Origin: a virus
Virus record (IMG/VR): IMGVR_UViG_3300045988_062804
Length of the DNA: 64,000 bases
Reading direction: 5' to 3' (one strand)
In this document: in pieces, positions 1 through 64,000 of the stretch
How the letters are laid out: the number at the start of each line of letters is the position of its first letter
How positions within the stretch are numbered: position 1 is the first letter of the stretch
Made by a program: the position numbers and the translations under genes
Notes under the pieces: model-generated
Databases searched by the model: none
Told to the model about the DNA's origin: nothing
What the model saw: the letters and a program-made list of their open reading frames with translations, nothing else

Positions 1-542
1 ATACTATACGTGCTAAGTTCCCAGAAGGATACAAGTATCAAGGTGTGGCAGACTTTGTAATGGCTAGGAAGGAAGTAGGATATGTTCCAGGTACTAGAAC
101 TCCCATAGTAGAACCAGGTAATCTATATGATGATTTATCTCGTAGAGATTTTACTATTAATGCTATGGCTAAAGACCCTGATACTGGGGAGATTATAGAC
201 TACTTTGGTGGTATGGAGGATTTAAAATCTAAAATACTTAGAACTCCTCTTGATACCTATGTAACTTTGGACGATGACCCATTACGTATTCTGAGAGGGA
301 TTAGGTTTTCTATTACTAAGAACTTTGGTTTTAGTAACAGTCTATTTGATGCTATATACAACTACGACTACGAAAGTAAGATGTCAGTGGTGTCTGAGGA
401 GAGAATCAGAGAGGAGTTAGTGAAGTGCTTTAAACATGATACTAGTAGAACTCTATTTGCTTTATGTATTGTGTACAAATCACTGGGAGATTATATCTTT
501 ACTCATACTAATCTGTGGCTTAAGCCAACTAATGAGAAATAA
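1..542 (+). CDS. cca: tRNA nucleotidyltransferase (CCA-adding enzyme / poly(A) polymerase family), C-terminal part; 5' end lies outside the window
   Basis: The frame is open from nt 3, so the listed GTG at 45 is internal. RRDFTINAMA and DDPLRILRGIRF are signature motifs of class II nucleotidyltransferases. Confidence 0.85.
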   Translation, partial: TIRAKFPEGYKYQGVADFVMARKEVGYVPGTRTPIVEPGNLYDDLSRRDFTINAMAKDPDTGEIIDYFGGMEDLKSKILRTPLDTYVTLDDDPLRILRGIRFSITKNFGFSNSLFDAIYNYDYESKMSVVSEERIREELVKCFKHDTSRTLFALCIVYKSLGDYIFTHTNLWLKPTNEK

Positions 543-1462
543 TGGAAACAAGACAGTTAATAATCTGTAGAGGTATCCAAGGCTCAGGTAAATCTACTTG
601 GGCTAAGCAATGGTGTCATGAAGACCCAGAACATAGAATTAGATTCAATAACGATGATATTCGTAATATGTTAGGTGACTACTGGGTTCCTAACAGAGAG
701 AAGGTTGTTACTGCAACTTATAACACTGTACTAGCTTATAGTATGGAGAAAGGTTATAATATCGTAGTTGATAACATGAACCTCAACCCTAAGACTTGTG
801 CTGAGTTAGAGAAGATGGTTAAGGACTTTAACGAGAATTATACCTATGATTGGAAGTATGAAGTTGAATATAAAGATTTCTTCATTCCAGTTGAAGAGTG
901 TATTCGTCGTGATGCTATGAGACCCAATCCTATTGGTGAGAAGGTTATCAAAGCGACTTGGAGAAGGTACAGAGATTTTATTATCCGAGAAGATATTAAC
1001 AATATGCTAAAGAGAGCACCTAAACACGTAGACGGAGGACGCCCTGTCATACTAGTTGATATGGATGCTACTTTATGCCTAAATACATCAGGTAGACCTT
1101 ATTATGGAGAAGGTGCAGCTGAGGGTATGCTGGATGATGTAGCCATAGAAGGAACTTGTGCTCTTGTTAGGCGTATGTACGAGAAGTGCAAAGTCTTTAT
1201 CGTTACTGGTAGAGAAGGCACTCCAGAGATTATAGCAGCTACTAAGAAATGGTTGGCTATGCACGATGTTGCTGTGGATGAATTATTCTTTAGACCAGTT
1301 AAGGATTATAGTCCTGGGGCTGATTGTAAGAAGAAAATCTATAAAGATAATATCGAGGGTAAGTATAATGTTCAATTTGTTCTTGAAGACAATTATAAAT
1401 GTGTCAAGATGTGGAGAGAACAAGGCTTACTATGTCTACAACCTAATGAAGGAAAATTCTAA
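542..1462 (+). CDS. bifunctional polynucleotide 5'-kinase / 3'-phosphatase (T4 Pnkp-like)
   Basis: N-terminal P-loop GIQGSGKST. C-terminal HAD phosphatase motifs DMDATL (DxDxT), VTGRE and LEDNYKCVKMWREQG, in the same domain order and with the same C-terminal signature as T4 Pnkp. TAATG junction with the upstream gene. Confidence 0.9.
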   Translation: METRQLIICRGIQGSGKSTWAKQWCHEDPEHRIRFNNDDIRNMLGDYWVPNREKVVTATYNTVLAYSMEKGYNIVVDNMNLNPKTCAELEKMVKDFNENYTYDWKYEVEYKDFFIPVEECIRRDAMRPNPIGEKVIKATWRRYRDFIIREDINNMLKRAPKHVDGGRPVILVDMDATLCLNTSGRPYYGEGAAEGMLDDVAIEGTCALVRRMYEKCKVFIVTGREGTPEIIAATKKWLAMHDVAVDELFFRPVKDYSPGADCKKKIYKDNIEGKYNVQFVLEDNYKCVKMWREQGLLCLQPNEGKF

Positions 1463-1707
1463 TGAGTATTATACAAGAAATTCAGAACTTGCATCTAAAA
1501 AGAGTTGATGTAAGTAAAGTAGAGAACAAGGGAGACCATAGTCTTATCTATATCACAGGAGGCTTTAATGGTACTGGTGAGTGGGATTTCTACTTGCAAC
1601 AGATGCAGGAAATAGTCAAGGTCACAAATGGCTGGATTGTTAGTTTAAAAAATGATTGTTTAGATGACATATGGTATCTTGTTATAGGAACTACTAAACC
1701 ATGCTAG
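1462..1707 (+). CDS. hypothetical protein (81 aa)
   Basis: ORF with a TAATG junction to pnkp. No recognisable motif. Confidence 0.6.
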   Translation: MSIIQEIQNLHLKRVDVSKVENKGDHSLIYITGGFNGTGEWDFYLQQMQEIVKVTNGWIVSLKNDCLDDIWYLVIGTTKPC

Positions 1708-1862
1708 TAGGACAATTAATTGAAATCCTCAAGCAATTTGACCAAGATAGAGAAGTTATGATTCATACTCTAAGTGGTCAGAATGCTGAAGTTAAAGGAT
1801 ATTTCCCTAAAGATGATGAATATTTTTATCTAACAGACTTGGATGTAGTTCCAAGAGACTAA
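1701..1862 (+). CDS. small hypothetical protein (53 aa, below ORF-track cutoff)
   Basis: Hand translation gives MLVGQLIEILKQFDQDREVMIHTLSGQNAEVKGYFPKDDEYFYLTDLDVVPRD. The ATG overlaps the upstream stop and the ORF fills an otherwise unexplained 158-nt gap. Confidence 0.5.
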   Translation: MLVGQLIEILKQFDQDREVMIHTLSGQNAEVKGYFPKDDEYFYLTDLDVVPRD

Positions 1863-1865
1863 CTT

Positions 1866-2204
1866 ATGGATGATATTAAAAAGAGGTTTCTAACCAATAC
1901 TGATGAAACTGGAAGATTTATTGTTAAGTCCTTAACTACTGGTAAGACATATTATGTTGAACCAATAGGTAATGGGCATCCAGCAGATTGGGGAGATATT
2001 AATCCTGCAACTAAGAAGATTGAAGGGGACTATGGTCAGAAATATACTGGCTGTGTATCTGAGAAGGAATCATTAATAACTCCTGAGAATGGTTTCAAAC
2101 TTATTGAAACTCTTGAAGCTGGTATGAGTCCACTTAGTGTAGTATATCAAAGAGATTTGGAATATGAGAAACTAATGAACAAATCAAATGAAATTCAAGG
2201 GTGA
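1866..2204 (+). CDS. hypothetical protein (112 aa)
   Basis: ORF in the co-directional array. No motif recognised. Confidence 0.6.
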   Translation: MDDIKKRFLTNTDETGRFIVKSLTTGKTYYVEPIGNGHPADWGDINPATKKIEGDYGQKYTGCVSEKESLITPENGFKLIETLEAGMSPLSVVYQRDLEYEKLMNKSNEIQG

Positions 2205-2727
2205 TATTATCATAACAGACCCATGTTATATAATTAAAGAAGACTCTGATGATTGGAGTAAGTGTGGTTGGGGTGAGAACATGAGAGTACTGGGTCTTAC
2301 AACCTATATCTCTGAATCTACTCTTTATGGTGATTGGAGTTGTTCTACCTGGTCTACACCTCGTAAAGATGCGGAAGCACAGTTAGAAGAGCTTAATACT
2401 TTAGGAAGAGCAAGATGGGAACTTATGAAGCAGTATGGAGAAGACTCAGTTCAAGCTAAAATCTACGATGATAAGATAGCTGATGCATCTTTAAACATCG
2501 AGAAGATTGGACACTTCTGTGCTGATACTGGCATGGTGGCTGTGTTCCTATTGGACGAAGTATTGAAATATAATTCCGACTTCGATTATCATATTAACAG
2601 AGAGTGGACTACTACACTAATCAAAGACTTTGATGGTGAAGTAAACTACTATGTTGATAATGAAGATGATGCTCACATCATCGGAGTAGGTAGTGTTAAC
2701 TTCTTTACTACACAAACAGGATTCTAA
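2188..2727 (+). CDS. hypothetical protein (179 aa; TDPCY and YGDWSC motifs, possibly DUF4241-like)
   Basis: ORF overlapping the upstream gene by 17 nt. The family assignment is recalled from memory and was not searched. Confidence 0.55.
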   Translation: MKFKGDIIITDPCYIIKEDSDDWSKCGWGENMRVLGLTTYISESTLYGDWSCSTWSTPRKDAEAQLEELNTLGRARWELMKQYGEDSVQAKIYDDKIADASLNIEKIGHFCADTGMVAVFLLDEVLKYNSDFDYHINREWTTTLIKDFDGEVNYYVDNEDDAHIIGVGSVNFFTTQTGF

Positions 2728-2728
2728 T

Positions 2729-2971
2729 ATGAAATTCAATTTGTACGAAGACGTAAAGGTATGTACTTGGCGTAGATACTCTTACGAAGTAGAAGCTGAA
2801 ACATTAGAGGAAGCTGTTGAGCTGGTTAGAGATGGGGAGGTGGATAGTACTGACATGGAGGAGTTCTATGATGCTGACTATTTCCTAACTCCTGCAAACA
2901 ATGAAGGTCGTGCCACACAAGAAATCTATTCAGCTAAAGATGATAAATTGTTGTATTCAAATGCAGATTAA
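2729..2971 (+). CDS. hypothetical acidic protein (80 aa)
   Basis: I prefer the ATG at 2729 (MKFNLYED), just after the upstream stop, to the listed start at 2693 inside the upstream gene. Confidence 0.55.
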   Translation: MKFNLYEDVKVCTWRRYSYEVEAETLEEAVELVRDGEVDSTDMEEFYDADYFLTPANNEGRATQEIYSAKDDKLLYSNAD

Positions 2972-2986
2972 TAATGTATAAGTTTA

Positions 2987-3733
2987 ATGGGGGGAAATGG
3001 CGCTGTAGTCTGCGATGAATGTAGTGTCATTATGGAACAGAATATTCCATTTGATAAGTATCGTAAGGAGCATAGTGGTTATGACTTCTGCGAACAATGC
3101 CTAAGTAATCTTACTATAGTGGATAACTTTGATATGATTGAGAATATCTTGGAATTTAATAACCAAGATGAGTTCTACTTTCTACAGATTATCCAACGTA
3201 AGAAAGATGGCAATGTGACTCAAATTGGAAACAATGGTTATAGAACTATCAAGACTTACTGTATCTTTAGTAAAGACCAGTTCTTAACCAAGAAAGAGAA
3301 GATTAAAGAACTATGCCTCAAGAATAATGCTAGAGCATATATCCATCTTAATAGAAGGAATGCTCAAGAAGTAGCATTGGCTTCAATCCAACAATATGCC
3401 AAATTAGTTTCAGAAGGTAACTCTTATCAGGGTTACAGAGTATGGGATAGTGCGTGTGGTGGAAACAGAGCTAGAGGTTATAAACCATTGTGGGCGGTTG
3501 ATGTAGACTCCAAAGACCCAGAATATTTAAAGACAGTTATTGAACTAGTTAATGAATGTAGGGGTGCTGAGGAGAATAAGGTAAGGTATCAAATTCCTAC
3601 ACTACATGGTTATCATCTAATAACTATTGGATTCGATGTTCAACAGTTCAGCCAAAAGCTGGCTATTAAGAACATGGACCCGATTGATATTCAGAAGGAT
3701 AATCCTACTTTGTTGTATTATGCAACTGTTTAA
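2987..3733 (+). CDS. Zn-ribbon protein with a possible minimal archaeo-eukaryotic-primase-like (DxD / hGxH / D) domain; function unknown
   Basis: N-terminal CDEC...CEQC. Further on come LWAVDVDSKD (nt 3500-3508), TLHGYHLIT (3605-3616) and DPIDIQKD, in the order and spacing expected for AEP motifs I-III. The match is weak and made by eye only. Confidence 0.3.
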   Translation: MGGNGAVVCDECSVIMEQNIPFDKYRKEHSGYDFCEQCLSNLTIVDNFDMIENILEFNNQDEFYFLQIIQRKKDGNVTQIGNNGYRTIKTYCIFSKDQFLTKKEKIKELCLKNNARAYIHLNRRNAQEVALASIQQYAKLVSEGNSYQGYRVWDSACGGNRARGYKPLWAVDVDSKDPEYLKTVIELVNECRGAEENKVRYQIPTLHGYHLITIGFDVQQFSQKLAIKNMDPIDIQKDNPTLLYYATV

Positions 3734-3791
3734 GGCTTAGAAATAAGTGCTGTATTAGATTACTCGTTAGGATTTATAAAAGCAAAACACA

Positions 3792-4016
3792 ATGAGTAAT
3801 TTACCATTAGGAGCAGAGAATGACCCTTTTGCTCCGTACAACGTTCAAGAAGAGACGTTCAAATTTGACTTGGGTGTTAAAGGTATAGCATGGTATGAAT
3901 ACTATGGCTATTTAGACATTGATGAAGCTAAGGAGACTATTAAGCAACGTCTTACAGCAGCTTTATCGCAGCTTGGAGATATTGATATTAATGATGTAGA
4001 CATAGCTATATATTAA
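3792..4016 (+). CDS. hypothetical protein (74 aa)
   Basis: ORF with a TAATG junction to the polymerase gene. Confidence 0.6.
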   Translation: MSNLPLGAENDPFAPYNVQEETFKFDLGVKGIAWYEYYGYLDIDEAKETIKQRLTAALSQLGDIDINDVDIAIY

Positions 4017-6184
4017 TGATATATCTAGTAACCAAGCAACAGTCTCTTTGGGCTTCTGACAGATATAAAGTCATTAGTGCTGAAGAGGCTTTAGAACTAT
4101 TGGCACCTCTCAGTGTAGTAGAGCTGGATACTGAAACTATGGGTTTAGACCCGTATACTAAGGAACTATTAACTGTTCAACTTGGTTGTGCAGACTTCCA
4201 GGTAGTTATTGATTGTACATCTGTTGATATACACCTATTTAAGGAGTATATGGAGAATCCACAAAGGATGTTCTTAGGTTGGAATATTAAGTTTGACTTG
4301 AAATTCCTATATCATCAGAGAATCATTCCTATGAGGGTTTATGATGGTTATCTAGCCGAGAAATTACTTTGGTTAGGTTATCCAGCAGGTATGCATGAGA
4401 TGAGCTTGAAAGCTGCTAGTATCAATTATCTAGGAGTAGATATGGATAAGTCTGTACGAGGTAAGATTGTACAGACTGGATTAACAGAAGATGTTATTGT
4501 GTATGCTGCTGGTGATGTCTCTTATCTGGGTAAGATTAGAGATAAGCAACTTGAACAACTCGAAGCTAAAGGCTTATTAAAGGCTATTGACTTTGAAAAT
4601 GAGTTTGTTAAGTGTTTAGCATATATAGAATATTGTGGAGCTAAGTTAGACGTAGGTAAGTGGAGAATTAAAATGACTACTGACCTTAATAACCTTGAGA
4701 GATATGAAGCAGAGCTAAATGATTGGGTAGAGCGTTATTGCCATGAATATGGTGATAAGGGTTATACTATCAATCAAGTTATCCATATTGATAAATGGTA
4801 TAAGACAGAGGATGCACTCAAAGAAGAGAGAGCTAAATTACCTCTTAATGCTGTTAGAGCACCAGAGTTTGATTCTACTGGAGCGAGTCATGACAGTGAA
4901 GCTTATGTCATTAAGCAAACTGGTAACTATTGTTCTGTAAATATGCAGGGTGATTTGTTTAGTGGATTTGATACTAAGCCAAGATGTCATATAAACTGGA
5001 CTAGTTCCCAACAAGTAATCCCATTGTTTGAAGAATTGGGATTGAATCTGAGAGTATTAGACAAGAAGACCAAGCATTATAAGAAGTCTGTGGATATTAA
5101 AGTGGTAGAACCACAAGCATCTAAGAGTCCTCTAATTCCAATATATATAAAGTATAAGAAAGCTGCTATCATTGTTAATACCTTTGGTCAAAAGTTCTTA
5201 AACTTGATAAATCCTGTAACTGGCAGAATACACGCCAATTTCAATCAGTTAGGAACGGATACTGGTAGGTTAAGTTCAACAGAACCTAATCTACAGAATC
5301 TACCACATGATGCTCAGACTAGAGCGTGCTTTGTTTCCGATACAGGTAACAAATGGATTTCAGCCGATTATAGTGGTCAAGAGTCATATCTAATGGCATC
5401 TATGGCTAATGATGAAGCTATGTTGGAAGAACTCACTAATGGTAGTGGTGACTTGCACAGTCTAACCGCCAAGATGGTATTCCAGCAAATCCCAAGGGAT
5501 ATGCCTCTAAAGGATATTAAGAAGAACTTCAAAGACCTAAGGCAAGAAGCCAAAGGTTATGAGTTCTGTTTTAATTATGGTGGTCAAGATAGTACCTTAA
5601 TAAGGAATTATGGTCTTGATGCCAAGAGAGCTAAAGAAATCTATGAGAACTATATGTCAGGTTTTGCTGGCTTAAAGAAGTATCAGGATTTCAGAAGGGT
5701 AGATGTTATGCGTAAAGGTTATATCTTATTAAGTAAGATAACTGGGCATAAGGCATATATCTATGACTATGATGAACTTAAAAGACAGATGGATAAGCAA
5801 GAAGACCCTGAGTTCTGGGCATATTATAGAGAAATGAAGCAGGAAGACCCTGACTGTGACACTGTACAAGGTGTTAGACGTTTAGCAAGACGTAAAGCAG
5901 AGTCTGAGAAGCAGTCTATTAATTATCCTATTCAGGCTGCTGGTGCATTGTGTTTTAAGTTAGCATCTATAAAGCTGTTCAACTGGCTATTAAAGAATGG
6001 CTTGTTATTCAAGGTTAAATATTGTATTCCAGTACATGATGAAATTAATCTTGAAGCTCCAGAAGAGATTTCACAAGAAGTTGCAGATATATTAGTTAAG
6101 TGCATGGTAAGTGCAGGTAAACCATTCTGTACAAGAGCACATTTAGGTGCTGATGTAGAGATTGCAAATTATTGGGTCCATTAA
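4016..6184 (+). CDS. polA: family A DNA polymerase with 3'-5' proofreading exonuclease and no 5'-3' exonuclease domain
   Basis: Exo motifs: VELDTETMGLDP, GWNIKFDLKFLY and YAAGDVSYL. Pol motif A ISADYSGQESYL, motif B RQEAKGYEFCFNYGG, motif C IPVHDEINLE. Confidence 0.95.
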   Translation: MIYLVTKQQSLWASDRYKVISAEEALELLAPLSVVELDTETMGLDPYTKELLTVQLGCADFQVVIDCTSVDIHLFKEYMENPQRMFLGWNIKFDLKFLYHQRIIPMRVYDGYLAEKLLWLGYPAGMHEMSLKAASINYLGVDMDKSVRGKIVQTGLTEDVIVYAAGDVSYLGKIRDKQLEQLEAKGLLKAIDFENEFVKCLAYIEYCGAKLDVGKWRIKMTTDLNNLERYEAELNDWVERYCHEYGDKGYTINQVIHIDKWYKTEDALKEERAKLPLNAVRAPEFDSTGASHDSEAYVIKQTGNYCSVNMQGDLFSGFDTKPRCHINWTSSQQVIPLFEELGLNLRVLDKKTKHYKKSVDIKVVEPQASKSPLIPIYIKYKKAAIIVNTFGQKFLNLINPVTGRIHANFNQLGTDTGRLSSTEPNLQNLPHDAQTRACFVSDTGNKWISADYSGQESYLMASMANDEAMLEELTNGSGDLHSLTAKMVFQQIPRDMPLKDIKKNFKDLRQEAKGYEFCFNYGGQDSTLIRNYGLDAKRAKEIYENYMSGFAGLKKYQDFRRVDVMRKGYILLSKITGHKAYIYDYDELKRQMDKQEDPEFWAYYREMKQEDPDCDTVQGVRRLARRKAESEKQSINYPIQAAGALCFKLASIKLFNWLLKNGLLFKVKYCIPVHDEINLEAPEEISQEVADILVKCMVSAGKPFCTRAHLGADVEIANYWVH

Positions 6185-6212
6185 TATAATTTAACTTATT
6201 AGTGTATCCAGG

Positions 6213-6236
6213 TTTGGTGAAATTTTTATATCTTTG
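6213..6236 (+). promoter_or_regulatory. Bacteroidota-type promoter (-7 box TATCTTTG at 6229-6236; upstream TTTG at 6213-6216)
   Basis: Matches the TAnnTTTG -7 consensus 20 nt upstream of the HNH gene ATG, in one of the few intergenic gaps. Confidence 0.55.
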
Positions 6237-6256
6237 TGTATTAATCAATACATGAT

Positions 6257-6811
6257 ATGGAAGTTTTATCAAGAATTTGTACTAAATGTGGAAGGGAGTT
6301 ACCACTCGAATGCTTCAATAAGTGTTGCACTGGTAAGTACGGTAGACGTGCTATGTGTAGAGAGTGTGAACATAAGATGCAAAATACACCAGAGAGAAGA
6401 GCAAGACGAAGAGAATTGGAAAAACAAAGGAGAGAGAATCCTGAGTATGTAAAGGAGAGAAATATGAAAGATGCTGAAACAAGGCATACCAATATTGACT
6501 CAATTAAAAAAGCAATGGTAAGGGCTGCTAAGAAAAGAGCCTCTACTAAGGGATTAGAGTTTGACATTACATACGAAGATATTGAGCTTCCAAAAGTATG
6601 TCCTCTTCTTGGTATTACTTTAGGAGTCTCTCCTGGAAGGGCTTCTGATTCTTCATACTCCCTGGATAGGATAGATTCATCTAAGGGTTACATCAGAGGT
6701 AATATATGGGTTATCTCTAATAAAGCAAATGTTATTAAAAATAACGCTACCTTAGAAGAGTTAGAATTACTTACACAGAACCTTAAAATTAAATTAGATT
6801 CAATGAAATGA
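6257..6811 (+). CDS. HNH-family endonuclease with N-terminal Cys-rich zinc finger
   Basis: CTKCGRELPLECFNKCCTGKYGRRAMCRECEHK, then SLDRIDSSKGYIRGNIWVISNKANVIKNN. This matches the xLDRID..kGY..gN......N pattern seen in phage HNH endonucleases. Confidence 0.7.
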   Translation: MEVLSRICTKCGRELPLECFNKCCTGKYGRRAMCRECEHKMQNTPERRARRRELEKQRRENPEYVKERNMKDAETRHTNIDSIKKAMVRAAKKRASTKGLEFDITYEDIELPKVCPLLGITLGVSPGRASDSSYSLDRIDSSKGYIRGNIWVISNKANVIKNNATLEELELLTQNLKIKLDSMK

Positions 6812-6826
6812 CCATTGGATACATTA

Positions 6827-7354
6827 ATGCAGACTGAAATTGAAAGAAAGTTCCTAACTACTAACAGCTTGTTCAAAGAGCAGGCTGTTAGGGTTGTGGA
6901 CATACGTCAAGGATACATAGGGGTTACCGATAAGGGAGAAGCTAGAGTATCTATAAGGGATGAGAAGGCATGGATTATAGTCAAGTCCAATGAAAGACTA
7001 TCAAGATTGGAGTATGAAATTCCTATTCCTAAGAAGGATGCAGAGGAATTACTTACAAGAACCTGCGGTAGAGTTATTCATAAGACTCGTTATATTATTC
7101 CAGCAACATCTGGTATGTTGAAATGGGAAGTAGATGAGTTCCATGAAGAGGACGATGGGCTAATTATTGCCGAGATAGAGTTACCATCAGAGGGTACACA
7201 GTTTGATAAACCTCAATGGCTTGGTAAAGAAGTGACACAAGATAGTACTTATTATAACTCTACACTCTCTAAGACGCCTTGGAAAGCTATTCAGAAGTCA
7301 CGTGCTGAAGCTAAAGCCTGGGATGATTGGAGAGATTCATTAGTAAAGAAATGA
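6827..7354 (+). CDS. CYTH-domain protein (triphosphate tunnel metalloenzyme; CyaB/ThTPase-like)
   Basis: N-terminal EIERKFL (ExExK signature) and WEVDEFHEEDDGLIIAEIELPSE. I prefer the ATG at 6827 to the listed TTG at 6815. Confidence 0.8.
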   Translation: MQTEIERKFLTTNSLFKEQAVRVVDIRQGYIGVTDKGEARVSIRDEKAWIIVKSNERLSRLEYEIPIPKKDAEELLTRTCGRVIHKTRYIIPATSGMLKWEVDEFHEEDDGLIIAEIELPSEGTQFDKPQWLGKEVTQDSTYYNSTLSKTPWKAIQKSRAEAKAWDDWRDSLVKK

Positions 7355-7617
7355 AGTATAGGAAGAAACCAGTTATCATTGAAGCTATACAGTTTGAAGA
7401 CAATGCAGATTGTATATTAGCTATTCATGAGTTTATGGGGCAGGAAACTACAAGAGTCAACTATGAGGATAAAGACAATCCTTATATAAAGATTGAAACT
7501 CTTGAAGGTACTATGAAAGCCTCAGTCGGAGATTATATCATCAAAGGTGTGAACGGAGAGTTCTATCCTTGTAAGCCAGATATATTTGAGAAAACTTATG
7601 AGGAAGTTACTGAATGA
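7351..7617 (+). CDS. hypothetical protein (88 aa)
   Basis: ATG at 7351 forms an ATGA overlap with the CYTH stop; the listed start at 7327 is a TTG. The sequence KKPVIIEAIQF...GDYIIKG..GEFYPCKPDIFEKTYEEV looks like a common small phage protein family. Confidence 0.6.
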   Translation: MKYRKKPVIIEAIQFEDNADCILAIHEFMGQETTRVNYEDKDNPYIKIETLEGTMKASVGDYIIKGVNGEFYPCKPDIFEKTYEEVTE

Positions 7618-8477
7618 AGCTGATTAAACCATCATTTGAAATACTAGAACAAAAGCCTGGATTAGATGGGCTGTTACAACATATAGAAAGATGTGGTAGA
7701 ACCTGTTATAAGTCAGAAGACAAAATAACAGAAGAAAGTGCTCCTAAGTTTGTAGATATGTTAGTCAAACGTGGTCATACTGCAATGGTTGAGCATGGTA
7801 CTGTATATTTGAAGTATGATATTATTGAACATGGTTCTATGAACCTCCCAAATAAGTATCACTTCAATGAGTATTCTGTAGTAACTATCAATAATGAACC
7901 TCTTCATGGATATGAAATTCCAGAATATAGAGAGAAGTTCAACGGGCACACATATGCTTATATAACTACCAACTATAGAGTATTACTTCAGAATGACTGG
8001 CTGGACGACCTTAAATATCAATGTGAGCCTACAGAGCATCACGTTAAACGTGTTACTGTTAAGTTTGTATGTGATAGAGGAGTTAGTCATGAGTTTGTAA
8101 GGCATAGAGTATTCAGCTTTGCTCAAGAAAGCACTCGTTACTGTAACTATTCTAAGGACAAGTTTGGAAATGAATTGACTTTCATTGAGCCTTGTTGGGA
8201 TTGGGGTAGTGTAACTAGGGATGGGTTCGTTGCTTTCCAGACAGCTTTAGTTGAGGCAGAAAATATGTACCTTTACCTATTGCAGAATGGATGGAAACCT
8301 CAACAGGCTAGAGCTATACTTCCTAACAGCTTAAAGACCGAGTTAATTATGACTGGCACTATTAAACAATGGGAAGGGTTCTTCAAGTTGAGAGATGCTA
8401 AGGATGCTCACCCTCAAGCAAGAGAGTTGGCACAACCACTGCATGAAGAATTTATTAAGAGGGGCTATATAAAATGA
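7614..8477 (+). CDS. thyX: flavin-dependent thymidylate synthase ThyX
   Basis: ThyX signature RHRVFSFAQESTRY (RHRxxSxxxxSxR). ATGA overlap with the upstream gene. Confidence 0.95.
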   Translation: MKLIKPSFEILEQKPGLDGLLQHIERCGRTCYKSEDKITEESAPKFVDMLVKRGHTAMVEHGTVYLKYDIIEHGSMNLPNKYHFNEYSVVTINNEPLHGYEIPEYREKFNGHTYAYITTNYRVLLQNDWLDDLKYQCEPTEHHVKRVTVKFVCDRGVSHEFVRHRVFSFAQESTRYCNYSKDKFGNELTFIEPCWDWGSVTRDGFVAFQTALVEAENMYLYLLQNGWKPQQARAILPNSLKTELIMTGTIKQWEGFFKLRDAKDAHPQARELAQPLHEEFIKRGYIK

Positions 8478-8629
8478 TAGTAAGAGTGTTAGTAGAGTAC
8501 GTAGACCCTATGGATAATTCACTCCCACCTCAAATTTATATTAGGGAATGGAAAAGTGTAGAAGTTATTCCTATGGAATGGTACAAAATACTTTCTAATC
8601 CTCATGGATATAGGTACTATAGAATATGA
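8474..8629 (+). CDS. small hypothetical protein (51 aa, below ORF-track cutoff)
   Basis: Hand translation gives MIVRVLVEYVDPMDNSLPPQIYIREWKSVEVIPMEWYKILSNPHGYRYYRI. ATGA overlaps at both ends (thyX stop and UDG start). Confidence 0.5.
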   Translation: MIVRVLVEYVDPMDNSLPPQIYIREWKSVEVIPMEWYKILSNPHGYRYYRI

Positions 8630-9312
8630 CCGCAAATGAATACTTTGGTGACTGGATTGATGTTATTGACAAAGAGGAACTACGTAAAGTGGTAACTTGG
8701 GTTAATAAGGTCAATTCAGCTGACCTATGTCCTTCTCCTAAGAACATCTTTAGAGCATTTAGGGCTTGCTCATTTAAAGACTGTAAGGTAGTCTTTCTTG
8801 GGCAAGACCCTTACCCTCAAAGAGGAGTAGCTACTGGAATACTGTTTGGTAATTCAGAGGATACTTCTGAGGAGTATCTATCTCCTTCACTTAAAGTAGT
8901 TAAAGAGGCGGCTATTAATTATGAAATTCCCCATAACCTTATAGAGTTTGACAATACGTTAGAGTCTTGGGCTGAGCAGGGAATATTAATGATTAATACA
9001 GCCCTTACTTGTGAAGTAGGTAAAGTTGGAGCACACTTTGACATATGGAAACCCTTTATGTCTAAGTTAATTCACAACATGAGCTATAAAGACGGAGGTA
9101 TGATTTATGTTCTGTTTGGTAGTCAAGCTGAGTTATTCAAGAATGATATAGTAAACAGTCTGAAGACTATTGAGGTGTATCATCCAGCATATTATGCTAG
9201 GACTGGTAAGAAGATGCCTAGTAGTGTATTTACTGATATTAATCAGGCATTGAAGCAGCAATATAACTATCAAATAGAATTTTATAAGGAGACAGAATAT
9301 GGAACATGTTAA
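8626..9312 (+). CDS. ung: uracil-DNA glycosylase superfamily protein
   Basis: VVFLGQDPYP (motif A GQDPY) and VYHPAYY (motif B HPS-like). Confidence 0.85.
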   Translation: MTANEYFGDWIDVIDKEELRKVVTWVNKVNSADLCPSPKNIFRAFRACSFKDCKVVFLGQDPYPQRGVATGILFGNSEDTSEEYLSPSLKVVKEAAINYEIPHNLIEFDNTLESWAEQGILMINTALTCEVGKVGAHFDIWKPFMSKLIHNMSYKDGGMIYVLFGSQAELFKNDIVNSLKTIEVYHPAYYARTGKKMPSSVFTDINQALKQQYNYQIEFYKETEYGTC

Positions 9313-9505
9313 TAGAAAGTCGGTAAATGATAAGCTACGTAAGTATGACCATTTAGCTAAGGAAGATGACTTCATTGAAGTTACAGAATGGGCTAATGGT
9401 GAAGGTTGGGATGTTACTATAAATGATAGGGTAATCCCACTAACTCGTGGTGAATTAGATGCCATTGACTATCTGACTAAAGGTTTAGATTATGATACTA
9501 AATAA
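9299..9505 (+). CDS. hypothetical protein (68 aa)
   Basis: ORF overlapping the UDG gene end by 14 nt. Confidence 0.55.
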   Translation: MEHVNRKSVNDKLRKYDHLAKEDDFIEVTEWANGEGWDVTINDRVIPLTRGELDAIDYLTKGLDYDTK

Positions 9506-9516
9506 TAATTGAAAAG

Positions 9517-10167
9517 ATGAAAGAACAGAAGTTTGAATTTAGTGCTAAGAACACTTTCTTTACCTCTGACTCCCACTTTGGTCATGCTAACATTATAAAG
9601 TTATGCAATAGACCATTTAAGGATGTTGAGGAGATGAATGAAAAGTTGATTGAGAACTGGAATAAAGTAGTCCCAGAGGACGGTACAGTCTTCCACTTGG
9701 GAGATTTTGCCTTCGGTGGTAGTGGACTATGGAACAGTGTTATCCCTCGTCTGAATGGACAAATCTACTTGATTATAGGTAATCATGATAGAAAGAATCT
9801 AAGGCAAGGTTACATGGATAAGTTTGCAGATGTATTACCGCAGATGCAGATTCAAATAGAGAAGAGAAGTATCTACTTGAATCATTATCCATTCCTGTGT
9901 TATGGAGGTTCATATCGTAACGATGCTGATGCTGTATGGCAGTTATTCGGTCACGTTCATTCTGGTCCTATTAGTTCTGGATTGGATTGTGATAGGTTAG
10001 TTCATCTATTCCCATATCAGTATGATGTGGGTGTAGATAACAATAACTATACTCCAATCTCTTGGGAAGAAGTAAAGACAAAGATTCAGCGCCAAATAGA
10101 TGAAGGAGTAGAGAAATCTGTCAAGGAGCACACAATCCCTGACGAAGTGTATAAACTAAATGACTAA
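9517..10167 (+). CDS. calcineurin-like metallophosphoesterase
   Basis: Ordered MPP motifs: TSDSHFGH, LGDFAFGG, IGNHD, NHYP, GHVHSG. Confidence 0.85.
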   Translation: MKEQKFEFSAKNTFFTSDSHFGHANIIKLCNRPFKDVEEMNEKLIENWNKVVPEDGTVFHLGDFAFGGSGLWNSVIPRLNGQIYLIIGNHDRKNLRQGYMDKFADVLPQMQIQIEKRSIYLNHYPFLCYGGSYRNDADAVWQLFGHVHSGPISSGLDCDRLVHLFPYQYDVGVDNNNYTPISWEEVKTKIQRQIDEGVEKSVKEHTIPDEVYKLND

Positions 10168-10378
10168 AATATCTTTAGAAATCGACGGTAGGGTACTATC
10201 TATGGAGTTACCTTATAATGATGCAACAGCGGAAGAACTTATTAAGGGCTTTTGTACACTGATGCATGGTCAGACATTCCTTATCTGTACTATTAAGGAT
10301 TCTCTAAGAGAAGCTGCCCAAGATTATAAGGAGGACATAGAATTAGGTTATGAATCCAAACACTCTGAGGAAGATTAA
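10160..10378 (+). CDS. hypothetical protein (72 aa)
   Basis: ORF in the array, overlapping both neighbours. Confidence 0.55.
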   Translation: MTKISLEIDGRVLSMELPYNDATAEELIKGFCTLMHGQTFLICTIKDSLREAAQDYKEDIELGYESKHSEED

Positions 10379-10673
10379 AAGGCTAGAAGCTGGTGAGTCA
10401 TTTATCACCAGTGAGCCAGGTAACTCAATGCTTCCGTTATATAAAAGTAATGAGAAGCATTTGGTTACTCCTGTTAAGTGGGAAGATTGTAAGGTAGGTG
10501 ATGTAGTGTTCTGTAAGGTTAGAGGTTCATGTGTAACTCATAAGGTTTATGCAGTAGACAATGAGAAGGGTTGCTTAATAGGTAACAACAAAGGACACAT
10601 GAACGGCTGGACTAAGAATGTATACGGACTTGCTCATAAAATTGACCAATCATTAAAGACTAAGAAAGCTTGA
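10350..10673 (+). CDS. stand-alone S24/S26-like serine peptidase domain (LexA/UmuD/signal-peptidase fold)
   Basis: EPGNSMLPLY (GxSMxP nucleophile motif), VGDVVF, and a downstream THKVY lysine. There is no DNA-binding domain. Confidence 0.5.
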   Translation: MNPNTLRKIKRLEAGESFITSEPGNSMLPLYKSNEKHLVTPVKWEDCKVGDVVFCKVRGSCVTHKVYAVDNEKGCLIGNNKGHMNGWTKNVYGLAHKIDQSLKTKKA

Positions 10674-11365
10674 AAATATGTGTAACGTCTGACTTGCATG
10701 GTATTCTTCCTAAAATAGAAGAGCCTTGTGAGGTAGTATTGATATGTGGAGATATTATACCACTGCGTATGCAGAGGAACATCCCTCAGAGTGAAAAGTG
10801 GCTAAAGACCACATTCGCTGATTGGGTTAATAATCTCCCATGTGAATCAGTAATCATGGTGGGAGGTAATCATGACTTTGCCCTAGCTAATATGTATAGG
10901 CAACCTCTAAAGATTAGCTCAATATTGAGTAATCCTACTAATGGTAAACTTGAGTTATTAGATAATGAAGAAACATCCGTCATTAGTAAGGATGGTAAGA
11001 TATATAGTATATGGGGAACTCCATATTGTAAAATCTTTGGTAACTGGGCATATATGTATGAACCAGAGACATTGATTAAAGCATATGAATCTATGCCCCA
11101 GTATTGTGATATTGTTATATCTCACGATGCACCCAAATTGTGTGGGCTTGGTGTTATTCACCAAAGGTTTGACAGGGAGGATGCAGGTAATCCTTGGTTA
11201 GCTGATGAGATGCTTCGTAAACATCCTAGATATACATTCTGTGGACATATTCATAGTGGTGAGCATACACTGCAAACCTTTGATGATATGAAAATGGCTA
11301 ATGTGTCTTTAGTAGATGAAACTTACACTGAAACTTTTAAACCTTTATACCTCGATGTCGAATAA
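10670..11365 (+). CDS. calcineurin-like metallophosphoesterase (TTG start)
   Basis: MPP motifs: VTSDLHG, CGDIIP, GGNHD, SHDAP, GHIHSG. Motif I lies 5 codons after the TTG at 10670 (cTTGA overlap). No in-frame ATG precedes it, so the TTG start is required. Confidence 0.85.
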   Translation: MKICVTSDLHGILPKIEEPCEVVLICGDIIPLRMQRNIPQSEKWLKTTFADWVNNLPCESVIMVGGNHDFALANMYRQPLKISSILSNPTNGKLELLDNEETSVISKDGKIYSIWGTPYCKIFGNWAYMYEPETLIKAYESMPQYCDIVISHDAPKLCGLGVIHQRFDREDAGNPWLADEMLRKHPRYTFCGHIHSGEHTLQTFDDMKMANVSLVDETYTETFKPLYLDVE

Positions 11366-11564
11366 TAAAGTTGTAGTACAAGGAGGAGTTGGATTCCCTG
11401 GATTGTTGTTTATAGTACTGTTAGTTTGTAAACTATTTGGTGCTAACATAACATGGTTCTGGGTATTTGCTCCATTATGGATTCCTCTTGCATTAGTGGC
11501 AGGATTCTTCTTAGTATCAATTCTAATTGCAATATTTGTAGCATGGAAAAGAAAACTACTTTAG
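11355..11564 (+). CDS. small membrane protein (69 aa, two predicted TM helices)
   Basis: MSNNKVVVQGGVGFPGLLFIVLLVCKLF...WVFAPLWIPLALVAGFFLVSILIAIFVAW. I prefer the ATG at 11355 to 11316, which lies inside the upstream gene. Confidence 0.55.
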   Translation: MSNNKVVVQGGVGFPGLLFIVLLVCKLFGANITWFWVFAPLWIPLALVAGFFLVSILIAIFVAWKRKLL

Positions 11565-12124
11565 TAGTTGTGGACTTCCAGTATGACTTCTGTCTACTGG
11601 GAGCACCACTCTACGTTCCTGGGTCTGATAAGGCTCTGTGGAACATTTCTCATTTAATTGAGAATAAGAAAGTTGATAGAGTGATATTCACTGCTGATTG
11701 GCATCCAGCTAATCACTGTTCATTCAAAAGGAATGGTGGTAAATGGAATGACCATTGTATGCAGTTCTCTAAAGGAGCAGCTATACATGATTTGTTATTG
11801 TATGGTTGTATAGGTGCTAGTATACCCTATGAAGTACTCACTAAAGGGGCTTTACCCAGCTCTGAAGAATACGGAGTTAAGGTAGCTCCTGCTACTATAA
11901 AGGTTAACTATCATACTATCTATAGCCATTCTATGGGTATTGATGTTAACCCAGACGAGCAGGTGGTAGTATGTGGATTGGCAGGTGATTATTGTGTTCT
12001 TGAAACCTTAAAGAACCTAGAACCAATTAAGCCTATGTTATACCTGGATGGTGTAGCATCTCTGGATGGCGGTATGAAACTCAATGAGTATATTGAATCT
12101 AATAACATTATAATATGGTCATAG
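11543..12124 (+). CDS. pncA: nicotinamidase (isochorismatase family)
   Basis: VVVDFQYDF (catalytic Asp), ADWHPANHCSF (metal site) and GLAGDYCVLET (catalytic Cys). I chose the ATG at 11543 (MEKKTTLVVVDF). Confidence 0.9.
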   Translation: MEKKTTLVVVDFQYDFCLLGAPLYVPGSDKALWNISHLIENKKVDRVIFTADWHPANHCSFKRNGGKWNDHCMQFSKGAAIHDLLLYGCIGASIPYEVLTKGALPSSEEYGVKVAPATIKVNYHTIYSHSMGIDVNPDEQVVVCGLAGDYCVLETLKNLEPIKPMLYLDGVASLDGGMKLNEYIESNNIIIWS

Positions 12125-12351
12125 GATTACTTACAATATTGTTAGTACATCTAACTCTTACTTTCATAGGTATTCTTATGGGCAAGTACATACCTAATTT
12201 CGTTGACAAGAAAGATGAGAAGGACGTGGTTGCCTTCTTCTATTGGTGTATCTTTCCTCTATCAAATATAATGGTTATTCTGATAGGTATATCTTATCTA
12301 GTGGATAATAAAGTACACAAATTTTCTAAATATTTAATGAGATGGTTATAA
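12115..12351 (+). CDS. small membrane protein (78 aa, two predicted TM helices)
   Basis: Hydrophobic segments IGLLTILLVHLTLTFIGILMG and FFYWCIFPLSNIMVILIGISYLV. Overlaps both neighbours. Confidence 0.55.
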   Translation: MVIGLLTILLVHLTLTFIGILMGKYIPNFVDKKDEKDVVAFFYWCIFPLSNIMVILIGISYLVDNKVHKFSKYLMRWL

Positions 12352-13505
12352 AATCAATCCTTGATACGGACTTGTATAAGTTTACAACTTCGTATGCTTA
12401 CATGAAGCTGTTCCCTCATGCAATAGGGACGTTTGAGTTCTTTGATAGGGACAACACAGAGTACACAGAAGAGTTTGTACAACAACTACAAATGGAAATA
12501 TCCAACTTCTGTTCTCTAAAGTTAACTCACGATGAACAAGACTATATGACGACTCATTGTCGTTTCATTCCTCCAATGTATTGGGAATGGTTGAGTGGAA
12601 TTAGACTCAGTGCTGGTAAAGTACAGATATGGTTAGATGAAGATAAGCATCTCCATATCAAAGCTACTGACTACCTTTACAGAGTAACTCTGTATGAAGT
12701 GCCAATCTTAGCGATAGTATCTGAGCTTCGTAATAGAATGCTCAATCATACTATCAATATGACAGATGTTCTTATTAGACTAGAACCTAAGATAGTTCTT
12801 TCTAATCAGAATCAAATGTTCTTCTCTGAGTTTGGTACTCGTAGACGCTATTCATACAATGTTCAAGAAGCTATAGTAAAGAGTTTGAAAGATAGTGCAG
12901 TATATTGTACTGGTACTTCTAACTGTTACTTGGCAATGAAGTATGATATGTCTATGATTGGAACTCACCCACATGAATGGTTTATGTTCCACGGTGCTAT
13001 GTATGGCTATAAGCAAGCTAATTATATGGCATTGGAAGATTGGGTAAGTGTGTATGATGGTGACTTAGGTATTGCATTGAGTGATACTTATACTTCTGCT
13101 GTATTCTTCAGGAATCTGTCTCGTAAGCAAGCAAAGCTGTTTGATGGTGTGCGTCAGGATAGTGGTGATGAGTTTAAGTTTGTAACAAGTACTATTGCAC
13201 GTTATAAGGAACTTGGAATCGACCCTACTACTAAGACAATTATCTTTAGTAATGCTCTTACATTCGAGAAAGCTCTTGAAATCCGAGAATATTGTAGAGG
13301 ACGTATCCGTTGTGCATTTGGTATTGGAACTAATCTCACTAATGATACTGGACATAGACCTTCCAATATTGTTATGAAATTAACTTCCTGCCAGATGAAT
13401 AAGAATCAACCTGTATTTAACTGTGTTAAACTATCCGATGATTTGGGTAAGCATACTGGTCAGGAACAAGAAGTGGAACACTGTATGAGTGAGCTGGGAT
13501 TATGA
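12342..13505 (+). CDS. pncB: nicotinate phosphoribosyltransferase
   Basis: N-terminal SILDTDLYKFT and FSEFGTRRR, characteristic of NAPRTase. The size (387 aa) fits. Confidence 0.9.
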   Translation: MVIKSILDTDLYKFTTSYAYMKLFPHAIGTFEFFDRDNTEYTEEFVQQLQMEISNFCSLKLTHDEQDYMTTHCRFIPPMYWEWLSGIRLSAGKVQIWLDEDKHLHIKATDYLYRVTLYEVPILAIVSELRNRMLNHTINMTDVLIRLEPKIVLSNQNQMFFSEFGTRRRYSYNVQEAIVKSLKDSAVYCTGTSNCYLAMKYDMSMIGTHPHEWFMFHGAMYGYKQANYMALEDWVSVYDGDLGIALSDTYTSAVFFRNLSRKQAKLFDGVRQDSGDEFKFVTSTIARYKELGIDPTTKTIIFSNALTFEKALEIREYCRGRIRCAFGIGTNLTNDTGHRPSNIVMKLTSCQMNKNQPVFNCVKLSDDLGKHTGQEQEVEHCMSELGL

Positions 13506-13684
13506 AGTGGGAATATAATAAGGTTAGCTCATCATGTGAGCTAACTACTTCTAAGCTAAATGAATTAGGTAAAGAATCGTGGGAACTTGTATCAGTGATG
13601 CAAACCACTTCAGTTAAGTATATTGGCGGGGTTCGTATTGATACTACATCAATGGTTTATTACTTTAAAAGACCAATAGAATGA
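13502..13684 (+). CDS. DUF4177-like small protein
   Basis: MKWEYNKV...LNELGKESWELVSV...YYFKRP pattern. ATGA overlaps on both sides. Confidence 0.5.
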   Translation: MKWEYNKVSSSCELTTSKLNELGKESWELVSVMQTTSVKYIGGVRIDTTSMVYYFKRPIE

Positions 13685-14532
13685 GAGAATTAAATTATGA
13701 AAGGGTATTCAATGTTCTCGTCAAAGAGACATCGAATTATATTACTAGGAATCGTCTTAATGCTATGGTTCTTGGGATTAGTGGTGGTATTGATTCAACT
13801 GTAGTGGCAGCTATCTGCCATGAAGTGAGTAAGCAAACTGGCATTCCTCTAGTAGGAAGAAGTCTTCCCATTAAGAATAAGGAAGATGAGTTTGATGTGT
13901 CTAAGCTAGTTGGAGAGGCTTTCTGCAGTGATTTTAAGATTATAAATTTAAGTTTAATAACTAAGAGTTTAGTTGTGGAGCTTAAGGCAGAAGAATGTGC
14001 AGAATTAACTCCTATTGCAAAAGGTAATATTCAGGCTAGGCTTAGAATGATGTATCTATATAACCTTGCTTCAATCCATAAAGGGCTAGTAATGAGTACA
14101 GATAATCAAACTGAATACCAACTTGGATTCTGGACTATTCATGGTGATGTAGGCGATTTCGACCCAATTCAGGGATTGTGGAAGACTGAGGTCTATGGGT
14201 TAGCTGAATGGCTTAAGGACTTCTATTTTACAGATGGGGACGATGTTCATAAGGCTGTAGCTATTAAAGAGTCTATGTCTCTTACTCCTACTGATGGTCT
14301 GGGTATTAGTAGCAGTGATTTAGAACAGATTGGTGCTAAGAGTTATTATGATGTAGACAGAGTATTACAAACTGTTACTTGTAAGGCTTCTCCTGAGAAT
14401 GACAAATTACAGGACGAACTAACGGCTGAACTTGGTCCAGATGTCGTGGGCAAAATCATGCAACGTCGTTTTAATTCTAGATTCAAGAGGTTACTTAGTC
14501 CTATCATAGTACCTAGAGAACTGTATGATTGA
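13681..14532 (+). CDS. nadE: NH3-dependent NAD+ synthetase
   Basis: PP-loop LGISGGIDSTVVA. At 283 aa it has no glutaminase domain. Confidence 0.9.
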   Translation: MRELNYERVFNVLVKETSNYITRNRLNAMVLGISGGIDSTVVAAICHEVSKQTGIPLVGRSLPIKNKEDEFDVSKLVGEAFCSDFKIINLSLITKSLVVELKAEECAELTPIAKGNIQARLRMMYLYNLASIHKGLVMSTDNQTEYQLGFWTIHGDVGDFDPIQGLWKTEVYGLAEWLKDFYFTDGDDVHKAVAIKESMSLTPTDGLGISSSDLEQIGAKSYYDVDRVLQTVTCKASPENDKLQDELTAELGPDVVGKIMQRRFNSRFKRLLSPIIVPRELYD

Positions 14533-14644
14533 CTTCTTAGAGCTAATCCTAGAATTAGTAAATGTTAAATCGTGTAATGAGCTAGTGGCTCTGCTTGTTA
14601 TGGGCGGAGTACTAGCCATTATCTATTATTTGTTTCTTGTATGA
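14525..14644 (+). CDS. tiny membrane protein (39 aa, below ORF-track cutoff)
   Basis: Hand translation gives MIDFLELILELVNVKSCNELVALLVMGGVLAIIYYLFLV. It overlaps the nadE stop and forms an ATGA junction with the next ORF, filling the apparent gap. Confidence 0.4.
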   Translation: MIDFLELILELVNVKSCNELVALLVMGGVLAIIYYLFLV

Positions 14645-14889
14645 AATTATATTATTTATTCTTATTGGTAATGTTCCTCCTCTTTAATAGTTGTGTGGAA
14701 CAGACTCCGAGAACTAAGTCAACTATCCCTATATCAGTTAGGGATACTACTAAGAGGGCAAGTAGGAACCATTTGTGGAACTCTAATACATCAACCTATA
14801 AGAAGACTAAATCCTCATACACTCCGTCTAAGAAAACGTACAAGAGGAAATCTTCTTACAAATCAAGAAGTAGGAGGCATAGGAGATGA
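14641..14889 (+). CDS. predicted lipoprotein / secreted protein with a very basic S/T/K/R/Y-rich tail
   Basis: MKLYYLFLLVMFLLFNSC has a signal peptide ending in Cys. The tail is KKTKSSYTPSKKTYKRKSSYKSRSRRHRR. Confidence 0.5.
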   Translation: MKLYYLFLLVMFLLFNSCVEQTPRTKSTIPISVRDTTKRASRNHLWNSNTSTYKKTKSSYTPSKKTYKRKSSYKSRSRRHRR

Positions 14890-15446
14890 TAGGAGTATTC
14901 TTTGGGTCTTTTGACCCACCCCATATTGGTCATGTTAATATAGTCACAGCTGCACTTAATTCTGGTATTGTTGACAAGGTTATAGTAGTTCCAGCATATA
15001 AGAGTGTATGGAAGAACACCGAAACTAAGTGGGAGTATAGACTCACTATGGCTAAGGAAACCTTTGATAACATTCCTGGAGTAGTTGTGGATGGTATTGA
15101 GTATCGTATCGCTAATGGAGAACCATTACCCACTTATAAGACTATTGAAGCATTAAAAGAGATTTATGGTGAGTTTACTATCGTAACATCTGCTGAGACT
15201 TATAAGGAGATTCCAAGATGGCAGCATGGTGATGAGATACTAAAGGGCAATAAGTTCTTAGTAGTAGATGTAGCACACTTTAATAGTGAGGATATTCCAC
15301 ATGATAAAGTGAAAGTTATCTATGCTCCCGATATTACAATATGCTCTACCGCTATCAGAAAGTGGGTTGATAATGGCAGAATTATAATACCATTTGTAAC
15401 AGATGAAGTAAATTCAATAATTAGAAAACTTGGGCTATACAAATGA
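14886..15446 (+). CDS. nadD: nicotinate-nucleotide (NaMN/NMN) adenylyltransferase
   Basis: GVFFGSFDPPHIGH (GxFxPxHxGH) and C-terminal ICSTAIRKW (ISSTxIR). Confidence 0.9.
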   Translation: MIGVFFGSFDPPHIGHVNIVTAALNSGIVDKVIVVPAYKSVWKNTETKWEYRLTMAKETFDNIPGVVVDGIEYRIANGEPLPTYKTIEALKEIYGEFTIVTSAETYKEIPRWQHGDEILKGNKFLVVDVAHFNSEDIPHDKVKVIYAPDITICSTAIRKWVDNGRIIIPFVTDEVNSIIRKLGLYK

Positions 15447-15976
15447 GTCAAATCTATGTTTCGGGTCCTTGGTCTTTTGCTTCTGGAGTACTGCAAGTAG
15501 TTAAGAGCATAAAGACCCAATCTAAGGGAGATAAGGTAGTTTATAGTGAGAAAGGAACTGAGTATCAGTTCTCTAAACTAGAACAATCCGATTATGTCGT
15601 ATTCGTGTTAGATGGATTTGCATGGCAGCAGAGATTAGAAAGTATTTCTAAGGGAATGCTCTCAGAACTTATATGGTGTATCAATCATAGAGTTCCAATG
15701 TTCTTAGCTTACAAATCAGCTGATGGATTAGGCATATATGCAACTGAAATAGATGACAATTTAACCTTTAAGGGAATTGCAGGTACTGCCAACACCTTCT
15801 ATCAGATTATAAACAATCAGTTTGGGACTATTGTAGCTCCAAATGATACTTCTGGATTTGTTCTGAGTTATCAAGACGCGGATTTAGGAAGCGATTGTGT
15901 ATATCTGAAGGGAGAGTGGATAGCTGACCCATTAGATTTCCTTAATGTTGAACAACCAAAGAGTTACTTTTATTAA
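15443..15976 (+). CDS. nucleoside 2-deoxyribosyltransferase-like / DUF4406-like Rossmannoid protein
   Basis: N-terminal IYVSGPWS (cf. hYhAGP) and SDYVVFVLDGFAW...SKGMLSELIWCINHRVPMFL (cf. D.G...E.G.A.a.gkPv). Matched by eye only. Confidence 0.45.
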   Translation: MSQIYVSGPWSFASGVLQVVKSIKTQSKGDKVVYSEKGTEYQFSKLEQSDYVVFVLDGFAWQQRLESISKGMLSELIWCINHRVPMFLAYKSADGLGIYATEIDDNLTFKGIAGTANTFYQIINNQFGTIVAPNDTSGFVLSYQDADLGSDCVYLKGEWIADPLDFLNVEQPKSYFY

Positions 15977-15977
15977 T

Positions 15978-16520
15978 ATGAAGAACTTTCCTTTATTAGA
16001 CGAGAATGGTAAGGAATGGTGGATTAGCCGTTCTATTGCTGTAACAGGATGTATATTTACATTCCTAAATGGTAAGTGGTGTGTACTAGCCAATAAGAGA
16101 GGTGAAGGTACTCCCGACTTCCAGGGAATGTGGAATATGCCATGTGGTTACTTAGACTTTGATGAAACTACAGCACAAGCTGTGGTTAGAGAGGTCTACG
16201 AAGAGACTGGTGTTAAGGTAAATCCAGAGTACTTACACTTCTGGAAGTTCAATGACTCTCCAACTCAGAATAGGCAGAATGTATCATTCAGATACTATGC
16301 TCTAGTTGATGCACAGCCAGGTAATATCAGTGTAGGTACTGGTAATGACAGAGGTGGTGAAGAAGACGAGGTAGAAGCTATTGGATGGATTCCAGTAGAC
16401 TCTATTGATAAATATCAGTGGGCATTTGGTCACGATGAAATCATTAAGGAGTTTACTGAGTGGATGCACTTAGAGGATGGAGATTTGGATATGCAAGACA
16501 TAGACTTAGACCCAGTATGA
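15978..16520 (+). CDS. Nudix hydrolase
   Basis: Nudix box GYLDFDETTAQAVVREVYEETGV. I prefer the ATG at 15978, just after the upstream stop; 15945 is an alternative. Confidence 0.9.
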   Translation: MKNFPLLDENGKEWWISRSIAVTGCIFTFLNGKWCVLANKRGEGTPDFQGMWNMPCGYLDFDETTAQAVVREVYEETGVKVNPEYLHFWKFNDSPTQNRQNVSFRYYALVDAQPGNISVGTGNDRGGEEDEVEAIGWIPVDSIDKYQWAFGHDEIIKEFTEWMHLEDGDLDMQDIDLDPV

Positions 16521-16897
16521 TATACTTTATAAGTGGACATAGAGACTTAACATGGGAGGAGTTTGCCAAATGGTATGCTCCTGCCATTAGTAGGACTCTT
16601 AGCACAGACAATGGAGCAATATTCGTAGTGGCAGAATGTGATGGTGCTGATAGAATGGCTCAAGATTATTTGCTAGCTTGTGGTGTTCCTCCAAAGAACA
16701 TCAATGTTTATCATATGCTAAAAGCACCTAGATATTTAGCTAATAACAATATACCTACTATAGGTGGATTTACATCTGACCTGCAGCGGGATGAGGCTAT
16801 GACTAAAAACTCCGACTACGACGTTGCCTTTATTCGTAAGGGTAAGGAGTCGTCTGGAACTGCCCAAAACATTCTAAGAAGATGGACAAAGGTATAA
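16517..16897 (+). CDS. SLOG-fold protein (DUF2493 / YpsA-like)
   Basis: MIYFISGHRD, VVAECDGADRMAQDYLLACGV and QRDEAM...DVAFIRKGKESSGTAQNILR follow the GGRD / G.GAD / RN..M...GT pattern of DUF2493. ATGA overlap with the Nudix gene. Confidence 0.45.
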   Translation: MIYFISGHRDLTWEEFAKWYAPAISRTLSTDNGAIFVVAECDGADRMAQDYLLACGVPPKNINVYHMLKAPRYLANNNIPTIGGFTSDLQRDEAMTKNSDYDVAFIRKGKESSGTAQNILRRWTKV

Positions 16898-16904
16898 GGT
16901 GATT

Positions 16905-17090
16905 ATGAACTTGACATGGCTATAAATTTCTAGTAAAGCTAACGCTGATGAGAAAGAAAGGTTTGAAAGGCTCAGATTACACTTTACTAGTCTGTTCCTA
17001 CAACACCCAAAGATGCTCGAAGTCCTGTCTTATAAGGATATAGTACTGAAAGCCAAAGAATTTACTAAAGAATATCTAAAGCATGAATAA
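16905..17090 (+). pseudogene. 61-codon frame interrupted by an in-frame TAA (16923-16925); a possible decayed small gene, or a 25-aa ORF starting at 17013
   Basis: ATG AAC TTG ACA TGG CTA TAA is followed by 54 sense codons (ISSKANADEKERFERLRLHFTSLFLQHPKMLEVLSYKDIVLKAKEFTKEYLKHE). The frame ends overlapping the next ATG. Confidence 0.3.
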
Positions 17091-17592
17091 GTTTATATTC
17101 CTAGACATAGATGGGGTTATGAATAGTAATCTCTTCTATTCAGAAAGAACTCAGGATAAGAGATATGATGAGTGGATTAAAGAGCATCCTCAACACATAG
17201 CTTGGGGTGCTTGCAATATTGACCCAAGAGCAGTAGAAAGGCTGAATAGAATTACTGATGCTACTGGGGCTAAGATTGTTGTATCTTCTACCTGGAGGAG
17301 TGATAGTAATTTGCAAGAAGTGTTTAACCTTGTTGGAATTAAAGAGCCAATACATGACATAACTCCTTTTATGAGGAGTAGACATAGAGGTTCTGAAATC
17401 CAGGAATGGTTAGATAAGCAAACTGAACCTTATCGGTATATAATCTTAGACGATGATACTGATATGTTGGATTGGCAACTACCTTATTTCATTCAATCTG
17501 ATTGGCTGAAATGGGGTTTGAGTGATGAGGATGTTGAACAAGCAATACATATTCTAAATGATACCAATACAGCCGCTAAGGCACATCTATAA
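17083..17592 (+). CDS. HAD-superfamily phosphatase (HAD_SAK-like)
   Basis: FIFLDIDGVMNS (DxDG motif I), VVSSTWR (motif II) and ILDDD. Confidence 0.7.
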   Translation: MNKFIFLDIDGVMNSNLFYSERTQDKRYDEWIKEHPQHIAWGACNIDPRAVERLNRITDATGAKIVVSSTWRSDSNLQEVFNLVGIKEPIHDITPFMRSRHRGSEIQEWLDKQTEPYRYIILDDDTDMLDWQLPYFIQSDWLKWGLSDEDVEQAIHILNDTNTAAKAHL

Positions 17593-17743
17593 TGACCCTT
17601 CATTAGATAGAGAACTTCTATTGAGGAAACTAACATCTCTTAGACTAAAGGATATGATTAGTATTGAAGAATATGAGTATTTAAAACATTTAATAAGAAA
17701 GGAGAACGAGAATGCTCAGAGAGCAAATAGATGCACTTATTAA
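17558..17743 (+). CDS. hypothetical protein (61 aa); doubtful
   Basis: The ORF overlaps both neighbours by more than 30 nt. No motif recognised. Confidence 0.3.
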   Translation: MIPIQPLRHIYNDPSLDRELLLRKLTSLRLKDMISIEEYEYLKHLIRKENENAQRANRCTY

Positions 17744-18176
17744 GCAATCTATGCTTGATAAGAATGTAAAGAGGACAGAGGTACTAAGAGCTATTAAGAA
17801 TGAGTTCTTAGTGTATCAAACTGCTAAGGGTGCTAAACCTTTAGATGATGCAGCCGAGTTTACTATTCTTCGTAAGATGGTAAAACAGAGATTAGATAGT
17901 AGAGACCAATACATTGCAGCTGGAAGGAAAGACTTAGCCGATAATGAATCCAAAGAGATTCTTGTGCTTGAGTCTTTCCTTCCGAGTGAAGCCTCAGGTG
18001 AGGAAATTACTAATGCAATCTATGAGGTTATCTCAGAGAAGGGTTGGGGTGACGGAGAGACAGGTCCCCAAATCCCGAAGAAGTGCATGGGAGAGGCTGT
18101 TAAGTTGGTCAAGGCAAAGCTTGCTAATGTAGATGGTAAATTGTTAGCTGACACAATTAAGACTTATCTCGTATGA
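17712..18176 (+). CDS. GatB/YqeY-domain protein
   Basis: Collinear resemblance to B. subtilis YqeY: VLRAIKNE, KQRLDSRDQYIAAGRKDLA, EILVLESFLP, VDGKLL. Confidence 0.75.
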   Translation: MLREQIDALIKQSMLDKNVKRTEVLRAIKNEFLVYQTAKGAKPLDDAAEFTILRKMVKQRLDSRDQYIAAGRKDLADNESKEILVLESFLPSEASGEEITNAIYEVISEKGWGDGETGPQIPKKCMGEAVKLVKAKLANVDGKLLADTIKTYLV

Positions 18177-18421
18177 CACTGAAGGAAATAGTAACTATTC
18201 CTGCTGAAGCAAAGTTTACTCATGCAATAGCTGGAACTCTCTATTATAGAATCACAACTGATAATATAGTAGTAGAGTTTCCTATTGATATGAATGATAA
18301 GGATGATGTAGGTACAACTACATTCGTAGCTTCTTATAAGCCTATCACACTGATGAGGTATATAAGAAAGGCTATGGAGAATGAAACTTTGATTACAATT
18401 GATAAGTCTAAGTTGAAGTAA
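18173..18421 (+). CDS. hypothetical protein (82 aa)
   Basis: ATGA overlap with the YqeY gene. It is the last ORF before a 137-nt intergenic region. Confidence 0.6.
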   Translation: MTLKEIVTIPAEAKFTHAIAGTLYYRITTDNIVVEFPIDMNDKDDVGTTTFVASYKPITLMRYIRKAMENETLITIDKSKLK

Positions 18422-18487
18422 TTGTACTGTGTGACAATTAACTAATATATCCTACTCTACTCGAATTTCATAAAATACTTGGTTTAA

Positions 18488-18519
18488 TTTGGTAATACTG
18501 CTTATAATGCTTATATTTG
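18488..18519 (+). promoter_or_regulatory. Bacteroidota-type promoter (TTTG 18488-18491; -7 box TATATTTG 18512-18519)
   Basis: TTTG, 20 nt, then TAnnTTTG, sited 40 nt upstream of the ATG at 18559 in the largest + strand intergenic gap. A TATAAT hexamer also sits at 18503-18508. Confidence 0.6.
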
Positions 18520-18558
18520 CAGAAATTAAGTGGTTAAACTGTTTAAACGTATTAATTT

Positions 18559-18873
18559 ATGAAAATCGAAGAGAAATTTAAAAAATTCCAACAAGGTGGT
18601 GCTGCACCTCAGCCAGGAGCTGAACAAGCAGGAGGAGCACCAGCCGAGGGAGCACCAGCAGAAGGTGGTGCACCTGCTGAGGGTGGACAAGACCCAATGC
18701 AACAGATTCTACAAGTAGCTGCTCAGGCAGTTCAGACACAGAATTGTGAAGCTGCGATGGCTGTGTGTCAAGCCCTAATGCAAATCGCTCAAGGTGGTGC
18801 TGCTCAGGAACAAGCTCCTCAAGAGGAACCAACTTTTGCAAGGAAAGGTGCTAGACTAGTAAGAGTAAGATAA
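18559..18873 (+). CDS. low-complexity Ala/Gly/Pro/Glu/Gln-rich acidic protein with a basic C-terminus (104 aa)
   Basis: MKIEEKFKKFQQGG leader, GAPAE repeats, a Q/A-rich helical part, and the end FARKGARLVRVR. It is bracketed by its own promoter and terminator. Confidence 0.65.
   Translation: MKIEEKFKKFQQGGAAPQPGAEQAGGAPAEGAPAEGGAPAEGGQDPMQQILQVAAQAVQTQNCEAAMAVCQALMQIAQGGAAQEQAPQEEPTFARKGARLVRVR
18634..18687 (+). repeat. imperfect 15-18 nt coding tandem repeat (GAPAE x3)
   Basis: gga gca cca gcc gag / gga gca cca gca gaa / ggt ggt gca cct gct gag. Confidence 0.8.
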
Positions 18874-18892
18874 TTAGTCAACAAGGTAAGAA

Positions 18893-18923
18893 GGGGCGTA
18901 TATTAATTATATGCTCCTTTTTT
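18893..18923 (+). terminator. rho-independent terminator or attenuator
   Basis: GGGGCGTATA-TTAAT-TATATGCTCC (10-bp stem with two G-U pairs) followed by TTTTTT. It lies only 14 nt before the next ATG. Confidence 0.6.
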
Positions 18924-18937
18924 GTTATACATAGTAT

Positions 18938-21900
18938 ATGTCACAAGTAATAAGAAAATTTGAGAACTCTGGTAAGATAGAACAATCTAAGCCAGAACTA
19001 TTCGAGAGAAGTGGCGTTGGTAAGTACAATAAGGCTGATTTAGTTGCTGGACTATATAGGAACATAGATACCTATATAAAGAATAATAATCTTAGCGGAG
19101 ACAAAGCAGTTTCGTTTAGAAACTCTGCTAACCAGTTTATTAAAGGTATTGAGAATGGGACTATTAGTATGAATGGTGATGGTACATTCTCTGATGCAAC
19201 AGGTAGTATGGCTAGTACTGGAAAGTTTGATAGGAACTGGATAGGACGTAAGAAAGATACTACAAATAATGCCTTTAATTTAGTTGGTGACTATGCACTA
19301 GACTACATCAATCAGATGCAACAATACACTGAGCCAGCAGCTAAGCCTAAGTCAAAGTTTAATACTAACGACTTCCTAACTAAAGAGATTTCTAAAAGAT
19401 GGTATGGTGGTAACAATATAGATTTCGGTAACTGGTTCAAAAACAGAGGTGAGCAAGACCGTAACGCATTATTGGGAGACATCTTTAATAATGTAGACTA
19501 TAATCAGTTATACCAAGATTATGATTGGACTGACACTGGAATTAACAGTGCAGAAGATTTAGCTACCCGTGGAAGAGCATTTAGTACAGCCATTTCTAAT
19601 AATGCATTAGACAATGATGATTACAATACCTTTGCTACATTAGGTGGCAGTGGTTTGGATAAGTTCCTAAAGGAAGCTCCAGTACAAACTGAACCTACTC
19701 CAGAACAAAGTAGGATGAAGGCATGGGAAGCTGAAGCTGAGGCAGCAGGTGCTACAACTCCTGAAGCTAAATCAGCATATATCCAACGTAAACAAAGGGA
19801 AGAAGCTGATAGAAATGCAGCTATTATTAAGGCAACCGAAGAAGATATATATAACAGGGAAAGGGATGCATTCTTTAATGACTATGCTACTAAGAATCCG
19901 TTCAAGGGAACTGTAAGTGGATACGTAGCAAGTAAAACTTCATACAACCCAGAGAATGTACTACAGTATATAGACACTACTCATAAAGGGGCTATTAATG
20001 ATTACCTAAAGAGTGCATTAGACCCAAGGTATTTTAGAGGTCAATTACCTCACCAAAACGTACAAGGTCAAGACAATCTTAGAGAACATTTGGCTAATAA
20101 CCTTGACCTAGCTATCAATACTGGTAAATTACCAAAGATAGATGATGAAACTTATGCTATTCCTGGTACTTATAACTATGATAACTGGTCTTTAGTGACT
20201 TACAATCCAGTATCAAGACAATATAAAGAAACCTCCATGCTTGCTAATGATGCTTTAAAAAAGATAGCATATGCTGAGTATGATAGAAGAAAGAAGACAC
20301 CTACCAACAAAGAGGGTGGTGTTATTAAACTTCAATACGGTGGATTTGTTGAGGATGATAGTGCATACAATGCTTATAGAGAGCAGTTTGCTAAGAAGAG
20401 AGAGGACAAGGAGAAGCAAGTTCAAGCTAAGGCTAAGGCTACTAACAGGTCTGTAGAAGAAGTCAAAGAAGGTGAGAGAAAGCCTATGGCTGATAACCAA
20501 GAATGGGAGTGGGACGACTACACTAGACTTGGTGCTGCTGGTGCTGACGTAGCTTCAATCATTGCATCGTTTGTTCCTGGATACGGAACTATAGCATCTG
20601 CTGGACTTGGAGTTGGAAGTACCCTAGCTAACTTTGGTGCAGACATGAAGGATGGATTCCAGTTGAGAGATTTAGGTAATCTTGGTCTTGGTCTAGGAAT
20701 GGATGCTGTTGGTCTAATCCCAGGTCTTGGGGCTGCTGGAAAAGGTAGTAAGATACTCAAAAACTTACTAAAGGTTGCTCCTAAGCTAATGACAGCATGG
20801 AGTGTTTCTACATCATTTGCGCCCGCAATGCAAGCCTTTAATAAACTAAAGGATAAGGGTGCTAAAGAAATGACTGTAGATGATTGGAAAGCATTAGCCA
20901 ATGGTCTAACAGCTGCTGCTGGTGCTACTCGTTGGGGTGCTGCCGCTGCAAAGAACAAAATCAATACAAACAAATATGGAACTACTACCAGAACAGTTAC
21001 TACTAAATCTGGTAAGCAAGTTCAAATGTCAGAAGATGAGTTCCAGAGAATAAAGAGAGCTTCTGGTATTGAAGGACAGAATGAAGCCTTACAAGCTGTA
21101 GAGGGTGCAAAAGGTGAACAACTTCCAACAACATTTAAGAAATGGTATGATGTTAGGAGAGCTTATCAAGGAACTCCTGATGTTGATAAGAATACTGTAA
21201 TCAATACAGATGCTATGAGGAGAACTGCTCCTGATGGTACTGTTCTCGAACCAACTAAGTTCTCTAATCAAGGTATCTGGAGAGGTGCTGTTAATAACGA
21301 TTGGGGAAACAACTGGAAGGGTTGGAAAGGTCCGAAATGGTTAAAGGACTGGGGTTATGCTCCAGCTAAGAAAGAAGTAGACCCTAAAACAGTGAATGAA
21401 GCTGTTGATGCAGTATCTTCTATAGCTAGAACACTACATACAGCATCAAGGTTTAAACAAACACCATTAGCTTTACCAGCACCAGGACAAGCAACTCCGT
21501 CTAACAGAGTATTCGTTATGGGTTCAGGTAAACCTAACACTCCTAGAGATGTAACTAACCCATCTAATCTTAGAAAGCCAGGAAGCTATACAGATAGAGC
21601 TGTTCCAGTAGGAGGTACCCCAGTAGAATCTCCAAATGCTAATAAGGTAGTTGCTTCTCAAACCATACAACCTACTCAAAGATTAGACCAATTCATTGAA
21701 GGTCAAATCCCAGGCGGAAGGCAGTTCGGTAGACAAAGAGCTAAGACTGAGAGAGAATACAGAGATGTATTCCACCCAGCTGCTGAGCGTGAGTATAACC
21801 AAGTATGGGATGAAGCTGTTAGGGGTAAAAAAGACTTTGGATATGAGGAAGTATTTCCTAAGAGAAGTCCGTATGCTCCTCCTACACCTACTGAGGTATA

Positions 21901-23707
21901 TGTAACTCCAGGAGAAACTGTAAAAGACCCTAATGCAAGGTACTTATGGGAACTTATTAATAAGAAACCTAGTACTGCTCATGTTAAGAGGGATAATCCT
22001 CCTCGTAAGGCTAAACCTAAGAAGAAGAAAACTTCAAAGGATGATAGAGTTACTAAGAAAGCTGAGGGAGGTGTCGTTCAGTTCTTACAAGGTGGTAATA
22101 CTGTAGGACGAATCAAAGCTAAAGATATGTCTGGTTGGAACAGAGCAAATGCTTTAGCTAACTACGATTGGATTGTCGATTATGATAGATGGGCATCACA
22201 ACATGAAGGTCCAGATGATGTAGTTGATTCTTATATGTTAGCATTTAACGGTGGTGAAGATATTTACGACCAACTAACATCTAAGACTGGTGATTACTTC
22301 GGAGGTAAGTACAATTATTCAGTGCAAGACCCATTAGCTAAACATAGACAGATTACTTTTAGAGGTACTAATCAAGGCTTTGATGATTTAATCAGAAAGG
22401 GTATTGTAGGTTATGGTACTACAGAAGGTAACTCTGGATTTGATATATACGCTGGTGATAGAACTGGCAACAGAACACTTGCAAGAGGAATGTCTCCAGA
22501 AGATGTTGCTCGTTTTAATAAGCAGTTAGCAACTAGAGGAATGGAACTCTATGATAAGGGTAATGGTGCTTACAGACTAAGGAGATTAGAACAAAAACCT
22601 GTTGAATTACCAGAGGTTGTTGTAACTGCTGATGCTCCTAAGACTCCTGCAACTACTAACCCTTCAGCTATCAAGGGAGCTGCACCTAAGAAAGGTAAAG
22701 GCTTCAATCTTGGAGTAATGCCAGAGGATGTAATAGCACTAGGTAGAATGGTTGGTGGACTAGTAGCTAACAATAAGGCAGCTAAGTTATATAAAGAGGG
22801 ATTAAAACCTACTTTATTAGACACATTTGAAAATACTGTTCCATTACAAGGTAACTTCCAAGCTACAACTAATGCTGAACAACAAGCAGGTAATCTTGAA
22901 TCTGTAGCAGCTAGACCTAGAACTTCTGATGCTTCACTTCAGCTTGCTGGAGAATTAGAAGCTAGTGGTAGAGCAGGTCAAGCTAGATTCCAAGGTGGTC
23001 TACAAGATGCAGAAATGTTCTATAAGACCAGGATGTTAGGACAGCAAGAATCTGATGCTGCTAAGGCAAGAAGAGTTGATGTAGCTAATAGGAATAGAGC
23101 TTCAATGAATCAAATTGATGCAGCTAAGAAACAGATTGATGCAGCTAGAGTTACATCTAACTATCAAAATGTTATTGCTCCTTATCTAGCTGGAGTTGAG
23201 AACCAATTCGCACAGAAGAGGGCTATGAACCAGCAATTAGATATGGAAGAAGCTCAGAGAGAAGCTGAAAGGACTTATTCTCCAGAGTTCGACAGACTAA
23301 CACAGGATTATAATAATGCTTATAAAGCATACGGTACAGCTAATAACAATAACTACACTGGATGGGAGACATCTAATGAATATAAATCATTAGTAAACAG
23401 AAGAAAATCTCTTAATGATAATGTATCTCAGTTCTTACTGGATAAGAGAAGAGGAATAATGGGTTCTCCATATATGTTCCAAGTTAAGAAGAACTCTTCT
23501 ATAAAGACTCCATATGTTAAGTCTGGAGGTAAGTTAAGTGCTGCTGATAGAGAGAAATTACAAAGAGCTAAAGATTTTAATAAGAGATTGCTTGAAGACA
23601 ATAAGCAGTTCCACAAAGATATTATGGAATCTAAGAGAGAACATAACAAACTAATAATGTCTATGTCTTCTCTAACTTCTGAGTTAATAAAGAAAGCAAT
23701 GTCATGA
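18938..23707 (+). CDS. 1589-aa virion-type protein with a Gly-zipper membrane-active segment and a C-terminal coiled coil (ejection/tape-measure-like)
   Basis: Long uninterrupted ORF. Contains GAAGADVASIIASFVPGYGTIASAGLGVGSTLANFGADM...GLGLGMDAVGLIPGLGAAGKG and a Q/A/R-rich helical C-terminus. The function is inferred from composition and position. Confidence 0.5.
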   Translation: MSQVIRKFENSGKIEQSKPELFERSGVGKYNKADLVAGLYRNIDTYIKNNNLSGDKAVSFRNSANQFIKGIENGTISMNGDGTFSDATGSMASTGKFDRNWIGRKKDTTNNAFNLVGDYALDYINQMQQYTEPAAKPKSKFNTNDFLTKEISKRWYGGNNIDFGNWFKNRGEQDRNALLGDIFNNVDYNQLYQDYDWTDTGINSAEDLATRGRAFSTAISNNALDNDDYNTFATLGGSGLDKFLKEAPVQTEPTPEQSRMKAWEAEAEAAGATTPEAKSAYIQRKQREEADRNAAIIKATEEDIYNRERDAFFNDYATKNPFKGTVSGYVASKTSYNPENVLQYIDTTHKGAINDYLKSALDPRYFRGQLPHQNVQGQDNLREHLANNLDLAINTGKLPKIDDETYAIPGTYNYDNWSLVTYNPVSRQYKETSMLANDALKKIAYAEYDRRKKTPTNKEGGVIKLQYGGFVEDDSAYNAYREQFAKKREDKEKQVQAKAKATNRSVEEVKEGERKPMADNQEWEWDDYTRLGAAGADVASIIASFVPGYGTIASAGLGVGSTLANFGADMKDGFQLRDLGNLGLGLGMDAVGLIPGLGAAGKGSKILKNLLKVAPKLMTAWSVSTSFAPAMQAFNKLKDKGAKEMTVDDWKALANGLTAAAGATRWGAAAAKNKINTNKYGTTTRTVTTKSGKQVQMSEDEFQRIKRASGIEGQNEALQAVEGAKGEQLPTTFKKWYDVRRAYQGTPDVDKNTVINTDAMRRTAPDGTVLEPTKFSNQGIWRGAVNNDWGNNWKGWKGPKWLKDWGYAPAKKEVDPKTVNEAVDAVSSIARTLHTASRFKQTPLALPAPGQATPSNRVFVMGSGKPNTPRDVTNPSNLRKPGSYTDRAVPVGGTPVESPNANKVVASQTIQPTQRLDQFIEGQIPGGRQFGRQRAKTEREYRDVFHPAAEREYNQVWDEAVRGKKDFGYEEVFPKRSPYAPPTPTEVYVTPGETVKDPNARYLWELINKKPSTAHVKRDNPPRKAKPKKKKTSKDDRVTKKAEGGVVQFLQGGNTVGRIKAKDMSGWNRANALANYDWIVDYDRWASQHEGPDDVVDSYMLAFNGGEDIYDQLTSKTGDYFGGKYNYSVQDPLAKHRQITFRGTNQGFDDLIRKGIVGYGTTEGNSGFDIYAGDRTGNRTLARGMSPEDVARFNKQLATRGMELYDKGNGAYRLRRLEQKPVELPEVVVTADAPKTPATTNPSAIKGAAPKKGKGFNLGVMPEDVIALGRMVGGLVANNKAAKLYKEGLKPTLLDTFENTVPLQGNFQATTNAEQQAGNLESVAARPRTSDASLQLAGELEASGRAGQARFQGGLQDAEMFYKTRMLGQQESDAAKARRVDVANRNRASMNQIDAAKKQIDAARVTSNYQNVIAPYLAGVENQFAQKRAMNQQLDMEEAQREAERTYSPEFDRLTQDYNNAYKAYGTANNNNYTGWETSNEYKSLVNRRKSLNDNVSQFLLDKRRGIMGSPYMFQVKKNSSIKTPYVKSGGKLSAADREKLQRAKDFNKRLLEDNKQFHKDIMESKREHNKLIMSMSSLTSELIKKAMS

Positions 23708-25518
23708 GAATAACTTCTAATATAGATAAGCTACAACAGGGTGGAGGTATTCCACCCTTTGTTAGCTACACTAATGTTCCAAGACCTCAGCCAACTGCTC
23801 CATATAGCACATCAGATGTTAAACAAGCAACTGGAGAAGAATCAGAAGGGGGGTTTGGTTTACTAGATAAAAATATGGTGAAGATGCTTTATGAGAAGGG
23901 CCTACCAAGTGATGTAGAGCAATTCTTAGACCAGTCTGGGTTGTTCTCTGAGTCCATAATGTCTAATCCATTTGAAAAGACTAACGGTGCAGCTCAATAT
24001 AAAGCACTATTAAAGATATTACCCAAGATAGCTATGAATAAGGAAGAGTATAATAGAGCTATACAAGAAGCTACTAAGAATAACGCTCTTAAAGAAACGG
24101 CTATTGATACAGACGGCAGGGTATTTGCTATTAGTCCAGATGGACAAGTTACTAAGAAATTTATAAGCCAATTAGAGGAAGGTGAGCAAACCTTAACAGT
24201 TGGTCAAATGGCTGAGAATAGAGCCTATAGTCAAGGATTAGCATTTAACAGTAATGCTATTACTGCTATTGCTAACAGCACAAGTATTGAACAAATTAAT
24301 AAGACAATATGGGAAGCGATTAAGAATTTAGGTTCTAATACAAGAGCTAATGAATACTTTAGGTCTAAGGATGAAAGAAAAGCTAAGGCAGGAATTGATA
24401 AGCTATTAGAGGAAGGTGCAGACGGTGTGTATAAGATTAATTCTAAATCTATATCACAGGATGCTCAAGCCAAATATGCTTTGAATTATATATTATCAAC
24501 ATTACCAGCTAATCAAAAAGTTCTATTGCAAGACTATGCCAGGAAATCTGGACTAGATTTAAAGACTGGTCCGTTAGAAATCATTACTAGCATGATACAA
24601 TCTGGAATCAGTTCTACTGAAGAGATTGGAGTTAACTATGACAAGCAAGCTACTAATGGTGCTAATACTGATGAGAAAGGTAACAAGAAGACTAGGGCAT
24701 TTGATATTCCTATGATGATTATAACTGGAGATGGTCTTCCTAAAGAGAATGCAAGAATTAGTTTTGGTAGTAACTATGCTATTGATGTACAAGCACAGAA
24801 GTTACCATTCATTCCAGGTAGTGATGGTAAACCTATTGGTCCAACTTCTTTAATGGGAGCTTTAAGTGGTCAGTTAGGTAGTGTAGTTAATAAAGACGCT
24901 GTACACGTTGGTAATCAAAGACTTGATGCCACTAAGCTTAATCAGCTATACTATGACGGTACTGGAGTATCTACAATGGAATTACCTTATACTCTTGATG
25001 AAAATGGACAAGCTGTTCCTGATTTCGATGTTATAGGTGCTTACAAGGCAGCTGTGGATGAAATCAATAAGAGAGGTAAGGATGTTACTAAAGCTGAAGT
25101 AAATCAAGTATTCCAAGAAAGAGGTCTGAATAGATATTTTAATGAAGATGGTAGTTTTAATAGGGATAACTTTATGAGGTTTGCAGGCATATCAGTTATT
25201 GGTGATGATGAAACCTTTGAAGACCCTGACGATAACTCTGACTTCTTTATGCCTATCACAGATGATAGGTTAACAGCACAGATAAGTGCAACATTAGGTA
25301 CTAAGTCAAACCCTATGGATATGGGAGACCTATATAGAACTATTGCTTATGTACCTATTTATGACTCTCCGAGTCTAGCAGGTGCAGCATCTGGTAACTT
25401 CTCATGGATTAAGGATGAAGGAGCTATGATGGAAATAGCAAAAGAACAACAACTCCGTAACGCTAGACAGGCATATAACAACAACATAACTAAAAGTCAA
25501 TTATTAAATGGACAATAA
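23704..25518 (+). CDS. 604-aa virion-block protein, function unknown
   Basis: ATGA overlap with the upstream gene. N-terminal MRITSNIDKLQQGG leader. Confidence 0.6.
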   Translation: MRITSNIDKLQQGGGIPPFVSYTNVPRPQPTAPYSTSDVKQATGEESEGGFGLLDKNMVKMLYEKGLPSDVEQFLDQSGLFSESIMSNPFEKTNGAAQYKALLKILPKIAMNKEEYNRAIQEATKNNALKETAIDTDGRVFAISPDGQVTKKFISQLEEGEQTLTVGQMAENRAYSQGLAFNSNAITAIANSTSIEQINKTIWEAIKNLGSNTRANEYFRSKDERKAKAGIDKLLEEGADGVYKINSKSISQDAQAKYALNYILSTLPANQKVLLQDYARKSGLDLKTGPLEIITSMIQSGISSTEEIGVNYDKQATNGANTDEKGNKKTRAFDIPMMIITGDGLPKENARISFGSNYAIDVQAQKLPFIPGSDGKPIGPTSLMGALSGQLGSVVNKDAVHVGNQRLDATKLNQLYYDGTGVSTMELPYTLDENGQAVPDFDVIGAYKAAVDEINKRGKDVTKAEVNQVFQERGLNRYFNEDGSFNRDNFMRFAGISVIGDDETFEDPDDNSDFFMPITDDRLTAQISATLGTKSNPMDMGDLYRTIAYVPIYDSPSLAGAASGNFSWIKDEGAMMEIAKEQQLRNARQAYNNNITKSQLLNGQ

Positions 25519-28500
25519 GAAGCCGAATGATTGGATGTTGAATGTGTTACAGAACCCTAGTTTCTCTTTATCTGATTTTAAAGCGGTAGGGATTGATGGT
25601 AATAACACTTCCATTGAAGATAGAGAAGTCTATGCTAATAACAAGATTATACAATCAAATCCACAATTCCAGGATAGTGACGGTAACTTTGATAATGCAA
25701 AGTTTAACCAATTCTATGATGGTGCATTAGAGTCATATCAACTATTAGCTAATAATACGTTTAATGAGACTGTAATGGATGAGGCTACCTTTGGATTTAA
25801 TAATATTTGGGCACCTAAGGAAGCTAGTAAAAGAACTCAACCTGAGTTTCAAATCAATAGGATATTCAATCCTGACAGAAGGAAGATGGGAGTAGAGAAA
25901 GTAGGGTTCACTAGTGATAGAACCCTCACTGCTGCTGAAATAGCTCAGACTCAAAAGGTATATGACCCAGAGACAGGTGAGTGGGATGAATCTCCTAATG
26001 ATGCGTGGTTAGGTAGGAATTGGTTCCAACCAGTAGCCCTAGCTCAATGGGACTCCGATGATTATCATATTGACCCAGAAACCAATAGAAAGGTATGGCA
26101 CAAGAAAGGTGAGCTAAAGCTAAACGACGAAGGTACTTACTACTATGAAAAATTAGGCAGTAGAGAACCTTATGGTAGACAAATACTATCTCCATTTGAC
26201 GTTCTAACTACTGATGGTTCTAAGGCTAATAAATATGACTTCTTCGATTCAGATAGCTTAGATAAGAGTGTGTTTGGAAGTATAATGAAGAATACATTTA
26301 AGATTGCTCCTATGTTTGTGCCTTATGTAGGACCAGTATATATTGGATTAGGTATTGCTAATGAGTTAGCTAAAGTGTTACCTATTATATATAAGACTAC
26401 ATTTGGGTTAGCTGGAGCATCTACTGACTGGGCTAATAAGTTAGAGGGATTTGCATATTCTATGGATAGTGGAACATCTGAGTATGCTAAGCAACACCCC
26501 TGGGCAGCTGAGAACATCCTTAATATGGTTGGCGATGTAGCTAAACAGCTATATGAACAGAGGTGGATATTCACTAATGCCCCAAGATTATTTAAGTCTT
26601 ACGGCATATCATCTAAGAATGGTACCCCGTCAGAGTTGGATAAGCAAATAACTAAGTTGGCAGAAGAGTATACTCAAACTGCTGTTAAGGATATTCCTAA
26701 GGTATTAAAGTCTTTAGAGGCTACAGGTAGTCTCGATATTATACAGAAAGAAGCTTTAGCTAAAGCTACTATATGGGGTCAGAATTATATGAAGAGTTAC
26801 GAGAACTGGGGTAAACACCTATCTCGTCTTTATATGACTGGTACAGCTTCATATAATGCTTTTAGTGATGCTAAACAAGAAGGAGCATCTGATGAACAAG
26901 CTGCTGCTGTGTTCTGGGGATATATGGCTGGAATGTATGCTCTAATGGCTAGTGATATTGGAGAACACGTACTTCCAGAATTGAGGATGGATAAGGCTCA
27001 AATCAAAAAACTTATCCAAGATGTAAGTCAGCAAGCAAAGCAAAGTATATCTACTAATGCAGTTAAATCTGAATCTAAGGAGTTAACTAAGAATGTATTT
27101 GCTAAGTTGTTCAATGGTGCAAAGTCCTTTGCTCAGAATAACTACAAAGCTATTGCTGATGGCTCTACTTCTATTCTATCTAATGCTCTTGCAGAAGGTG
27201 TAGAAGAAGTAACTGAGGAAGTATTATATGATGTTACTAAAGCAACATTTAATGCTATCTCATATTTTACTGGTAACGAAAGAAGGCTATCAGCTTTTAA
27301 TGATATGGCTTCTCGTTATAGTATGTCATTCTTTGGAGGTGCTATCGGTGGTGGTATGTTCCAAGGTATTAATGATATTAAGATTAGAAAATCCTACGAT
27401 TCTAGTAATATGCAGGCTAATCAAGAACTTATCTATCTAATCAGACAAGGTCGTGGTGAAGAGATTTACAAGGCTTTGGAGGATATGAAGAAGAAAGGAG
27501 TGCTTGGTGATAGAAACCTATCTGCAACTAAGGTTGATAAGGTGGGTGATAAGTATGCATATCAACAAGGAACCGATAAAGATAATCAAAATGATGCTAT
27601 ATATAGTCTAATGAAGGATTATGTAAGCAACATTGAACAAGTTCTATCTGTTGAGGGAATGAAGCTATCTGATGCTACTTTACTTGATAAGCAAATGTTA
27701 TCTGAGTTAAGGTATCAGGAGTTATTCAAGAATGCTCCTTCTGCTGGTAAAATTTTACAAGACTTCAATAACCTTGCTGATAGGTTTTTAACCCTACACA
27801 GTAAGATTGATGAAATCAACGCTACTTATTCAGACGAGAACGGTAAGAAGAGTAAGGAATATGCTGACGCTATGGCTGCTGTTCAACAGCAAATAGATGA
27901 TGCTAAGAAGGAACAATATGAGTTCTTACATACTGGTAAGAGAGGTAAGTATTTAGGAATGATGATGTTCTCTACTAATCCTGTGATTAGTAAGCCATTT
28001 ATTGATATGAACTTCAGAATGTATGCAGAGTCCAAATATAACAAAGACTTCGAAGCATTATCTGAAGATGATATAGCTAAAGCTAAAGAGGACTACAACG
28101 ATTACCTACAGTATGATGCCAATTCTAAGTTAGATATGGCATATGATGTATTCCGTAATATGAACGAGAAGCTATCTCCTATCTTCCAAGAAGCAGGAGA
28201 GTTGGGATATAAGCAATATGCTCAACTAAAAAGGAACTTCTATAGTGCCAATCTATCTCTGACCGATGCTGATGGTAATGTTACTCCTATGACTATATCA
28301 GATATACTTGGTGATATGTTCGGAAGTAAGAATGCTACTGATGAAGATATAATCGAGAAGGCTGAGAGTCTAAAGAAACCGAGAATAAATGAAGCTAAGG
28401 AACATCCATTTGATGAAATATCAAGGTTCTTAACTTATACTATGCCTACGGTTGATGGTTCTGCAATCTCTAACGGTGCTGTATTGGTTAGGCAGCTAAA

Positions 28501-31500
28501 TCAAGCCGCTGACGTATTCATGGCTAATGGATATATTGATAAGGAGATAGCTGACTCTATGAGAAGGCTAACTGAACAGGTTGTAACTGTAAATAGAGAT
28601 ATATACCATCAGGACATGGAGGATGCTTACTATGCTGTAAGTGAAGAGGCTGGAGATGCAATCCGTAATTGGGTTGACCAAGATTTAACTATAGCTAACA
28701 TAAAGGAGAAAACCCAAGAGTTAGTCGAGAAGTTAAAATCCATTGAAGGTCTTGATGATGCACAGCAGAATATGCTGAACACTATCATTGGTGATATAAA
28801 GAGTCAAAGCAATTCAACTTTAGCTCAGAATCTTCCTATTCTTAACGATGCAAATGCTTTATTAAAGAAGCTTGATACTGCAAAGACTAATCCATTATAT
28901 GACACTCTATCTAAGATAGGAATTAATGTGATTGGTAAGAAGACTAATGTATTTGACCTATTGCAGGATTTAGAGCGTCAGTTCAATGAAGTACATATCT
29001 CTGACTTTGCATTAGATAACAAGCTACAGCAAGAGCAAATAAAGGATGCAAGGAAGATTATATCAGCTGCTAGGTCTATTATATATGCTTCTCAATACGA
29101 TAACTTAGATGCATCTAATCCATTTGGATTTAATGTGACTCTAAAAGAGTTTTATCAAAAGAATAGTATTGAAGATGCTCCAGAGTTAGGGCTGATTGAT
29201 TCTGAAGTTGCTACTATAATGAACAGAGACTTAGATAGAATTGAGAGTAAGTTAGACTTTATCGAGAAACTATCTAACTTGAATAAAGAATCTCAGTTAA
29301 AGGAGCAAAGAAGAACATCAGTAAATATGAACTATCTATTCTATGACGTTGTGGGTGATGAGAATAGTTTCCTATATACTAAAATGGTTGATGGAGAACC
29401 ACAGCTAAAGGGAATTGATGGTGAAGTATTACTAAATGATAAAGTAAGGGAAGCTATTAATAATGCTACTACTCTAAGACAGTTTACTGAAGACCAAGAC
29501 AGGACGTTGGATATATCTGATGAAGATTATGTAGCAATGGAAAAGGAAAGGGTGGCTATCGAGGATGCTCTTTATGATAGATTCCAAGAAATATCTCATG
29601 GTAAAGACCAAGTAGAAGTTATTAAATCTATCTTATTTGATGGCGGACTATCTCATAAGGGTATTGCAAAGGGAAGTGAAGGTATTAGGTCAGTTACTAA
29701 GGCTCTTAGTGATGCTGAGAAGTTAGCTTACGCTAGCGGTATCCTCGGAGTTAAGAGTTCTGATTTCCTATCACAATACTATACAGTTATTAAGAGTGAT
29801 ACATCTAAGTTAGCACCTATAGCTACTCAAGAGTTTGCTGTTAGAATAGCTTATACATTAGCATCTAATAGAAGATTCATTAACAATGTAGTTAAAGCTG
29901 CTGATATTCCGAACCACCTTGAAGGTACTCCTCTTCTGAACACAGTATTTATTGAAGGTGTTCCTGGAGCAGGTAAGACTAGAGCTGTTGTTAAAACAGT
30001 ATATCAAATGCTTAAAGCTGTAAATCTTAACGTAAAGACTTGGACAGCTGGACCTCGCCAAAAGCAAAGTGATAACTTAGCTGATGAGATTGGGGCTGAG
30101 CATAACACGTCATTTACTAAGGAAACATTATTTGCTAAATTAGGAGTATCTCCTGATTATGTAAATGATGCTGCTAATTTGAGTATTGTAGTATCTCCTT
30201 CTGATATTAGACACGTTGAAATTACTGGTCTTGATGAAAGAGAGTATAGTAAAGATGATTTACCATCTGTATTATTTATTGATGAAGCTACCCACTTCAC
30301 CAATGGGGAATTACAAGTAATCTCCGACTTTGCTGCAAAGAACAATGTAGCAGTAGTAATGTTAGGAGATACTGAACAAAGTGGTAAGAGTCAACTATGG
30401 CGTTTAAAGGATGGAAATGATGATGTAGCTGTTTACAACACATTCTCAACTACATTCAGTATATCTTCTCCTAAGTTAACAGTTTCAATGAGGGCTTCTA
30501 ATACTAATAAGAGAGACAATCTTAATAATATTAGGGCATTGATTGAACCACTTAGGGCAACTAAAACTGATATGTCTATTGCTGAGAAGTGGTCATTTAT
30601 AGGTGATAATCTTGAGGTAAAATATACACAAGATGAATCTGGAGTACATGGGGAAAAAGTCCAAGGTTCTTTAGATTCTAGTGACTTAGACCTAATGTTA
30701 TCTACTTTGAAAGAGGGAGAAACAATAGGATTTATCTACGATAATACTGAGTCAGATACCTATAAGATGCTTAACTCATTGCCTTCTGAGAAGAAGGATA
30801 AAATAGAGTTCTTTACTGAAGACTCCGCACAAGGTAGTGAGGCTAAATACTTCATTGTTGATGTTGATTGGAGCAAGAAGAGAACTATGAATGGTGAAAC
30901 TGCTGAGGCTAGTATAGAAGTGGCTGATTTTATTAAGAGCTTATATACTATTGCAACTCGTTCAGAGGAAGGTACTATCATTATTGATAACCATCTAACT
31001 GAAGTAGTTAATCCAAATGCCTTTGTAGAAAGTGACTATAATGCTCCAACATCTTATACTGATGAATCTCTTGCAGACTATAAGGAAAAGAGACTAAGAG
31101 CGTTAGAGGAAATACTTAAAGGTTATACTCCATCTAATCCAGCTATTGCTCCTGTAGTTCCAGGTGGTCAACCTGTTACTAATGAACCAGTAATAGTACC
31201 TAAACTAAGAGAAGGTACTTGGATTCAGATGAATGATGGTAGTAAATGGCGGATTATGTCAGTAGATGGAACTGATTATGTTCTTGCAACACAAGACAAA
31301 ACAGAGTATCATAAGCAACCTATAGAGCAGATTGATACTATGTTGGGAGTTTCAGTTCATTTATCTACTGAACCTACTAAGCCAGTTATATTGCCAGAAG
31401 GTGGTAAAAGACCTGACTTACAGCAAGTCTTGATTGAAGAGGCTCAAGCAAGTGAGGAGGGTGTTGAGAGTGATTTAGAAGCCCAAAAGAAAGCTCAGTG

Positions 31501-34198
31501 GTATGCTAAAGATGACCCTGGATTCAAAGTATATACTTTTGCTGGATATAGGTCTGGTATTGGTTTAGAAATGTCTCAAGGCTCTGTAGCAGTAGATGCT
31601 GACAATAATGTAAACATTATTAATTCTGGTAGAAAGTACAAGAGTACTTCTGGTGAACTTGTGGATGAGACTAAGAGTGACTTGCAAGCTCTACTTGACT
31701 TAGATACATTTAGAAATGGCTCAGTCAAGGTTCCATTTAATACTTATAACACTGCTACTACATTACTTGCAGATGTTAGAAGTGCTGTAATGTTTGCTAA
31801 AACTAATGGTGCTGCACTATCAAGTGTTAAGAAATTGGTGAGGGAGTTTCCTCCAGCTTCAAAGATAGCATCAGCTACTACTGGAGAGCTGCAGGTTAAG
31901 TATGTCAATGCGTTCTATCAACAAACTGACCAGACTGTCGAGATGGGTGATAAAACTACTCCTAATAGGAAGTTAGTGGTCTACACTCTTAAAGACAGAA
32001 GTGGTAATCCAGTTGCAGAATTTACTATTGGGGTTCTTCCTGGTGAATTTACCTTAGATAACTGGGTTCAGAACTATGTTGGAGAGGATAAGAACATCAG
32101 GTCTAAATGGCAGAGGTTAAGTAAGCTACTTGCTGATGGTAACGAGGTGGCTAAGAATGCTAGACGTACAGTGTACATCCCATTAGGAACTGACTTTGCA
32201 TTAGGTCCTAATATTATTTCTAACACTAAGATTAGTAAGGTAAATGAACTTGGTCAAGACATTGACAAGTTTGGAGGGAATGTTAGAAGGACTCCATTTA
32301 GTGAGTTCAAGAACGCCAAATCAAGAATAGTATCTGATGTCTTCATTATGACTAATGTAGGTGTTGATAACGATTTCTATGATAAGTCATTATCAGGTAA
32401 GGCGGTCACATTCGTAACCACCAAGAAGGACTTTACCTACAAAGGAATAAAAGCTCTGAATGACCCTAATATTCTTGCAGAAGCATGGATGGAGACAAGG
32501 GGAAATAAAGATGCTGACAAGTTAGACGAAGTGGTTAAGGTTGTTAAACTCGACCCAATAGGCGTCAACTTTGAGGAGTATATTAATGGAGTTAGTGCTT
32601 TCAGAAGAGAGTTAGCTAATAAGACTGGCAATGCAAAGATGTTTAGTCCTCCAGGAAATAAATATACTGCTGCTCGTATCTTCATGAATTTGTTACAATT
32701 TGACTTAGATTTAAAGACTGCCTTGGTTACTGGTCAAACAGTACATGGTGTATCTATTGTTGAAGGAGATAAGTTCAGATACGAAACTGGAAAGGTGGAC
32801 ATACCTAGTAGTAGAGCAATAGAGCTAATTAGTAGCCTAGATTCAATGATGGCTTCTGCTGTTAATAGAATCTATGGTAAAAATGATGCTGAAAAGTTAG
32901 CAACAACTAATGCAGAATGGGGACTTACTGGTGAAGTTTCTCAGGCAGCAATAGATAAGCTAAATAATGCTGTACTTAATAGGTTTGATAACTATCTTGA
33001 AAATTTGAAGAGCTATAAGGATGGAGAAATCTTAGCAGAGTTTGCTGACTCATACTCATTCACACTTGCTAAGTTATTCCATAATTACTTTGCAGAATTT
33101 AGAACAGACTCTAAGAATTATTCTTTAAGGACTGATGCTAAATCTCAGAACTTACTGAGAACTGTAACTAGGGTTCTTCAAAATTATGAGCAAAGTTCCT
33201 TTAAAGAGGGTATCTATTATACTCCTGTTTATAAGGGCAGTGCTGAAGGTGGTGGTTTAGCTACGTCAATGGCATACCCCGCTATTAATATGGTTAACAA
33301 CTTTACGGTGGATGTGGAAGCACAGACTCCAGATTTTGTTATCACTGGTGAAGCTTTGCAAAGGCTTGCAAATGGTATTGAACAATATATGTCTAGTAAA
33401 CCAACTCTAAGACCAGTAGAACAGAATTATACTATGGATAATGCTAAAGCTGTTTTAGCTGCCAAAGCTAAGTTCGAGTATGATGAACAGTTCAAGGGAG
33501 TGTTTGAGATGGCTTCTGACATAGTTGCTAAGTCAATACCAACAAATAAACCAGCTCTTGATAAGGACATTGCAAACTCAATTTATACTACTATTAAGAG
33601 GATGGTAGCTGACAGGAAAGAGGGTCTGGTAGATTCTAATACTGAAGGTTTCATTCTTAGTGTACAAGGAAATCTTACTCCACAAGGTAGTATGCAACTG
33701 AAGTTTAACACACTCGGAGGAGTACTAAGAGGATTACTTAATCAGCCAGTAACTAACATTAGTGTTGATGGAAGTGAAGGTAGTGCTTTGTATTCTGGAA
33801 AATTTGAGGTAAATTTGCAACCATATCAATGGACAATGGATAGTACAGGTAAGGTTACTTACAGTGAAATCCAAAATCCAGCTACTGATGAAAGTCAAAA
33901 AGCTGAGAACTTAGCAAAGCTTGAAGCTGAGACACAAAAGTTGGAGGCAAGAAAAGAGAAAATACTTAATGAGCTAGTTAAAGGTGTCAGTGCACCATTA
34001 GTTCCCAAAATAAAGGAAGGTATAAATATACTACTTTCTGGAGATTTAGGTACTAAGGAATACACTAGAGCTAAGGTACTAGTTGCTAAAGCATTCTCCA
34101 TGGCTCCGTCCAACTTAAAGAGTGAATGGGATTCATTGTTATCAGATTATGCTAATAACAAGGATGCCATAAATAACATATTAGGAACTTGTAATTAA
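25508..34198 (+). CDS. 2896-aa giant protein with an embedded superfamily-1 helicase/ATPase core
   Basis: The full SF1 motif set lies between aa ~1484 and ~1830: GVPGAGKT (29957-29980), LFIDEATH (DE at 30281-30286), LGDTEQ, VSMRASN, EDSAQGSEAKY, LYTIATRSEEGTIII. Hydrophobic segments occur near aa 270-300. Confidence 0.7.
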   Translation: MDNKKPNDWMLNVLQNPSFSLSDFKAVGIDGNNTSIEDREVYANNKIIQSNPQFQDSDGNFDNAKFNQFYDGALESYQLLANNTFNETVMDEATFGFNNIWAPKEASKRTQPEFQINRIFNPDRRKMGVEKVGFTSDRTLTAAEIAQTQKVYDPETGEWDESPNDAWLGRNWFQPVALAQWDSDDYHIDPETNRKVWHKKGELKLNDEGTYYYEKLGSREPYGRQILSPFDVLTTDGSKANKYDFFDSDSLDKSVFGSIMKNTFKIAPMFVPYVGPVYIGLGIANELAKVLPIIYKTTFGLAGASTDWANKLEGFAYSMDSGTSEYAKQHPWAAENILNMVGDVAKQLYEQRWIFTNAPRLFKSYGISSKNGTPSELDKQITKLAEEYTQTAVKDIPKVLKSLEATGSLDIIQKEALAKATIWGQNYMKSYENWGKHLSRLYMTGTASYNAFSDAKQEGASDEQAAAVFWGYMAGMYALMASDIGEHVLPELRMDKAQIKKLIQDVSQQAKQSISTNAVKSESKELTKNVFAKLFNGAKSFAQNNYKAIADGSTSILSNALAEGVEEVTEEVLYDVTKATFNAISYFTGNERRLSAFNDMASRYSMSFFGGAIGGGMFQGINDIKIRKSYDSSNMQANQELIYLIRQGRGEEIYKALEDMKKKGVLGDRNLSATKVDKVGDKYAYQQGTDKDNQNDAIYSLMKDYVSNIEQVLSVEGMKLSDATLLDKQMLSELRYQELFKNAPSAGKILQDFNNLADRFLTLHSKIDEINATYSDENGKKSKEYADAMAAVQQQIDDAKKEQYEFLHTGKRGKYLGMMMFSTNPVISKPFIDMNFRMYAESKYNKDFEALSEDDIAKAKEDYNDYLQYDANSKLDMAYDVFRNMNEKLSPIFQEAGELGYKQYAQLKRNFYSANLSLTDADGNVTPMTISDILGDMFGSKNATDEDIIEKAESLKKPRINEAKEHPFDEISRFLTYTMPTVDGSAISNGAVLVRQLNQAADVFMANGYIDKEIADSMRRLTEQVVTVNRDIYHQDMEDAYYAVSEEAGDAIRNWVDQDLTIANIKEKTQELVEKLKSIEGLDDAQQNMLNTIIGDIKSQSNSTLAQNLPILNDANALLKKLDTAKTNPLYDTLSKIGINVIGKKTNVFDLLQDLERQFNEVHISDFALDNKLQQEQIKDARKIISAARSIIYASQYDNLDASNPFGFNVTLKEFYQKNSIEDAPELGLIDSEVATIMNRDLDRIESKLDFIEKLSNLNKESQLKEQRRTSVNMNYLFYDVVGDENSFLYTKMVDGEPQLKGIDGEVLLNDKVREAINNATTLRQFTEDQDRTLDISDEDYVAMEKERVAIEDALYDRFQEISHGKDQVEVIKSILFDGGLSHKGIAKGSEGIRSVTKALSDAEKLAYASGILGVKSSDFLSQYYTVIKSDTSKLAPIATQEFAVRIAYTLASNRRFINNVVKAADIPNHLEGTPLLNTVFIEGVPGAGKTRAVVKTVYQMLKAVNLNVKTWTAGPRQKQSDNLADEIGAEHNTSFTKETLFAKLGVSPDYVNDAANLSIVVSPSDIRHVEITGLDEREYSKDDLPSVLFIDEATHFTNGELQVISDFAAKNNVAVVMLGDTEQSGKSQLWRLKDGNDDVAVYNTFSTTFSISSPKLTVSMRASNTNKRDNLNNIRALIEPLRATKTDMSIAEKWSFIGDNLEVKYTQDESGVHGEKVQGSLDSSDLDLMLSTLKEGETIGFIYDNTESDTYKMLNSLPSEKKDKIEFFTEDSAQGSEAKYFIVDVDWSKKRTMNGETAEASIEVADFIKSLYTIATRSEEGTIIIDNHLTEVVNPNAFVESDYNAPTSYTDESLADYKEKRLRALEEILKGYTPSNPAIAPVVPGGQPVTNEPVIVPKLREGTWIQMNDGSKWRIMSVDGTDYVLATQDKTEYHKQPIEQIDTMLGVSVHLSTEPTKPVILPEGGKRPDLQQVLIEEAQASEEGVESDLEAQKKAQWYAKDDPGFKVYTFAGYRSGIGLEMSQGSVAVDADNNVNIINSGRKYKSTSGELVDETKSDLQALLDLDTFRNGSVKVPFNTYNTATTLLADVRSAVMFAKTNGAALSSVKKLVREFPPASKIASATTGELQVKYVNAFYQQTDQTVEMGDKTTPNRKLVVYTLKDRSGNPVAEFTIGVLPGEFTLDNWVQNYVGEDKNIRSKWQRLSKLLADGNEVAKNARRTVYIPLGTDFALGPNIISNTKISKVNELGQDIDKFGGNVRRTPFSEFKNAKSRIVSDVFIMTNVGVDNDFYDKSLSGKAVTFVTTKKDFTYKGIKALNDPNILAEAWMETRGNKDADKLDEVVKVVKLDPIGVNFEEYINGVSAFRRELANKTGNAKMFSPPGNKYTAARIFMNLLQFDLDLKTALVTGQTVHGVSIVEGDKFRYETGKVDIPSSRAIELISSLDSMMASAVNRIYGKNDAEKLATTNAEWGLTGEVSQAAIDKLNNAVLNRFDNYLENLKSYKDGEILAEFADSYSFTLAKLFHNYFAEFRTDSKNYSLRTDAKSQNLLRTVTRVLQNYEQSSFKEGIYYTPVYKGSAEGGGLATSMAYPAINMVNNFTVDVEAQTPDFVITGEALQRLANGIEQYMSSKPTLRPVEQNYTMDNAKAVLAAKAKFEYDEQFKGVFEMASDIVAKSIPTNKPALDKDIANSIYTTIKRMVADRKEGLVDSNTEGFILSVQGNLTPQGSMQLKFNTLGGVLRGLLNQPVTNISVDGSEGSALYSGKFEVNLQPYQWTMDSTGKVTYSEIQNPATDESQKAENLAKLEAETQKLEARKEKILNELVKGVSAPLVPKIKEGINILLSGDLGTKEYTRAKVLVAKAFSMAPSNLKSEWDSLLSDYANNKDAINNILGTCN

Positions 34199-34208
34199 AC
34201 AAAGAATT

Positions 34209-37200
34209 ATGCGTTGTATTGTTACTAATGACAAAAAAGAGATTATTATTGATTCGTTAAACAGTGTCTTCAATGATGCTGAATTGATAACCTTAGAGGC
34301 TAAGTTCAAGAGACTGGGGGAAGACCTTTCCCCTACTCTTGTCTTAGACGATGAGCGTTCTATAAGTGTAATATCAGACATCATCAATGAGTGGATTCCT
34401 GAAGCTAGAGATGTGGCTGAGTTGTTTGAAGATAATGTCCAACTAGCTCTATTAACTGAGTTAGAAGAAACAAAGGATTTACGAATTACTGACCTTAGAA
34501 AGGCAGGTGTAGCTCCAGCTAATAAGGCTGCTGCTAATTTAAACATGGACATTAAGGAAGAGTCTTTAATTGATTATCAAGAAAAGATTACTTCTTCTAC
34601 TATCAATAACCTATATAGAAGTGCTCAACAGCCTCGAAATCTAATGCAAGATGAGCTAAGACGTAGTGTTATATCATCATTCCTTGTAGATTTTAAAGAG
34701 GGACGAATAGTTAGAAGTTCTCAGGAATTTAATAAGAACCTAGCCGCTTTATTTAATAGGTTGCTGACAGATTTAAAGATATATGCAGAAGAGGCTAAAG
34801 TCGATTTCGACAATTCTCTACTGTTATATGACGAAGATGGTAAATATACTGGACAGTTCTCAGTTGTACAAAAGTTGGCTGATACTCTCTTTGGTGATAA
34901 GTTTAATGCTACATACCTTAATCATCTATATGCTACAAGAACAAGTAGCTTTAAGAGTTCTAAGGCATTAAGAGCATATAACTCGTATGTAATACTAAAT
35001 AACTTTGATACATTGTTAAAGACCTTACTTGGTAAGACTATAACTATTGACCAAAGATATGTAGACTCTTTTACTGATGTAGAAAATGACAAGTATAAAT
35101 TGCTTGACAATTCTAACCTAGTAAAGACATGGAGAAGTTCTGACGATGTAGATGCTTTATCTGAAATGGGTAACATCACTAAGATATTGGTAGAACAAAC
35201 TCCTGTATTACATTATTCAACTGGAGAGAATAAATTTAACAACTATTTGGAGGTAAAGGACTTTACCTATGTCTTCAACAAACTTAAGAACATTCCAATC
35301 TTCTCTGAGATAGTAAACAAAATTAGGTTTGCACCTAACAAGTTTATCCCAGAATTGATTGATACCGCACTTAAAACTAACACTAGGGGATTAACTGCTC
35401 ATGATAAGGACATTATATTCTCAGTACAAAGAAGGTTCTATAAGAACAACTTTGATGTTTATGGAGACTCTGAGTATTCTCTAACAGAGATTATCAACAA
35501 AGAGTATGCAGAAGGTAGTGATAGTGTTCTTAGTCAGAACTTAGTTGATTTTATATCTGGCATGATTGATAAGACTGTGTCTACTAATTATATTGGGTAT
35601 AGACCATCTGACTCTGGTAACATAGAGATATTTGATGTTAAGGATAACAATCTTAATAGTCATAAGTTGATTATTGAGAAAGGTATCAATAATATCAATA
35701 ACACTCTATCAACTGAGTATAGGAAAGACTTACTTGATAAGTATTCAGTTAGAAGAAATGGGGCTAAACTTAGTATTAGAATCCCAGGATATACTACTAA
35801 GAACGGTCATACACTACATATTGTTCATGCTAATAATAGCAGTAGAGGAATATCTGTGTTTACTGTTGATTCTAACAGAAATCAATCTCCTTTATCTTTA
35901 AATGAAATGGACCGCATGGTTGCTGAGGGAGATACAGACCTTGTAAGAGCTTTAACTGAGTTCTTAGATGACACCTTGTACCAATCACTTGGATTACAAC
36001 CCGAAATACTTGATGCTTTTAGAGAGATTGTAGAAGCTGGCTCTGATATAAGTGCTATAATGCAACTTGCTGCGTTAGGTGGGCGTTCTTTAATGCGTAA
36101 CCAAATAGAGAAGGAGTTAACAGATGGCACGATGGATAAGGCTTCTGTAGCTGAATGCTTCCCCGAAGCATATAGTAAGGAGACTACTCTATTCGACAAG
36201 AAAACTGGTTCACTAAAGACTGTAATAGCTGACCAAGCTAATATTGTAAGGGATTTAGCTAGGGCACGTATGTTAGTTAATGGTGAAGCTGCAAAGAGTA
36301 ATTCTCGTGACCTATCTGGTAACTCAATATCTAATAATGGTTTAACAAACCTTATTAATACTGCTAAGGTAAATTGGCTGGAAGCTAAACACCTTGCTGG
36401 ATATGGTTACAATGTAGCCTCATTAGGAAGTATCTTTGTTAAGAATCCTAACCTTATATTTGGTACTACTGTAAAGAAGGAAGCCCAAAGTAAGGATAGG
36501 TCTGTAACTAAGTCTAGTGCTAAGTTCTTCTCATCTGAAATTGCTCATAGTTCAGTTCTATATGACTTCTGGTCTGGATTCCTTAATAAGGATGGTGATA
36601 TGGCTGGTAAGTTCTATATTCAACCTACAGTATATTCAGATAAGTCGAGACATTATTTGATTGGAATTGATGGTATGCAAGTACTAACTCCAACATTTGA
36701 TGAGACTACTGGAGGTAATGTGGGAGGTAAGAGAATTACAGAATCTACTGCTGAGGATATTAGAAATGTTCACTATGCTTCTATGGCTCAGATGTACAGA
36801 GTTATGAGAACTAACTTGTTAGCTGACTATCAACAGACATTAGCTCCGATACTACCTATGTTGGGTATATCAAACATTACTACATTTAGTGATGCTGAGA
36901 GAGTGTTTGATGCTATCAATGCTAAGTATAAACTGAAGAAGGATGTAGAGTTCTTTAGGTCTAAAGGTATTCCAGTTAGTCCAGAGAATGAAGCTGAATA
37001 TCAGCAGATTATGCAGAGCCAGATGGCTTTAGCTAACTCTCCTCAAGACTTGTATATGTTACTTGCTAAGGAAGCTAATACTGAAGTTATTGACCAAATT
37101 CACTTCTCTGGTAAAGGCACTCTTGGAATTAATAAATTGTTAAAGCATTACTTTGAAATGTTCTTAGATGATGCTAAAACAAGAAGCATTTATAATGCTA

Positions 37201-40200
37201 AGGTTCTTAGAGAGAAGAAGAAATTTGCTAGAGACTTGCTCAATAACAATAAGTTCTTCTTATATGATAAGAGAGGTGAAATTGACCCTGTGTTGAATAA
37301 ATTCATACATGGTTCAAGCGAGTCTGAGAGGTATAGTATCTGGGCTGGTCCAGACTATGAATCTAAATGGGTAGACCCTGACACAGCTGAGATTATCATA
37401 GCTAAACTGGTTGACAAGAACGGTAAAGAAACGAGACTTACTAAGAACTCACTATTTGACCCTAAGGATTCTCAAGGTTTAATCCTTAATCCTTTGTTCG
37501 ATATGTTCTTTGAAGTTGACAATCTAATCTCAAGTAATTTCTTAACTTCTACTGTTGGTGGACCTTATGGTCATCCTCTTAAATCGAGGATTGATGCTAA
37601 TGCAGATGAAGTAACTAAGATTGAACAAGAGGAAGCTGCTCGTACATTGGCTCAGTTTAAGCGTATGGTTATCTATCCAGCAACTATGCATAACTACGTG
37701 CAGAACCAGTTTAATGGTATTCCGCCACAGTACAATGTTGCAACTATTAGAGATATGTCTGCTTCAGTGCATAACTTCTCTGGGGTTACATCTAAGGTGG
37801 ATGTTCAAGATGGTAGTGGTTGGGCTAATCCATTCATTGCTATATTAGAGAACTATTCTCTGAATGATGCTAAGGCTGGCGAGGATAAGAAGCCTATTGG
37901 TCATAGTATGAATCCTATGTACTTGTCTGAACTAGAGTTGAAGTATGCTTTGATGGACATCTATAATGAGCGTGTTAGAGACTCTGGAAAACCTGATAAT
38001 AAGGGCTTGAGATGGAAGAATATACTAAAGAAGATGACAGATAGACAATGGGATGTTCCTGTTGACTTAACTGTTGCCTTTAATGGTAAACCTATCAATA
38101 TAGCTGAGAATATACAGAACCCTTATTATAGAGACATAGTTACTGGTAAGTTCTATAAGATTACTGACATCAAGAGAACTGGTGATAACTTATATGACGT
38201 AACTCAAGTACAAGTTAACAAGATGGGTAACGTAATAGGTCAGCCAGAACTTAAAGGTGGAACTTCTCTTCTTATTGATACTAATTACAAGCTATGGGAA
38301 GCCTTTGGTGGAGAATGGTCTTGTGATTTAACTGATTTAGGATTATTCGAAGGTAACTCTTCTATTGAAGCAGTAGCTTGGTATATGAATAACATTGGTG
38401 TAGTAAGAAGTAAAGAAAACTCAGAAATCTATGGAACAGACTTTAAGCAGGAACTTTATACATTCGGAGAGGATTATGAAGAACTTCCTTCTGAAAGTGA
38501 AATCAGAAATCCTGATGGAACATTCACTGACTTTGCTAATCTGTCCCAGATTGAGGTGTATCAGCCTCTAAAGCATTCTGATATTCACTATCTGGTTAAT
38601 ACTAGTGGTGCTAAATGCGGTGCTACTAATATCAATCCTACAAGTTCTTGGTTTGACGATACTCCATTAAGAAGCTTTAAGATGTCTACTAGACACTTAG
38701 GCATTCAGATGGATGCTGACCACCACGCTGACGATTCAGAATTAACTGAGATGTCCCAGGTAATATCTTCATTAGAAGCCAATGGTTATACTCATCATAT
38801 TGCTAAGGAAGCATACCATGATTTAGGTTCTATTGTATATTCTACAATGAAGCGAGAGATTGATGCTGTAGCTGAGTATTATAAGATGGGTGATTCAAGA
38901 GAAATTTATAACATTGTAGGTAAGTCATTCTTAAAATCATTTGATGATAGTTCTAGCAATAAGGCTAGCTTAGCTGAAGCTATTATCTATAACATGAAGA
39001 AGGAGCTTAGTAAGTATCTAAAGATTTCAGAAGCTGATGTTAAACTACCATTTAGTGATAATAACCTATTAGGTGCTGTTATCTCTAGTGTAACTTCTAT
39101 GATTAATAAGAATGCTATCAAGAGAAAGTATCCAGGTATTGCATCTGTATTGATTCCATCACATGGTGCTATTCAAATCTATAAGGCTAATGGAATTGAC
39201 TATACTTATGGTCAAGCTCAGTTATCTAAAGTAGACTTTAATCATCAATTCAATATACAACCTATTATACCTATCACTGATATTGAGTTTGGTGAGAGTT
39301 ATGTAGTTGTTGAAGGTACTCAGGGCTATCCAGTTGATGTAAATGGTGTAGTTCCAGAAGGTGCTTCTATGTGGGATGGTGATATGCACAATGAAAGTCA
39401 GTTTAACCTTAATGTTCCTGGAGTTCAACACATTACTGTTGATTCTATTGAAAAGTATAATGAACTAAGGAATGATACTTCTGGTAGGTTAGTTAAGCGC
39501 AATCCTTATAAAGGACGTGACTTACAACCTTCCCGTACTCTGTTTAAGATTGGAGGTAGACAATATAGTATATTTGATTCTGATTCTATCAAGTCCAGAT
39601 ATGCTGTAGAGAAAGCCTTTGATAAAGGTGGAGTAATTGACTTAGCTAAGAGTGGCGATATTGATGCTGCTATTGAAATACTTAGAGGCTTTAGAGTCCC
39701 TAATGATTTGGTTGGAACTAAACTAAACGAGTTAGCAAATAAGCTAGCTAATAAGGACTTCTGGAGAATTAGTAACCTGGTTGATGATATTAAGAACCTG
39801 TATAGGGATGATGTTATCAACACATTCAAAAGGTTGTCTGCTGATGGCACTGTCATTATCAACGACGAAGTTAAAACTATCGACCCAGAATCCTTAGAGA
39901 TTAAGGAAGCTGAGTTAGTATTACCTAAAATCTATGCAACAAAGTTTGGTTTAAGAAGAGGTGACTCTCTGAATGATATAATGAAGAATGAAAACTTCTT
40001 CTATAACAGAATTATTGATGCATGGAATGATAAGACTACTAAGTATGATATTGCTCTGAAAAGAGCTAATGGTAATCATACCTATATTATTCTTAAGAGT
40101 GGAGGTAATGCTAAGGTTGTAGAAGGTTTACAGAAAGTAAATGTAAACACTATAGTCGAAGATGGTGAGAATACTCTAAGGGTTAATAACAAGGGTGAAA

Positions 40201-43200
40201 TCGAAGGTCCTCTAAACGATGCTGAGGTTTATGTTGATAGTAGAGGTAACGAAATTATCTTTACTGACAATGTTAAGCAGTTCTTAGAGGAACAGTACGA
40301 TGACTATGATGATGTAGAACTAAACTCTAGGTTAAAGGAAGGTACTCTAAATGCTGCATTCGATGTGGTTAAGGGTATTGACCATAAACTTACTGAGCAG
40401 TACAAGGAAATAGCTCTTCGTATGGAGAACAATGAGTCTGTAACTCTTAAACTTGCTCTGCAAGAGAAGAACACTCACCTTGATAGAATGTTTAGGCGTC
40501 TATCAAGAGAGAAGAGAACCTCATTCTTGAAATCTCTTGAGTTCATTGCAGCTCGTATTCCAGCTCAGTCCATGCAGTCATTCATGCCTATGAAGGTAGT
40601 TGCATTCTCTGAATCAGAGAAGAATATTGCTTATGTATCACACTGGCAGATTTGGTTGCAAGGTTCTGACTTTGATATTGATAAGGTATATCTAATGGGT
40701 TCCGAGTTCTCAGATAATGGTAAGTATATTGGATGGTCTCCTTATTTCAATCTATATTCTGATGAAGTAAGAAAGGCTTCTGAATTATTACCTATGCCGA
40801 GTGGTAAAGAATATCAGGTATTCTATCCTGATGTTCAACCAGAAGACTCATTTGATATTACTCAATTAGTTAAGAATGTTAACTTAGCAGCTAGTGATAA
40901 ACTTGGCACTAATACCAAGAGATTCATTATTGCATTGGCAGACTTACTAAAGGGTATCAGAGACAGTGGTTATACTAAGTTATGGTTAGACCCAAAGAGT
41001 ATTATTGAAGCTAACTGGATGAACTTAGATACTGTAGAGAAGAGAATTAACAGACATTCTTTATATCTATCTAAGATTAAGTCACCTGATAGGATTATTT
41101 CTATGATGAAGAACTCAGTTTCATCTAAGATTTATCGTATTATCAATGACCCAGCTAATATGGTTTCAGCTTATTCTCCGATTGAGATGAATGAGCCTCA
41201 AGCAGCAGCAGAATTATCTGAATCAGGTAAGGAAGCTAAGGAGTATACTCTGGGAAATCCATTTGTTAAGTGGAATATGCAATATCAGAATATGACTGGT
41301 AAGGATGTTATTGGTATTGCAGCTGTTGGTGAGAAGGTTTTCTTTGCATTATCTTACTATTATAATGAAGCTGCTAGAAGTGGTAACATGGAATGGCAGG
41401 AGAATGCATATTTTAGAAGGTCATTCAAGCTGATTAAGTCAAGGGATGGTAAGAAGTACCTTCCATTAGTAAGAAACATTATTGCTAATGTAAACTTTGA
41501 TGGCGTTGATACTTCTAAGGTTCTTTGGAACTCTATGATTGAACAACAATCTGGAGTTAGCATGGAAGACGCTGGTAAGAAGTATACTGAGGAGGAAGTG
41601 GCTTACATACGTGAACAGTTGTTAAGTCAGCTTGGAAGTCAAAAGGATGCATCATTAGTTATTTCAGCTCTGTTATCAGCAGCAACTGATAATGCTAAGG
41701 AGTTGATTTTAGCTAAGATTAATTCTGGTTCAGATTTAGCTTCCGTATATCTATATTCAATTATGTTGGGTATTGATTTTAAGGACATAGCTAATCTTAT
41801 GATTTCTAATACAGTTCAGACTATAGCTAAGTTAAACAAGACCAATATCTTTGATGAGTATAACCAGAGTTCAACTATTGACAGTGTGTTTAATAAGTTG
41901 GAGAATGGGTTACAAATCAAGAATTACTTGAATAAGTTTGAAGGTCTTAATGAAGCTATTGCAGCTGTTTATCCTAAAGCTGGAGGTAAATCTACTCAAG
42001 CTGCACTAACTGAAATATTCAAACAGGATAATAGGTTAGAGTTGCTCAAGAAGTTGCGAGAAGAGTTCAAGACAACTGAAATCTATAAGAACAATGGTTT
42101 CCCTAAGTTCAACCTAATGAGATTTATGAGTGATTTTGAAGAATTAGCTGTAATGGCTGACTCAATCTTTAAGAATGAGTTAAGTAGAACAGAGTATTAT
42201 ACCTTCAAGAGAATTTATAAGCTAGCTCAAGAGGTTAAGCAGTTAGGTTCTATCCTAAGTGCAAATCAGGGACTGCAGACCAATATGTTTGATAAGTTTG
42301 GTTATCTTGATAGAATCGAGCAGGCTGTAAAGGATAGAGTAGAGGAGTATGTAACTGGTGCTGGGGATAATAGGGATGTTAGTATCTTTAAAATCCTTGA
42401 AGATAAACCATATCTTGAGAAGCTACATGGCGGTAAGGAGGGTGCTAAGACATATGTCGAAAGCATTGTTAGAGCAGCTAAAACAGAAGGAATGATTGAT
42501 GACTTTAATACATTAAGGTTCTTAAATGACGATGAATATAGAAGACTTGCAGTTTCTTTCTATAATCTAATCAAGGGAACTATCAATGTGTTAGATGTTA
42601 TTACTAGAGTTCCTCACTTTAGAGCAACTATTGATATGGCAGCTACAGACTTTGGTATATTTGATGCTATTAGTGCTAAGTTTACTAACGTTTATAATCT
42701 ATCTAAACTCCTAATTAGGAATGTATATAATGTCTCTTCTAGTAAGGATAGGGATTCTATATATAGGAATGTTGGTAACTTCCTGGATAGTGTTATAAAT
42801 ACTAAGTGGTTCAAAGACAGAGGTACTTCATTTACTATAGCTGAATGTGATAGATACTTTGATAAGTATGGACACACCCATCAAGCTACAGGTAATGAGG
42901 TTATAGATTTGGGTACTGGTCATGGTCAGGCTACTTTCAAAATGTGGTTTGAGAATACAGTAGTTCCAAGTCTCAAGAGGGGTCTTCAAGAGAAGAATGG
43001 AGAGAGAAAACTATCGCTTGCCAGAAACAAGTTTATAAGTGCTCTTCAGTTATCTATCTCTGATAGAACTCTTACTCGTGATGTAAGCTACGCATGGACA
43101 CTTCCTATGAATATGTCAAGCATTAACTCTATTACCGAAATGAACAACTATGTAGAATATTTAACTCACTTTGATGAGTTGGATAAATATACGTTCAATG

Positions 43201-43745
43201 GAACTCCAGTTTCAGAGTTGTTCTTCTATTACAACATGATTGTAAATAAGAATAGGTATGGACAAACATCCTTGACAAGACTGTTTGAGCACTTTGTTGG
43301 TGAGAAACAAAACTCTGTTGTACAAGATTACTTCAAGTATATCGGAGATATGGACTTCAACAAGTTACTGAATAACTCTGACTATTCACTTGAAGATGTA
43401 ATCATGGCTTGTGCTATAACTGTTAGTGGAGGTAATTACGGTAAGAAGTTCCCCTATATTAAGGTCTTTAATCCTTTATTGCAGACTTATGAGCTGTTTA
43501 CGTATATGGGTGAATTTAACTCTTCTGAGCAGCTTCCAGATGATGTCATTGACAATCTGCCAGAGGGAGATGCTAGTGGTCCTGCTAACTACAAGCCAGT
43601 GGTCTTCCCAAATCAGAAAGAGTTGATGAACTATTTTACATGGTTACCAATGAACTTCAGCAAAGAGCAAGATGCAGAACCTCTAGAAGATAAACTGTTA
43701 AAGCTAATAAATCAAAACAGAGCAATAGTAAAGTATGAGTGCTAA
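34209..43745 (+). CDS. 3178-aa virion RNA polymerase-like protein (two-barrel, crAss-like gp66 / YonO / QDE-1 type)
   Basis: WLQGSDFDIDKVYLMG carries a DxDxD metal motif (DFDID at 40668-40682, aa 2154-2158). The giant size and the position in the block of huge ORFs fit crAss-like phages. Confidence 0.65.
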   Translation: MRCIVTNDKKEIIIDSLNSVFNDAELITLEAKFKRLGEDLSPTLVLDDERSISVISDIINEWIPEARDVAELFEDNVQLALLTELEETKDLRITDLRKAGVAPANKAAANLNMDIKEESLIDYQEKITSSTINNLYRSAQQPRNLMQDELRRSVISSFLVDFKEGRIVRSSQEFNKNLAALFNRLLTDLKIYAEEAKVDFDNSLLLYDEDGKYTGQFSVVQKLADTLFGDKFNATYLNHLYATRTSSFKSSKALRAYNSYVILNNFDTLLKTLLGKTITIDQRYVDSFTDVENDKYKLLDNSNLVKTWRSSDDVDALSEMGNITKILVEQTPVLHYSTGENKFNNYLEVKDFTYVFNKLKNIPIFSEIVNKIRFAPNKFIPELIDTALKTNTRGLTAHDKDIIFSVQRRFYKNNFDVYGDSEYSLTEIINKEYAEGSDSVLSQNLVDFISGMIDKTVSTNYIGYRPSDSGNIEIFDVKDNNLNSHKLIIEKGINNINNTLSTEYRKDLLDKYSVRRNGAKLSIRIPGYTTKNGHTLHIVHANNSSRGISVFTVDSNRNQSPLSLNEMDRMVAEGDTDLVRALTEFLDDTLYQSLGLQPEILDAFREIVEAGSDISAIMQLAALGGRSLMRNQIEKELTDGTMDKASVAECFPEAYSKETTLFDKKTGSLKTVIADQANIVRDLARARMLVNGEAAKSNSRDLSGNSISNNGLTNLINTAKVNWLEAKHLAGYGYNVASLGSIFVKNPNLIFGTTVKKEAQSKDRSVTKSSAKFFSSEIAHSSVLYDFWSGFLNKDGDMAGKFYIQPTVYSDKSRHYLIGIDGMQVLTPTFDETTGGNVGGKRITESTAEDIRNVHYASMAQMYRVMRTNLLADYQQTLAPILPMLGISNITTFSDAERVFDAINAKYKLKKDVEFFRSKGIPVSPENEAEYQQIMQSQMALANSPQDLYMLLAKEANTEVIDQIHFSGKGTLGINKLLKHYFEMFLDDAKTRSIYNAKVLREKKKFARDLLNNNKFFLYDKRGEIDPVLNKFIHGSSESERYSIWAGPDYESKWVDPDTAEIIIAKLVDKNGKETRLTKNSLFDPKDSQGLILNPLFDMFFEVDNLISSNFLTSTVGGPYGHPLKSRIDANADEVTKIEQEEAARTLAQFKRMVIYPATMHNYVQNQFNGIPPQYNVATIRDMSASVHNFSGVTSKVDVQDGSGWANPFIAILENYSLNDAKAGEDKKPIGHSMNPMYLSELELKYALMDIYNERVRDSGKPDNKGLRWKNILKKMTDRQWDVPVDLTVAFNGKPINIAENIQNPYYRDIVTGKFYKITDIKRTGDNLYDVTQVQVNKMGNVIGQPELKGGTSLLIDTNYKLWEAFGGEWSCDLTDLGLFEGNSSIEAVAWYMNNIGVVRSKENSEIYGTDFKQELYTFGEDYEELPSESEIRNPDGTFTDFANLSQIEVYQPLKHSDIHYLVNTSGAKCGATNINPTSSWFDDTPLRSFKMSTRHLGIQMDADHHADDSELTEMSQVISSLEANGYTHHIAKEAYHDLGSIVYSTMKREIDAVAEYYKMGDSREIYNIVGKSFLKSFDDSSSNKASLAEAIIYNMKKELSKYLKISEADVKLPFSDNNLLGAVISSVTSMINKNAIKRKYPGIASVLIPSHGAIQIYKANGIDYTYGQAQLSKVDFNHQFNIQPIIPITDIEFGESYVVVEGTQGYPVDVNGVVPEGASMWDGDMHNESQFNLNVPGVQHITVDSIEKYNELRNDTSGRLVKRNPYKGRDLQPSRTLFKIGGRQYSIFDSDSIKSRYAVEKAFDKGGVIDLAKSGDIDAAIEILRGFRVPNDLVGTKLNELANKLANKDFWRISNLVDDIKNLYRDDVINTFKRLSADGTVIINDEVKTIDPESLEIKEAELVLPKIYATKFGLRRGDSLNDIMKNENFFYNRIIDAWNDKTTKYDIALKRANGNHTYIILKSGGNAKVVEGLQKVNVNTIVEDGENTLRVNNKGEIEGPLNDAEVYVDSRGNEIIFTDNVKQFLEEQYDDYDDVELNSRLKEGTLNAAFDVVKGIDHKLTEQYKEIALRMENNESVTLKLALQEKNTHLDRMFRRLSREKRTSFLKSLEFIAARIPAQSMQSFMPMKVVAFSESEKNIAYVSHWQIWLQGSDFDIDKVYLMGSEFSDNGKYIGWSPYFNLYSDEVRKASELLPMPSGKEYQVFYPDVQPEDSFDITQLVKNVNLAASDKLGTNTKRFIIALADLLKGIRDSGYTKLWLDPKSIIEANWMNLDTVEKRINRHSLYLSKIKSPDRIISMMKNSVSSKIYRIINDPANMVSAYSPIEMNEPQAAAELSESGKEAKEYTLGNPFVKWNMQYQNMTGKDVIGIAAVGEKVFFALSYYYNEAARSGNMEWQENAYFRRSFKLIKSRDGKKYLPLVRNIIANVNFDGVDTSKVLWNSMIEQQSGVSMEDAGKKYTEEEVAYIREQLLSQLGSQKDASLVISALLSAATDNAKELILAKINSGSDLASVYLYSIMLGIDFKDIANLMISNTVQTIAKLNKTNIFDEYNQSSTIDSVFNKLENGLQIKNYLNKFEGLNEAIAAVYPKAGGKSTQAALTEIFKQDNRLELLKKLREEFKTTEIYKNNGFPKFNLMRFMSDFEELAVMADSIFKNELSRTEYYTFKRIYKLAQEVKQLGSILSANQGLQTNMFDKFGYLDRIEQAVKDRVEEYVTGAGDNRDVSIFKILEDKPYLEKLHGGKEGAKTYVESIVRAAKTEGMIDDFNTLRFLNDDEYRRLAVSFYNLIKGTINVLDVITRVPHFRATIDMAATDFGIFDAISAKFTNVYNLSKLLIRNVYNVSSSKDRDSIYRNVGNFLDSVINTKWFKDRGTSFTIAECDRYFDKYGHTHQATGNEVIDLGTGHGQATFKMWFENTVVPSLKRGLQEKNGERKLSLARNKFISALQLSISDRTLTRDVSYAWTLPMNMSSINSITEMNNYVEYLTHFDELDKYTFNGTPVSELFFYYNMIVNKNRYGQTSLTRLFEHFVGEKQNSVVQDYFKYIGDMDFNKLLNNSDYSLEDVIMACAITVSGGNYGKKFPYIKVFNPLLQTYELFTYMGEFNSSEQLPDDVIDNLPEGDASGPANYKPVVFPNQKELMNYFTWLPMNFSKEQDAEPLEDKLLKLINQNRAIVKYEC

Positions 43746-44736
43746 GAACTGTACTTCTACATTGATAATTGGGGGGCTGGAATTTAAAGTCCAGTCTCCC
43801 AACGTCAATGGGAATCCTCCAATTAAAGACATTATACAGAACATAATTAAAGAACATGGTTCTGAAATTTCTAAAGCATTATCTGACCCAAAAGGTGTGT
43901 ATGAAGTACTTAACATTAATGACATATCACATTTAAGAGGTAATGCTACATTTAAAGATATTACTAAGCACCTAAACAGTTTAGGTAGGCAGTATATACC
44001 AATGAGAGATAGTTTAAGGGTATTAATATCCAAACTAAACAAAGTTGTTCCAGAGTCTGAACAGAACATTCTTTGGGTTTCATCACCCATAACACTAAAT
44101 GACGTAAAAATACCTAACGTAAATGTTAGTACTAACGGGGATTTAGTTATCCTAGACTCCAATAACCTTAATAAAGTATATAATACACTAAGGGAATATT
44201 TCTATGCTAAGACTATTAATACTCCTGAAAAGATTAATCAAATCTTATCCTTTATAGGAAGTATTGGTAAGGCAACTGACAAAATGAAATTAAAGTCTGA
44301 TGTATGGATAGCTAATCTACAGTCTAAGTTCACTGAGATGAGAAAGAATCCTGCAACAGCACTACACTACATTGTTAGTGATGATATTATAAACGAATTA
44401 GTAGACCTATCTGGAATGAGGTCAGAACTTAATACCTTGCTTAGAACATTAAGTAATGTTCAGTTAAAGGAAGGTAAAGGTAAGCAATGGTGGTTAGAGT
44501 GGAATGGTAATGCTGGAACCTATACTAATAGGAATGGTCAGCAGTTTAAGTTCAACTTTAAAGAAATGGATACCACTATTACAGGATACCTAAAAGAGAA
44601 GGGTATTGAAGCTAATGAAGAAGAAATTAGAGCTACAAAGGCTGTTCTACTAAGTGGAATATCACAAGGACATCCATTGTCAGACAACGAGATATACGAT
44701 TTATGGGACGAATTTACTAGAAAAGGTTGTGAATAA
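43735..44736 (+). CDS. 333-aa virion-block protein, function unknown
   Basis: ORF overlapping the RNAP-like gene by 11 nt. Confidence 0.6.
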   Translation: MSAKNCTSTLIIGGLEFKVQSPNVNGNPPIKDIIQNIIKEHGSEISKALSDPKGVYEVLNINDISHLRGNATFKDITKHLNSLGRQYIPMRDSLRVLISKLNKVVPESEQNILWVSSPITLNDVKIPNVNVSTNGDLVILDSNNLNKVYNTLREYFYAKTINTPEKINQILSFIGSIGKATDKMKLKSDVWIANLQSKFTEMRKNPATALHYIVSDDIINELVDLSGMRSELNTLLRTLSNVQLKEGKGKQWWLEWNGNAGTYTNRNGQQFKFNFKEMDTTITGYLKEKGIEANEEEIRATKAVLLSGISQGHPLSDNEIYDLWDEFTRKGCE

Positions 44737-46385
44737 TGGCTTGTATTAATCATAATGATATAACATATAGAACACTTCTAGAACTTTCTGGATTAACCCA
44801 GTTAGAGCTTGATGCAAAGGTAAGGAAGATACTAGAGACTACTGGGGAATACCCATTTATTGAACAAGTAGTATCTTCTGACACAATACCTGCATTAGTA
44901 AAGAAGTATAATTTAGTCAAGTCGGGCGATAGATATGTTGCTAAAGATGTTGACTTAGAAGGAGTGGATGCGCCCTATTTAAATAGCATCTATAGAGACT
45001 TAGAGATAACGATAACTCCACTGTTTGATGGAGAATCCCTAGTAGACATCAAGAGGAGGGCTACTATAAATAGGGATTTAGAAGTAGAAGAAGATTATGT
45101 AGGACCTTATACTGAGCATAATAGTAATATATTCCCTCAACCTATTCAGGTAATTAATGGAAACTACATCTATCAGCATGATGGTAATTACTACATATCT
45201 AAACACAAAGTAGGAAGTTATACTGCATTAAGTAATCTACCAAGAACAAAGAACTTGAAGACAGCTTATTCCAAAGCTACTCCAGTAAACACTAAGTATG
45301 AAGTTAATAGAGATGTTCTTAGGTTTATATCGGACTATAGTAATTTATTGTCTGCAGGACAAAATGCTATATATAATACTAATTCAGAACTTCCACCAAT
45401 TATATCATATTATGGCAATTTTAACTATCCTAAGTTCAAAGTTGATACAACTCTTAAAGGCAAGTATGACATTAATGAAGAGGGTACTATCCTAATAAAT
45501 CCAAACAAAGTTGGAACTGAGCCTAAAGCATTAGAGAGGGCTATTCTTGAGGCTGAAGGCTTCTATAGTGAGACAGAGATACTTGAAGCACTAAATAGAC
45601 TTACTAACCCAATTAAAGTTGAAACGTTAAAAGTAGATAACAACCAATATTTATTAAGGTCTACTAATAAGGATAATAAACTTAATAATTATTACCCAGA
45701 ACTTTCTAATGGTAATATAAGAATCAATAAACTTGAAGCTATGTTGGATAGACTAACTGACTTATATGGGGTTAAATTCAATAGAGTTACAAGTTCAGAA
45801 TTGAGGTTGGGAGGGTTTAAGGATGTAATTCCAGATGCTACTAGAGTCAATGCTTTCATACTTGATGGAGAAATCTATATCAATACTGATAACGCAAGTG
45901 ATGATGCTCCTATTCATGAGTTGTCTCATATGTTGCTTGGTTCACTAAAGTCTACAGACTATAACCTATACTCAGCATTAGTAAACTCCGTAGAGAATCT
46001 TGATGATTATGATTTGAGGCTAGAGGAGTTCCCCAATAGAGCTAGAATGGATGCTAATGAGGAGATATTCGTAGACCTGTTTGCCAGACACTTTACAGAG
46101 AATTTGGAATTACCAGTTGATGCTAATCTAATGGATAGGGCAGAATATGAAATTAAGAGAAATATTGACTCAGCCATCTTCCCTAATGAAAGTACAACTA
46201 AAGTTAGTCTAAATAGTATCAGTGGTAAATCGTTCTCTGAAATCATGGACTTATTTGGAACATCTATTAACGAAACCACAATAGCTAATGCTTTTAATGG
46301 TAACGAATCAGGAACTAACAGACGACTAGCTAATATTAAAGAAGATTTATTAAAACAAGGATTATTAAAAGAGTATTGTGAATAA
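44736..46385 (+). CDS. 549-aa protein with a zincin (HExxH) metallopeptidase motif
   Basis: DDAPIHELSHMLLGS (HELSH at 45915-45929). TAATG junctions on both sides. Confidence 0.5.
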   Translation: MACINHNDITYRTLLELSGLTQLELDAKVRKILETTGEYPFIEQVVSSDTIPALVKKYNLVKSGDRYVAKDVDLEGVDAPYLNSIYRDLEITITPLFDGESLVDIKRRATINRDLEVEEDYVGPYTEHNSNIFPQPIQVINGNYIYQHDGNYYISKHKVGSYTALSNLPRTKNLKTAYSKATPVNTKYEVNRDVLRFISDYSNLLSAGQNAIYNTNSELPPIISYYGNFNYPKFKVDTTLKGKYDINEEGTILINPNKVGTEPKALERAILEAEGFYSETEILEALNRLTNPIKVETLKVDNNQYLLRSTNKDNKLNNYYPELSNGNIRINKLEAMLDRLTDLYGVKFNRVTSSELRLGGFKDVIPDATRVNAFILDGEIYINTDNASDDAPIHELSHMLLGSLKSTDYNLYSALVNSVENLDDYDLRLEEFPNRARMDANEEIFVDLFARHFTENLELPVDANLMDRAEYEIKRNIDSAIFPNESTTKVSLNSISGKSFSEIMDLFGTSINETTIANAFNGNESGTNRRLANIKEDLLKQGLLKEYCE

Positions 46386-49300
46386 TGGCAAAGTGCGGAT
46401 ATACTCTATTAGGAAGGTCATTTGGCTCTGAGTTAGAATTGAACAACTTCCTACTTAACAATAAACATAGTATAGACCTTGGTAGAATATCTGATATAGT
46501 GTTTAGTCTTAATACTAAGAAAGACGAAGTAGTATCTATATTAGATGGTAAACTATCATGGGCTACTAAAATCCAGAGTATTAAGAGAAATCCTAATTCA
46601 TTCCTGGATGATGAAGATATAGACCCAGAATCGGTGAAACCATATAAAGGTGTTACATCTGCAATAAAGTTATTTAGACAAGCAGATGGAGTAACCAGAT
46701 TTGTGCCTGAGTTCAAGATAGAGAACTTCAAGGAGAAGTGCTTTGAAAGGTGGGGTAAGGATGGGTTTAGTGCAATGGAAGCTAAATTGGTTGGTAAAGA
46801 GCCAGGTGTTCCAGTAAAAGAGAATGAAATGGAAGGAGCTTTCAAAGCACTAACTACCAAGTGGGACTTACTTGGTAAAGTTGGTACTTCACTTCATAAA
46901 GTAGCTGAGTTATTCTGGAAGGGTGAAAGTTTATCAGCTATAGTGCAGGATGATGAAGTTAAGAACTATCTTGACCCAGTAATGGCTTCTCATATGTATA
47001 GTAACATGGAAATACTGAGAGACCAGTTAATTAAGCTACATGGTAACGGAGACCCCAATAGTGTAAAATTCTACCCAGAGTACGTAGTTGCTGGAGACAC
47101 TCAAGCCACTGACGATAATGGTAATCCTATCAAACTACTTGGTATTATTGACTTGTTGGTAGTTGATTCTGATGGGCAAGTACACATATATGACTACAAG
47201 ACTTCTGATAAAGCTCACGTTGATTTTGATAGTACTAAGAAATTAACATTCGATTATCAGTTAGCTGTTTATAGGCAGTTATTAGAGAGCTATGGATTAC
47301 CAGTAAGTAGGGCTATGATGGGTATTATCCCACTATCAATGCAAGACTTTGATGGAACTACTGGTAACTTCTCCAACATTACTGCACCTATTACTACTGT
47401 AAATGGTGTAAAGGAAATCAACATTGATTATAGAGATAGAAACCCAAGGCTATCCTATGATAGTGCATCTGCCTTTGTAACCAATAACGTTGAAATGGTT
47501 ATGCCTGTAGAGCCTGTTGAAGATATAGTTACTAAGGACTTTGTTGAGCATATGAGTACTGGGTTTGCTAAACTATTCCCAGGATATAAGTTTAACAGAG
47601 AACTAAATGAAGCTACATTAGAAGCTCTTAAAAGGGATGTGAGATATAATGCATCTACTGGTAAGTGGACTCTTCCAGACTTAAAGAATCCAGGTAAGAC
47701 TCTAACATTTGATACTCAAGCAGAAGCATATAAGGCTCTTGAAAGTTATCACGAATCTTTGTTAAGCTCTAAGACGAGAGCAACTGAAAGGTTGATTGGT
47801 AATATTAGAACTGCTATTAATACTGGTAATACTAACTTCTTACCCCTATCCAATCGTAAGATTAAGGGACACAGTGCAGGTTGGTTTATTAAGGAATGTA
47901 GTAGGTACTGTAACTCTGAATGGAAGGTAATGGATGTTCCAGAATTAACATCTTTAGGTATAATGCTACTATTTAATAAGAGAGCTAAATACTTTGACGT
48001 GTTAGTACTTGATAACACTCCATTGAAGACACAGCTTAAATTCAAGAAGGGTACTTCCGTTCTTGGTGAATATGCTTCTAACGTAGAACTAGAACAGAGG
48101 GGTATCCTGGCATTGGAGGGCATTGTAGGTAATGTTGACCTAATGAAAGCTATGCTAGCTTTAAATGAACTTCCAGATTTATTCAGGGAAGGTAAGTTTA
48201 AATTAGGTGAGATTAGAGTTCTTAACCAAAAGGATGAAACTGGTATGCACACTAGTGCTTGGCAGTTAATGCAGAACTTTAATGAGCTTACTAAGAATGG
48301 TAGGGCTGGTGTGGATAATAACTTTACTACTGGTAAAATACAGTTCTTAGAGAATTATCAATTAGCATACTACAATATGATTCAGTTCTGTGCCTTAGGT
48401 AAAGAGCAGAGTAAATTGAATAATGTACTGTCAGAGTTTGAGACTAATCCAATTATTCTTGACCATTCTATAGAGAACCTAATAAAGATGAAGAAGATGT
48501 TAGAGCAGGAATATCCTAATTTAACTGAAACTAAGACTACAGATTTCTCTTCACCTCCTGGAATTGTATATGGCTACCTACTTAAAGCTATTAAGGATTT
48601 AAGAGGTATGCACTATGTACAAGAAGTTAGGGATGGTAACAAAATAGTTCTACTAACTGATAACCCAGATGTGATGGCATCAGCTAACCTTAGAAATATG
48701 TATAAAGTAACCACTGACGGTCTTGTACATCTAAGAACTAATCTTAATAACTTTGCTGCTGAAATGCGTACTGCTATGGAGAAGTTCTGGAAAGCTAAGG
48801 GATATTCTACTGAAAGAAGGAATCTTATTGGTGACCAACTATCACTATTTAAGAATATGTTTGTTACTGATAGAGATGGCAAGATTGATAGTAGAATGAG
48901 GGTTAAGAGTCCATTTGTTGATAGAACATTAGATGCTGCTGAGAAGGAGTTCCTAACATTCTGGCTGGATAAACTAAACAGATACAGGTATCAAAATATG
49001 TCTGAATCTGACTTAGAGGAAATGAGATTAGACCCTGATAGTGAATACTATAATGTACCATTAATGGAAGCTAGCTCAGCTACTAAGGTACAGGAAGGTG
49101 GTAAGGGATTAATATCCTGGTTTAAGAGAAAGGTAGACCAGTTTAGAAATCCTAAGGAATGGGCAGATAGACTAATCACTGGTGCTTTGGACTCAGAGCA
49201 TAATGAGCAGTTAAAGGAGGATATGGAAAAGTATGAGATGATTGATATGTTTGAGTATAGCGATAATGCAACATCAAGAAGTAATGCTTTAGAAGAGCAT

Positions 49301-51004
49301 GATACTGTGTTCTTTGAAACTAACTTGAATGACATTATCTATTCATATGCCTTTGTTAAAGAAAGGAAGAAAGCATACGATGAAATATTGCCAGTGGTTA
49401 AAGCTACTATGGTTGATATGCTTATGGAAGCTAACTTCCAGAACTTGGACATTAAGAATACTATAGGGTACACTAAGGACTATGTAAAGAACAAAATCAT
49501 TGGTCAAACATTAGTCCCAGAGAACCTTAAAGGATTAGCTCATTATATGGGTATGGTTAGAAACTTTACCACTACTGCCGCCTTAGGTTTCTCTCCTAAA
49601 TCTGGTCTATTCCAGATGATGGAAGGCTTCTGGAAGAATGCAGGTAAGGCAATCATTAGACCTATGGGTACTAATCAATTTGGATGGGATGAAGTACAGC
49701 AAGCCATGAAATGGGTAGCTGGTGATATGAAAGACCATTTCAAGATAGTATCGTTAGGAGAGCTGATAAATGAACAGTATGCCATTAATGACTTTGACTC
49801 TAACGTATATGATAAAAGGCTTAGAGGTGAACCTGGCTTGATTAACTTCCAGGGTAAGATGCTGTGGACTACCTCTGCACCTGACTACTTTAATAGAATG
49901 ACTCTATTTGTAGCTCAGATGATAAAGGATGGTTGCATGGATGCTTATTCAATGAAAGGTAATAAGTTAGTCTATGATTGGAAGAAAGATAAGAGATTCT
50001 CTGCATATGCAGCTGGTAATAAAGCTGATTCTAAGTATGGTTATCAGAAGGCTTTATATGAAGCTATGATAGACCAATTTAGAAATGAAGGTTGGAAGAA
50101 TGATAAAGGTCAACCAATCGGCTATGATGATGATTTACCAATGGCTTATACTAATAAGGAAGCTCAGAGTTTGAAATCATTTGCAGACCAAACTTATGGT
50201 TATTACTCACATGAAACTCAAATGATGTTAAAGAGCTACTTCCTCGGTGCTCAGTATATGCAGTTTAGAACTTATTGGTCAGCTTTGAAGAATAGGTACT
50301 TCCTAAAGAGTGGTGTATATTCACAAGGTAATTTCCAACAACTTGTAGACGAGGATGGTAATAAAGTTTATAAGAAACTTGTAACTATTAATGGTGTACA
50401 ACAGTATGTTCAGACTACTGAGAATACAGGTGAACCATTTATGGTGTGGAGAGGTAACTGGCAGGAAGGTATATTCATGTCATTTAGGGATGGATTCAAG
50501 GAAATGCTTGAAGGATTCCGTGATGATGGATTATCTGGAATAGTGAAGGGTGCTAAAGAATTTTGGAACACTAATAACAGTGAACTTAGAAGGGTAAGGC
50601 ACGCCAATTTACAGCAATTCGGATATGATATGGCTCTTTGGGGACTAATTGGTAGCCTACTTGGATACTTCTTAACCCAACTATTAAAGGAGCAACAGAA
50701 GGCTGATAAAGGTCGAGATTTGAGTTGGGGAGATGTAATGCTGAGAGATGCAGAAAGTATCTTCGTTTCCTCACTGATTACCTCAACTGACGATTTAGGT
50801 GCTTTTGAATCAATGCTATCACCTCTTACAGATTGGACCCCACCATCATTCAGAATGTTAACTAATATTTGGAATGATGGTTGTGCAGTGATTACTGGAG
50901 ATAAGGATTTTAGTAAAGCTGTCATAAATAACATCGGTGTACTAAGACAAACTAGAAACTTCTGGTACGATGCTAGTGAGACAGTTGAAAGTGCAATTGA
51001 ATAA
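46385..51004 (+). CDS. 1539-aa giant protein with an N-terminal RecB/Cas4-like PD-(D/E)xK nuclease domain and a C-terminal TM helix
   Basis: GIIDLLVVDSDGQVHIYDYKTSDK (D at 47150-47152, DYK at 47192-47200), followed by YQLAVYRQLL (QxxxY). A hydrophobic MALWGLIGSLLGYFLTQLL lies near aa 1410. Confidence 0.6.
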   Translation: MAKCGYTLLGRSFGSELELNNFLLNNKHSIDLGRISDIVFSLNTKKDEVVSILDGKLSWATKIQSIKRNPNSFLDDEDIDPESVKPYKGVTSAIKLFRQADGVTRFVPEFKIENFKEKCFERWGKDGFSAMEAKLVGKEPGVPVKENEMEGAFKALTTKWDLLGKVGTSLHKVAELFWKGESLSAIVQDDEVKNYLDPVMASHMYSNMEILRDQLIKLHGNGDPNSVKFYPEYVVAGDTQATDDNGNPIKLLGIIDLLVVDSDGQVHIYDYKTSDKAHVDFDSTKKLTFDYQLAVYRQLLESYGLPVSRAMMGIIPLSMQDFDGTTGNFSNITAPITTVNGVKEINIDYRDRNPRLSYDSASAFVTNNVEMVMPVEPVEDIVTKDFVEHMSTGFAKLFPGYKFNRELNEATLEALKRDVRYNASTGKWTLPDLKNPGKTLTFDTQAEAYKALESYHESLLSSKTRATERLIGNIRTAINTGNTNFLPLSNRKIKGHSAGWFIKECSRYCNSEWKVMDVPELTSLGIMLLFNKRAKYFDVLVLDNTPLKTQLKFKKGTSVLGEYASNVELEQRGILALEGIVGNVDLMKAMLALNELPDLFREGKFKLGEIRVLNQKDETGMHTSAWQLMQNFNELTKNGRAGVDNNFTTGKIQFLENYQLAYYNMIQFCALGKEQSKLNNVLSEFETNPIILDHSIENLIKMKKMLEQEYPNLTETKTTDFSSPPGIVYGYLLKAIKDLRGMHYVQEVRDGNKIVLLTDNPDVMASANLRNMYKVTTDGLVHLRTNLNNFAAEMRTAMEKFWKAKGYSTERRNLIGDQLSLFKNMFVTDRDGKIDSRMRVKSPFVDRTLDAAEKEFLTFWLDKLNRYRYQNMSESDLEEMRLDPDSEYYNVPLMEASSATKVQEGGKGLISWFKRKVDQFRNPKEWADRLITGALDSEHNEQLKEDMEKYEMIDMFEYSDNATSRSNALEEHDTVFFETNLNDIIYSYAFVKERKKAYDEILPVVKATMVDMLMEANFQNLDIKNTIGYTKDYVKNKIIGQTLVPENLKGLAHYMGMVRNFTTTAALGFSPKSGLFQMMEGFWKNAGKAIIRPMGTNQFGWDEVQQAMKWVAGDMKDHFKIVSLGELINEQYAINDFDSNVYDKRLRGEPGLINFQGKMLWTTSAPDYFNRMTLFVAQMIKDGCMDAYSMKGNKLVYDWKKDKRFSAYAAGNKADSKYGYQKALYEAMIDQFRNEGWKNDKGQPIGYDDDLPMAYTNKEAQSLKSFADQTYGYYSHETQMMLKSYFLGAQYMQFRTYWSALKNRYFLKSGVYSQGNFQQLVDEDGNKVYKKLVTINGVQQYVQTTENTGEPFMVWRGNWQEGIFMSFRDGFKEMLEGFRDDGLSGIVKGAKEFWNTNNSELRRVRHANLQQFGYDMALWGLIGSLLGYFLTQLLKEQQKADKGRDLSWGDVMLRDAESIFVSSLITSTDDLGAFESMLSPLTDWTPPSFRMLTNIWNDGCAVITGDKDFSKAVINNIGVLRQTRNFWYDASETVESAIE

Positions 51005-51621
51005 TGATTATTGGAATTTCTGGAAAGAAACAATGTGGTAAGGATACCGTATGCAAAATTATTAAGGCATTAGATATATGGAATAGGTACGGAGATGGGG
51101 ATATGCATACATTTGTAAAGATGTTACTTAAGAGTCCAAGTCCTTTAGGCAGTATATGGTACAAGCACGCATATGCTGATAAACTTAAACAAGTCTTAGC
51201 TATTATACTTAACGTAAATGTTAAGGCATTCGAGGATAATATATTTAAGATGTCTAACAGTGAGATAGCTAAACCAGAGGGAGGATATTATACTAATAGA
51301 GAACTTCTACAGAGATTTGGAACTGAGGTAGGTAGGAGTATATCTCCAACATTGTGGGTAGATGCTTTATTCATGGGCTACAGTGAGGACGACCACTGGA
51401 TTATTCCAGATGTTAGGTTTCCATCTGAAGCTGAAGCTATTAAGGAAAGGGGTGGTATAATCATTAGAGTAGATAGGGAAACCTTCTCTCGTGATACCCA
51501 TCCATCTGAAGTGGCATTGGATAATTATGAAGGTTTTGATTACAGAATAGATAACAATAACGATATAGAACATTTAATAGATAGGGTGAAAGGGATAATG
51601 TCCCAACTAAACCTTATATAA
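51004..51621 (+). CDS. deoxynucleoside monophosphate kinase
   Basis: MIIGISGKKQCGKDT P-loop and IIPDVRFPSEAEAIKERGGIIIRVDR, typical of phage dNMP kinases. Confidence 0.65.
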   Translation: MIIGISGKKQCGKDTVCKIIKALDIWNRYGDGDMHTFVKMLLKSPSPLGSIWYKHAYADKLKQVLAIILNVNVKAFEDNIFKMSNSEIAKPEGGYYTNRELLQRFGTEVGRSISPTLWVDALFMGYSEDDHWIIPDVRFPSEAEAIKERGGIIIRVDRETFSRDTHPSEVALDNYEGFDYRIDNNNDIEHLIDRVKGIMSQLNLI

Positions 51622-51628
51622 AGCAATT

Positions 51629-51677
51629 AGGGCGATACTAGTTAACGAAAGTTAAACTAGGTCGCCCTTATTTTTTT
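51629..51677 (+). terminator. rho-independent terminator ending the long + strand operon
   Basis: AGGGCGATACTAGTT...AACTAGGTCGCCCT forms a stem with one small bulge, followed by TTATTTTTTT. Confidence 0.75.
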
Positions 51678-51693
51678 ATTGAATTTAATTCAT

Positions 51694-51701
51694 TATCTTT
51701 G
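51694..51701 (+). promoter_or_regulatory. Bacteroidota-type -7 box TATCTTTG
   Basis: The octamer is identical to the one upstream of the HNH gene. It lies 17 nt before the ATG at 51719, and a TTG sits 12 nt upstream, as at 6213-6236. Confidence 0.55.
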
Positions 51702-51718
51702 CATTAAAGTTTTAAAAT

Positions 51719-52429
51719 ATGATATACCTAATAGACTTACAAACGTGTTATAAAATCGGGAGTTGTTCTGATATTAATAAGAGAATCAAGTCCTTTAAAA
51801 ACGCAAGGGAAAATGTTAAAGTTATAGATTTAATAGTAAATCCTGAAAAGACATTAGATAGTAAGGAAGATATTAGAATAGAAAGAGATATCCAGGAATT
51901 ATGTAGTAAATATCTAATAACAAGAGAACTATTTATGAAAGATGATAACGTAGTATCTATATTTAGGGACTACAAACACAACGTAATAAAGGATAATACT
52001 TTATGGGAAATAGACGAAATTAATGAGACTAGTATAAATCAAAGCAAGCCAACCTATCAATACGATATGCTTGGAAACTTCATAAATGTTTATAAGAGTA
52101 CTTCCAACGCTGCCACTTTAACTGGAATTAGTCGTAGTTGTATTCAAAGAGCATGTACTGGTAATTCCAGTAGGGCTGGAAACTTTATATGGAGTTTTAA
52201 TGAATTAAACGCAGAAGAACTTAAAGATAAGATAAGTAAAGCTGAACTTACACTTCCATCTAAAATACAACAATTTACTAAAAGTGGAAATCTAATTGGT
52301 AGTTATGATTCAATCAGTGATGCTTTTAGAGCTACTGGAGTCAGAATTTCAAGTATATCATCATGTATAAATGGTAAGTATAAAAGTGCTGGGGGATATA
52401 TATGGGTAAAACAACAAAGGGAGGCGTGA
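51719..52429 (+). CDS. T5orf172 / GIY-YIG-superfamily domain protein with two NUMOD1-like HTH repeats
   Basis: MIYLIDLQTCYKIGSCSDINKRIKSF (YKIG...R pattern of T5orf172). There are two repeats: Y.S.S.A...TG(I/V)S.S.I..(A)C.G....AG.(F/Y)IW. Confidence 0.6.
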   Translation: MIYLIDLQTCYKIGSCSDINKRIKSFKNARENVKVIDLIVNPEKTLDSKEDIRIERDIQELCSKYLITRELFMKDDNVVSIFRDYKHNVIKDNTLWEIDEINETSINQSKPTYQYDMLGNFINVYKSTSNAATLTGISRSCIQRACTGNSSRAGNFIWSFNELNAEELKDKISKAELTLPSKIQQFTKSGNLIGSYDSISDAFRATGVRISSISSCINGKYKSAGGYIWVKQQREA

Positions 52430-52449
52430 GCCTCCCTTATTTTTTTTTA
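52405..52449. terminator. bidirectional rho-independent terminator at the convergent junction
   Basis: AAGGGAGGC-GTGA-GCCTCCCTT is a 9-bp GC-rich stem. T9 follows on the + strand and TTGTTGTTTT on the - strand. It overlaps the stop codons of both flanking genes. Confidence 0.8.
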
Positions 52450-53013
52450 CTTAGTTTTCTTCTCTACATATTCAGGTTCTCTTTCGTCCTGTTGCTTTAG
52501 ATAAGTAAACATTCTCTTACCTAACGCCTTATAGTCTTTCTCACTCTTTGATTTAGAAGCTCTCTTAGCCATTCTGATTAGGGTTCTTGTATTCTTTCTA
52601 CTAAAGATTCTCTCTCCTCCTTCTAATTCCATTTGAGTAGAACCATCAGGGGCAATTACCTTCATTTTAGGCAATTCTTCGTCCTCTTCAATATCAAGTT
52701 CATCTCCCTCTTTAATACCAGAGCCTTGATTAACTTCTAATACAAATTGTACGTCATCTTCCTCAGCTATATTCTCATTCTCAGGTTCTCCCTGATATAC
52801 TGATATTACTTCCATATCTTCATTAATGAAAATGATGTCTAGTGGAATTTTAGTGTCCTTCATCCAGAATCCTACAGTCTGAGGCTCCTCAAAGAAGAAT
52901 AACATTCCTTCATCATCTTTCATTTCTGTAACTCCTTGTAGACCTTTCATTCTTTCCTCTTCAGTTCTAGCACAAGTTACATTATACTCTCTGTCTCCTA
53001 TTTCAATCTTCAT
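52447..53013 (-). CDS. DUF192-domain protein with an acidic and basic C-terminal extension
   Basis: MKGLQGVTEMKDDEGMLFFFEEPQTVGFWMKDTKIPLDIIFINEDMEVISV matches the rGLm...GmlF...fwMknt.ipLDiiFi pattern of DUF192 (COG1430). Confidence 0.6.
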   Translation of the reverse strand: MKIEIGDREYNVTCARTEEERMKGLQGVTEMKDDEGMLFFFEEPQTVGFWMKDTKIPLDIIFINEDMEVISVYQGEPENENIAEEDDVQFVLEVNQGSGIKEGDELDIEEDEELPKMKVIAPDGSTQMELEGGERIFSRKNTRTLIRMAKRASKSKSEKDYKALGKRMFTYLKQQDEREPEYVEKKTK

Positions 53014-54758
53014 TATTCAACTGTATTTAATAGTCCTGTGTTATCAACTGTATTCTCAAGAATCTCATGTACAAGCAGTTTACCAGCTTCAATAGCAGCT
53101 TCATCAGAACCGTCTTGCATTAGTTTCTCCAATTGCTTAGTAACCTCAAGATTGAAGATTATCTCTTCTCTCTCTACTTCTGCGTGTTGCTTAATGTCCC
53201 CGCCTTTCTCTTCTGTAATAACTGGAATACCTTTAGTAGTTACCTCTTCAAACTTCTCATCCACATTCTCTAAGTGATGTTTATGGGCATGTAAAGCACC
53301 ACTAGGAATTACATTAACCTTACCTCCCTCTGCAAACTTCTTAGGGACATATCTGTAATAATCCCCAGACGTGTCTAAGTCATATGAGTTTCTAAACTCT
53401 ACTGCTTCTGGGTCTTTAGAATTATACCACTCTAGTTCATATTTAAGAGTTGGATGGTCTTTAGCTTTCATAAACTCATAGATACCTGTTTCAGGGTCTA
53501 GATATACGGAATTTAGGTGATTCTTACCGTTCTTTAAATCAGACACACTTGATGTCCTCCAAGCCTCTAGTTCTTCTTTAGGGGCTAGTTCAAAAGCCCT
53601 TCTAAGGTTGTATGAAGTAGTATCGTTTCTATCTACTGGAATAGTTTTATACCAAGACTCAAATGTTACTTTGGGAGCAGCCCCTGTAATACCATCTACA
53701 ACACCACCCTTTTGAAAGCCAGCTACCTCTTCCATTCTAACCTCTTCTTGAATCTTCTTTCTCTTCTCTTTCTGTCCTTTAGATAGTTTAACTACTCTCT
53801 TAGCGAAGTCTCTATCCATCTTCAAGCCAGACTTACCAGCTCTTACTGTATTCTGCTGATAACCTCCATTTAGTTGTAATTGAGTTCCAAGTCCAAGCAA
53901 AGGATTGTTAGAAGCTACAAGTGCCATTTGGGCTTCATCAGCTATATTACCCATTTTGACTTGTTGCATCTGAGCATTGTGTATTTGTCTATTAGCTTTG
54001 TTCCTTGCTCCACCACTAAGTAATCCATACTTCTTACCACTCTTAGTAAGAGCATCATCTACAGTAGATTGAGTTCCACCGTAGGCAGAACCTACTTGTT
54101 CAAATGCTTCATTATCCTTAGTAATAGTATCGGCTTTCTTAGCTCCAATGGCATTAACCAATCCAATTGGAGTTAGTTTGAGAAACTTACTATCTAATAT
54201 CTTGTCCGCTGTAGTCATTTGGTCAGTTCCAACTCCCATAGCTGTTAAGCCATCTGATAACATTCCACCTACTTTCATAGCACCACCGATAATAGTACCT
54301 ACTCCAGGTATAGTAGACACAGCATTAGCAGCAGCATCATAGCCTTGATTTAGTCCAGTAGTTAGTGCTGATTGTTCTTTCTGGGGAATTAGACTTCCAA
54401 CTACATCAGCTATACCTCCAGCCACATTCATGGTGTTACCAATCTTAGCTTTGCTAAATATTCCACTATTAGGAGTAACAGTAGAGGAGTTCCCGCCAAA
54501 TCTCTTTATGTCCTGTATAGCCTTATTAGAATCTCTGTTGAATTTCAAGGACATACTTAATGGGTCTCCCATCTTAGCGTTAAAATCAATTAGGCTATTA
54601 GTCGGAGCCATTATTTGCTCAGCTGATTTACCAAAGTCAGCAGCCCAGTCCTTTCCCATTAAATTCTGATAGACTGGTGTCCCATTGTTTTGTGGAATGG
54701 TGTAGGGACCCCATGTTGAAGTCCCTCCCCACTGGTATCTTTTAACTAGTTTACGCAT
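53013..54758 (-). CDS. 581-aa virion protein with a Gly-zipper segment (ejection/cargo-like)
   Basis: MRKLVKRYQWGG leader. Contains NVAGGIADVVGSLIP...IPGVGTIIGGAMKVGGMLSDGLTAMGVG (54204-54431) and internal FQKGG and FAEGG motifs. Confidence 0.5.
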   Translation of the reverse strand: MRKLVKRYQWGGTSTWGPYTIPQNNGTPVYQNLMGKDWAADFGKSAEQIMAPTNSLIDFNAKMGDPLSMSLKFNRDSNKAIQDIKRFGGNSSTVTPNSGIFSKAKIGNTMNVAGGIADVVGSLIPQKEQSALTTGLNQGYDAAANAVSTIPGVGTIIGGAMKVGGMLSDGLTAMGVGTDQMTTADKILDSKFLKLTPIGLVNAIGAKKADTITKDNEAFEQVGSAYGGTQSTVDDALTKSGKKYGLLSGGARNKANRQIHNAQMQQVKMGNIADEAQMALVASNNPLLGLGTQLQLNGGYQQNTVRAGKSGLKMDRDFAKRVVKLSKGQKEKRKKIQEEVRMEEVAGFQKGGVVDGITGAAPKVTFESWYKTIPVDRNDTTSYNLRRAFELAPKEELEAWRTSSVSDLKNGKNHLNSVYLDPETGIYEFMKAKDHPTLKYELEWYNSKDPEAVEFRNSYDLDTSGDYYRYVPKKFAEGGKVNVIPSGALHAHKHHLENVDEKFEEVTTKGIPVITEEKGGDIKQHAEVEREEIIFNLEVTKQLEKLMQDGSDEAAIEAGKLLVHEILENTVDNTGLLNTVE

Positions 54759-57700
54759 AACTTACGATATATAATGTTTTTAAAGCTGTTATTATAGCTA
54801 ACTCGTCACCAGTATATCTCACTTTAATCTTTATGTATTTGTCCCTAATTCTAGTCTCCTTCCTTTCATTAGACCATTTATTAACATCTAATGACAAGAA
54901 ATCTGCACTATAACCTCGGTCTCTTAGTTCAGATGGGATATCAGAGTTACTAGTAATATTTAGAGCAGTCATACTCTCTGGTAATGGGTTATTAACTAGG
55001 TTAAGAGGTGGGTATGTATTACCATCCTTATCCTTAACAGTCCAAGCTAATTCGTTCTTAGCCCAATAAGTTATAGAAGGTATTTGAATGTCCCACTTAT
55101 CTTCTAAGTAGTCCATGTTACCATTTATTCTACCATACTCCATAACCTCATACCATTTACCATTTTGAACTAGTACATTTGTATATCCAGCTGCTATAAG
55201 TGAGCTATATCTATCTTGAGTTATCTCTTGTAAATATCTCTTCTTAAAAGGACATGCCTTGACATGAGTAGCTATCTTAAATTCATTTAACTGATTATCA
55301 TGCACAATCTCTGAACCAGATATTGATTGGTAGTCTCTACCAGCTGATGTCATTGATTGATAATGGTCTTCAATATCGTTTAGACTATCTACCCTCGAAT
55401 ATAATAGTGGGAACATAACTGACATATCCTTGTACTTAGTAGTACTGTACAATATGTCTCTTTGTTCTGGTATAACATCCAAGTAATCATGATTATAAAC
55501 TATATCTGCACCATTATACTGGTATAGATGCTTAGTAGCCTCTTGCCTAAAATACATATTCTTTTTGTCTTTGGCAAAGTTATATACTTCTCCAACAACT
55601 TCAAAATGGAATGATTCAGGTTGGGTCTTATTACTTATAATCTGTAAGTTATTAAAGATTTTATGTACTGATGGATTATCAACTACAATAAATTCCAGCT
55701 CGAATGGATGTTGCTTACCATACCAATAGCAAGGACTAATTGGCTTTCTAGTAGGCATTAATCCAGCTTGACCATGTTTCCAGAATGAAGTAGTTAGTAA
55801 GTCATACCTCATCTTAGTAACTACAGTTACATTAGAGTATAATGTCTTTACTACATTTCTAACTTCACCTTCAACTAAATCAGTTCCTTGATTATATACT
55901 ACAGCTTTAATAGGTATTGTCCACCTACTATCTCCGACTGAATTGGCATTGACTGATACTTGATTACCATTAGTAATGAAGAACTTATTTCTAACTCTAT
56001 CATTAGCAATACTATACTCAATGTTAGAACCACTAATATCAAGATTTAGTTGTAAGTTACCTAACTTAGCTTTGCCATCTACTACAGTTAATACGTTGTC
56101 AACTACTGCACCACCCTGTATACTAATAAGAGGATAGTTAGAAGTTATCTTAGTAATTGTCTTAGATGTATTTCTGTCAAAACTAAAGAAGATGTTATCA
56201 ATATTCTCAGAATATGATGGAACCCATGAGTAGAATGTTACAAACTTCTGCATTACCTCATTGTAGCATAAATTCCATACATTCTCTTCCAATGTATTAA
56301 TATCATCATAGAAAGTAAACATCACATCTTGCTTAAACCTATTGTAGTGAGTTTTAACGTTCCTAATACCAATAATTGGAGTCTTCTCTTTCTCAGTAAG
56401 TGAGATATTGTCATTTAAGAACTTCTGTACTTTAAAGTCTGAGATAACCTCGAACAGTTGTCCATTAGTTCTCCAAATCTTCTTCCCGACTGTATCCACT
56501 CCATAGACGTAATAGGGAGTCTTGATGACACTCTCTGACCACTGAGTACCGAATGTATCAGACAGCATTTTTGGATTCTCTGGGAGTACGTTAGAGGTGT
56601 TTATGAAGATATTTCCACCTGCACCTTCACCTGCAACGGCTCTTTCATTGACTGGTATCAAAGCAACACCATGTTCAAATACACAGATAATGCTACCAAA
56701 CCATTCAACTAACTTAACTATACTACCGTAAGTTAATGGGTAGTCCCTATAGTTCATTAATTTGAATACTCTGTAACCATTCTTAAATGAGTCATTGACA
56801 TTAATGTCAGAGTACATTACTCTAATATGGAACTTATTCTTAATAGCTGGAACATTTGGTAGTTCATAGTAATACTTATCAGATGTAGTAGAGTTAATAC
56901 CACCATTTATAACAAATGATTCTGGTATTTTAGATTCACCAGTAACTGACATAGCTTGTAATGGATAGAATCCTCTAGCTTTACCAGTTAATCCTAACTC
57001 TGAAGTATATGACATATCAATACTTCTCATAGATAGGTTGACGTTGCTACATACCTTAATAGTAACCCAGTGCCCCATCTTAATGGCATTTACGTCACCT
57101 CTATTGATTTTGCCATTCTTCTCGCTATCACCTATTGTATAGTTATCCTTCCATGACATTTGGTCCACAATATCATCATTTATAGGAGCTGCTGAGTCTT
57201 GGAAGTTCCTACACATTCTATGTGTATAGTTACCTATATAGCAATCTCCTCTAAACAGGTTCTTAGCTATCATAGTATTCCCATCCTCATCTAAATCATC
57301 CCATAACATTCTGTTACACATAGCATAGAATGCAGATGAATCCTCATACCTAATTTCAAAGTAGGTATCTAATAGGTTCTCCTCATAGTTAGGAGTCTTA
57401 ATATCAATAAGACTCATCTTATTAGTATTATATCCTTCCAATCCTATGTAAGGTCCCCAACTTCCTCTTAGCAGGTTACGAGCATTAGAAGACTTATTTG
57501 TATAGTTATAGTAAGATACTCTCCATGCTTCTTCAGCTTCTCCAGCCCTTGCACTAAATAACTGTTTCTTACCCTTTAGTGCCTTAACATTATCACCAAT
57601 AGCCATAATGTTATATGTCTCGTCTTGGGTAGAATTATTAGTAACGTAAGATAGGTTATAGAAATGAGTACCACTTTTGTCAAAGTATTTCTTACCAAAC

Positions 57701-59442
57701 TGGGACTTAGCCATCTTGACTTTAAACTGAGTACCAGTGAATAGTTGATTGAAGTATGCTTGTCTTAATTCAAACTCTGGACATAGAGCTGCATATCCTT
57801 CCAATACTTTATCCTTATTAATGTCTTCACATCTTCTATCAAAGTCATGTGTTAGAACTCCGTCATTGTCTAGGAATCTTTCTACCCTATATGTCTCAGC
57901 ACCAGAAGGAAGCACAGGTAAGTGACTTGTATTCTCTAGTCCGATTGTAACTGCTTGAGCTAATGTAGTAGGTATTCTCTTCTGTCTTACAAAGAAGAAT
58001 CCTTTAGTATACCTCTTTAGCTCTCTAACGGCATCCTTGCTAATTTTAATATCAAATCCAATTGGAACTGTACCACTATCAGCTAATTGATTGCCATTAT
58101 ACTTAATTTTAATTACACCCTTAGAGTTTTCATTCTGACTATCCAGCTTGTATGTTTCCTTGTTAATAGGGATGTACTCTCTATTGGCTTGGATAATAGC
58201 TATGTTGTTTGTACTAGTTGGGTCGAAGTCCTTCTTAAATAGAGGATAATCTTCCCAATCTATCCTATCAGTATCACCAGGTATAGCTAATCTACTAATA
58301 CCTCTAATATTAAATACTGGAGATAAAGTATAATCATTAAGAATGTATACTACTCCTAGTCGGTAAATCTCATCATTCCAGTATCCAAGTCTATTATAGA
58401 TGTTCATCACATTATAATACTCATACTGTCCTGATTCATCCTTATAATCCTTATCAACTCTACCTATATTGTTTTCTACATTTAGCTCTGGTAAGAAGTG
58501 TAGAGATAGGTCTGTAAGCTCCTTATATTCAATATCTGGATTAGCTACGTTACCTAAGAATAACATATTCTGGCAAGTAGTCTGTGCTGCTGCACTATTA
58601 ACCACATTGTATGCTACGTTAATATCATTGATACTAACAGCTTGTACAGTTTCAAATCCAGTAATACTAATCTTAGCTGCATTGTTATATACAGCAAATT
58701 GCTTCATAATCTTAAACGATGTAGTCATTTCATTTCCATCTATATCAGATGTACTTCTTGTATAGTAAACTACTACATTGTTATAAGATGAATCTATGTT
58801 AGTTAGTAAGAATGAAGCTGACTTATAACTGTTTTCATCTCTAATTCCACCTTGTATAGAGGATGGGTCATTCAAATTACCAATATGGCAAGTTACTATG
58901 CCTGACTCAGCTATAAAATCTGTCTCATTCCCATCTGAATCCGATAACTTAAAGTAGAACACATAATTACCAACTCTTAAATTACCACTGGTATTTAATC
59001 CCATGAATGTAAGGTTAGCAATATTGTTAGTCTTCTTGTAAAGAGATATGTCAGATTCAAAGGAATCTATATCATATATATTAGTGTCGTTATCTCCTTC
59101 TCTATCTACAATCTGATATGTATTCATACCAGTAGATGAGAATCTTGTGTTAATCAACTTAGGATATGTACTTCCGTCATTAAGGATAAGGTTAACTGAA
59201 CCATCATAAGATTGTTGTGGAACAATATCAATAGGATGGTTCAGGTCAAAACTGAGTAATTCTGTATCCAGGTTTATTAAGCTACCTTTAGGATACACAA
59301 TTACTCCGTTCTCCCTTATATCTTCATTAGTTCTCAGAACCCTTAAAGGATTGTACTCGTAAACTAATGCTCCCTTCTGTTGAAGTTGATTTAATCCTAA
59401 GTCTAGGTCTAATACCTTACCACTTAGTGATTTGAAATCCAT
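54751..59442 (-). CDS. 1563-aa tail-type structural protein
   Basis: Uninterrupted giant ORF in the structural block with a beta-rich N/T/S/Y composition. The function is inferred from size and synteny only. Confidence 0.5.
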   Translation of the reverse strand: MDFKSLSGKVLDLDLGLNQLQQKGALVYEYNPLRVLRTNEDIRENGVIVYPKGSLINLDTELLSFDLNHPIDIVPQQSYDGSVNLILNDGSTYPKLINTRFSSTGMNTYQIVDREGDNDTNIYDIDSFESDISLYKKTNNIANLTFMGLNTSGNLRVGNYVFYFKLSDSDGNETDFIAESGIVTCHIGNLNDPSSIQGGIRDENSYKSASFLLTNIDSSYNNVVVYYTRSTSDIDGNEMTTSFKIMKQFAVYNNAAKISITGFETVQAVSINDINVAYNVVNSAAAQTTCQNMLFLGNVANPDIEYKELTDLSLHFLPELNVENNIGRVDKDYKDESGQYEYYNVMNIYNRLGYWNDEIYRLGVVYILNDYTLSPVFNIRGISRLAIPGDTDRIDWEDYPLFKKDFDPTSTNNIAIIQANREYIPINKETYKLDSQNENSKGVIKIKYNGNQLADSGTVPIGFDIKISKDAVRELKRYTKGFFFVRQKRIPTTLAQAVTIGLENTSHLPVLPSGAETYRVERFLDNDGVLTHDFDRRCEDINKDKVLEGYAALCPEFELRQAYFNQLFTGTQFKVKMAKSQFGKKYFDKSGTHFYNLSYVTNNSTQDETYNIMAIGDNVKALKGKKQLFSARAGEAEEAWRVSYYNYTNKSSNARNLLRGSWGPYIGLEGYNTNKMSLIDIKTPNYEENLLDTYFEIRYEDSSAFYAMCNRMLWDDLDEDGNTMIAKNLFRGDCYIGNYTHRMCRNFQDSAAPINDDIVDQMSWKDNYTIGDSEKNGKINRGDVNAIKMGHWVTIKVCSNVNLSMRSIDMSYTSELGLTGKARGFYPLQAMSVTGESKIPESFVINGGINSTTSDKYYYELPNVPAIKNKFHIRVMYSDINVNDSFKNGYRVFKLMNYRDYPLTYGSIVKLVEWFGSIICVFEHGVALIPVNERAVAGEGAGGNIFINTSNVLPENPKMLSDTFGTQWSESVIKTPYYVYGVDTVGKKIWRTNGQLFEVISDFKVQKFLNDNISLTEKEKTPIIGIRNVKTHYNRFKQDVMFTFYDDINTLEENVWNLCYNEVMQKFVTFYSWVPSYSENIDNIFFSFDRNTSKTITKITSNYPLISIQGGAVVDNVLTVVDGKAKLGNLQLNLDISGSNIEYSIANDRVRNKFFITNGNQVSVNANSVGDSRWTIPIKAVVYNQGTDLVEGEVRNVVKTLYSNVTVVTKMRYDLLTTSFWKHGQAGLMPTRKPISPCYWYGKQHPFELEFIVVDNPSVHKIFNNLQIISNKTQPESFHFEVVGEVYNFAKDKKNMYFRQEATKHLYQYNGADIVYNHDYLDVIPEQRDILYSTTKYKDMSVMFPLLYSRVDSLNDIEDHYQSMTSAGRDYQSISGSEIVHDNQLNEFKIATHVKACPFKKRYLQEITQDRYSSLIAAGYTNVLVQNGKWYEVMEYGRINGNMDYLEDKWDIQIPSITYWAKNELAWTVKDKDGNTYPPLNLVNNPLPESMTALNITSNSDIPSELRDRGYSADFLSLDVNKWSNERKETRIRDKYIKIKVRYTGDELAIITALKTLYIVSYA

Positions 59443-62400
59443 TACTCGTATTTGTATATTGATTTACTTCCAAACCCAATCTTATACGCCATATCAGGTG
59501 CATGGCTATCTTTCTTTTTAGTCCACCTTCCAATAGCATTAGTTGTATCTGTGATATAAATACCATTAAAGAACCCATCAGGAACTTTGCCCGACATTTT
59601 ACTTAATGCATAAGAGTTAATAAATCTTGAGTTGAGACTATACCCCAATGAAATAGTACCTCCCCTCCAGTCATACAGCTGAGTATCAGAACCCATGGTC
59701 TGATATGTACCGTCACTATTAGTAGCTAACATCAATGACCCATCACTGTTAGTCCCAACTCTCACTCCCACGTGTATTTTATTCCTCTGAGCATCGGTTA
59801 GTTCTGTAGTTGGTAATGAATAATACGAGTACGCGCTGGTATAGCAGTTTAATATTACAGAGTCATTATCAAACCTAATATTATCTCCATACTCTATGTA
59901 GGTAGATAGGACTGTAGGCATATGTACTTTGAATAATGGAAGATAATTCTTAAGTTCTTTTATAGCAGCCATCCATCTGGTCATATGGGTTTCTACTGAG
60001 ATTGAGCTCCCATCCAGAAAGAAGTCTACATCAACATCCTTTCCAGCATTATTTACCTGAATATTAACGTCACATGATGTGTTAAAAGCATTATGGTATA
60101 CAAACTCAGAACCGTTAGGTCCCACAAAGTTTGACACCTTGGAACTTTTACTAGCTACCAGCATTTGGCTTAAGAAGCACTTTAGCATTGCGTCTACTCT
60201 TATAAGTCCTGTAGAAGTCAGGTCATGTTTAGTAGTCTTCTCAGAACCTAAGTTAATAACATGGGGTATTCCGTCTCTGTCCTTCCAGGTTGCCAAGAGG
60301 AAATTATCCTCACTAGCCACTTCGCTTTTGCTTCTATACCATGCCCCAGAATTATATGGAAGTCCTCTATTCTTACTATACCCGTAGAACAAGGATGCAT
60401 GGTTACAGTCATGTCCTCCAAATATACCTATAATCCCTTCCCCCATGCTGGCTAAACATGCCCTTAGTCCATCATCATCAGCTCCAGCCCCGCCATTTGG
60501 ACCTTTATAACTTCCTTCTGTATGAGCATTACTTCTTAAGATTCTGGAATTGTAGCAGCAGTAATCCTCGTCACCAGTAACACAATATAGAGTATCACCT
60601 GTCTCACTAAACGAGAATAATTTACCTCTATCCTGTTGTGACATATCAGACCTATATATTGGCATTAGTTTCTCTACATCTGTTGTTATAGACTTCACTG
60701 GACCATTAGAAGCTATAATGTTTCTAGAAGTGTTAACAGTTCCAGTAAATTCACCCTTAGAAGCATTATATGTTAAAATGCCTACCTCAGACTCAATATT
60801 GGTAATCTCGGAACTAAGTGGAGAATTATTACTAAAAGTTACCTCTGAGTTGTTGGGAGTTCCAAATGTGGCTCTTGGAGAGTTCCCAAAGAATCCTGAT
60901 ATTACTTTCTGGTCAGCTTTACCAGCATATAGTCTAGAGTTATAATCATAATCTACAGAAGGTCTGATTGTAACTTCATAAGCCCCCCTCTTCCTTGTAT
61001 TATATCTGTAATTTACTTCAGATGTGGCTGAAGGAACTTCTTTTATGTAGTCAGATGGATTAACAATAGCCTTAGTTACAAATGAGTTAGAGTCATTAAC
61101 TTTTATAGCTAGCTCTATGTTACCAGGCTTTACAGAGCTTCCTACTTCATTCTTAAGCCCCAGTAGTACCTTACTTCTATTACTTCCATTAGGAAGTCCA
61201 GTATTGAAGTCTGGAATTTCCTCGTAGAAGTCATTAAAGTACCCACCAGTGTAAATTAATTTATAGCCTACTGTCTTCTTAACTCCAGCTACATATCTAT
61301 CAATTCTAACTATATAAATCCAATTCTTCTGGATTGTACTATCATCAAATGGAATAATCTCTTCAAAGCTACCATTATAATACTCTTTAGAGATTGTATA
61401 TTTATAAGCGCCGTTTAGGTTCTCGGCATTATTAGCTTCAGCAGAATCAGTAAGGCTTATAAAGGTAAACTCTATCTTCTCAATATCAGAATCCTCATTA
61501 AGGTTGTAATAATCATATCCCCAGCCAATCTTCAGATATGTATCAGTAACGAAGAATCTCCACTCATCTAATACTTCTGAATTAGTTCTAATAGCGTCAA
61601 AGTCTATAGTTCCGCTCTTAGCCATTCTCTCTAATACTCCATAAGGACAAGCAGGCATAATTTTGTATTGAGTCTTACCAGTCTTACCACTCTTTATAAT
61701 GGTAGATTTAACTGATGATGAATTAGCTTCAATTAATCCAACATCATCTGGATTGTTCTTAGTCGTACCTTTAAATACTCCAGTAGTTTCTCCAGAGAAC
61801 TCCACACTGATAACTTTAGTATCATCATTACATGAGTACTTCCTTATCAGGTTAAATGTATCAAAGGTCTTTAACTCAATTACTAAGATTAATGCTCCAG
61901 ATGATTTAGCACTAAATACTTGGACTAGTTCCTTAGACTTAATAACATCCAACATAGGTGTGTTACTATTCTCATAAATCCATAGTCCATTGTTGTATAT
62001 CTTTAGATTCTTTTCATCTATATAATCAATACTACCACTACTATTTATAACTCCCAATCTTAACTTGATAGCCCCCCTATTAATTGCTTCTTTGATAGCA
62101 GCATCAATAGTATTGGCAACTATTACAAATCTATCTCCAGGATGAAATATCTTAACTTCATCTGAATTTTTAACTTGGAATAGCTTCTCCTTGTAATATT
62201 CCAGTTCTATGTAAGGAACACTTCCCTTCATAGTTATGAATTTAGAGAACTCAAATTCAATTGGAGTAACATTTAGGTCTTCTCCCTCATACAACTGTTG
62301 AGGAGATGGGAATGAACCTATCTGACTCTTACCAGTGATTGGGTTATGAGCTGCAACGTAAATAATACCTCCATGTTCCTTCATTCCTACAGGTACATAT

Positions 62401-62585
62401 CCCTTATCGAGATAGGCTGTATGAACTTCTCCATTTCCCATATCATTCTGTAATACAAACTCATTACCATTGTATGTTATTATAGTACCATTTAAGCAGT
62501 TTGTTAACACATTACTGGGAGTAGTTAATGGGTGTAAGTCCATTATTAAACCCTCACCAAAGGTATTAATTGCTTCTTTTCTCAT
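59442..62585 (-). CDS. 1047-aa tail-type structural protein
   Basis: Uninterrupted ORF whose stop overlaps the downstream gene start by 1 nt at 59442. The function is inferred from size and synteny only. Confidence 0.5.
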   Translation of the reverse strand: MRKEAINTFGEGLIMDLHPLTTPSNVLTNCLNGTIITYNGNEFVLQNDMGNGEVHTAYLDKGYVPVGMKEHGGIIYVAAHNPITGKSQIGSFPSPQQLYEGEDLNVTPIEFEFSKFITMKGSVPYIELEYYKEKLFQVKNSDEVKIFHPGDRFVIVANTIDAAIKEAINRGAIKLRLGVINSSGSIDYIDEKNLKIYNNGLWIYENSNTPMLDVIKSKELVQVFSAKSSGALILVIELKTFDTFNLIRKYSCNDDTKVISVEFSGETTGVFKGTTKNNPDDVGLIEANSSSVKSTIIKSGKTGKTQYKIMPACPYGVLERMAKSGTIDFDAIRTNSEVLDEWRFFVTDTYLKIGWGYDYYNLNEDSDIEKIEFTFISLTDSAEANNAENLNGAYKYTISKEYYNGSFEEIIPFDDSTIQKNWIYIVRIDRYVAGVKKTVGYKLIYTGGYFNDFYEEIPDFNTGLPNGSNRSKVLLGLKNEVGSSVKPGNIELAIKVNDSNSFVTKAIVNPSDYIKEVPSATSEVNYRYNTRKRGAYEVTIRPSVDYDYNSRLYAGKADQKVISGFFGNSPRATFGTPNNSEVTFSNNSPLSSEITNIESEVGILTYNASKGEFTGTVNTSRNIIASNGPVKSITTDVEKLMPIYRSDMSQQDRGKLFSFSETGDTLYCVTGDEDYCCYNSRILRSNAHTEGSYKGPNGGAGADDDGLRACLASMGEGIIGIFGGHDCNHASLFYGYSKNRGLPYNSGAWYRSKSEVASEDNFLLATWKDRDGIPHVINLGSEKTTKHDLTSTGLIRVDAMLKCFLSQMLVASKSSKVSNFVGPNGSEFVYHNAFNTSCDVNIQVNNAGKDVDVDFFLDGSSISVETHMTRWMAAIKELKNYLPLFKVHMPTVLSTYIEYGDNIRFDNDSVILNCYTSAYSYYSLPTTELTDAQRNKIHVGVRVGTNSDGSLMLATNSDGTYQTMGSDTQLYDWRGGTISLGYSLNSRFINSYALSKMSGKVPDGFFNGIYITDTTNAIGRWTKKKDSHAPDMAYKIGFGSKSIYKYE

Positions 62586-63168
62586 ATTTTATAAGTTCAT
62601 AGTTGTTACTACTAATAAGTATGTCCTTGAACGTACTTGGATTATCTCTTACTAATGCAACTTCTAAATCATTGCACTTCATTGTATCTTTGAAGAATGT
62701 ATATCCCATGTCTGTGATGTATCTGTATCTTACGATGTATTTAGACCAACTGTAAAACACTTTAGCCTCATCGAAGACCTTCATACCGAACTTATTATGG
62801 AATATGAAATTCTTCTTCTTTCTTCCTCTTCCAGTGGTGGACATAACTATAGATTCATATTCATCTTCAGTTAGTCCTATATAATAGTACCCATCCCACT
62901 CCTTAACTTTCTTAGAGTATAATACTCTTAGCTTCCTTCTTAACATTCTTCTATAATAGTTGTAATGTTTAATAGAATCACGTGTAAGTTGTCCGCAGTA
63001 GAACCAGTATCTATACTTAGTACTACTAATAAGAGTATCACATCCTCTAAGATTATAATAATATAGCATTCTCCAGCCGTATTCAACAGCTCGTTTAACA
63101 TCCTCTGGAGGTACAGTCGGGAATTGGGCTATTAGGTCTGGTAAATAATCATTGACACTTTTTAGCAT
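62566..63168 (-). CDS. 200-aa basic, Tyr/Arg-rich structural-module protein
   Basis: ORF coupled to both neighbours. No motif recognised. Confidence 0.55.
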   Translation of the reverse strand: MLKSVNDYLPDLIAQFPTVPPEDVKRAVEYGWRMLYYYNLRGCDTLISSTKYRYWFYCGQLTRDSIKHYNYYRRMLRRKLRVLYSKKVKEWDGYYYIGLTEDEYESIVMSTTGRGRKKKNFIFHNKFGMKVFDEAKVFYSWSKYIVRYRYITDMGYTFFKDTMKCNDLEVALVRDNPSTFKDILISSNNYELIKYEKRSN

Positions 63169-63626
63169 TAATAATATTGTTTACCTTGATTTGTGTGTTC
63201 TAATATCTTATCTCTATGCTCAGGGTCAAGATATATTAGCTTCTCCCTCATAACTCCCTTAGATTGGAAGTGAAATACCATTTGATATGCACAGAAGTTA
63301 GATGTCAGAAAGTCTACCTTAGCCCACTTACCGTTTCTTCTTGCCTTAGAGAACTCGTCCCTCTCGAATCTCTTCATCTTCAACTCAGCTCTCCTAGACC
63401 TAGTCGGGAGGGTAAATGTAGCATTATTCTCAATTATATCTTCCAAAACCATATTCAAGGCACTCTTAAATATCTTCTTAGCGATAACTTCCTTGTGCCT
63501 ATTACCTATTAATTCCTCACATGCCTTTGAAGTCATCTTCATCTTCTTAGTAGGGAAGGAGATGAATAACTCATCTATATTCATGGCATATCCTGTAGCG
63601 TAATTCATTATTTTACAAATTTCCAA
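63168..63626 (-). CDS. 152-aa protein, possibly the HU/IHF-like fold protein conserved in crAss-like structural modules
   Basis: KEVIAKKIFKSALNMVLEDIIENNATFTLP...ELKMKRF loosely resembles the N-terminal half of HU/IHF. The assignment is weak. Confidence 0.3.
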   Translation of the reverse strand: MEICKIMNYATGYAMNIDELFISFPTKKMKMTSKACEELIGNRHKEVIAKKIFKSALNMVLEDIIENNATFTLPTRSRRAELKMKRFERDEFSKARRNGKWAKVDFLTSNFCAYQMVFHFQSKGVMREKLIYLDPEHRDKILEHTNQGKQYY

Positions 63627-64000
63627 GTCTTATTAAATATCTTCCTATTCCAGCTTGTCTTAGCGTCAAGGATTTCATTCATATCATTCTGGTTGATATA
63701 CATTGGAACTCTGGCAGCATCACATAGTCTGTACCATCTTTGCTCAAGAAGTTGTGCCTCTTGTAACATACCTTGATTATGTTTACTCCAGCCCTCTTTA
63801 AACCTATCAGTATAAGCACAATAACAAGCTATTGCATCCTTTTCTTTCTCATTGATAAAGGGCAATCCGTCATCGTCTAATAGTACCCCCTTATATAATA
63901 TATTAACTGAGCCATAGTTCTTATCAAAATAAAGAGTATCATTGACTCTTTCATACTTGGCTAGTTTACCACTAATGTAGAATGGGCTGTTATAAACCTT
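63608..64000 (-). CDS. structural-module protein, C-terminal part; 5' end lies outside the window
   Basis: The listed start at 63865 is a TTG. Hand translation shows the same frame stays open to nt 64000 (KVYNSPFYISGKLAKYERVNDTLYFDKNYGSVNILYKGVLLDDDGLPFINEK...). Confidence 0.6.
   Translation of the reverse strand, partial: KVYNSPFYISGKLAKYERVNDTLYFDKNYGSVNILYKGVLLDDDGLPFINEKEKDAIACYCAYTDRFKEGWSKHNQGMLQEAQLLEQRWYRLCDAARVPMYINQNDMNEILDAKTSWNRKIFNKTWKFVK

Follow-up and report, generated by a model that had tools for sequence, protein, structure and literature searches.

The 64,000-nt stretch of viral DNA analysed here (IMG/VR record IMGVR_UViG_3300045988_062804; hereafter the window) carries on its + strand, at positions 11543-16897, the genes for PncA, PncB, NadE and NadD. 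These four enzymes together make up a complete route from nicotinamide to NAD+, as the first-pass annotation had proposed, and the operon would be equivalent to 'salvage pathway I' of bacteria, which consists of PncA and the Preiss-Handler enzymes. Our preferred reading, to which we assign a probability of about 0.55, is that this is a functional nicotinamide salvage operon of a Bacteroidales phage, with the offsetting of NAD+ depletion as the likeliest selective reason for its presence. The operon probably maintains the NAD+ supply of the infected Bacteroides cell.

The window belongs to a large crAss-like gut phage, since its PolA is 49-55% identical to those of cr111_1 and crAss001; the annotation had the carrier right. 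The neighbours of the cluster are replication and nucleotide-metabolism genes (PolA, ThyA, UDG and dNMP kinase). Within the cluster the ORFs overlap or abut: there are 4-nt ATGA overlaps at 13502, 13681, 14886, 15443 and 16517, 10-nt overlaps at 12115 and 12342, and a single intergenic gap of 108 nt (14533-14640). The tight one-strand packing agrees with the cluster of four enzymes first described for the interval, but that description left out three conserved genes at 15443-16897 (TIR-like, Nudix and SLOG/YspA-fold, see below) and three small, poorly conserved ORFs which interleave with the enzymes. The latter are variable among relatives. The hydrophobic 78-aa ORF (12115-12351), outside the pathway, was detected in just eight of 81 related loci and gave no above-threshold family match in profile searches including Pfam and NCBIfam. 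The 60-aa ORF (13502-13684) shows weak Sp36/DUF4177-like matches (NF053529, 38 bits against a cut-off of 50) and is found in some relatives only. The 82-aa ORF (14641-14889), hydrophobic at its N-terminus and very basic at its C-terminus, matched no family in the same searches, and few relatives carry a homologue.

All eight motif strings cited in the first-pass annotation are present in the translations of the four enzyme ORFs, and its family assignments hold: the Pfam, NCBIfam and PDB matches agree on them, far beyond chance. The PncA-like nicotinamidase (11543-12124, 193 aa; LVVVDFQYDF, ADWHPANHCSF, GDYCV) matches Pfam Isochorismatase at 35 bits (cut-off 27). Its PDB matches by sequence search, including 3r2j (E = 2.5e-18) and 1ilw (E = 1.2e-15), are all nicotinamidases, one of them deposited under a generic alpha/beta-hydrolase-like name. 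Alignment with 11 phage homologues (32-48% identity) bears out the catalytic site, the triad D11, K101 and C151 and the metal site D52, H54 and H71 being invariant. The enzyme would convert nicotinamide to nicotinate and NH3. The nicotinate phosphoribosyltransferase PncB (12342-13505, 387 aa; ILDTDLYKFT, FGTRRR) has the Pfam domains NAPRTase_N and NAPRTase, and scores above both NCBIfam cut-offs (NF003704, 438 bits against 379; TIGR01514, 415 bits against 269.55). It aligns over its full length with PDB 2im5 (403 bits), GTHPHEW motif included, and a sequence search of the PDB returned NAPRTases only. PncB is predicted to form NaMN from nicotinate and PRPP (plus ATP).

NadE (13681-14532, 283 aa) is a single-domain NAD+ synthetase of the NH3-dependent type, without a glutaminase domain: Pfam NAD_synthase (133.9 bits) covers residues 11-271, i.e. 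model positions 3-240 of 242, and TIGR00552 scores 129.8 bits (cut-off 63.65). Its SGGIDS motif is the P-loop, as aligned to 3p52, and only NAD synthetases were found in the PDB by sequence search; it should make NAD+ from NaAD, ATP and NH3. The NadD-like nicotinate-mononucleotide adenylyltransferase (14886-15446, 186 aa), presumably turning NaMN and ATP into NaAD, matches CTP_transf_like at 48.5 bits (cut-off 21), and 15 of its 17 PDB sequence-search matches are NaMN adenylyltransferases. It aligns end-to-end with structures 1kam, 8aih and 2h29, GSFDPPHIGH and ICSTAIR falling on the two signature motifs. The best NCBIfam matches of this protein are all NadD, the top one (TIGR00482, 89.9 bits) under its cut-off of 112.45; the sole NCBIfam match of PncA, nicotinamidase NF008623, is likewise under cut-off (59 bits against 174). 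Because both fall short of the equivalog cut-offs, the substrate specificity of PncA and NadD is inferred from motifs only.

The three conserved genes that follow belong to NAD- or ADPR-linked superfamilies. The product of the first (p177; 15443-15976, 177 aa) is a distant TIR-like protein of the TIR/nucleoside-deoxyribosyltransferase superfamily, with an invariant Glu75. Five of ten divergent family members match Pfam TIR_2 (E = 8e-6 to 3e-4), with scores of 22-27 bits, slightly under the 28-bit gathering cut-off. For the AF2 model, which is of low confidence and has a pLDDT of about 80 across residues 1-100, the low-rmsd Foldseek matches, weak in E-value, include the deoxyribosyltransferase 7o62 along with two TIR domains (4c6s and 7djt). 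By tblastn, the gene adjoins NadD in most, not all, related loci, and none was detected in one subclade. The second gene encodes a Nudix hydrolase with a complete Nudix box (Pfam NUDIX, 62 bits) and weak matches to NadM-type Nudix and NrtR models; its ORF opens at 15945, and the conserved start, Met12, places the gene at 15978-16520. A Pro 16 residues after the Nudix box is invariant in eight homologues. According to the summary of Dunn (1999) given in PMC5389931, Pro at that position marks ADP-ribose diphosphatases, and the protein is possibly one of these. The third product (p126; 16517-16897, 126 aa) is modelled with a pLDDT of 93 as a SLOG fold, YspA/DUF2493-like. Its best Foldseek matches in the PDB are DprA, ShosA, YpsA and LOG, and those in BFVD are annotated as YspA cpYpsA-related SLOG or DUF2493. 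Its family comprises 1809 proteins, one of them named YspA in its source, and has the invariant motifs SGHR, GxD, RDxAMT and SGTAQNxxRR; p126 probably binds a nucleotide. PADLOC gave no match for p177 or p126.

A PncB relative is encoded on 105 IMG/VR stretches. Among the 81 related viral loci examined, 70 have all four enzyme genes on one strand, in the same order wherever order was tabulated (14 out of 14), while PncA identity drops to 29% and NadD identity to 28%. Such shared presence and order in spite of low identity indicate that the pathway as a whole has long been under purifying selection. Within the crAss-like clade the cluster is ancient and broadly conserved. Four jumbo contigs (L072, L074, L076 and L079) carry PncA-PncB-NadE. 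In 80 Bacteroidales genomes the 6 kb on either side of pncB contain no other cluster gene, and the phage PncBs fall outside the host clade, save those of two host-like contigs; the operon was therefore assembled in the phage lineage. The two exceptions (L053 and L054), contigs classed as viral with a host-type pncB and no other cluster gene, might suggest that there is no working pathway, the genes having come from a host and being in decay, or the stretch being bacterial DNA misjoined to phage. So might the below-cut-off scores of PncA and NadD and the natural in-frame deletion variants, on other contigs, in which the cluster is partly or wholly missing. We consider this very improbable: none of the four ORFs is truncated and their motifs are intact, gene order is kept at 29-97% identity, the genes are embedded between phage genes with which they are co-directional, on contigs spanning 87-190 kb, and host loci show no such cluster. 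What the deletion variants do suggest is that the cluster is dispensable, a point against the salvage reading.

As to function, the operon would be expressed alongside the replication genes, raising or restoring NAD+ in the infected cell. The key addition would be the nicotinamidase step, missing in at least some Bacteroides hosts: in the two published strains for which the absence of PncA is documented, B. thetaiotaomicron 7330 and B. xylanisolvens XB1A, Preiss-Handler enzymes coexist with active TIR NADases that release nicotinamide (PMC9092222), which neither strain can recycle since it lacks PncA. The phage PncA would let the cell draw on nicotinamide of either origin, the gut lumen or the cleavage of NAD+ by TIR or SIR2 defence NADases. 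A counter-defence role is thus plausible, though not separable here from a general NAD+ boost, and it is strengthened by the adjacent TIR-like, Nudix and SLOG genes. We rank it as the most likely selective reason, with a generic boost for replication as a close alternative. A point against the salvage reading is that all of the genes but pncA duplicate host functions: the hosts have PncB (64-69% identical to the phage protein in Bacteroides, Phocaeicola and Parabacteroides) and, according to the literature, the other Preiss-Handler enzymes.

That the cluster is a general auxiliary module, making NAD+ from environmental niacin or nicotinamide for replication and for phage NAD+ consumers with no tie to NADase immunity, is a real possibility, if one we lean against. 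It fits with the location amid PolA, ThyA, UDG and dNMP kinase and with the apparent dispensability. Related large contigs also have an NAD+-using SIR2-family phage gene four genes upstream of a conserved SLOG-YqeY pair, at the site which the NAD cluster occupies in the window. Comparable clusters in jumbo phages (PMC11662467) and gut viral contigs (PMC11780533) were interpreted as metabolic, not anti-defence. However, a purely metabolic role explains neither the universal retention of the nicotinamidase step nor the co-travelling TIR-like, Nudix and SLOG genes; the experimentally tested phage NAD+ pathways all counter NAD+ depletion, and neither role precludes the other. A more elaborate scheme, rather unlikely as a whole, makes the seven genes an island that both disarms and repairs NADase immunity. 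The Nudix enzyme might split ADP-ribose into AMP and ribose-5-phosphate, feeding PRPP to PncB, and the TIR-like and SLOG proteins might interfere with the ADPR signals made by TIR proteins, through binding, degradation or mimicry. The conserved order PncA-PncB-NadE-NadD-(TIR-like)-Nudix-SLOG, the Nudix Pro, the TIR_2 matches and the SLOG fold are consistent with it, and there are precedents in NARP operons with added ADPR-processing enzymes and in enzymes of phages which break down cADPR signals and supply NAD+ synthesis. Against it, the TIR_2 scores are below cut-off and the p177 model is of low confidence, one subclade appears to lack the TIR-like gene, and PADLOC recognizes neither p177 nor p126; moreover, SLOG may be a mere backbone neighbour, since the SLOG-YqeY adjacency persists in contigs without NAD genes.

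The salvage operon we favour has published parallels. The first-pass annotation held that known phage NAD+ routes never deamidate, which is refuted by the 'NAD-jumbo phages' of Li et al. 2024 (PMC11662467), with complete Preiss-Handler pathways (e.g. pncB-nadD-nadE in Kuafu_71) and, for the clade with this cluster, predicted Bacteroidota hosts, and by human gut viral contigs with pncA/pncB, nadD and nadE KEGG orthologues (PMC11780533). Calling the system distinct thus overstated its novelty: similar clusters are already published, from annotation, and that of the window is a further case, although our literature search found no description of it in crAss-like phages. All share a clustered deamidating route, Bacteroidota gut hosts and an annotation basis. 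The differences are that NAD-jumbo phages exceed 200 kb whereas the present carrier is crAss-like (contigs of about 87-190 kb), that PncA is here an integral, always-retained first gene, and that conserved TIR-like, Nudix and SLOG genes follow. Bacterial salvage pathway I has the same four enzyme families, reaction order and catalytic motifs; the window version is viral, single and compact, unlike the unlinked pncB of Bacteroidales, and its PncA and NadD are divergent. NARP1, NARP2 and NARP3, phage salvage routes that rebuild NAD+ against NADase defences, are precedents for the reading we favour. NARP2, shown to overcome NAD+-depleting defence, and the NadV-NatV pair of KVP40 (Nampt + Nmnat) are, like the window cluster, phage-encoded and lead from nicotinamide to NAD+, but in two non-deamidating steps via NMN; the window route via nicotinate takes four steps, twice as many, and costs more ATP, both of which speak against the salvage and counter-defence reading. 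The phosphoribosyltransferase of the window is a NAPRTase and not a Nampt, for which the PHROG match is weak (48 bits). NARP1 (Adps + Namat) and NARP3 (PnuC + NadR) start from ADPR-PP or nicotinamide riboside with unrelated enzymes, and profile searches of the cluster ORFs, including Pfam and NCBIfam, gave no PRPS-like, Namat, PnuC or NadR match; what they would have in common with the window cluster is the presumed goal, the rebuilding of NAD+ during infection.

The interval 11543-16897 holds ten ORFs, all on the + strand and each overlapping or abutting its neighbour. The first-pass annotation had read in it the signatures of four enzymes of NAD+ synthesis; since all the motif strings that it quoted occur in the sequence, this observation is confirmed, and the enzymes were correctly named. 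In profile searches the four ORFs fell in the families claimed for them, PncB and NadE above equivalog cut-offs, PncA and NadD above the Pfam cut-offs only. By sequence criteria, the ORF at 12342-13505 (+) is unambiguously PncB, the nicotinate phosphoribosyltransferase: it contains both Pfam domains (NAPRTase_N and NAPRTase), scored 438 bits with NF003704 (cut-off 379) and 415 bits with TIGR01514 (cut-off 269.55), and aligned end to end with PDB entry 2im5 (residues 2-387, 403 bits). NadE (13681-14532, +) is a single-domain NH3-dependent NAD+ synthetase of 283 aa, without glutaminase or other extra domain; it reached 129.8 bits with TIGR00552 (cut-off 63.65), its match to Pfam NAD_synthase was nearly full length, and its SGGIDS ATP-pyrophosphatase loop was aligned to 3p52.

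The nicotinamidase-like PncA (11543-12124, +; 193 aa counted from the MEKKTT start) matched Pfam Isochorismatase at 35 bits (cut-off 27). Its sole NCBIfam match was the nicotinamidase/pyrazinamidase model NF008623, with 59 bits, well under the equivalog cut-off of 174. The named matches among PDB sequences were all nicotinamidases, the best being 3r2j and 1ilw/1im5, followed by 2h0r, 3pl1 and 2wt9. Alignment with 11 phage homologues (32-48% identical to the PncA of the window) showed D11, K101 and C151, together with D52, H54 and H71, to be invariant. From the P. horikoshii and M. tuberculosis PncA structures, we take the first three to be the catalytic triad and the last three to be the metal ligands; in the window protein, the residues of both sites align with the matching motifs of 1ilw and 3r2j. 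The NadD-like ORF (14886-15446, +), a presumptive NaMN adenylyltransferase with the nucleotidyltransferase motifs PHIGH and CSTAIR, could be aligned over its whole length with NadD in 1kam, 8aih and 2h29, and the alignment covers the GSFDPPHIGH and ICSTAIR motifs. It passed the Pfam cut-off and scored 89.9 bits with TIGR00482, under the cut-off of 112.45. PncA and NadD are divergent members of their families, whose predicted substrate specificity is based on motifs; phage PncA is far more divergent from cellular PncA than phage PncB is from host PncB. The small ORFs at 12115-12351, 13502-13684 and 14641-14889 (all +) are poorly conserved fillers. The last of them, of 82 aa, ends in a very basic tail (SRSRRHRR).

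Taken together, PncA, PncB, NadD and NadE are predicted, with a probability of about 0.9, to carry out a four-step conversion of nicotinamide to NAD+. PncA would hydrolyse nicotinamide to nicotinate and NH3; PncB, in an ATP-stimulated step, would join nicotinate and PRPP into NaMN; NadD would form NaAD from NaMN and ATP; and NadE would produce NAD+ from NaAD, ATP and NH3.

A relative of PncB is encoded by 105 stretches of IMG/VR. Among the 81 loci examined, which include GenBank MT835470, the four genes that had been described as one cluster were indeed found together, on the same strand, in 70. The other 11 consist of three contigs cut near the cluster or without NadD, two host-like loci and six loci from more distant phages, half of the latter on contigs longer than 350 kb. 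Identities to the window proteins fall as low as 29% for PncA, 28% for NadD and 35% for NadE. The order PncA-PncB-NadE-NadD was nevertheless kept in all 14 loci with tabulated positions, which argues for purifying selection acting on the whole pathway over a long time. The PncB of the window shares 64-69% identity with the pncB products of Bacteroides, Phocaeicola and Parabacteroides; no other protein of the cluster could be detected within 6 kb of host pncB in any of 80 Bacteroidales loci. In a neighbour-joining tree, the rooting of which is arbitrary, the PncBs of crAss-type phages lie outside the host clade, save those of L053 and L054. These two 'viral' IMG/VR contigs (4.6 and 60 kb) carry a pncB that groups with that of Bacteroides muris, without other cluster genes, and probably represent host DNA or the flank of a prophage wrongly classed as viral. 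Since host pncB is unclustered and the phage PncBs are outside the host clade, we conclude that the operon was assembled and maintained in the phage lineage and was not captured en bloc from a host. When the cluster was compared by megablast with 50,697 phage records, only two partial matches were obtained (77-80% identity, both unannotated), and the cluster is absent from the crAss-like genomes of INPHARED.

On its gene content the window is phage DNA. Its family A DNA polymerase is 55% identical to that of crAss-like phage cr111_1 and 49% identical to that of Bacteroides phage crAss001; it also encodes a polynucleotide kinase, a thymidylate synthase, a UDG and a dNMP kinase, has giant ORFs of 2896 and 3178 aa, and shows a strand switch near 52 kb. 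Bacterial contamination and pseudogenisation were considered and rejected: the ORFs are full length with intact motifs, their order is conserved, phage genes flank them and host loci lack the cluster. The related contigs measure 87-190 kb, many of them around 185-190 kb, and the window phage would fit among the crAss-like groups with large genomes that Yutin et al. 2021 (PMC7886860) distinguished. No tRNA was found in the window. A promoter and terminator scan gave fewer sigma-70-like sites than shuffled sequences, with models that do not cover Bacteroides promoters. A tblastn search with YqeY among named crAss phages did not locate an empty site, the whole accessory region being clade-specific. 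Directly upstream of the NAD cluster lie two calcineurin-like metallophosphoesterases (9517-10167 and 10670-11365), which accompany it in almost every related locus and are conserved there at 36-99% identity. Parts of an RNA-repair toolkit are present at 45-542, 542-1462, 6815-7354 and 17083-17592: the head domain of a poly(A) polymerase/CCA-type nucleotidyltransferase, a polynucleotide kinase, a CYTH domain and a HAD domain of the 'Swiss Army Knife' RNA repair type. They suggest a defence, on the same genome arm, against host systems that cleave tRNA or RNA. The strand-switch region contains a homing-endonuclease-like ORF of the GIY-YIG/T5orf172 and NUMOD1 type (51719-52429), which adjoins the dNMP kinase (51004-51621) and a DUF192 protein (52447-53013, - strand).

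The first-pass annotation was right as to the four enzymes in 11543-16897 and left unmentioned three further conserved genes located there. The first encodes p177, a distantly TIR-like protein of 177 aa (15443-15976, +) from a small phage-only family of 127 proteins. Five of ten divergent relatives matched Pfam TIR_2 (E from 8e-6 to 3e-4), all below the 28-bit cut-off, and other members touched nucleoside deoxyribosyltransferase and CAP12 TIR models; the p177 of the window itself gave no TIR profile match. A sequence search with p177 returned a single match, which was spurious. Its AF2 model has a pLDDT of 62 overall and of about 80 over residues 1-100. Because of this low confidence the Foldseek search was indecisive: E-values were at least 3e-3, and the low-rmsd matches include TIR domains and a deoxyribosyltransferase. 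Glu75 is invariant in the family alignment. The C-termini of several divergent homologues read KRKHR, KRRHR or KRRHK and may be compared with the basic tail of the 82-aa ORF at 14641-14889.

The second gene encodes a Nudix hydrolase (15945-16520, +, with a conserved start at 15978) that has a complete Nudix box and an invariant proline exactly 16 residues downstream of it. A proline in this position marks ADP-ribose diphosphatases (Dunn 1999, summarised in PMC5389931), which is a lead to, and not proof of, such an activity for this product. The third encodes p126, a protein of 126 aa (16517-16897, +; YspA/DUF2493-like, family of 1809 members) that, according to its AF2 model (pLDDT 93), has the SLOG Rossmannoid fold; its best PDB matches in Foldseek were DprA, ShosA, YpsA and LOG, with probabilities of 0.95-1.0. 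Viral proteins, several of them annotated YspA or DUF2493, were matched with E-values down to 6e-9, and one of ten family members weakly matched Pfam YAcAr (E 0.011); the SLOG-family profile found nothing among PDB sequences. PADLOC gave no match for p177, p126 or PncA, and for the Nudix protein only the unnamed candidate family PDC-S07. In other large gut phage contigs the SLOG gene adjoins YqeY, as it nearly does in the window, and a SIR2-family gene four genes upstream replaces the NAD cluster. Since this pairing recurs with different cargo, the SLOG gene may belong to the backbone next to a variable island that carries NAD-related cargo either way. In these contigs (L163-L165, 255-379 kb, around positions 5190-7870) the SLOG homologue (47% identity) lies beside YqeY, and upstream of it are the SIR2-family (sirtuin-like) gene, of 230 aa, and two paralogous proteins of 147-152 aa, with no NAD synthesis genes; RNR genes split by inteins or LAGLIDADG elements are also found in these locations.

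Natural deletions were indicated by chimeric ORFs among the database homologues of p177 (P0088-P0097) matching 11543-17592. In these chimeras the N-terminus of PncA, NadD or NadE continues in frame into roughly the last 60 residues of p177; in one, p177 runs into YqeY. On a 74.7-kb scaffold (L162, 4168-5295), PncA(1-93) is fused to the p177 tail and followed by an intact Nudix gene, PncB, NadE and NadD are gone, and a second fusion joins the first SLOG residues to the C-terminal 40 or so residues of the HAD protein. The IMG/VR locus L036 lacks everything from NadD through SLOG. The variants lack some or all of the NAD cluster, and because their junctions share only 2-4 residues, real microhomology deletions seem more likely than assembly errors. 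This suggests that the cluster is accessory and has been lost repeatedly; the deletion variants offer a ready-made comparison for its function.

As to purpose, the operon would sustain the NAD+ level of the host during infection. According to Weagley et al. 2022 (PMC9092222), the strains B. thetaiotaomicron 7330 and B. xylanisolvens XB1A possess Preiss-Handler enzymes as well as active TIR NADases, whose action releases nicotinamide, and nicotinamidase is missing in the studied gut Bacteroides strains carrying active TIR NADases (PMC9092222). The phage PncA would then supply the step missing in the host, while PncB, NadD and NadE would raise the flux. Because PncA would fill a gap in strains that bear NADases, reconstitution of NAD+ after NADase attack is the best-supported purpose, and the balance tips slightly towards maintenance against depletion; this purpose agrees with the presence of TIR-like, Nudix and SLOG genes next to the cluster and with the earlier cases of NARP1-3, the phage NAD+ reconstitution pathways. 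A counter-defence role is in this sense reasonably motivated, if putative. The chief alternative, a general boost of NAD+ metabolism, which is how comparable published clusters have been read (PMC11662467, PMC11780533), is not exclusive of counter-depletion; a purely metabolic purpose is possible rather than probable.

A more ambitious reading, which we regard as unlikely in its entirety, would make the seven conserved genes of 11543-16897 an island that rebuilds NAD+ and counters host defence: a new, fourth phage type, specific to the abundant crAss-like phages of the human gut. The nicotinamidase that Bacteroides hosts lack would be supplied and the loop from nicotinamide to NAD+ closed via the deamidated route; the Nudix enzyme would recycle ADP-ribose; the TIR-like and SLOG proteins would intercept ADPR signals of the TIR/Thoeris type; and phages on hosts that have no NADase defences would have shed the island, hence the recurrent deletions.

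Depletion of NAD+ is among the commonest bacterial strategies of abortive infection, and no viruses of the human gut are more abundant than the crAss-like phages. To our knowledge, three phage pathways that rebuild NAD+ have been experimentally proven to date, all outside Bacteroidota. The nicotinamidase step has been linked to host NAD+ metabolism. If it works as predicted, the operon would be the first deamidating reconstitution route, would reveal a means by which the dominant phages of the gut withstand NADase immunity, and would make phages contributors of nicotinamidase activity to the gut ecosystem. The gain lies in function and ecology and not in new biochemistry, since the enzymes are textbook ones and annotated phage clusters of a similar kind have been published before.

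Enzymes and route are the same as in bacterial salvage pathway I. The first-pass annotation had held that no known phage NAD+ route is deamidating; this was wrong, as phage carriage of such a route is already published. Li et al. 2024 (PMC11662467) described 174 'NAD-jumbo phages', among them a clade with Bacteroidota as predicted hosts; they present a pncB-nadD-nadE cluster and mention phage pncA in their discussion. A 2025 gut-virome study found human gut viral contigs on which orthologues of pncA/pncB, nadD and nadE lie together (PMC11780533). Phage Preiss-Handler clusters are defined by Li et al. by pncB, nadD and nadE being clustered on a phage genome, as they are in the window, which is not from a jumbo phage. 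The PA5oct paper was rejected as a precedent: the pncA-pncB1-nadE induction there concerns host genes, not phage genes. In the literature searched we found no description of the operon in crAss-like phages; in the crAss paper of Yutin et al. 2021 (PMC7886860) the terms NAD, nicotin- and Nudix do not occur, and the NARP preprint of Osterman does not mention PncA, NadD, NadE or deamidation. Within that literature, carriage by crAss-like phages, the constant presence of PncA, the TIR-like-Nudix-SLOG extension and the deletion variants appear to be undescribed. The cluster falls outside NARP1 (Adps and Namat), NARP2 (Nampt and Nmnat) and NARP3 (PnuC and NadR) because their defining enzymes are absent from it, the only Nampt-family signal being a weak PHROG match (48 bits) of the NAPRTase; it may still work like them. 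The finding belongs among the known phage-encoded clusters for NAD+ biosynthesis and salvage.

Follow-up and report, generated by a model that had tools for sequence, protein, structure and literature searches.

The window, by which we mean the whole stretch of 64,000 nucleotides that was analysed, derives from a gut phage of ~185 kb and carries three plus-strand ORFs directly 3' of nadD (15443–16897), as an earlier sequence-only reading had noted. They are called here ORF A, ORF B (Nudix) and ORF C; the block to which they belong lies 3' of UDG and metallophosphatase genes (Table 1). The TGA stop of nadD (15444–15446) overlaps the ATG of ORF A at 15443 (ATGA), the TAA of ORF A (15974–15976) is separated by a spacer of 1 nt from the Nudix ATG at 15978 (TAA-N-ATG) and the Nudix TGA (16518–16520) overlaps the ATG of ORF C at 16517, again as ATGA. 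Two starts were revised with respect to the mechanical ORF list, from 15945 to 15978 (MKNFP...) for Nudix and from a GTG at 16460 to 16517 (MIYFISGHRD...) for ORF C; both choices are backed by the N-termini of homologues and by gene calls. All three are real genes, each under purifying selection, with pairwise dN/dS values within the clade of 0.051 for Nudix (the lowest of any gene of the block), 0.097 for the N-terminal domain of ORF A and 0.16 for ORF C.

Table 1. Features of the NAD gene block and its downstream neighbours (positions are those of the window)
Feature	Position	Strand	Support
pncA-like isochorismatase	11531-12124	+	Pfam
pncB NAPRTase	12342-13505	+	Pfam (PF04095/PF17767)
nadE NAD synthase	13681-14532	+	Pfam
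nadD (nicotinate-nucleotide adenylyltransferase)	14886..15446	+	PF01467 1.3e-12; TIGR00482 2e-25
ORF A N-terminal domain, residues 1-125, NDT/TIR-class Rossmannoid	15443..15817	+	
ORF A linker, residues 126-162, indel-rich, hypervariable, predicted disordered	15818..15928	+	
ORF A C-terminal peptide ...DPLDFLNVEQPKSYFY-COOH and stop codon	15929..15976	+	
ORF B, Nudix hydrolase, 180 aa	15978..16520	+	PF00293 6.5e-17
ORF C, stand-alone SLOG-fold protein, 126 aa	16517..16897	+	AF2, Foldseek, phrog_289 5.5e-8
Small conserved ORF between ORF C and HAD, frameshifted in the window	16883..17089	+	
HAD_SAK_2 phosphatase-like gene	17083-17592	+	PF18143 1.2e-26
YqeY	17712-18176	+	PF09424 7.7e-30

The three ORFs had been proposed to form one coupled trio. 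Their junctions agree with this, but they do not make up one fixed module, since ORF C is missing from 6 of the 30 related clade loci and sister phages possess nadD-Nudix without ORF A. The order nadD-ORF A-Nudix is found in 28 of the 30 clade loci and also outside the clade (L001, L051, L120, L130, L135, L136, L137 and L138); it is present in about nine divergent lineages and recurs down to ~30% identity. Relatives that are 31–43% identical retain a TAA-N-ATG or TAATG arrangement where the ORF A-like gene meets Nudix, and Nudix itself is intact in every one of the 30 clade loci, never being deleted. Synteny of the upstream pncA, pncB and nadE genes is kept in relatives. Natural variants without these three genes still carry ORF A and Nudix, which argues that the pair is independent of the phage's own Preiss–Handler enzymes. 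The co-occurrence with NAD genes that the same reading had expected is strong for ORF A and Nudix, whereas ORF C is also found in other phages without NAD genes. Since nadD-ORF A-Nudix recurs across lineages and ORF C is patchy, the conserved unit is the triad of nadD, ORF A and Nudix, whose genes abut tightly and whose conservation runs deep, with ORF C as a looser and more mobile companion. Downstream of ORF C, HAD_SAK_2 and YqeY are constant neighbours in two clades. The block displays extensive natural deletion polymorphism among the clade loci, a population-genetic resource that reveals which genes are dispensable.

ORF B had been described as a canonical Nudix-box protein, and this holds: the box can be read directly as G57-x5-E63-x7-R71-E72-V73-x-E75-E76-x-G78-V79 (encoded at 16146–16214), it conforms to GX5EX7REUXEEXGU including the REx2EE glutamates, and PF00293 is matched with 62.2 bits (cut-off 21.1). 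In profile searches of the PDB, the top matches by bits were MutT-like proteins or NudJ and covered the box region only; MutT, NudJ and NudI are among the highest-bit NCBIfam and PDB matches. The only full-length alignments were to the NrtR-type structures 2fml and 3gz8/3gz5 and included their C-terminal AFDH motif, which appears as WAFGHD near the C-terminus of ORF B; the NadM-Nudix protein 2qjt was matched as well. The similarity to these ADPR-type Nudix domains is weak (E-values of 1e-6 to 1e-8). The C-terminal tail of ORF B is acidic. ADPR-diphosphatase Nudix proteins have an X-loop proline ~16–17 residues downstream of the box (Dunn et al. 1999, summarised in PMC5389931). Pro95 of ORF B lies 16 residues past V79 and is kept in five of six diverse homologues, with a shift of one residue in the sixth. 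Taken as weak indicators, Pro95 and the full-length similarity would place ORF B in the ADP-ribose diphosphatase subgroup, with ADP-ribose as the predicted substrate. ORF B is thus, as judged from its motifs and alignments, a predicted Nudix hydrolase of the NrtR/NadM-like ADP-ribose group with an intact catalytic motif. The possibility of a NudC-type NADH diphosphatase was also considered and rejected (SQPWPFPxS motif absent; NF001299 20.7 bits, cut-off 158).

For ORF A, 97 homologues were found in databases. Its motifs (IYVSGP at residues 4–9, D57-G58, S74-E75 and R83-V84-P85) had suggested a protein like NDT or DUF4406. The motifs are present and the class, NDT/TIR/SLOG Rossmannoid with a leaning towards NDT, was borne out, but neither the NDT model nor DUF4406 was matched. 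Searches with ORF A against Pfam, PHROG and NCBIfam matched no model and a profile search of the PDB came back empty; among 113 relatives, there were 9 sub-threshold matches to PF05014 (Nuc_deoxyrib_tr), the best with E = 0.0028, and 1 match to PF15891. Its failure to match the NDT Pfam model sets ORF A apart from ordinary NDTs. The AF2 model is of middling confidence (mean pLDDT 64.5; ~70–84 in the N-terminal domain, <50 in the linker). With this model, a Foldseek search of the PDB gave nothing at E < 1e-3; the NDT 7o62_D was recovered with a probability of 0.99 (TMt 0.52, rmsd 3.2 Å over 98 columns) at an E-value of only 0.04, and matches to formyltransferase domains (the top ones), flavodoxin and the ThsB TIR are comparable or stronger. 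The top 19 matches in BFVD include five viral proteins with an N-deoxyribosyltransferase annotation (E of 1.8e-3 to 0.07). ORF A founds a family for which there is no existing model, in the NDT/TIR/SLOG Rossmannoid class and most like nucleoside deoxyribosyltransferases.

Glu75 of ORF A (15665–15667), in the helix after strand 3, is the sole invariant column in the 113 relatives; G71 is nearly invariant. In hhalign, Glu75 falls on the Glu of the DNPH1 GYELG motif (probability 68.5, E = 4.6e-5; DNPH1 sequence entered by hand) and, with low probability and in the same register, on Glu98 of the NDT GMELG motif (NDT sequence likewise entered by hand). It appears that Glu75 corresponds to the catalytic Glu of the G-x-x-x-E-L element of NDT/DrHyd enzymes. 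The C-terminal part of the protein is of two kinds. The linker has a dN/dS of 0.46 and is variable in length and poorly conserved in the alignment of relatives. The C-terminal peptide has a dN/dS of 0.028 at a dS of 0.70, is kept in every deletion chimera and ends in FY-COOH in relatives down to ~28% identity. In NDT/PDT, a C-terminal Tyr (Tyr157/Tyr167), to which the FY-COOH end of ORF A is analogous, acts in trans and completes with its carboxylate or its ring the active site of the neighbouring subunit. Among the more distant representatives of ORF A, 92 of 112 end otherwise, mostly in D-x-R-L-L-L-hydrophobic, and those with this latter ending lie on contigs without visible NAD genes. Given this replacement of FY-COOH in distant relatives, the tail may be a docking peptide instead of a catalytic element.

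For ORF C (motifs G7-H8-R9-D10, D42-G43-A44-D45 and S112-S113-G114-T115), AF2 gave a model with a pLDDT of 95.6 and a pTM of 0.88. Foldseek matched this model to the LOG structures 5its, 5zbl and 7w2i (TMq 0.65–0.67, probability 0.95–1.0) and also to YpsA 2nx2 (TMq 0.38, below LOG), ShosA 8zva and TRPM MHR domains, and we are confident that the modelled fold is that of SLOG. The proposal of a DUF2493-type SLOG protein survives as far as the fold is concerned, but the DUF2493/YAcAr model was not reached: against PF10686, the window protein has no match at E ≤ 1 and 4 of 77 relatives match, the best with E = 0.02. LOG phosphoribohydrolases are characterized by the motif PGGxGTxxE with its catalytic Glu. 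ORF C was rejected as such an enzyme in a motif-level comparison, as it reads S113-G114-T115-A116-Q117-N118, with a nearly invariant Asn at the position of the Glu. The YpsA clade of SLOG has a GxD/E substrate-binding signature (PMC6459960). G43-x-D45 of ORF C, at the junction of strand 2 and helix 2, is invariant and is likened to the YpsA signature (G53/E55) by motif only; other invariant charged residues are R9, D88, D92 and D102. The family has 166 database homologues, is phage-specific and is common among large phages of the gut, including Lak megaphages; a 70%-identical homologue in NCBI nr was labelled 'SLOG cluster4 family protein' by its depositor. In relatives, ORF C has as neighbours NADAR, which overlaps the start of ORF C, a Tad3-domain protein (directly adjoining ORF C in L107, L110 and L114), SIR2 and KptA. 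In a group of jumbo phages of 200–400 kb, ORF C divergently adjoins a block that includes KptA (PF01885, 6.8e-30) and a cytidylyltransferase-like gene.

The best reading of the trio is an adjunct to phage NAD+ reconstitution that processes ADP-ribose or N-glycosides. With about even confidence, we propose that the three are co-transcribed, translationally coupled 3' accessory genes of the pncA-pncB-nadE-nadD cluster and take care of what the breakdown of NAD+ yields besides nicotinamide. Host NADases, TIR and SIR2 among them, would release nicotinamide and ADP-ribose from NAD+; PncA, PncB, NadD and NadE would regenerate NAD+ from the nicotinamide, and the Nudix enzyme would convert ADP-ribose to AMP and ribose-5-phosphate, so that ADPR is removed and a PRPP precursor supplied. 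ORF A, by Glu chemistry of the NDT/DNPH1 type, would cleave or exchange an N-glycosidic base, its substrate being a phosphoribosyl nucleotide of the pathway (AMP, NMN/NaMN or an ADPR-derived N-glycoside), and ORF C may bind or process an ADPR-derived nucleotide. A bolder version, which we regard as an improbable long shot, is that ORF A represents a new enzyme family combining NDT-like covalent ribosyl-Glu chemistry with a tethered C-terminal Tyr. It would act on ADPR-derived N-glycosides (signals of the cADPR/N7-cADPR type or NAD breakdown products), cleaving the base or swapping it for nicotinate/nicotinamide, and would constitute with NadD and the ADPR Nudix an undescribed step of Preiss–Handler-based NAD+ reconstitution, in a pathway that also erases immune signals. 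Going solely by gene neighbourhood (Tad3, NADAR and SIR2 beside ORF C in relatives), the trio may destroy or sequester Thoeris-type signals. In its general form, this immune-signal idea had already been put forward by Iyer et al. 2022 (PMC9503650).

Sequestration could also be the whole function: ORF C would be a non-catalytic binder of cADPR-type Thoeris signals or a blocker of host TIR/SIR2 NADases, perhaps joined in this by ORF A by way of its tail, and Nudix would be left as the sole enzyme. We think this unlikely. It would fit the SGTAQN sequence of ORF C without the LOG catalytic Glu, the use of SLOG domains as cADPR sensors in ThsA (PMC9503650 and other literature), the Tad3-domain protein adjoining ORF C in the three loci mentioned and the presence/absence polymorphism of the region, which is typical for anti-defence islands. 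The fast-evolving disordered linker of ORF A ending in a constrained aromatic peptide is also in its favour, the mode of action of Tad3-7 being the entry of flexible loops into NADase active sites. However, no likeness in sequence or fold links the trio to Tad1, Tad2, Tad3, Acb or RyDEP (among the Tad families, only Tad3 was specifically searched). None of the three ORFs had a Pfam match to Tad families including Tad3 (PF25185), and tblastn with the proteins of L110 and L107 detected no Tad3 homologue over the full length of the window, Tad3 being confined to sister-clade loci. Furthermore, the invariant charged residues R9, D45, D88, D92 and D102 of ORF C fit catalysis, and the invariant Glu75 and the NDT-like motifs of ORF A speak for an enzyme.

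Housekeeping of RNA-repair and NAD by-products, in which ORF C would work with HAD_SAK_2 and YqeY and, together with Nudix, clear ADPR-derived by-products of NAD-dependent RNA/DNA transactions (KptA/Tpt1, sirtuin, ligase) and not immune products, is in our view quite unlikely. The unit ORF C-HAD_SAK_2-YqeY is constant in two clades even without NAD genes (L107 and L108), the HAD_SAK_2 family was defined from RNA-repair proteins, a KptA block adjoins ORF C in the jumbo phages described above and Iyer et al. (PMC9503650) tie SLOG, NADAR and Macro domains to by-products of RNA repair. Yet the annotated block (8.6–18.4 kb) contains no gene for an RNA ligase, a kinase-phosphatase or KptA, and a tblastn search of the whole window with the L004 KptA found nothing. 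In addition, clade loci can lose ORF C together with the N-terminus of HAD and keep the remainder, and the linkage of Nudix to nadD indicates NAD metabolism itself. A role in general nucleotide-pool metabolism for DNA replication, with ORF A as an ordinary deoxyribosyltransferase or dNMP N-hydrolase and ORF B as a MutT-like sanitiser that are near NAD genes only since the region is one of nucleotide metabolism, is very unlikely: the upstream UDG and metallophosphatase genes, ThyX and UDG upstream in L001, a dNMP kinase downstream in L138, the high-bit MutT, NudJ and NudI matches of ORF B and the frequency of NDT-family enzymes among phage nucleotide-salvage genes (BFVD matches) would suit it, but ORF A keeps its precise place between nadD and Nudix, overlapping codons included, in relatives of ~30% identity while the surroundings vary, the full-length alignment of ORF B is limited to NrtR/NadM-type ADPR Nudix domains and the NDT Pfam model is not matched by ORF A.

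The depletion of NAD+ and signalling by ADPR-derived molecules rank with the most common means by which bacteria resist phages. Three phage routes of NAD+ reconstitution (NARP1-3) and several signal sponges and cleavers have been characterized experimentally. To these, the locus adds a concrete candidate, an NDT-like family so far without annotation that is held in place between NadD and an ADPR-type Nudix in Preiss–Handler clusters of abundant human-gut phages and is accompanied by a phage-specific SLOG family that neighbours Tad3, NADAR and SIR2 in relatives. The trio looks like extra equipment for surviving NAD-destroying bacterial defences. Should ADPR-derived molecules be their substrates, the enzymes would define hitherto unknown accessory steps by which viruses rebuild NAD+ or remove signals in gut phages of the Bacteroidota type, a group in which, to our knowledge, such a system has never been put to the test; should the trio turn out to consist of ordinary enzymes of nucleotide salvage, the finding would be a routine one.

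Among known systems, the gut 'NAD-jumbo phages' (PMC11662467) share the pncB-nadD-nadE clusters in gut phages. In the passages of that article that were searched, Nudix has no occurrence (0) and neither the NDT-like gene nor SLOG companions are mentioned, and the source phage of the window, at ~185 kb, is under the 200 kb jumbo cut-off. ORF C resembles the viral YpsA-like SLOG proteins of the survey by Iyer, Burroughs, Anantharaman and Aravind 2022 (PMC9503650) in being small, stand-alone and enriched in large phages, in having NADAR, Nudix and NAD-salvage genes as neighbours and in its invariant GxD. It differs in missing the Pfam YAcAr/DUF2493 model and in the 'SLOG cluster4' label of its homologue, and its adjacency to a Tad3-domain protein and SIR2 was not found in the passages of that survey that were consulted. 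With NDT/DNPH1 (DrHyd superfamily), ORF A shares a predicted Rossmannoid fold, the IY-x-x-G/C-P motif of strand 1, the G-x-x-x-E-L element whose invariant Glu aligns to the catalytic one and a C-terminal Tyr-COOH, whereas it stays below the PF05014 and PF15891 thresholds, carries, ahead of its C-terminus, a long linker that is disordered and hypervariable, and has nadD and Nudix as obligatory neighbours. RyDEP, a phage glycosidase with a RyR domain, cleaves 2'/3'cADPR and feeds NAD+ synthesis (PMC13232231). The likeness is in concept only (a phage enzyme destroying ADPR-based signals whose product is channelled to NAD+ restoration, as the sequence-only reading had proposed); the fold of the trio is unrelated, and there is no similarity in sequence or structure. 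The locus was considered as a NARP2 system (NadV + NatV) and rejected, the block having no NadV-type annotation, a pncB that encodes an NAPRTase and separate NadD and Nudix. The likeness to NadM-Nudix and KVP40 NatV (NARP2, Osterman et al.) is that an NAD adenylyltransferase is genetically joined to an ADPR-type Nudix in a setting of phage NAD+ re-synthesis. Here, however, nadD and Nudix are separate genes, whereas NadM/NatV are fused, the adenylyltransferase is of the NadD type (TIGR00482) and not of the NadM type, the pathway is Preiss–Handler (pncA, pncB, nadE) instead of NadV-based, and the NDT-like ORF A is an additional gene that separates nadD from Nudix.

An uninterrupted run of genes on the + strand leads from the pncA-like gene through ORF A (NDT-like), ORF B (Nudix) and ORF C (SLOG-fold), together referred to as the trio, to YqeY (see the table below). 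The close coupling described in the sequence-only reading was confirmed: nadD and ORF A overlap in an ATGA, as do ORFs B and C, and 1 nt separates ORF A from the Nudix gene; the quoted sequence motifs were all found in the trio ORFs. Longer versions from a mechanical ORF list, with ORF B starting at 15945 and ORF C at a GTG at 16460, were rejected since homologues start with MKNFP... and MIYFISGHRD..., respectively, and independent gene calls concur. GC content and skew are uniform over the region and gave no sign that the trio was recently acquired by horizontal transfer; scans for sigma-70 promoters and terminators were uninformative, as they gave no more matches than expected from shuffled sequence.

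Features of the NAD cluster (window coordinates unless a related locus is named); dN/dS values are pairwise NG86 estimates from ~25 non-identical sequences of the window's close relatives (the clade), and intact genes were counted over 28-30 non-redundant loci
Feature	Position	Strand	dN/dS	Intact loci
pncA-like isochorismatase	11531-12124	+		22/28
78-aa predicted membrane ORF (pncA/pncB interval)	12115-12351			
pncB NAPRTase	12342-13505	+		22/28
60-aa ORF (pncB/nadE interval)	13502-13684			
nadE NAD synthase	13681-14532	+		23/28
82-aa ORF (nadE/nadD interval)	14641-14889			
nadD (dN/dS for comparison)	14886-15446	+	0.119	28/30
ATGA, nadD stop/ORF A start	15443-15446			
ORF A, whole	15443-15976	+	0.133	28/30
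ORF A, N-domain	residues 1-125		0.097	
ORF A, linker	residues 126-162		0.46	
ORF A, C-terminus	residues 163-177		0.028	
TAA, ORF A stop	15974-15976			
ATG, ORF B start	15978			
ORF B (Nudix)	15978-16520	+	0.051	30/30
ORF B, acidic tail (residues 164-180)	16467-16517			
ATGA, ORF B stop/ORF C start	16517-16520			
ORF C (SLOG-fold)	16517-16897	+	0.158	24/30
Small conserved ORF (~55-70 aa)	16883-17089			
HAD_SAK_2 gene	17083-17592	+		
YqeY	17712-18176	+		
Deletion hot spot, pncA-to-HAD block	11531-17592			
L138, NADAR and dNMP kinase (DNMK) genes	3751-4251, 7456-8160			
L110, extra NAD-conflict genes	6391-11190			
L107, extra NAD-conflict genes	8454-11200			
L108, extra NAD-conflict genes	8116-10396			
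L109, KTSC-SLOG fusion	9662-10387			

Several small ORFs occupy the intervals. Several relatives, locus L138 among them, retain the 60-aa ORF at 34-67% identity. The 82-aa ORF, also on the + strand, combines a lipoprotein-like signal (…LLFNSC) with a Lys/Arg/Ser-rich, very basic tail; some relatives retain it at 36-92% identity, and in L027 it is joined in frame to nadD. Downstream, relatives' copies of the small conserved ORF start with MD[KE]V within the 3' end of ORF C and end overlapping the HAD start. The window copy shows frameshifts or stops (MDKGIR and a stop, then ...DYELDMAINF and two stops), so that it represents either a pseudogene or a sequencing error.

The association with NAD genes was examined among relatives of ORF A that share its C-terminal Phe-Tyr end (FY-COOH). 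The proposed co-occurrence held for nadD-ORF A-Nudix, an order present in all FY-COOH relatives with enough flanking sequence and joined by overlaps or 1-nt spacing, but ORF C proved not to be obligate. Beyond the clade, this arrangement recurs in L001, L051, L120, L130 and L135, where ORF A is 45% identical (L001), 50% (L120), 48% (L130) and 33% (L135); L137 (43%) has nadD upstream, and L136 (31%) has the Nudix gene downstream and an upstream fragment without assigned identity. In L138 (33%) the NAD cluster further contains an inserted NADAR gene, located between pncB and nadE, and YqeY is followed by a dNMP kinase gene. ORF C follows the Nudix gene in the clade, L120 and L135; it is gone or truncated in 6 of 30 clade loci and absent from L001, L136 and L138, which makes it a frequent companion rather than an obligate member. 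The recurrence pattern thus identifies nadD-A-Nudix as the deeply conserved unit.

Natural deletions provide a second view of the locus. The pncA-to-HAD block (loci L007-L035) is a hot spot with many independent microhomology events, several of which yield in-frame chimeric ORFs (e.g. pncA::nadD, pncA::nadE, nadD::ORF A and ORF A::YqeY). The protein database contains 15 or more chimeras whose microhomologies span 2-4 residues, among them PncA-N::ORF A-C, NadD-N::ORF A-C, NadE-N::ORF A-C, ORF A-N::YqeY-C, NadD::ORF C and PncB-N::ORF A. Such proteins, including P0231 (pncB N-terminus plus ORF A) and ~15 other chimeras, might be taken for Rosetta-stone fusions; they are in-frame microhomology deletions from the same clade. 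Five of ~9 deletions in genome loci are in frame against one-third expected by chance, which is not clearly above chance, and we make no claim of frame-preserving selection. The Nudix gene and YqeY were never lost in the clade, the former also being under the strongest constraint in the block. We infer that the phage can do without its NAD-synthesis genes and ORF C under some conditions, which fits accessory or anti-defence cargo. ORF A and the Nudix gene are retained after loss of the phage's own Preiss-Handler enzymes (pncA, pncB, nadE), which suggests a role for them beyond supplying that pathway.

ORF A had been likened to nucleoside deoxyribosyltransferases or DUF4406. Neither single-sequence nor profile searches (Pfam, PHROGs, NCBIfam, PADLOC, PDB) gave a usable family assignment; one PDB sequence match to a quinone oxidoreductase (9kuj, E = 0.0078) was discarded as a generic Rossmann match. 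When 1.84 billion representatives were searched exhaustively with a profile, 239 relatives were recovered. In an alignment of 113 of them Glu75 is the sole invariant residue, and Y5, Y41, G71, Y90, Y99 and G111 are near-invariant. The AlphaFold2 (AF2) model is of middling confidence (overall pLDDT 64.5; ~70-84 over the first ~110 residues, ~61-64 for residues 111-130), with a predicted beta-alpha Rossmannoid domain in the N-terminal part and predicted disorder at residues 128-177. Foldseek against PDB returned nothing below E = 1e-3; the matches were formyltransferase N-domains, flavodoxins, the ThsB TIR domain and one NDT (7o62_D; probability 0.99, TMt 0.52, 3.2 Å rmsd over 98 columns). Against viral models, 5 of the top 19 matches are annotated as N-deoxyribosyltransferase. 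Nine of the 113 relatives have sub-threshold Nuc_deoxyrib_tr matches, and single ones match Nuc_deoxyri_tr2, TIR_2, STALD or DUF1937; neither ORF A nor its relatives match DUF4406 in Pfam. Glu75 lies in the helix after strand 3, where, according to Iyer et al. (PMC9503650), the TIR/DrHyd/SLOG class has its active-site residues. In hhalign comparisons with DNPH1 and L. leichmannii NDT it falls on the catalytic Glu of either enzyme, which we treat as a lead and not as a stringent test. In our view ORF A founds a new family within the TIR/DrHyd/SLOG class, nearest to NDT/DrHyd: the evidence leans towards the suggested NDT-like class, but formal NDT membership and DUF4406 do not stand.

The tail of ORF A evolves quite differently from its indel-rich linker. 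The last residues (...EQPKSYFY) could have been kept merely as the translation-initiation region of the Nudix gene; however, synonymous changes are present (dS 0.70) with the peptide unchanged, which indicates constraint on the peptide and not only on initiation. FY-COOH is kept in relatives down to ~28% identity. In NDT/PDT enzymes the neighbouring subunit helps to build the active site with the carboxylate and ring of its C-terminal Tyr (PMC4270796, PMC7831932), and by analogy the conserved end would fit an NDT-like enzyme; a partner-docking peptide is equally possible. The end differs in 92 of 112 more distant representatives. In distant relatives (P0246-P0359) FY-COOH is replaced by D-x-R-L-L-L-hydrophobic, which is also the commonest of the differing ends, and some of these proteins have long unannotated C-terminal extensions of up to 428 aa.

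ORF B is, as had been proposed, a canonical Nudix protein (PF00293, 62 bits, every catalytic glutamate present). Single-sequence and profile searches of PDB gave many Nudix matches across the box region, with the NadM-Nudix enzyme 2qjt among the top ones; NrtR-type proteins (2fml, 3gz8/3gz5) alone align from residue ~20 to ~163, taking in the C-terminal AFDH motif, which is WAFGHD in ORF B. P95 lies 16 residues past the Nudix box, a position at which Dunn et al. (PMC5389931) tied the X-loop proline to ADP-ribose diphosphatases; the NADH-specific motif was not found in ORF B. From these sequence features we infer that ADP-ribose (ADPR) is its probable substrate. The protein ends in a strongly acidic tail, HLEDGDLDMQDIDLDPV, which varies in length or is missing among relatives.

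For ORF C, the SLOG fold suggested by the sequence-only reading was recovered but DUF2493 membership was not. PF10686 (YAcAr, formerly DUF2493) does not match the window protein and matches 4 of 77 relatives at E ≥ 0.02; the only sequence match was phrog_289. The AF2 model built with 77 homologues (pLDDT 95.6) matches LOG phosphoribohydrolases in PDB (Foldseek TMq 0.65-0.67, probability up to 1.0), and further YpsA, the DprA-like ShosA and TRPM MHR domains. On its predicted structure, ORF C is a member of the SLOG superfamily; the depositor of a GenBank homologue (70% identity) named it 'SLOG cluster4 family protein'. Invariant residues include G7, R9, G43, D45, D88, D92, D102 and S113-G114-T115. 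At the Glu position of the LOG GTxxE motif, ORF C has Asn, a comparison made at motif level. G43-x-D45 resembles the GxD/E substrate signature of the YpsA clade (PMC6459960). KTSC is fused N-terminally to ORF C-type SLOG in some large phages (L109; protein P0210).

All homologues in a 5.8-billion-protein collection (97 for ORF A, 166 for ORF C) are metagenomic; IMG/VR single-protein scans with database proteins P0220 and P0228 gave no matches. Among 185,579 species genomes ORF C was found on just four MAG contigs, probably mis-binned phage. There are thus no evident cellular homologues at that search sensitivity, and ORF C appears essentially phage-specific. The lengths of the homologue-bearing contigs cluster at 181-189 kb, probably the size of the phage genome. 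Among GenBank phages nothing closely related to the locus was found, the sole matches being 77-80% identical over 6-11% of the query. ORF C homologues at 52% identity in Prevotella Lak megaphages point to a Bacteroidota-type gut host. In the Lak-like loci L100, L111 and L113, ORFs near the SLOG gene are heavily broken up when read in the standard code, which fits reports of alternative stop-codon usage in Lak megaphages.

As to function, we give roughly even chances to the trio being an ADPR- and N-glycoside-processing adjunct to NAD+ reconstitution. ORF B would cleave ADPR, ORF A would act on a pathway nucleotide as an NDT/DNPH1-like N-glycosidase or transglycosylase, and ORF C may bind or process an ADPR derivative. 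ORF C neighbourhoods are variable, yet repeatedly NAD- or ADPR-related. In the clade, ORF C lies between the Nudix gene and HAD_SAK_2 plus YqeY. In the sister phages L110 and L114, which have no ORF A and in which Nudix directly follows nadD, SIR2, one ORF and ORF C precede a Tad3-domain protein (PF25185, 4.9e-34). Non-catalytic sequestration or inhibition of TIR/SIR2 immunity by the trio is a reading that we consider unlikely. A NADAR gene overlaps the ORF C start in L108, and in 200-400 kb jumbo phages the neighbouring divergent block includes KptA and a cytidylyltransferase-like gene. That the trio, with HAD_SAK_2 and YqeY, clears by-products of NAD-dependent RNA repair is improbable in our estimate. 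We think it very unlikely that the trio consists of ordinary nucleotide-pool enzymes. For distant relatives of ORF A outside the FY group, four contexts were obtained; all lie on phage-like contigs and show no recognisable NAD gene, and a PRPP-synthetase-like gene lies near one and a MazG-like gene near another.

Sister-clade phages of 145-176 kb (L107, L108, L110) have extra NAD-conflict genes on the same backbone: an AAA_28 kinase encoded upstream of nadD, a sirtuin (SIR2), an R2K ATP-grasp protein, a NADAR protein whose gene overlaps the start of the SLOG gene, and the Tad3-domain (Thoeris inhibitor) protein directly 3' of the SLOG gene.

In the portions of the literature covered by our search, we found no description of the family of ORF A or of its constant place between NadD and Nudix, of its tripartite architecture, or of the adjacency of the SLOG family of ORF C to Tad3 and SIR2. 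Phage NAD+ reconstitution via NARP1, NARP2 and NARP3 has been published, as have Preiss-Handler clusters in gut jumbo phages (PMC11662467). Joint processing of ADPR-derived immune molecules by viral SLOG, Nudix, NADAR and Macro domains was predicted in PMC9503650, and RyDEP destroys cADPR signals and at the same time fuels NAD+ synthesis (PMC13232231). We read the nadD and Nudix genes of the window as an analogue of the NadM-Nudix/NatV pairing, but not a split version of it, because the adenylyltransferase here is of the NadD type (TIGR00482).

Follow-up and report, generated by a model that had tools for sequence, protein, structure and literature searches.

A short basic Gln-x-Gly-Gly motif in proteins encoded beside the muzzle gene of a gut crassvirus, and its possible role as a docking signal

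Otherwise unrelated proteins encoded next to the muzzle gene of a gut crassvirus share a short peptide, a basic and weakly amphipathic run of 5-12 residues that leads into [F/Y/L/M]-Q-x-G-G. We tentatively read this motif, with a probability of about 45%, as a docking or incorporation signal that would be recognised by a common partner and serve the loading of its bearers and their exit via the tail. The stretch of DNA analysed here (the window) comprises 64 kb of a ~185-kb genome, of which ~120 kb falls beyond it.

The motif and its distribution

Three leaders display the motif in its clearest form. A small 104-aa protein opens with MKIEEKFKKFQQGG (18559-18600, plus strand; core KFQQGG at 18583-18600), a 604-aa protein with MRITSNIDKLQQGG, followed by a third glycine (23704-23745, plus strand), and a 581-aa protein with MRKLVKRYQWGG (54758-54723, minus strand). 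The first-pass annotation had located all three correctly, and each is a true N-terminus, beginning at the first start codon after a stop. Its two weaker versions fared differently: MSQVIRKFENSG at 18938 is a genuine, if degenerate, member because the orthologues read MSQVIRKYQTGG, whereas MSAKNCTSTLIIGG at 43735 lacks the basic-aromatic-Gln core and was rejected. A homologue of the protein at 43735 is absent from the sole fully readable relative. Taken literally, the remark that three proteins have GG at residues 13-14 is correct, although one of the three is this non-member. The motif also occurs inside proteins, with conserved copies at 20309-20344, 22061-22096, 53703-53717 and 18778-18798, which the earlier reading had missed.

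The pattern [FLIVMYW]-Q-x-G-G lies within the first 16 residues of 3 of the 41 window proteins. Composition-preserving shuffles yielded a mean of 0.024 such N-termini, and none of 5000 reached three, so that the permutation test proposed earlier places the motif above chance. The real internal frequency of the motif gives an expectation of 0.13 (Poisson P = 3e-4). As the search pattern was defined post hoc from the same data, the stronger evidence is conservation in relatives, and the predicted conservation across orthologues indeed holds for the 604-aa, 104-aa and 1589-aa families. Conservation of the motif far exceeds that of the rest of each protein. The leaders vary between 8 and 19 residues around a constant core, with MLKLQQGG and MATKFQQGG among the minimal forms; position counts gave Q at -4, F, L, M or Y at -5 and K or R at -6. 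They are basic, and their helical hydrophobic moment is 0.52-0.70 versus 0.31-0.45 in shuffles. Between the proteins the likeness stops at GG, which rules out paralogy of a shared N-terminal domain. The copies also use different codons (CAA CAA GGT GGT, CAA CAG GGT GGA and CAG TGG GGA GGG), which rules out a DNA-level signal and places it at the level of the peptide. Searches of PHROGs and Pfam with the four motif proteins returned no matches, and a literature search found the motif described nowhere.

The block that contains the bearers is anchored by the gene for the muzzle (MUZ) protein of the crassvirus tail (54751..59442, minus strand), which matches crassvirus 'stabilization protein' genes by tblastn and whose orthologues in relatives bear the Pfam family PF25731 crAss_MUZ. 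The related genome MT835470 encodes Crass_capsid, CrAss_Ring_1 and CrAss_Ring_2. Judging from sequence, the presence of a muzzle gene together with capsid and ring genes in the same genome lineage marks the region as a putative virion and cargo gene block of the Crassvirales. PDB sequence searches with the muzzle, a 1047-aa protein and a 3178-aa giant gave no matches, and a search for related loci with a single-protein query returned relatives of 93-99% identity only. Every motif bearer lies within the block behind the muzzle gene. These bearers are the post-muzzle protein, the small 104-aa protein, a giant with a glycine-zipper segment, termed C1-like after the cargo protein C1 of ΦcrAss001, and a C2-like protein. 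The order small protein, C1-like giant, C2-like protein and helicase giant is kept in all relatives.

The motif is thus found on the non-polymerase proteins beside the muzzle gene, for which C1 and C2 of ΦcrAss001 are the positional counterparts. It is missing from the helicase, nuclease and presumed polymerase giants (25508, 34209 and 46385) and from the products of the replication and metabolism genes. Among the 113 ORFs of MT835470 six encode motif proteins, and all six belong to the virion/ejection block or bear a glucosaminidase domain. In a relative the motif also stands at the start of a protein with a glucosaminidase and of a very basic 275-aa protein that heads the virion module. The full motif is absent from all 53 ORFs in the replication/metabolism arm of MT835470, where the sole match to a loose pattern is the GG of a 253-aa protein (11046-11807). 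Individual proteins gain or lose the motif by lineage. The leader of the post-muzzle protein is present in the window, MT835470 and MT835492 and absent in the loci L014 and L016, and the C1-like protein of MT835492 lacks the motif. Such gain and loss on single proteins while the set persists is as expected if many ligands share one receptor.

Between the genes for the post-muzzle and the small protein lies a gene for a 188-aa DUF192 protein (52447..53013, minus strand; Pfam E = 1.9e-26). Its position is identical in L014-L017, MT835470 and MT835492, and among GenBank phages the protein is limited to these relatives and cyanophages. It is a candidate partner of the motif proteins; the literature on DUF192 offered nothing useful.

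The motif-bearing protein families

The small protein (104 aa; 18559..18873, plus strand) is always encoded directly upstream of the C1-like giant. It consists of the leader, an Ala/Pro/Glu/Gly linker, a two-Cys helical hairpin, a second site ending in MQIAQGG (18778-18798, plus strand) and a conserved C-terminal β-hairpin (PTFAR.G..L.RVR). The family comprises 480 homologues, one of which is labelled Crassvirales. Start-codon miscalls aside, [KR]-[FY]-Q-x-G-G is present in 120 of 120 homologues among the matches listed; M1, Q11, G13 and G14 are invariant in the alignment, and F10 and K6 are conserved to at least 90%. AlphaFold2 (AF2) predicts a nine-residue helix (residues 3-11) and then a disordered linker of ~30 residues (13-43). 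The peptides spanning the GG site read FQQGGAAPQPGAE... and FQQGGAAPQPGAEQAGG...

The C1-like giant is an ejection-type protein of 1589 aa (18938..23707, plus strand) with a Gly-rich hydrophobic (glycine-zipper) segment at around residues 520-600. Its degenerate N-terminal motif spans 18938..18973 (plus strand), and its GG-spanning peptide is LQYGGFVEDDSAYNAYR. Orthologues read MSQAIRKYQTGG, MSQVIRKYNSGG, MSQVIRKFEDGG, MAQVIRKYQEGG and MSQVIKKFEPGG; the form MSQVIRK[FY]xxGG occurs in five of eight loci, and the window and two others end in SG, GA or AG. Two internal tandem copies were found on the plus strand, KEGGVIKLQYGG at residues 458-469 (20309..20344), preceded by the basic run RRKKTPTNK, and AEGGVVQFLQGG at residues 1042-1053 (22061..22096), preceded by KPKKKKTSKDDRVTKK. 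At the position of the former, 7 of 8 orthologues examined have a motif with GG, which in most cases is a GG-x(5-7)-GG tandem; at that of the latter, orthologues read KKAEGGLIQFLQGG, KKANGGVLIPKYQGG, KKAEGGVIELFKGG and QQGGFISRVISLYQQGGSIPKYAGG. These copies occupy basic, low-complexity linkers between conserved domains and keep their positions across eight diverged genomes. A bacterial island encodes a signal-peptide protein that copies approximately residues 20-135 of the C1-like protein, the domain directly behind the leader.

In the C2-like protein (604 aa; 23704..25518, plus strand), the positional counterpart of gp46 of ΦcrAss001, the motif is part of an extended conserved segment, MRITSNIDKLQQGGGIPPFVSYTNVPRPQPTAPY (23704..23805, plus strand), and the GG-spanning peptide is LQQGGGIPPFVSYTNVPR. 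The family includes 57 homologues with identities down to 24%. G14 is invariant and K9 and G13 are conserved to at least 90%, and these are among the few invariant or near-invariant residues of the family, which is strongly conserved beyond GG as well (GIPPFVSYTNVP). Residues 1-51 have an AF2 pLDDT of 32-36, compared with 70-92 for the body. We found no Pfam, PHROG or PDB fold match for this protein; Foldseek of the model against the PDB returned nothing with E < 0.4, and hhalign of the family against gp46 was negative.

The post-muzzle protein (581 aa; 53013..54758, minus strand) corresponds in position to gp45 (C1) of ΦcrAss001, and its gene follows the muzzle gene in every relative. It contains an internal FQKGG (53703-53717, minus strand) and an invariant F-x-x-GG (FAEGG; 53322-53336, minus strand) that opens its conserved C-terminal domain. 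The N-terminal motif is facultative in this family: 15 of 150 representatives have the strict form, and 18 of 150 carry a K..[GA]-Q-x-G-[LM] variant.

Comparison with ΦcrAss001 and with known leaders

The crassvirus virion structure contains megadaltons of cargo protein in head and tail, and short segments of gp45 dock on the portal, the rings R1 and R2 and probably the muzzle of ΦcrAss001 (Bayfield et al. 2023, PMC10172136). At the muzzle, the density shows six copies of a helical segment of 14 residues that is unassigned and thought to be N-terminal gp45, and the epsilon group has no detectable gp45 homologue (PMC10172136). The sequence of gp45 begins with MAKKKIKRRGKMPP... and its N-terminus is basic and includes NIFDTGG; the protein further has a glycine-zipper membrane segment and repeated F-x-x-GG (aromatic-x-x-GG) motifs, of which NAFGG (residues 424-428) opens the portal-bound domain. 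As in the block described here, the genes for gp45 and gp46 follow the muzzle gene directly and precede giant RNA-polymerase-associated proteins. However, there is no significant sequence similarity (BLASTP E >= 0.69), and hhalign of the C2-like and post-muzzle families against gp46 and gp45 reached probabilities of 0.1%, 2.7% and 11%, at best a weak glycine-zipper match. Homology to the ΦcrAss001 cargo is thus not supported by sequence, and only position and composition (glycine zipper, F-x-x-GG) agree. Moreover, gp45 and gp46 lack a compact K-h-Q-x-GG leader, the small 104-aa protein is missing from the annotated ΦcrAss001 region examined, and tblastn with the DUF192 protein found no match in ΦcrAss001 or any other named crassvirus of the phage collection.

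The first-pass annotation had also likened the leaders to three known classes, none of which fits. The capsid targeting sequence of T4 is an N-terminal tag of ~10 aa on IPI-III and Alt that directs these proteins into the prohead; its last residues are L/I-x-E, and the prohead protease gp21 cuts it off. The resemblance lies in a short N-terminal tag common to several otherwise unrelated injected proteins, here four in the window and six in MT835470. However, the present motif ends in Q-x-GG, has internal copies and is missing from the largest packaged proteins, and no member of the prohead protease family was found in the window or the virion module of the relative. Double-glycine leaders are acidic, 15-30 aa long, hydrophobic at -4, -7 and -12 and accompanied by a C39 ABC transporter. 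Although the leaders described here likewise end in Gly-Gly, they are basic, 8-19 aa long, with Gln at -4 and -3 and a hydrophobic residue at -5, and a C39 domain was found neither in the window nor in the MT835470 virion module. The Gly-Gly-X maturation sites of the clan CE proteases adenain and ASFV pS273R resemble our case in that precursors of virion proteins carry GG both near the N-terminus and internally; in adenovirus, protein VI exposes a membrane-lytic amphipathic helix. Adenain requires M, L or I at P4, whereas P4 is Gln in most copies here (32 of 32 non-redundant leaders in the small-protein family and 25 of 32 in the C2-like family) with the hydrophobic residue at P5; only variants such as FLQGG and KKLAGG fit. 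P1' is frequently Pro, namely in 34 of 120 (28%) small-protein homologues among the matches listed and in some C2-like homologues including P0019 and P0020. No clan CE protease was seen in the 64-kb window or the ~33-kb virion module of the relative, where the giants could conceal an unrecognised domain. Gp7 of P22, a podovirus ejection protein, loses a 20-aa leader; it resembles our case as an ejection protein with an N-terminal leader and differs from it as a single protein with no motif shared across proteins.

Three further candidates were set aside. A 3C-like cut after Gln is at odds with the unconstrained next residue (Q, M, E, D, V, A, W, Y, T, S or K), a transglutaminase-type Gln tag is unlikely with Glu or Ala replacing Gln in the C1-like and some C2-like proteins, and a type IV prepilin leader does not match, as neither a hydrophobic segment nor Glu5 follows Gly.

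Possible roles of the motif

Conserved above its flanks and predicted to pack against no other part of its protein, the motif has the features of a putative short linear motif, and the disordered or short-helix-plus-linker N-termini of the AlphaFold2 models are as expected for a short linear binding motif. It was first taken for an N-terminal leader as such; however, its conserved copies inside proteins show that it does not depend on a free N-terminus. Of the proposal that it is a common signal marking proteins destined for the capsid interior, the part about a functional class of virion-associated proteins stands, as all bearers lie in the block behind the muzzle gene. It does not mark all such proteins, since the helicase, nuclease and presumed polymerase giants, which must be packaged too, lack it, and for the same reason it cannot be a general packaging signal. 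From the position of their genes, the bearers are probably carried in the particle and injected.

In the docking reading, a short linear peptide signal would have come to be carried by several non-polymerase proteins encoded beside the muzzle. These are the small protein, the C1-like giant and the C2-like protein, joined in some lineages by the post-muzzle protein and in relatives by the peptidoglycan hydrolase and the basic 275-aa protein. One common partner in the assembling particle, with the portal, a tail-barrel ring, the muzzle or an assembly chaperone as candidates, would recognise the motif and recruit or dock this class, so that its members are loaded and positioned to leave through the tail. 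Gly-Gly may cap the helix or serve as a hinge, so that the tag stands clear of the remaining protein. Both the common receptor and the loading function are inferred. Points against docking include the stoichiometry problem that up to six different proteins would have to share one docking site, the lack of the motif in the giants and the likeness of the near-invariant GG, with strong conservation on its N-terminal side, to a protease site.

This last resemblance is the core of the rather doubtful alternative that the motif is a processing site. Here, a GG-directed protease, either phage-encoded and unrecognised or supplied by the host, would trim off the 8-19-residue leaders and divide three proteins (the C1-like giant, the small protein and the hydrolase) into functional parts, at maturation or after ejection. 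GG is the most conserved element, conservation lies chiefly on the P side, the leader varies in length around a constant core, and the internal copies sit in basic, low-complexity interdomain linkers at positions kept in eight diverged genomes. Comparable trimming is known for T4 internal proteins, P22 gp7, adenovirus precursor proteins and ASFV polyproteins. Yet Pro often follows GG in the small-protein and some C2-like homologues, and most GG-directed proteases do not cut before Pro. Pfam protease domains were found neither in the window nor in the ~33-kb virion module of MT835470. Furthermore, the C2-like family is equally conserved past GG, GG decays to SG, GA or AG in C1-like orthologues, and the ΦcrAss001 model runs unbroken across the analogous AFGG-W junction (residues 425-552). 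Cleavage after GG is thus not supported by the sequences and somewhat disfavoured.

We consider it unlikely that the motif acts only after ejection, with a cationic amphipathic leader as the leading end of each ejected protein that binds to the outer membrane, the lipopolysaccharide or a periplasmic factor of the host and so begins penetration, GG as a hinge and no role in assembly. The leaders are basic and predicted to be helical with a hydrophobic moment, and the glucosaminidase and glycine-zipper bearers are expected to work in the envelope. The bacterial signal-peptide copy of the domain behind the C1-like leader suggests a periplasmic site of action for this end of the protein, and gp45 has been proposed to exit N-terminus first (PMC10172136). 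Nevertheless, leaders as short as MLKLQQGG and MATKFQQGG could not form a membrane-active helix, the internal copies are bounded by GG on both sides with just 5-7 residues between, and membrane binding leaves the invariant Gln and GG unexplained. That the motif has no function, being a chance likeness, what is left of a duplicated N-terminus, or a signal at the level of the nucleotides or of translation initiation, could be argued from its shortness, the post hoc pattern and the frequency of Lys-rich (AAA-rich) starts in AT-rich phage genes. This highly improbable explanation is effectively refuted by the conservation data, with a motif invariant over hundreds of homologues of 24-70% identity and internal copies conserved in position; the shuffles and the differing codons likewise contradict it.

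A bolder version of the docking reading, which we regard as doubtful, is that K-h-Q-x-G-G is the address code of a crassvirus 'first-out' set that fills symmetric docking sites in the tail, perhaps with the lineage-specific DUF192 protein as loader; against the domain behind the tag, a mobile island of bacteria would already have evolved a periplasmic decoy. If true, such sites may be, for example, that of the 14-residue helix at the ΦcrAss001 muzzle, the ring proteins or the portal. The code would then decide which proteins sit in the tail and are ejected before the DNA and the polymerase giants, and internal copies would thread one giant through several docking rings. No phages are more abundant in the human gut than crassviruses, and their sole virion structure leaves open how cargo is selected, positioned and ordered for ejection, for which the tag offers a concrete, mutable handle. 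It would also provide a sequence rule for spotting ejection proteins in the genomes of uncultured crassviruses, in which searches by homology are of no help.

A leader motif conserved across protein families

Three proteins of the window begin with a basic stretch followed by F/L/Y-Q-x-G-G, i.e. a small protein of 104 aa (18559-18873, plus strand), a C2-like protein of 604 aa (23704-25518, plus strand) and a post-muzzle protein of 581 aa (53013-54758, minus strand). The leaders lie where the first-pass annotation had placed them, and each opens at the first start codon of its own ORF. Inside the first 16 residues, [FLIVMYW]-Q-x-G-G occurs in 3 of the 41 window proteins. Composition-preserving shuffles gave a mean of 0.024 such N-termini and none of 5000 reached three, so that the permutation test suggested earlier does show an excess over chance. 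The expectation from the real internal frequency of the motif is 0.13 (P = 3e-4). Codon usage differs between the copies, and the constraint therefore acts at the peptide level. GG dipeptides are ~4 times denser in the four motif proteins (31 in 2878 aa) than elsewhere (49 in 17435 aa). The leader at 43735 (MSAKNCTSTLIIGG), once listed as a weaker version, shares GG alone with the motif and was not counted; the one relative that is readable in full lacks a homologue of its protein.

Orthologue alignment confirmed that the core of the leader is kept in the 604-aa and 104-aa families. The C2-like family comprises 57 homologues with identity down to 24%, and nearly all full-length members start with the consensus M-x-h-h-x-K-[LMFY]-Q-Q-G-G-G-h-P-x-F-V-S-Y-T-N-V-P, with KKLAGGG and KYQSGG as variants of the leader. 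Across 30 aligned sequences G14 never varies, and conservation is at least 90% at K9 and G13. The small-protein family has 480 homologues, and M-[KR]-I-x-[SE]-K-x-[KRS]-[KR]-[FY]-Q-x-G-G opens 120 of the 120 listed, apart from miscalled starts. The C1-like giant (1589 aa, 18938-23707, plus strand) carries a degenerate copy in the window (KFENSG); leaders of its orthologues are MSQAIRKYQTGG, MSQVIRKYNSGG, MSQVIRKFEDGG, MAQVIRKYQEGG and MSQVIKKFEPGG. Within the very large post-muzzle family (1531 clusters at 50% identity), the leader is facultative: the strict form is present in 15 of 150 representatives (e.g. MRKRIKRYQWGG, MHKRIKKYQFGG and MPEIRKYQWGG), another 18 show the variant K..[GA]-Q-x-G-[LM], and the remainder begin differently.

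The motif is not confined to N-termini. Internal tandem copies, each preceded by a Lys/Arg run, are found at residues 458-469 (KEGGVIKLQYGG) and 1042-1053 (AEGGVVQFLQGG) of the C1-like giant, and GG-x(5-7)-GG units occupy equivalent sites in the C1-like orthologues examined, with a triple unit in the related locus L016. A second site, ...MQIAQGG at residues 74-80 of the small protein, is nearly invariant. The post-muzzle protein contains FQKGG at 348-352, and an invariant F-x-x-GG opens its conserved C-terminal domain. This domain (53013-53351, minus strand) starts with the invariant signature GG..N.IP.GALHA+KHH...GITKKGIPVV, which is kept across ~1500 protein clusters and is without a Pfam model. 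Literature searches returned no paper describing the motif, which is apparently undescribed.

Phage identity and the motif-bearing gene block

The muzzle protein of the window (1563 aa, 54751-59442, minus strand) matches crassvirus 'stabilization protein' genes, corresponding to the ΦcrAss001 muzzle gp44, and its orthologues in relatives contain PF25731 (crAss_MUZ). Since MT835470.1, the closest GenBank relative, encodes Crass_capsid, CrAss_Ring_1 and CrAss_Ring_2, and IMG/VR contigs near-identical to the window reach 182-190 kb, these matches identify the phage as a large crassvirus. The 'epsilon' group is a candidate affiliation, compatible with the genome size. The DNA has a GC content of ~36%, with plus-strand genes at 45-52429 and minus-strand genes at 52447-63626; a homing-endonuclease-like gene (51719-52429; NUMOD1, T5orf172) is located at the strand switch (52429-52447). 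The left third holds replication and nucleotide/NAD metabolism genes (family A DNA polymerase, ThyX, UDG, NAPRTase, NAD synthase, a cytidylyltransferase-like protein (PF01467) and NUDIX), and an NAD-salvage cluster of NAPRTase, NAD synthase, the PF01467 (CTP_transf_like) protein and NUDIX occupies 12342-16520 of the early region. From 18559, the plus strand encodes proteins of 104, 1589, 604, 2896 (SF1 helicase domain) and 3178 aa, then two mid-sized proteins and one of 1539 aa that contains a PD-(D/E)XK nuclease domain. Minus-strand products include a DUF192 protein and proteins of 581, 1563 and 1047 aa.

Comparison of the window with five related loci (L001, L014-L017) showed that, in most relatives, the muzzle, post-muzzle and DUF192 genes immediately precede those for the small, C1-like and C2-like proteins, all on one strand in a single co-oriented block that continues with the helicase giant and the next giant. 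This block is split in the window, L013 and L018; in the window, the two parts are ~30 kb apart on opposite strands, which explains why leaders had been noted on both strands. In ΦcrAss001, the muzzle is followed by gp45 (C1), gp46 (C2) and RNA-polymerase-associated giants, all detected in virions (PMC10172136). In position, the motif proteins thus correspond to ejection-type cargo.

Among the 113 ORFs of MT835470, six carry the motif, four of them from the small, C1-like, C2-like and post-muzzle families. The remaining two lie beyond the gene set of the window. One, a very basic, Cys-rich protein of 275 aa (MT835470.1 106500-107327, minus strand; MATKFQQGG), heads the virion module beside a portal-sized gene and has repeated KCGG.AK+RIKK units. 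The other, of 981 aa (113887-116832, plus strand; MKVIPKLQQGN), has a glucosaminidase domain at residues 609-737 and an internal KKAQQGMRFVSYNPVS, the counterpart of the C2-like N-terminal segment. No MT835470 replication gene carries the full motif, and the giants (helicase, nuclease and presumed polymerase) do not have it either. A more distant relative, MT835492, bears the motif on its post-muzzle protein, its small protein and its C2-like protein, and its C1-like protein is without it. In MT835492.1, as in L014, L016, L017 and L018, TAG is a sense codon that probably encodes Gln, with dozens of in-frame TAGs within the cargo genes; the code is the standard one in the window, MT835470, L013 and L015.

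The DUF192 (UPF0127) gene (52447-53013, minus strand) keeps its place between the post-muzzle gene and the small-protein gene throughout this crassvirus lineage and, among GenBank phages, occurs elsewhere in T4-like cyanophages only; its product is a candidate chaperone or partner of the motif. The N-terminus of the 2896-aa giant (25508-25600) is conserved with its orthologues in L013-L018 (K-x-NDW-h...NP-x-F-[ST]...F-[KR]-x-V-G-h) and may be a separate signal for a second class of packaged proteins.

The domain behind the C1-like leader (residues ~20-135, 18995-19342) has a bacterial copy that is 51-68% identical. It is carried by a 219-aa protein present on many contigs (8001-8660 in loci L025 and L026), behind a signal-peptide-like hydrophobic stretch and a ~95-aa domain of no known kind. 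The gene resides on a bacterial chromosome in an island of integrase, DUF3871, ParE-Phd and resolvase genes adjoining those for adenylosuccinate lyase and a tRNA synthetase. A possible role of the protein is that of a periplasmic decoy, or of a factor excluding phages of this group.

Structural context and possible roles of the motif

An AlphaFold2 model of the C2-like protein, computed from 30 aligned sequences, has a confident body (pLDDT 70-92; whole-protein mean 72), for which Foldseek found no fold match in the PDB (best E = 0.47). Residues 1-51 reach a pLDDT of 32-36 despite being the best conserved of the protein. The small protein is predicted to form a helix (3-11), a disordered Ala/Pro/Glu/Gly linker (13-43), a helical hairpin (46-79) and a C-terminal β-hairpin. 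Its helical hairpin holds two invariant cysteines (C63 and C70), and the end of the protein (18769-18873) comprises the second Q-G-G site (MQIAQGG) and a nearly invariant tail, EEPTFAR.G..L.RVR, which is the predicted β-hairpin. The helical hydrophobic moment of the leaders is 0.52-0.70, compared with 0.31-0.45 for shuffles. Peptides that are conserved, unpacked and tethered in this way are the hallmark of motifs recognised by another protein.

Functionally, the leader comes closest to the capsid targeting sequence of T4, in which unrelated injected proteins have a short N-terminal tag in common. The leader belongs to none of the three systems named earlier: it lacks the L/I-x-E site at which the prohead protease cleaves and which defines the T4 tag, and it has nothing but GG in common with double-glycine leaders and with adenain sites, from which it differs in hydrophobic-residue register, charge, partner enzyme and tolerance of Pro. 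The C1 proteins of ΦcrAss001 (gp45), DAC15, cr50_1 and Fpv3 all start with a basic run, followed within ~25 residues of the start by aromatic-x-x-GG (h-x-x-GG) in gp45, DAC15 and cr50_1 and by a looser Tyr/Gly-rich stretch (KYGYGSSG) in Fpv3; gp45 and the DAC15 protein have additional internal copies. By this comparison, the K-h-Q-x-GG tag, in its compactness, resembles a sharpened form of this older feature that has been multiplied over several proteins.

We favour, at a probability of roughly 0.45, a docking or incorporation signal. This choice rests on the balance of evidence for and against cleavage and on ΦcrAss001 gp45, in which short segments hold the protein on the portal, rings R1/R2 and probably the muzzle; the density at the muzzle is an unassigned helix of 14 residues, present in six copies, and the authors expect gp45 to exit N-terminus-first (PMC10172136). 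A processing site cut at GG would agree with GG being the invariant element, with conservation mainly N-terminal to it and with internal copies located in basic linkers between conserved domains. Yet 34 of 120 homologues of the small protein, and some C2-like proteins, have Pro directly after GG, the C2-like family is equally conserved past GG, and several C1-like proteins have a GG that has decayed to SG, GA or AG. Moreover, no protease families were found in the window or in the virion module of one relative, and the ΦcrAss001 chain is modelled without a break across the analogous AFGG-W junction, where the portal-bound domain begins. We rate a processing site as less probable than docking, and a module acting solely after ejection, at the membrane or in the periplasm, as less probable still.

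Docking or incorporation, processing and a post-ejection role are not mutually exclusive. The motif itself is real and strongly conserved; its mechanism is an unproven proposal, and one that is open to direct testing.
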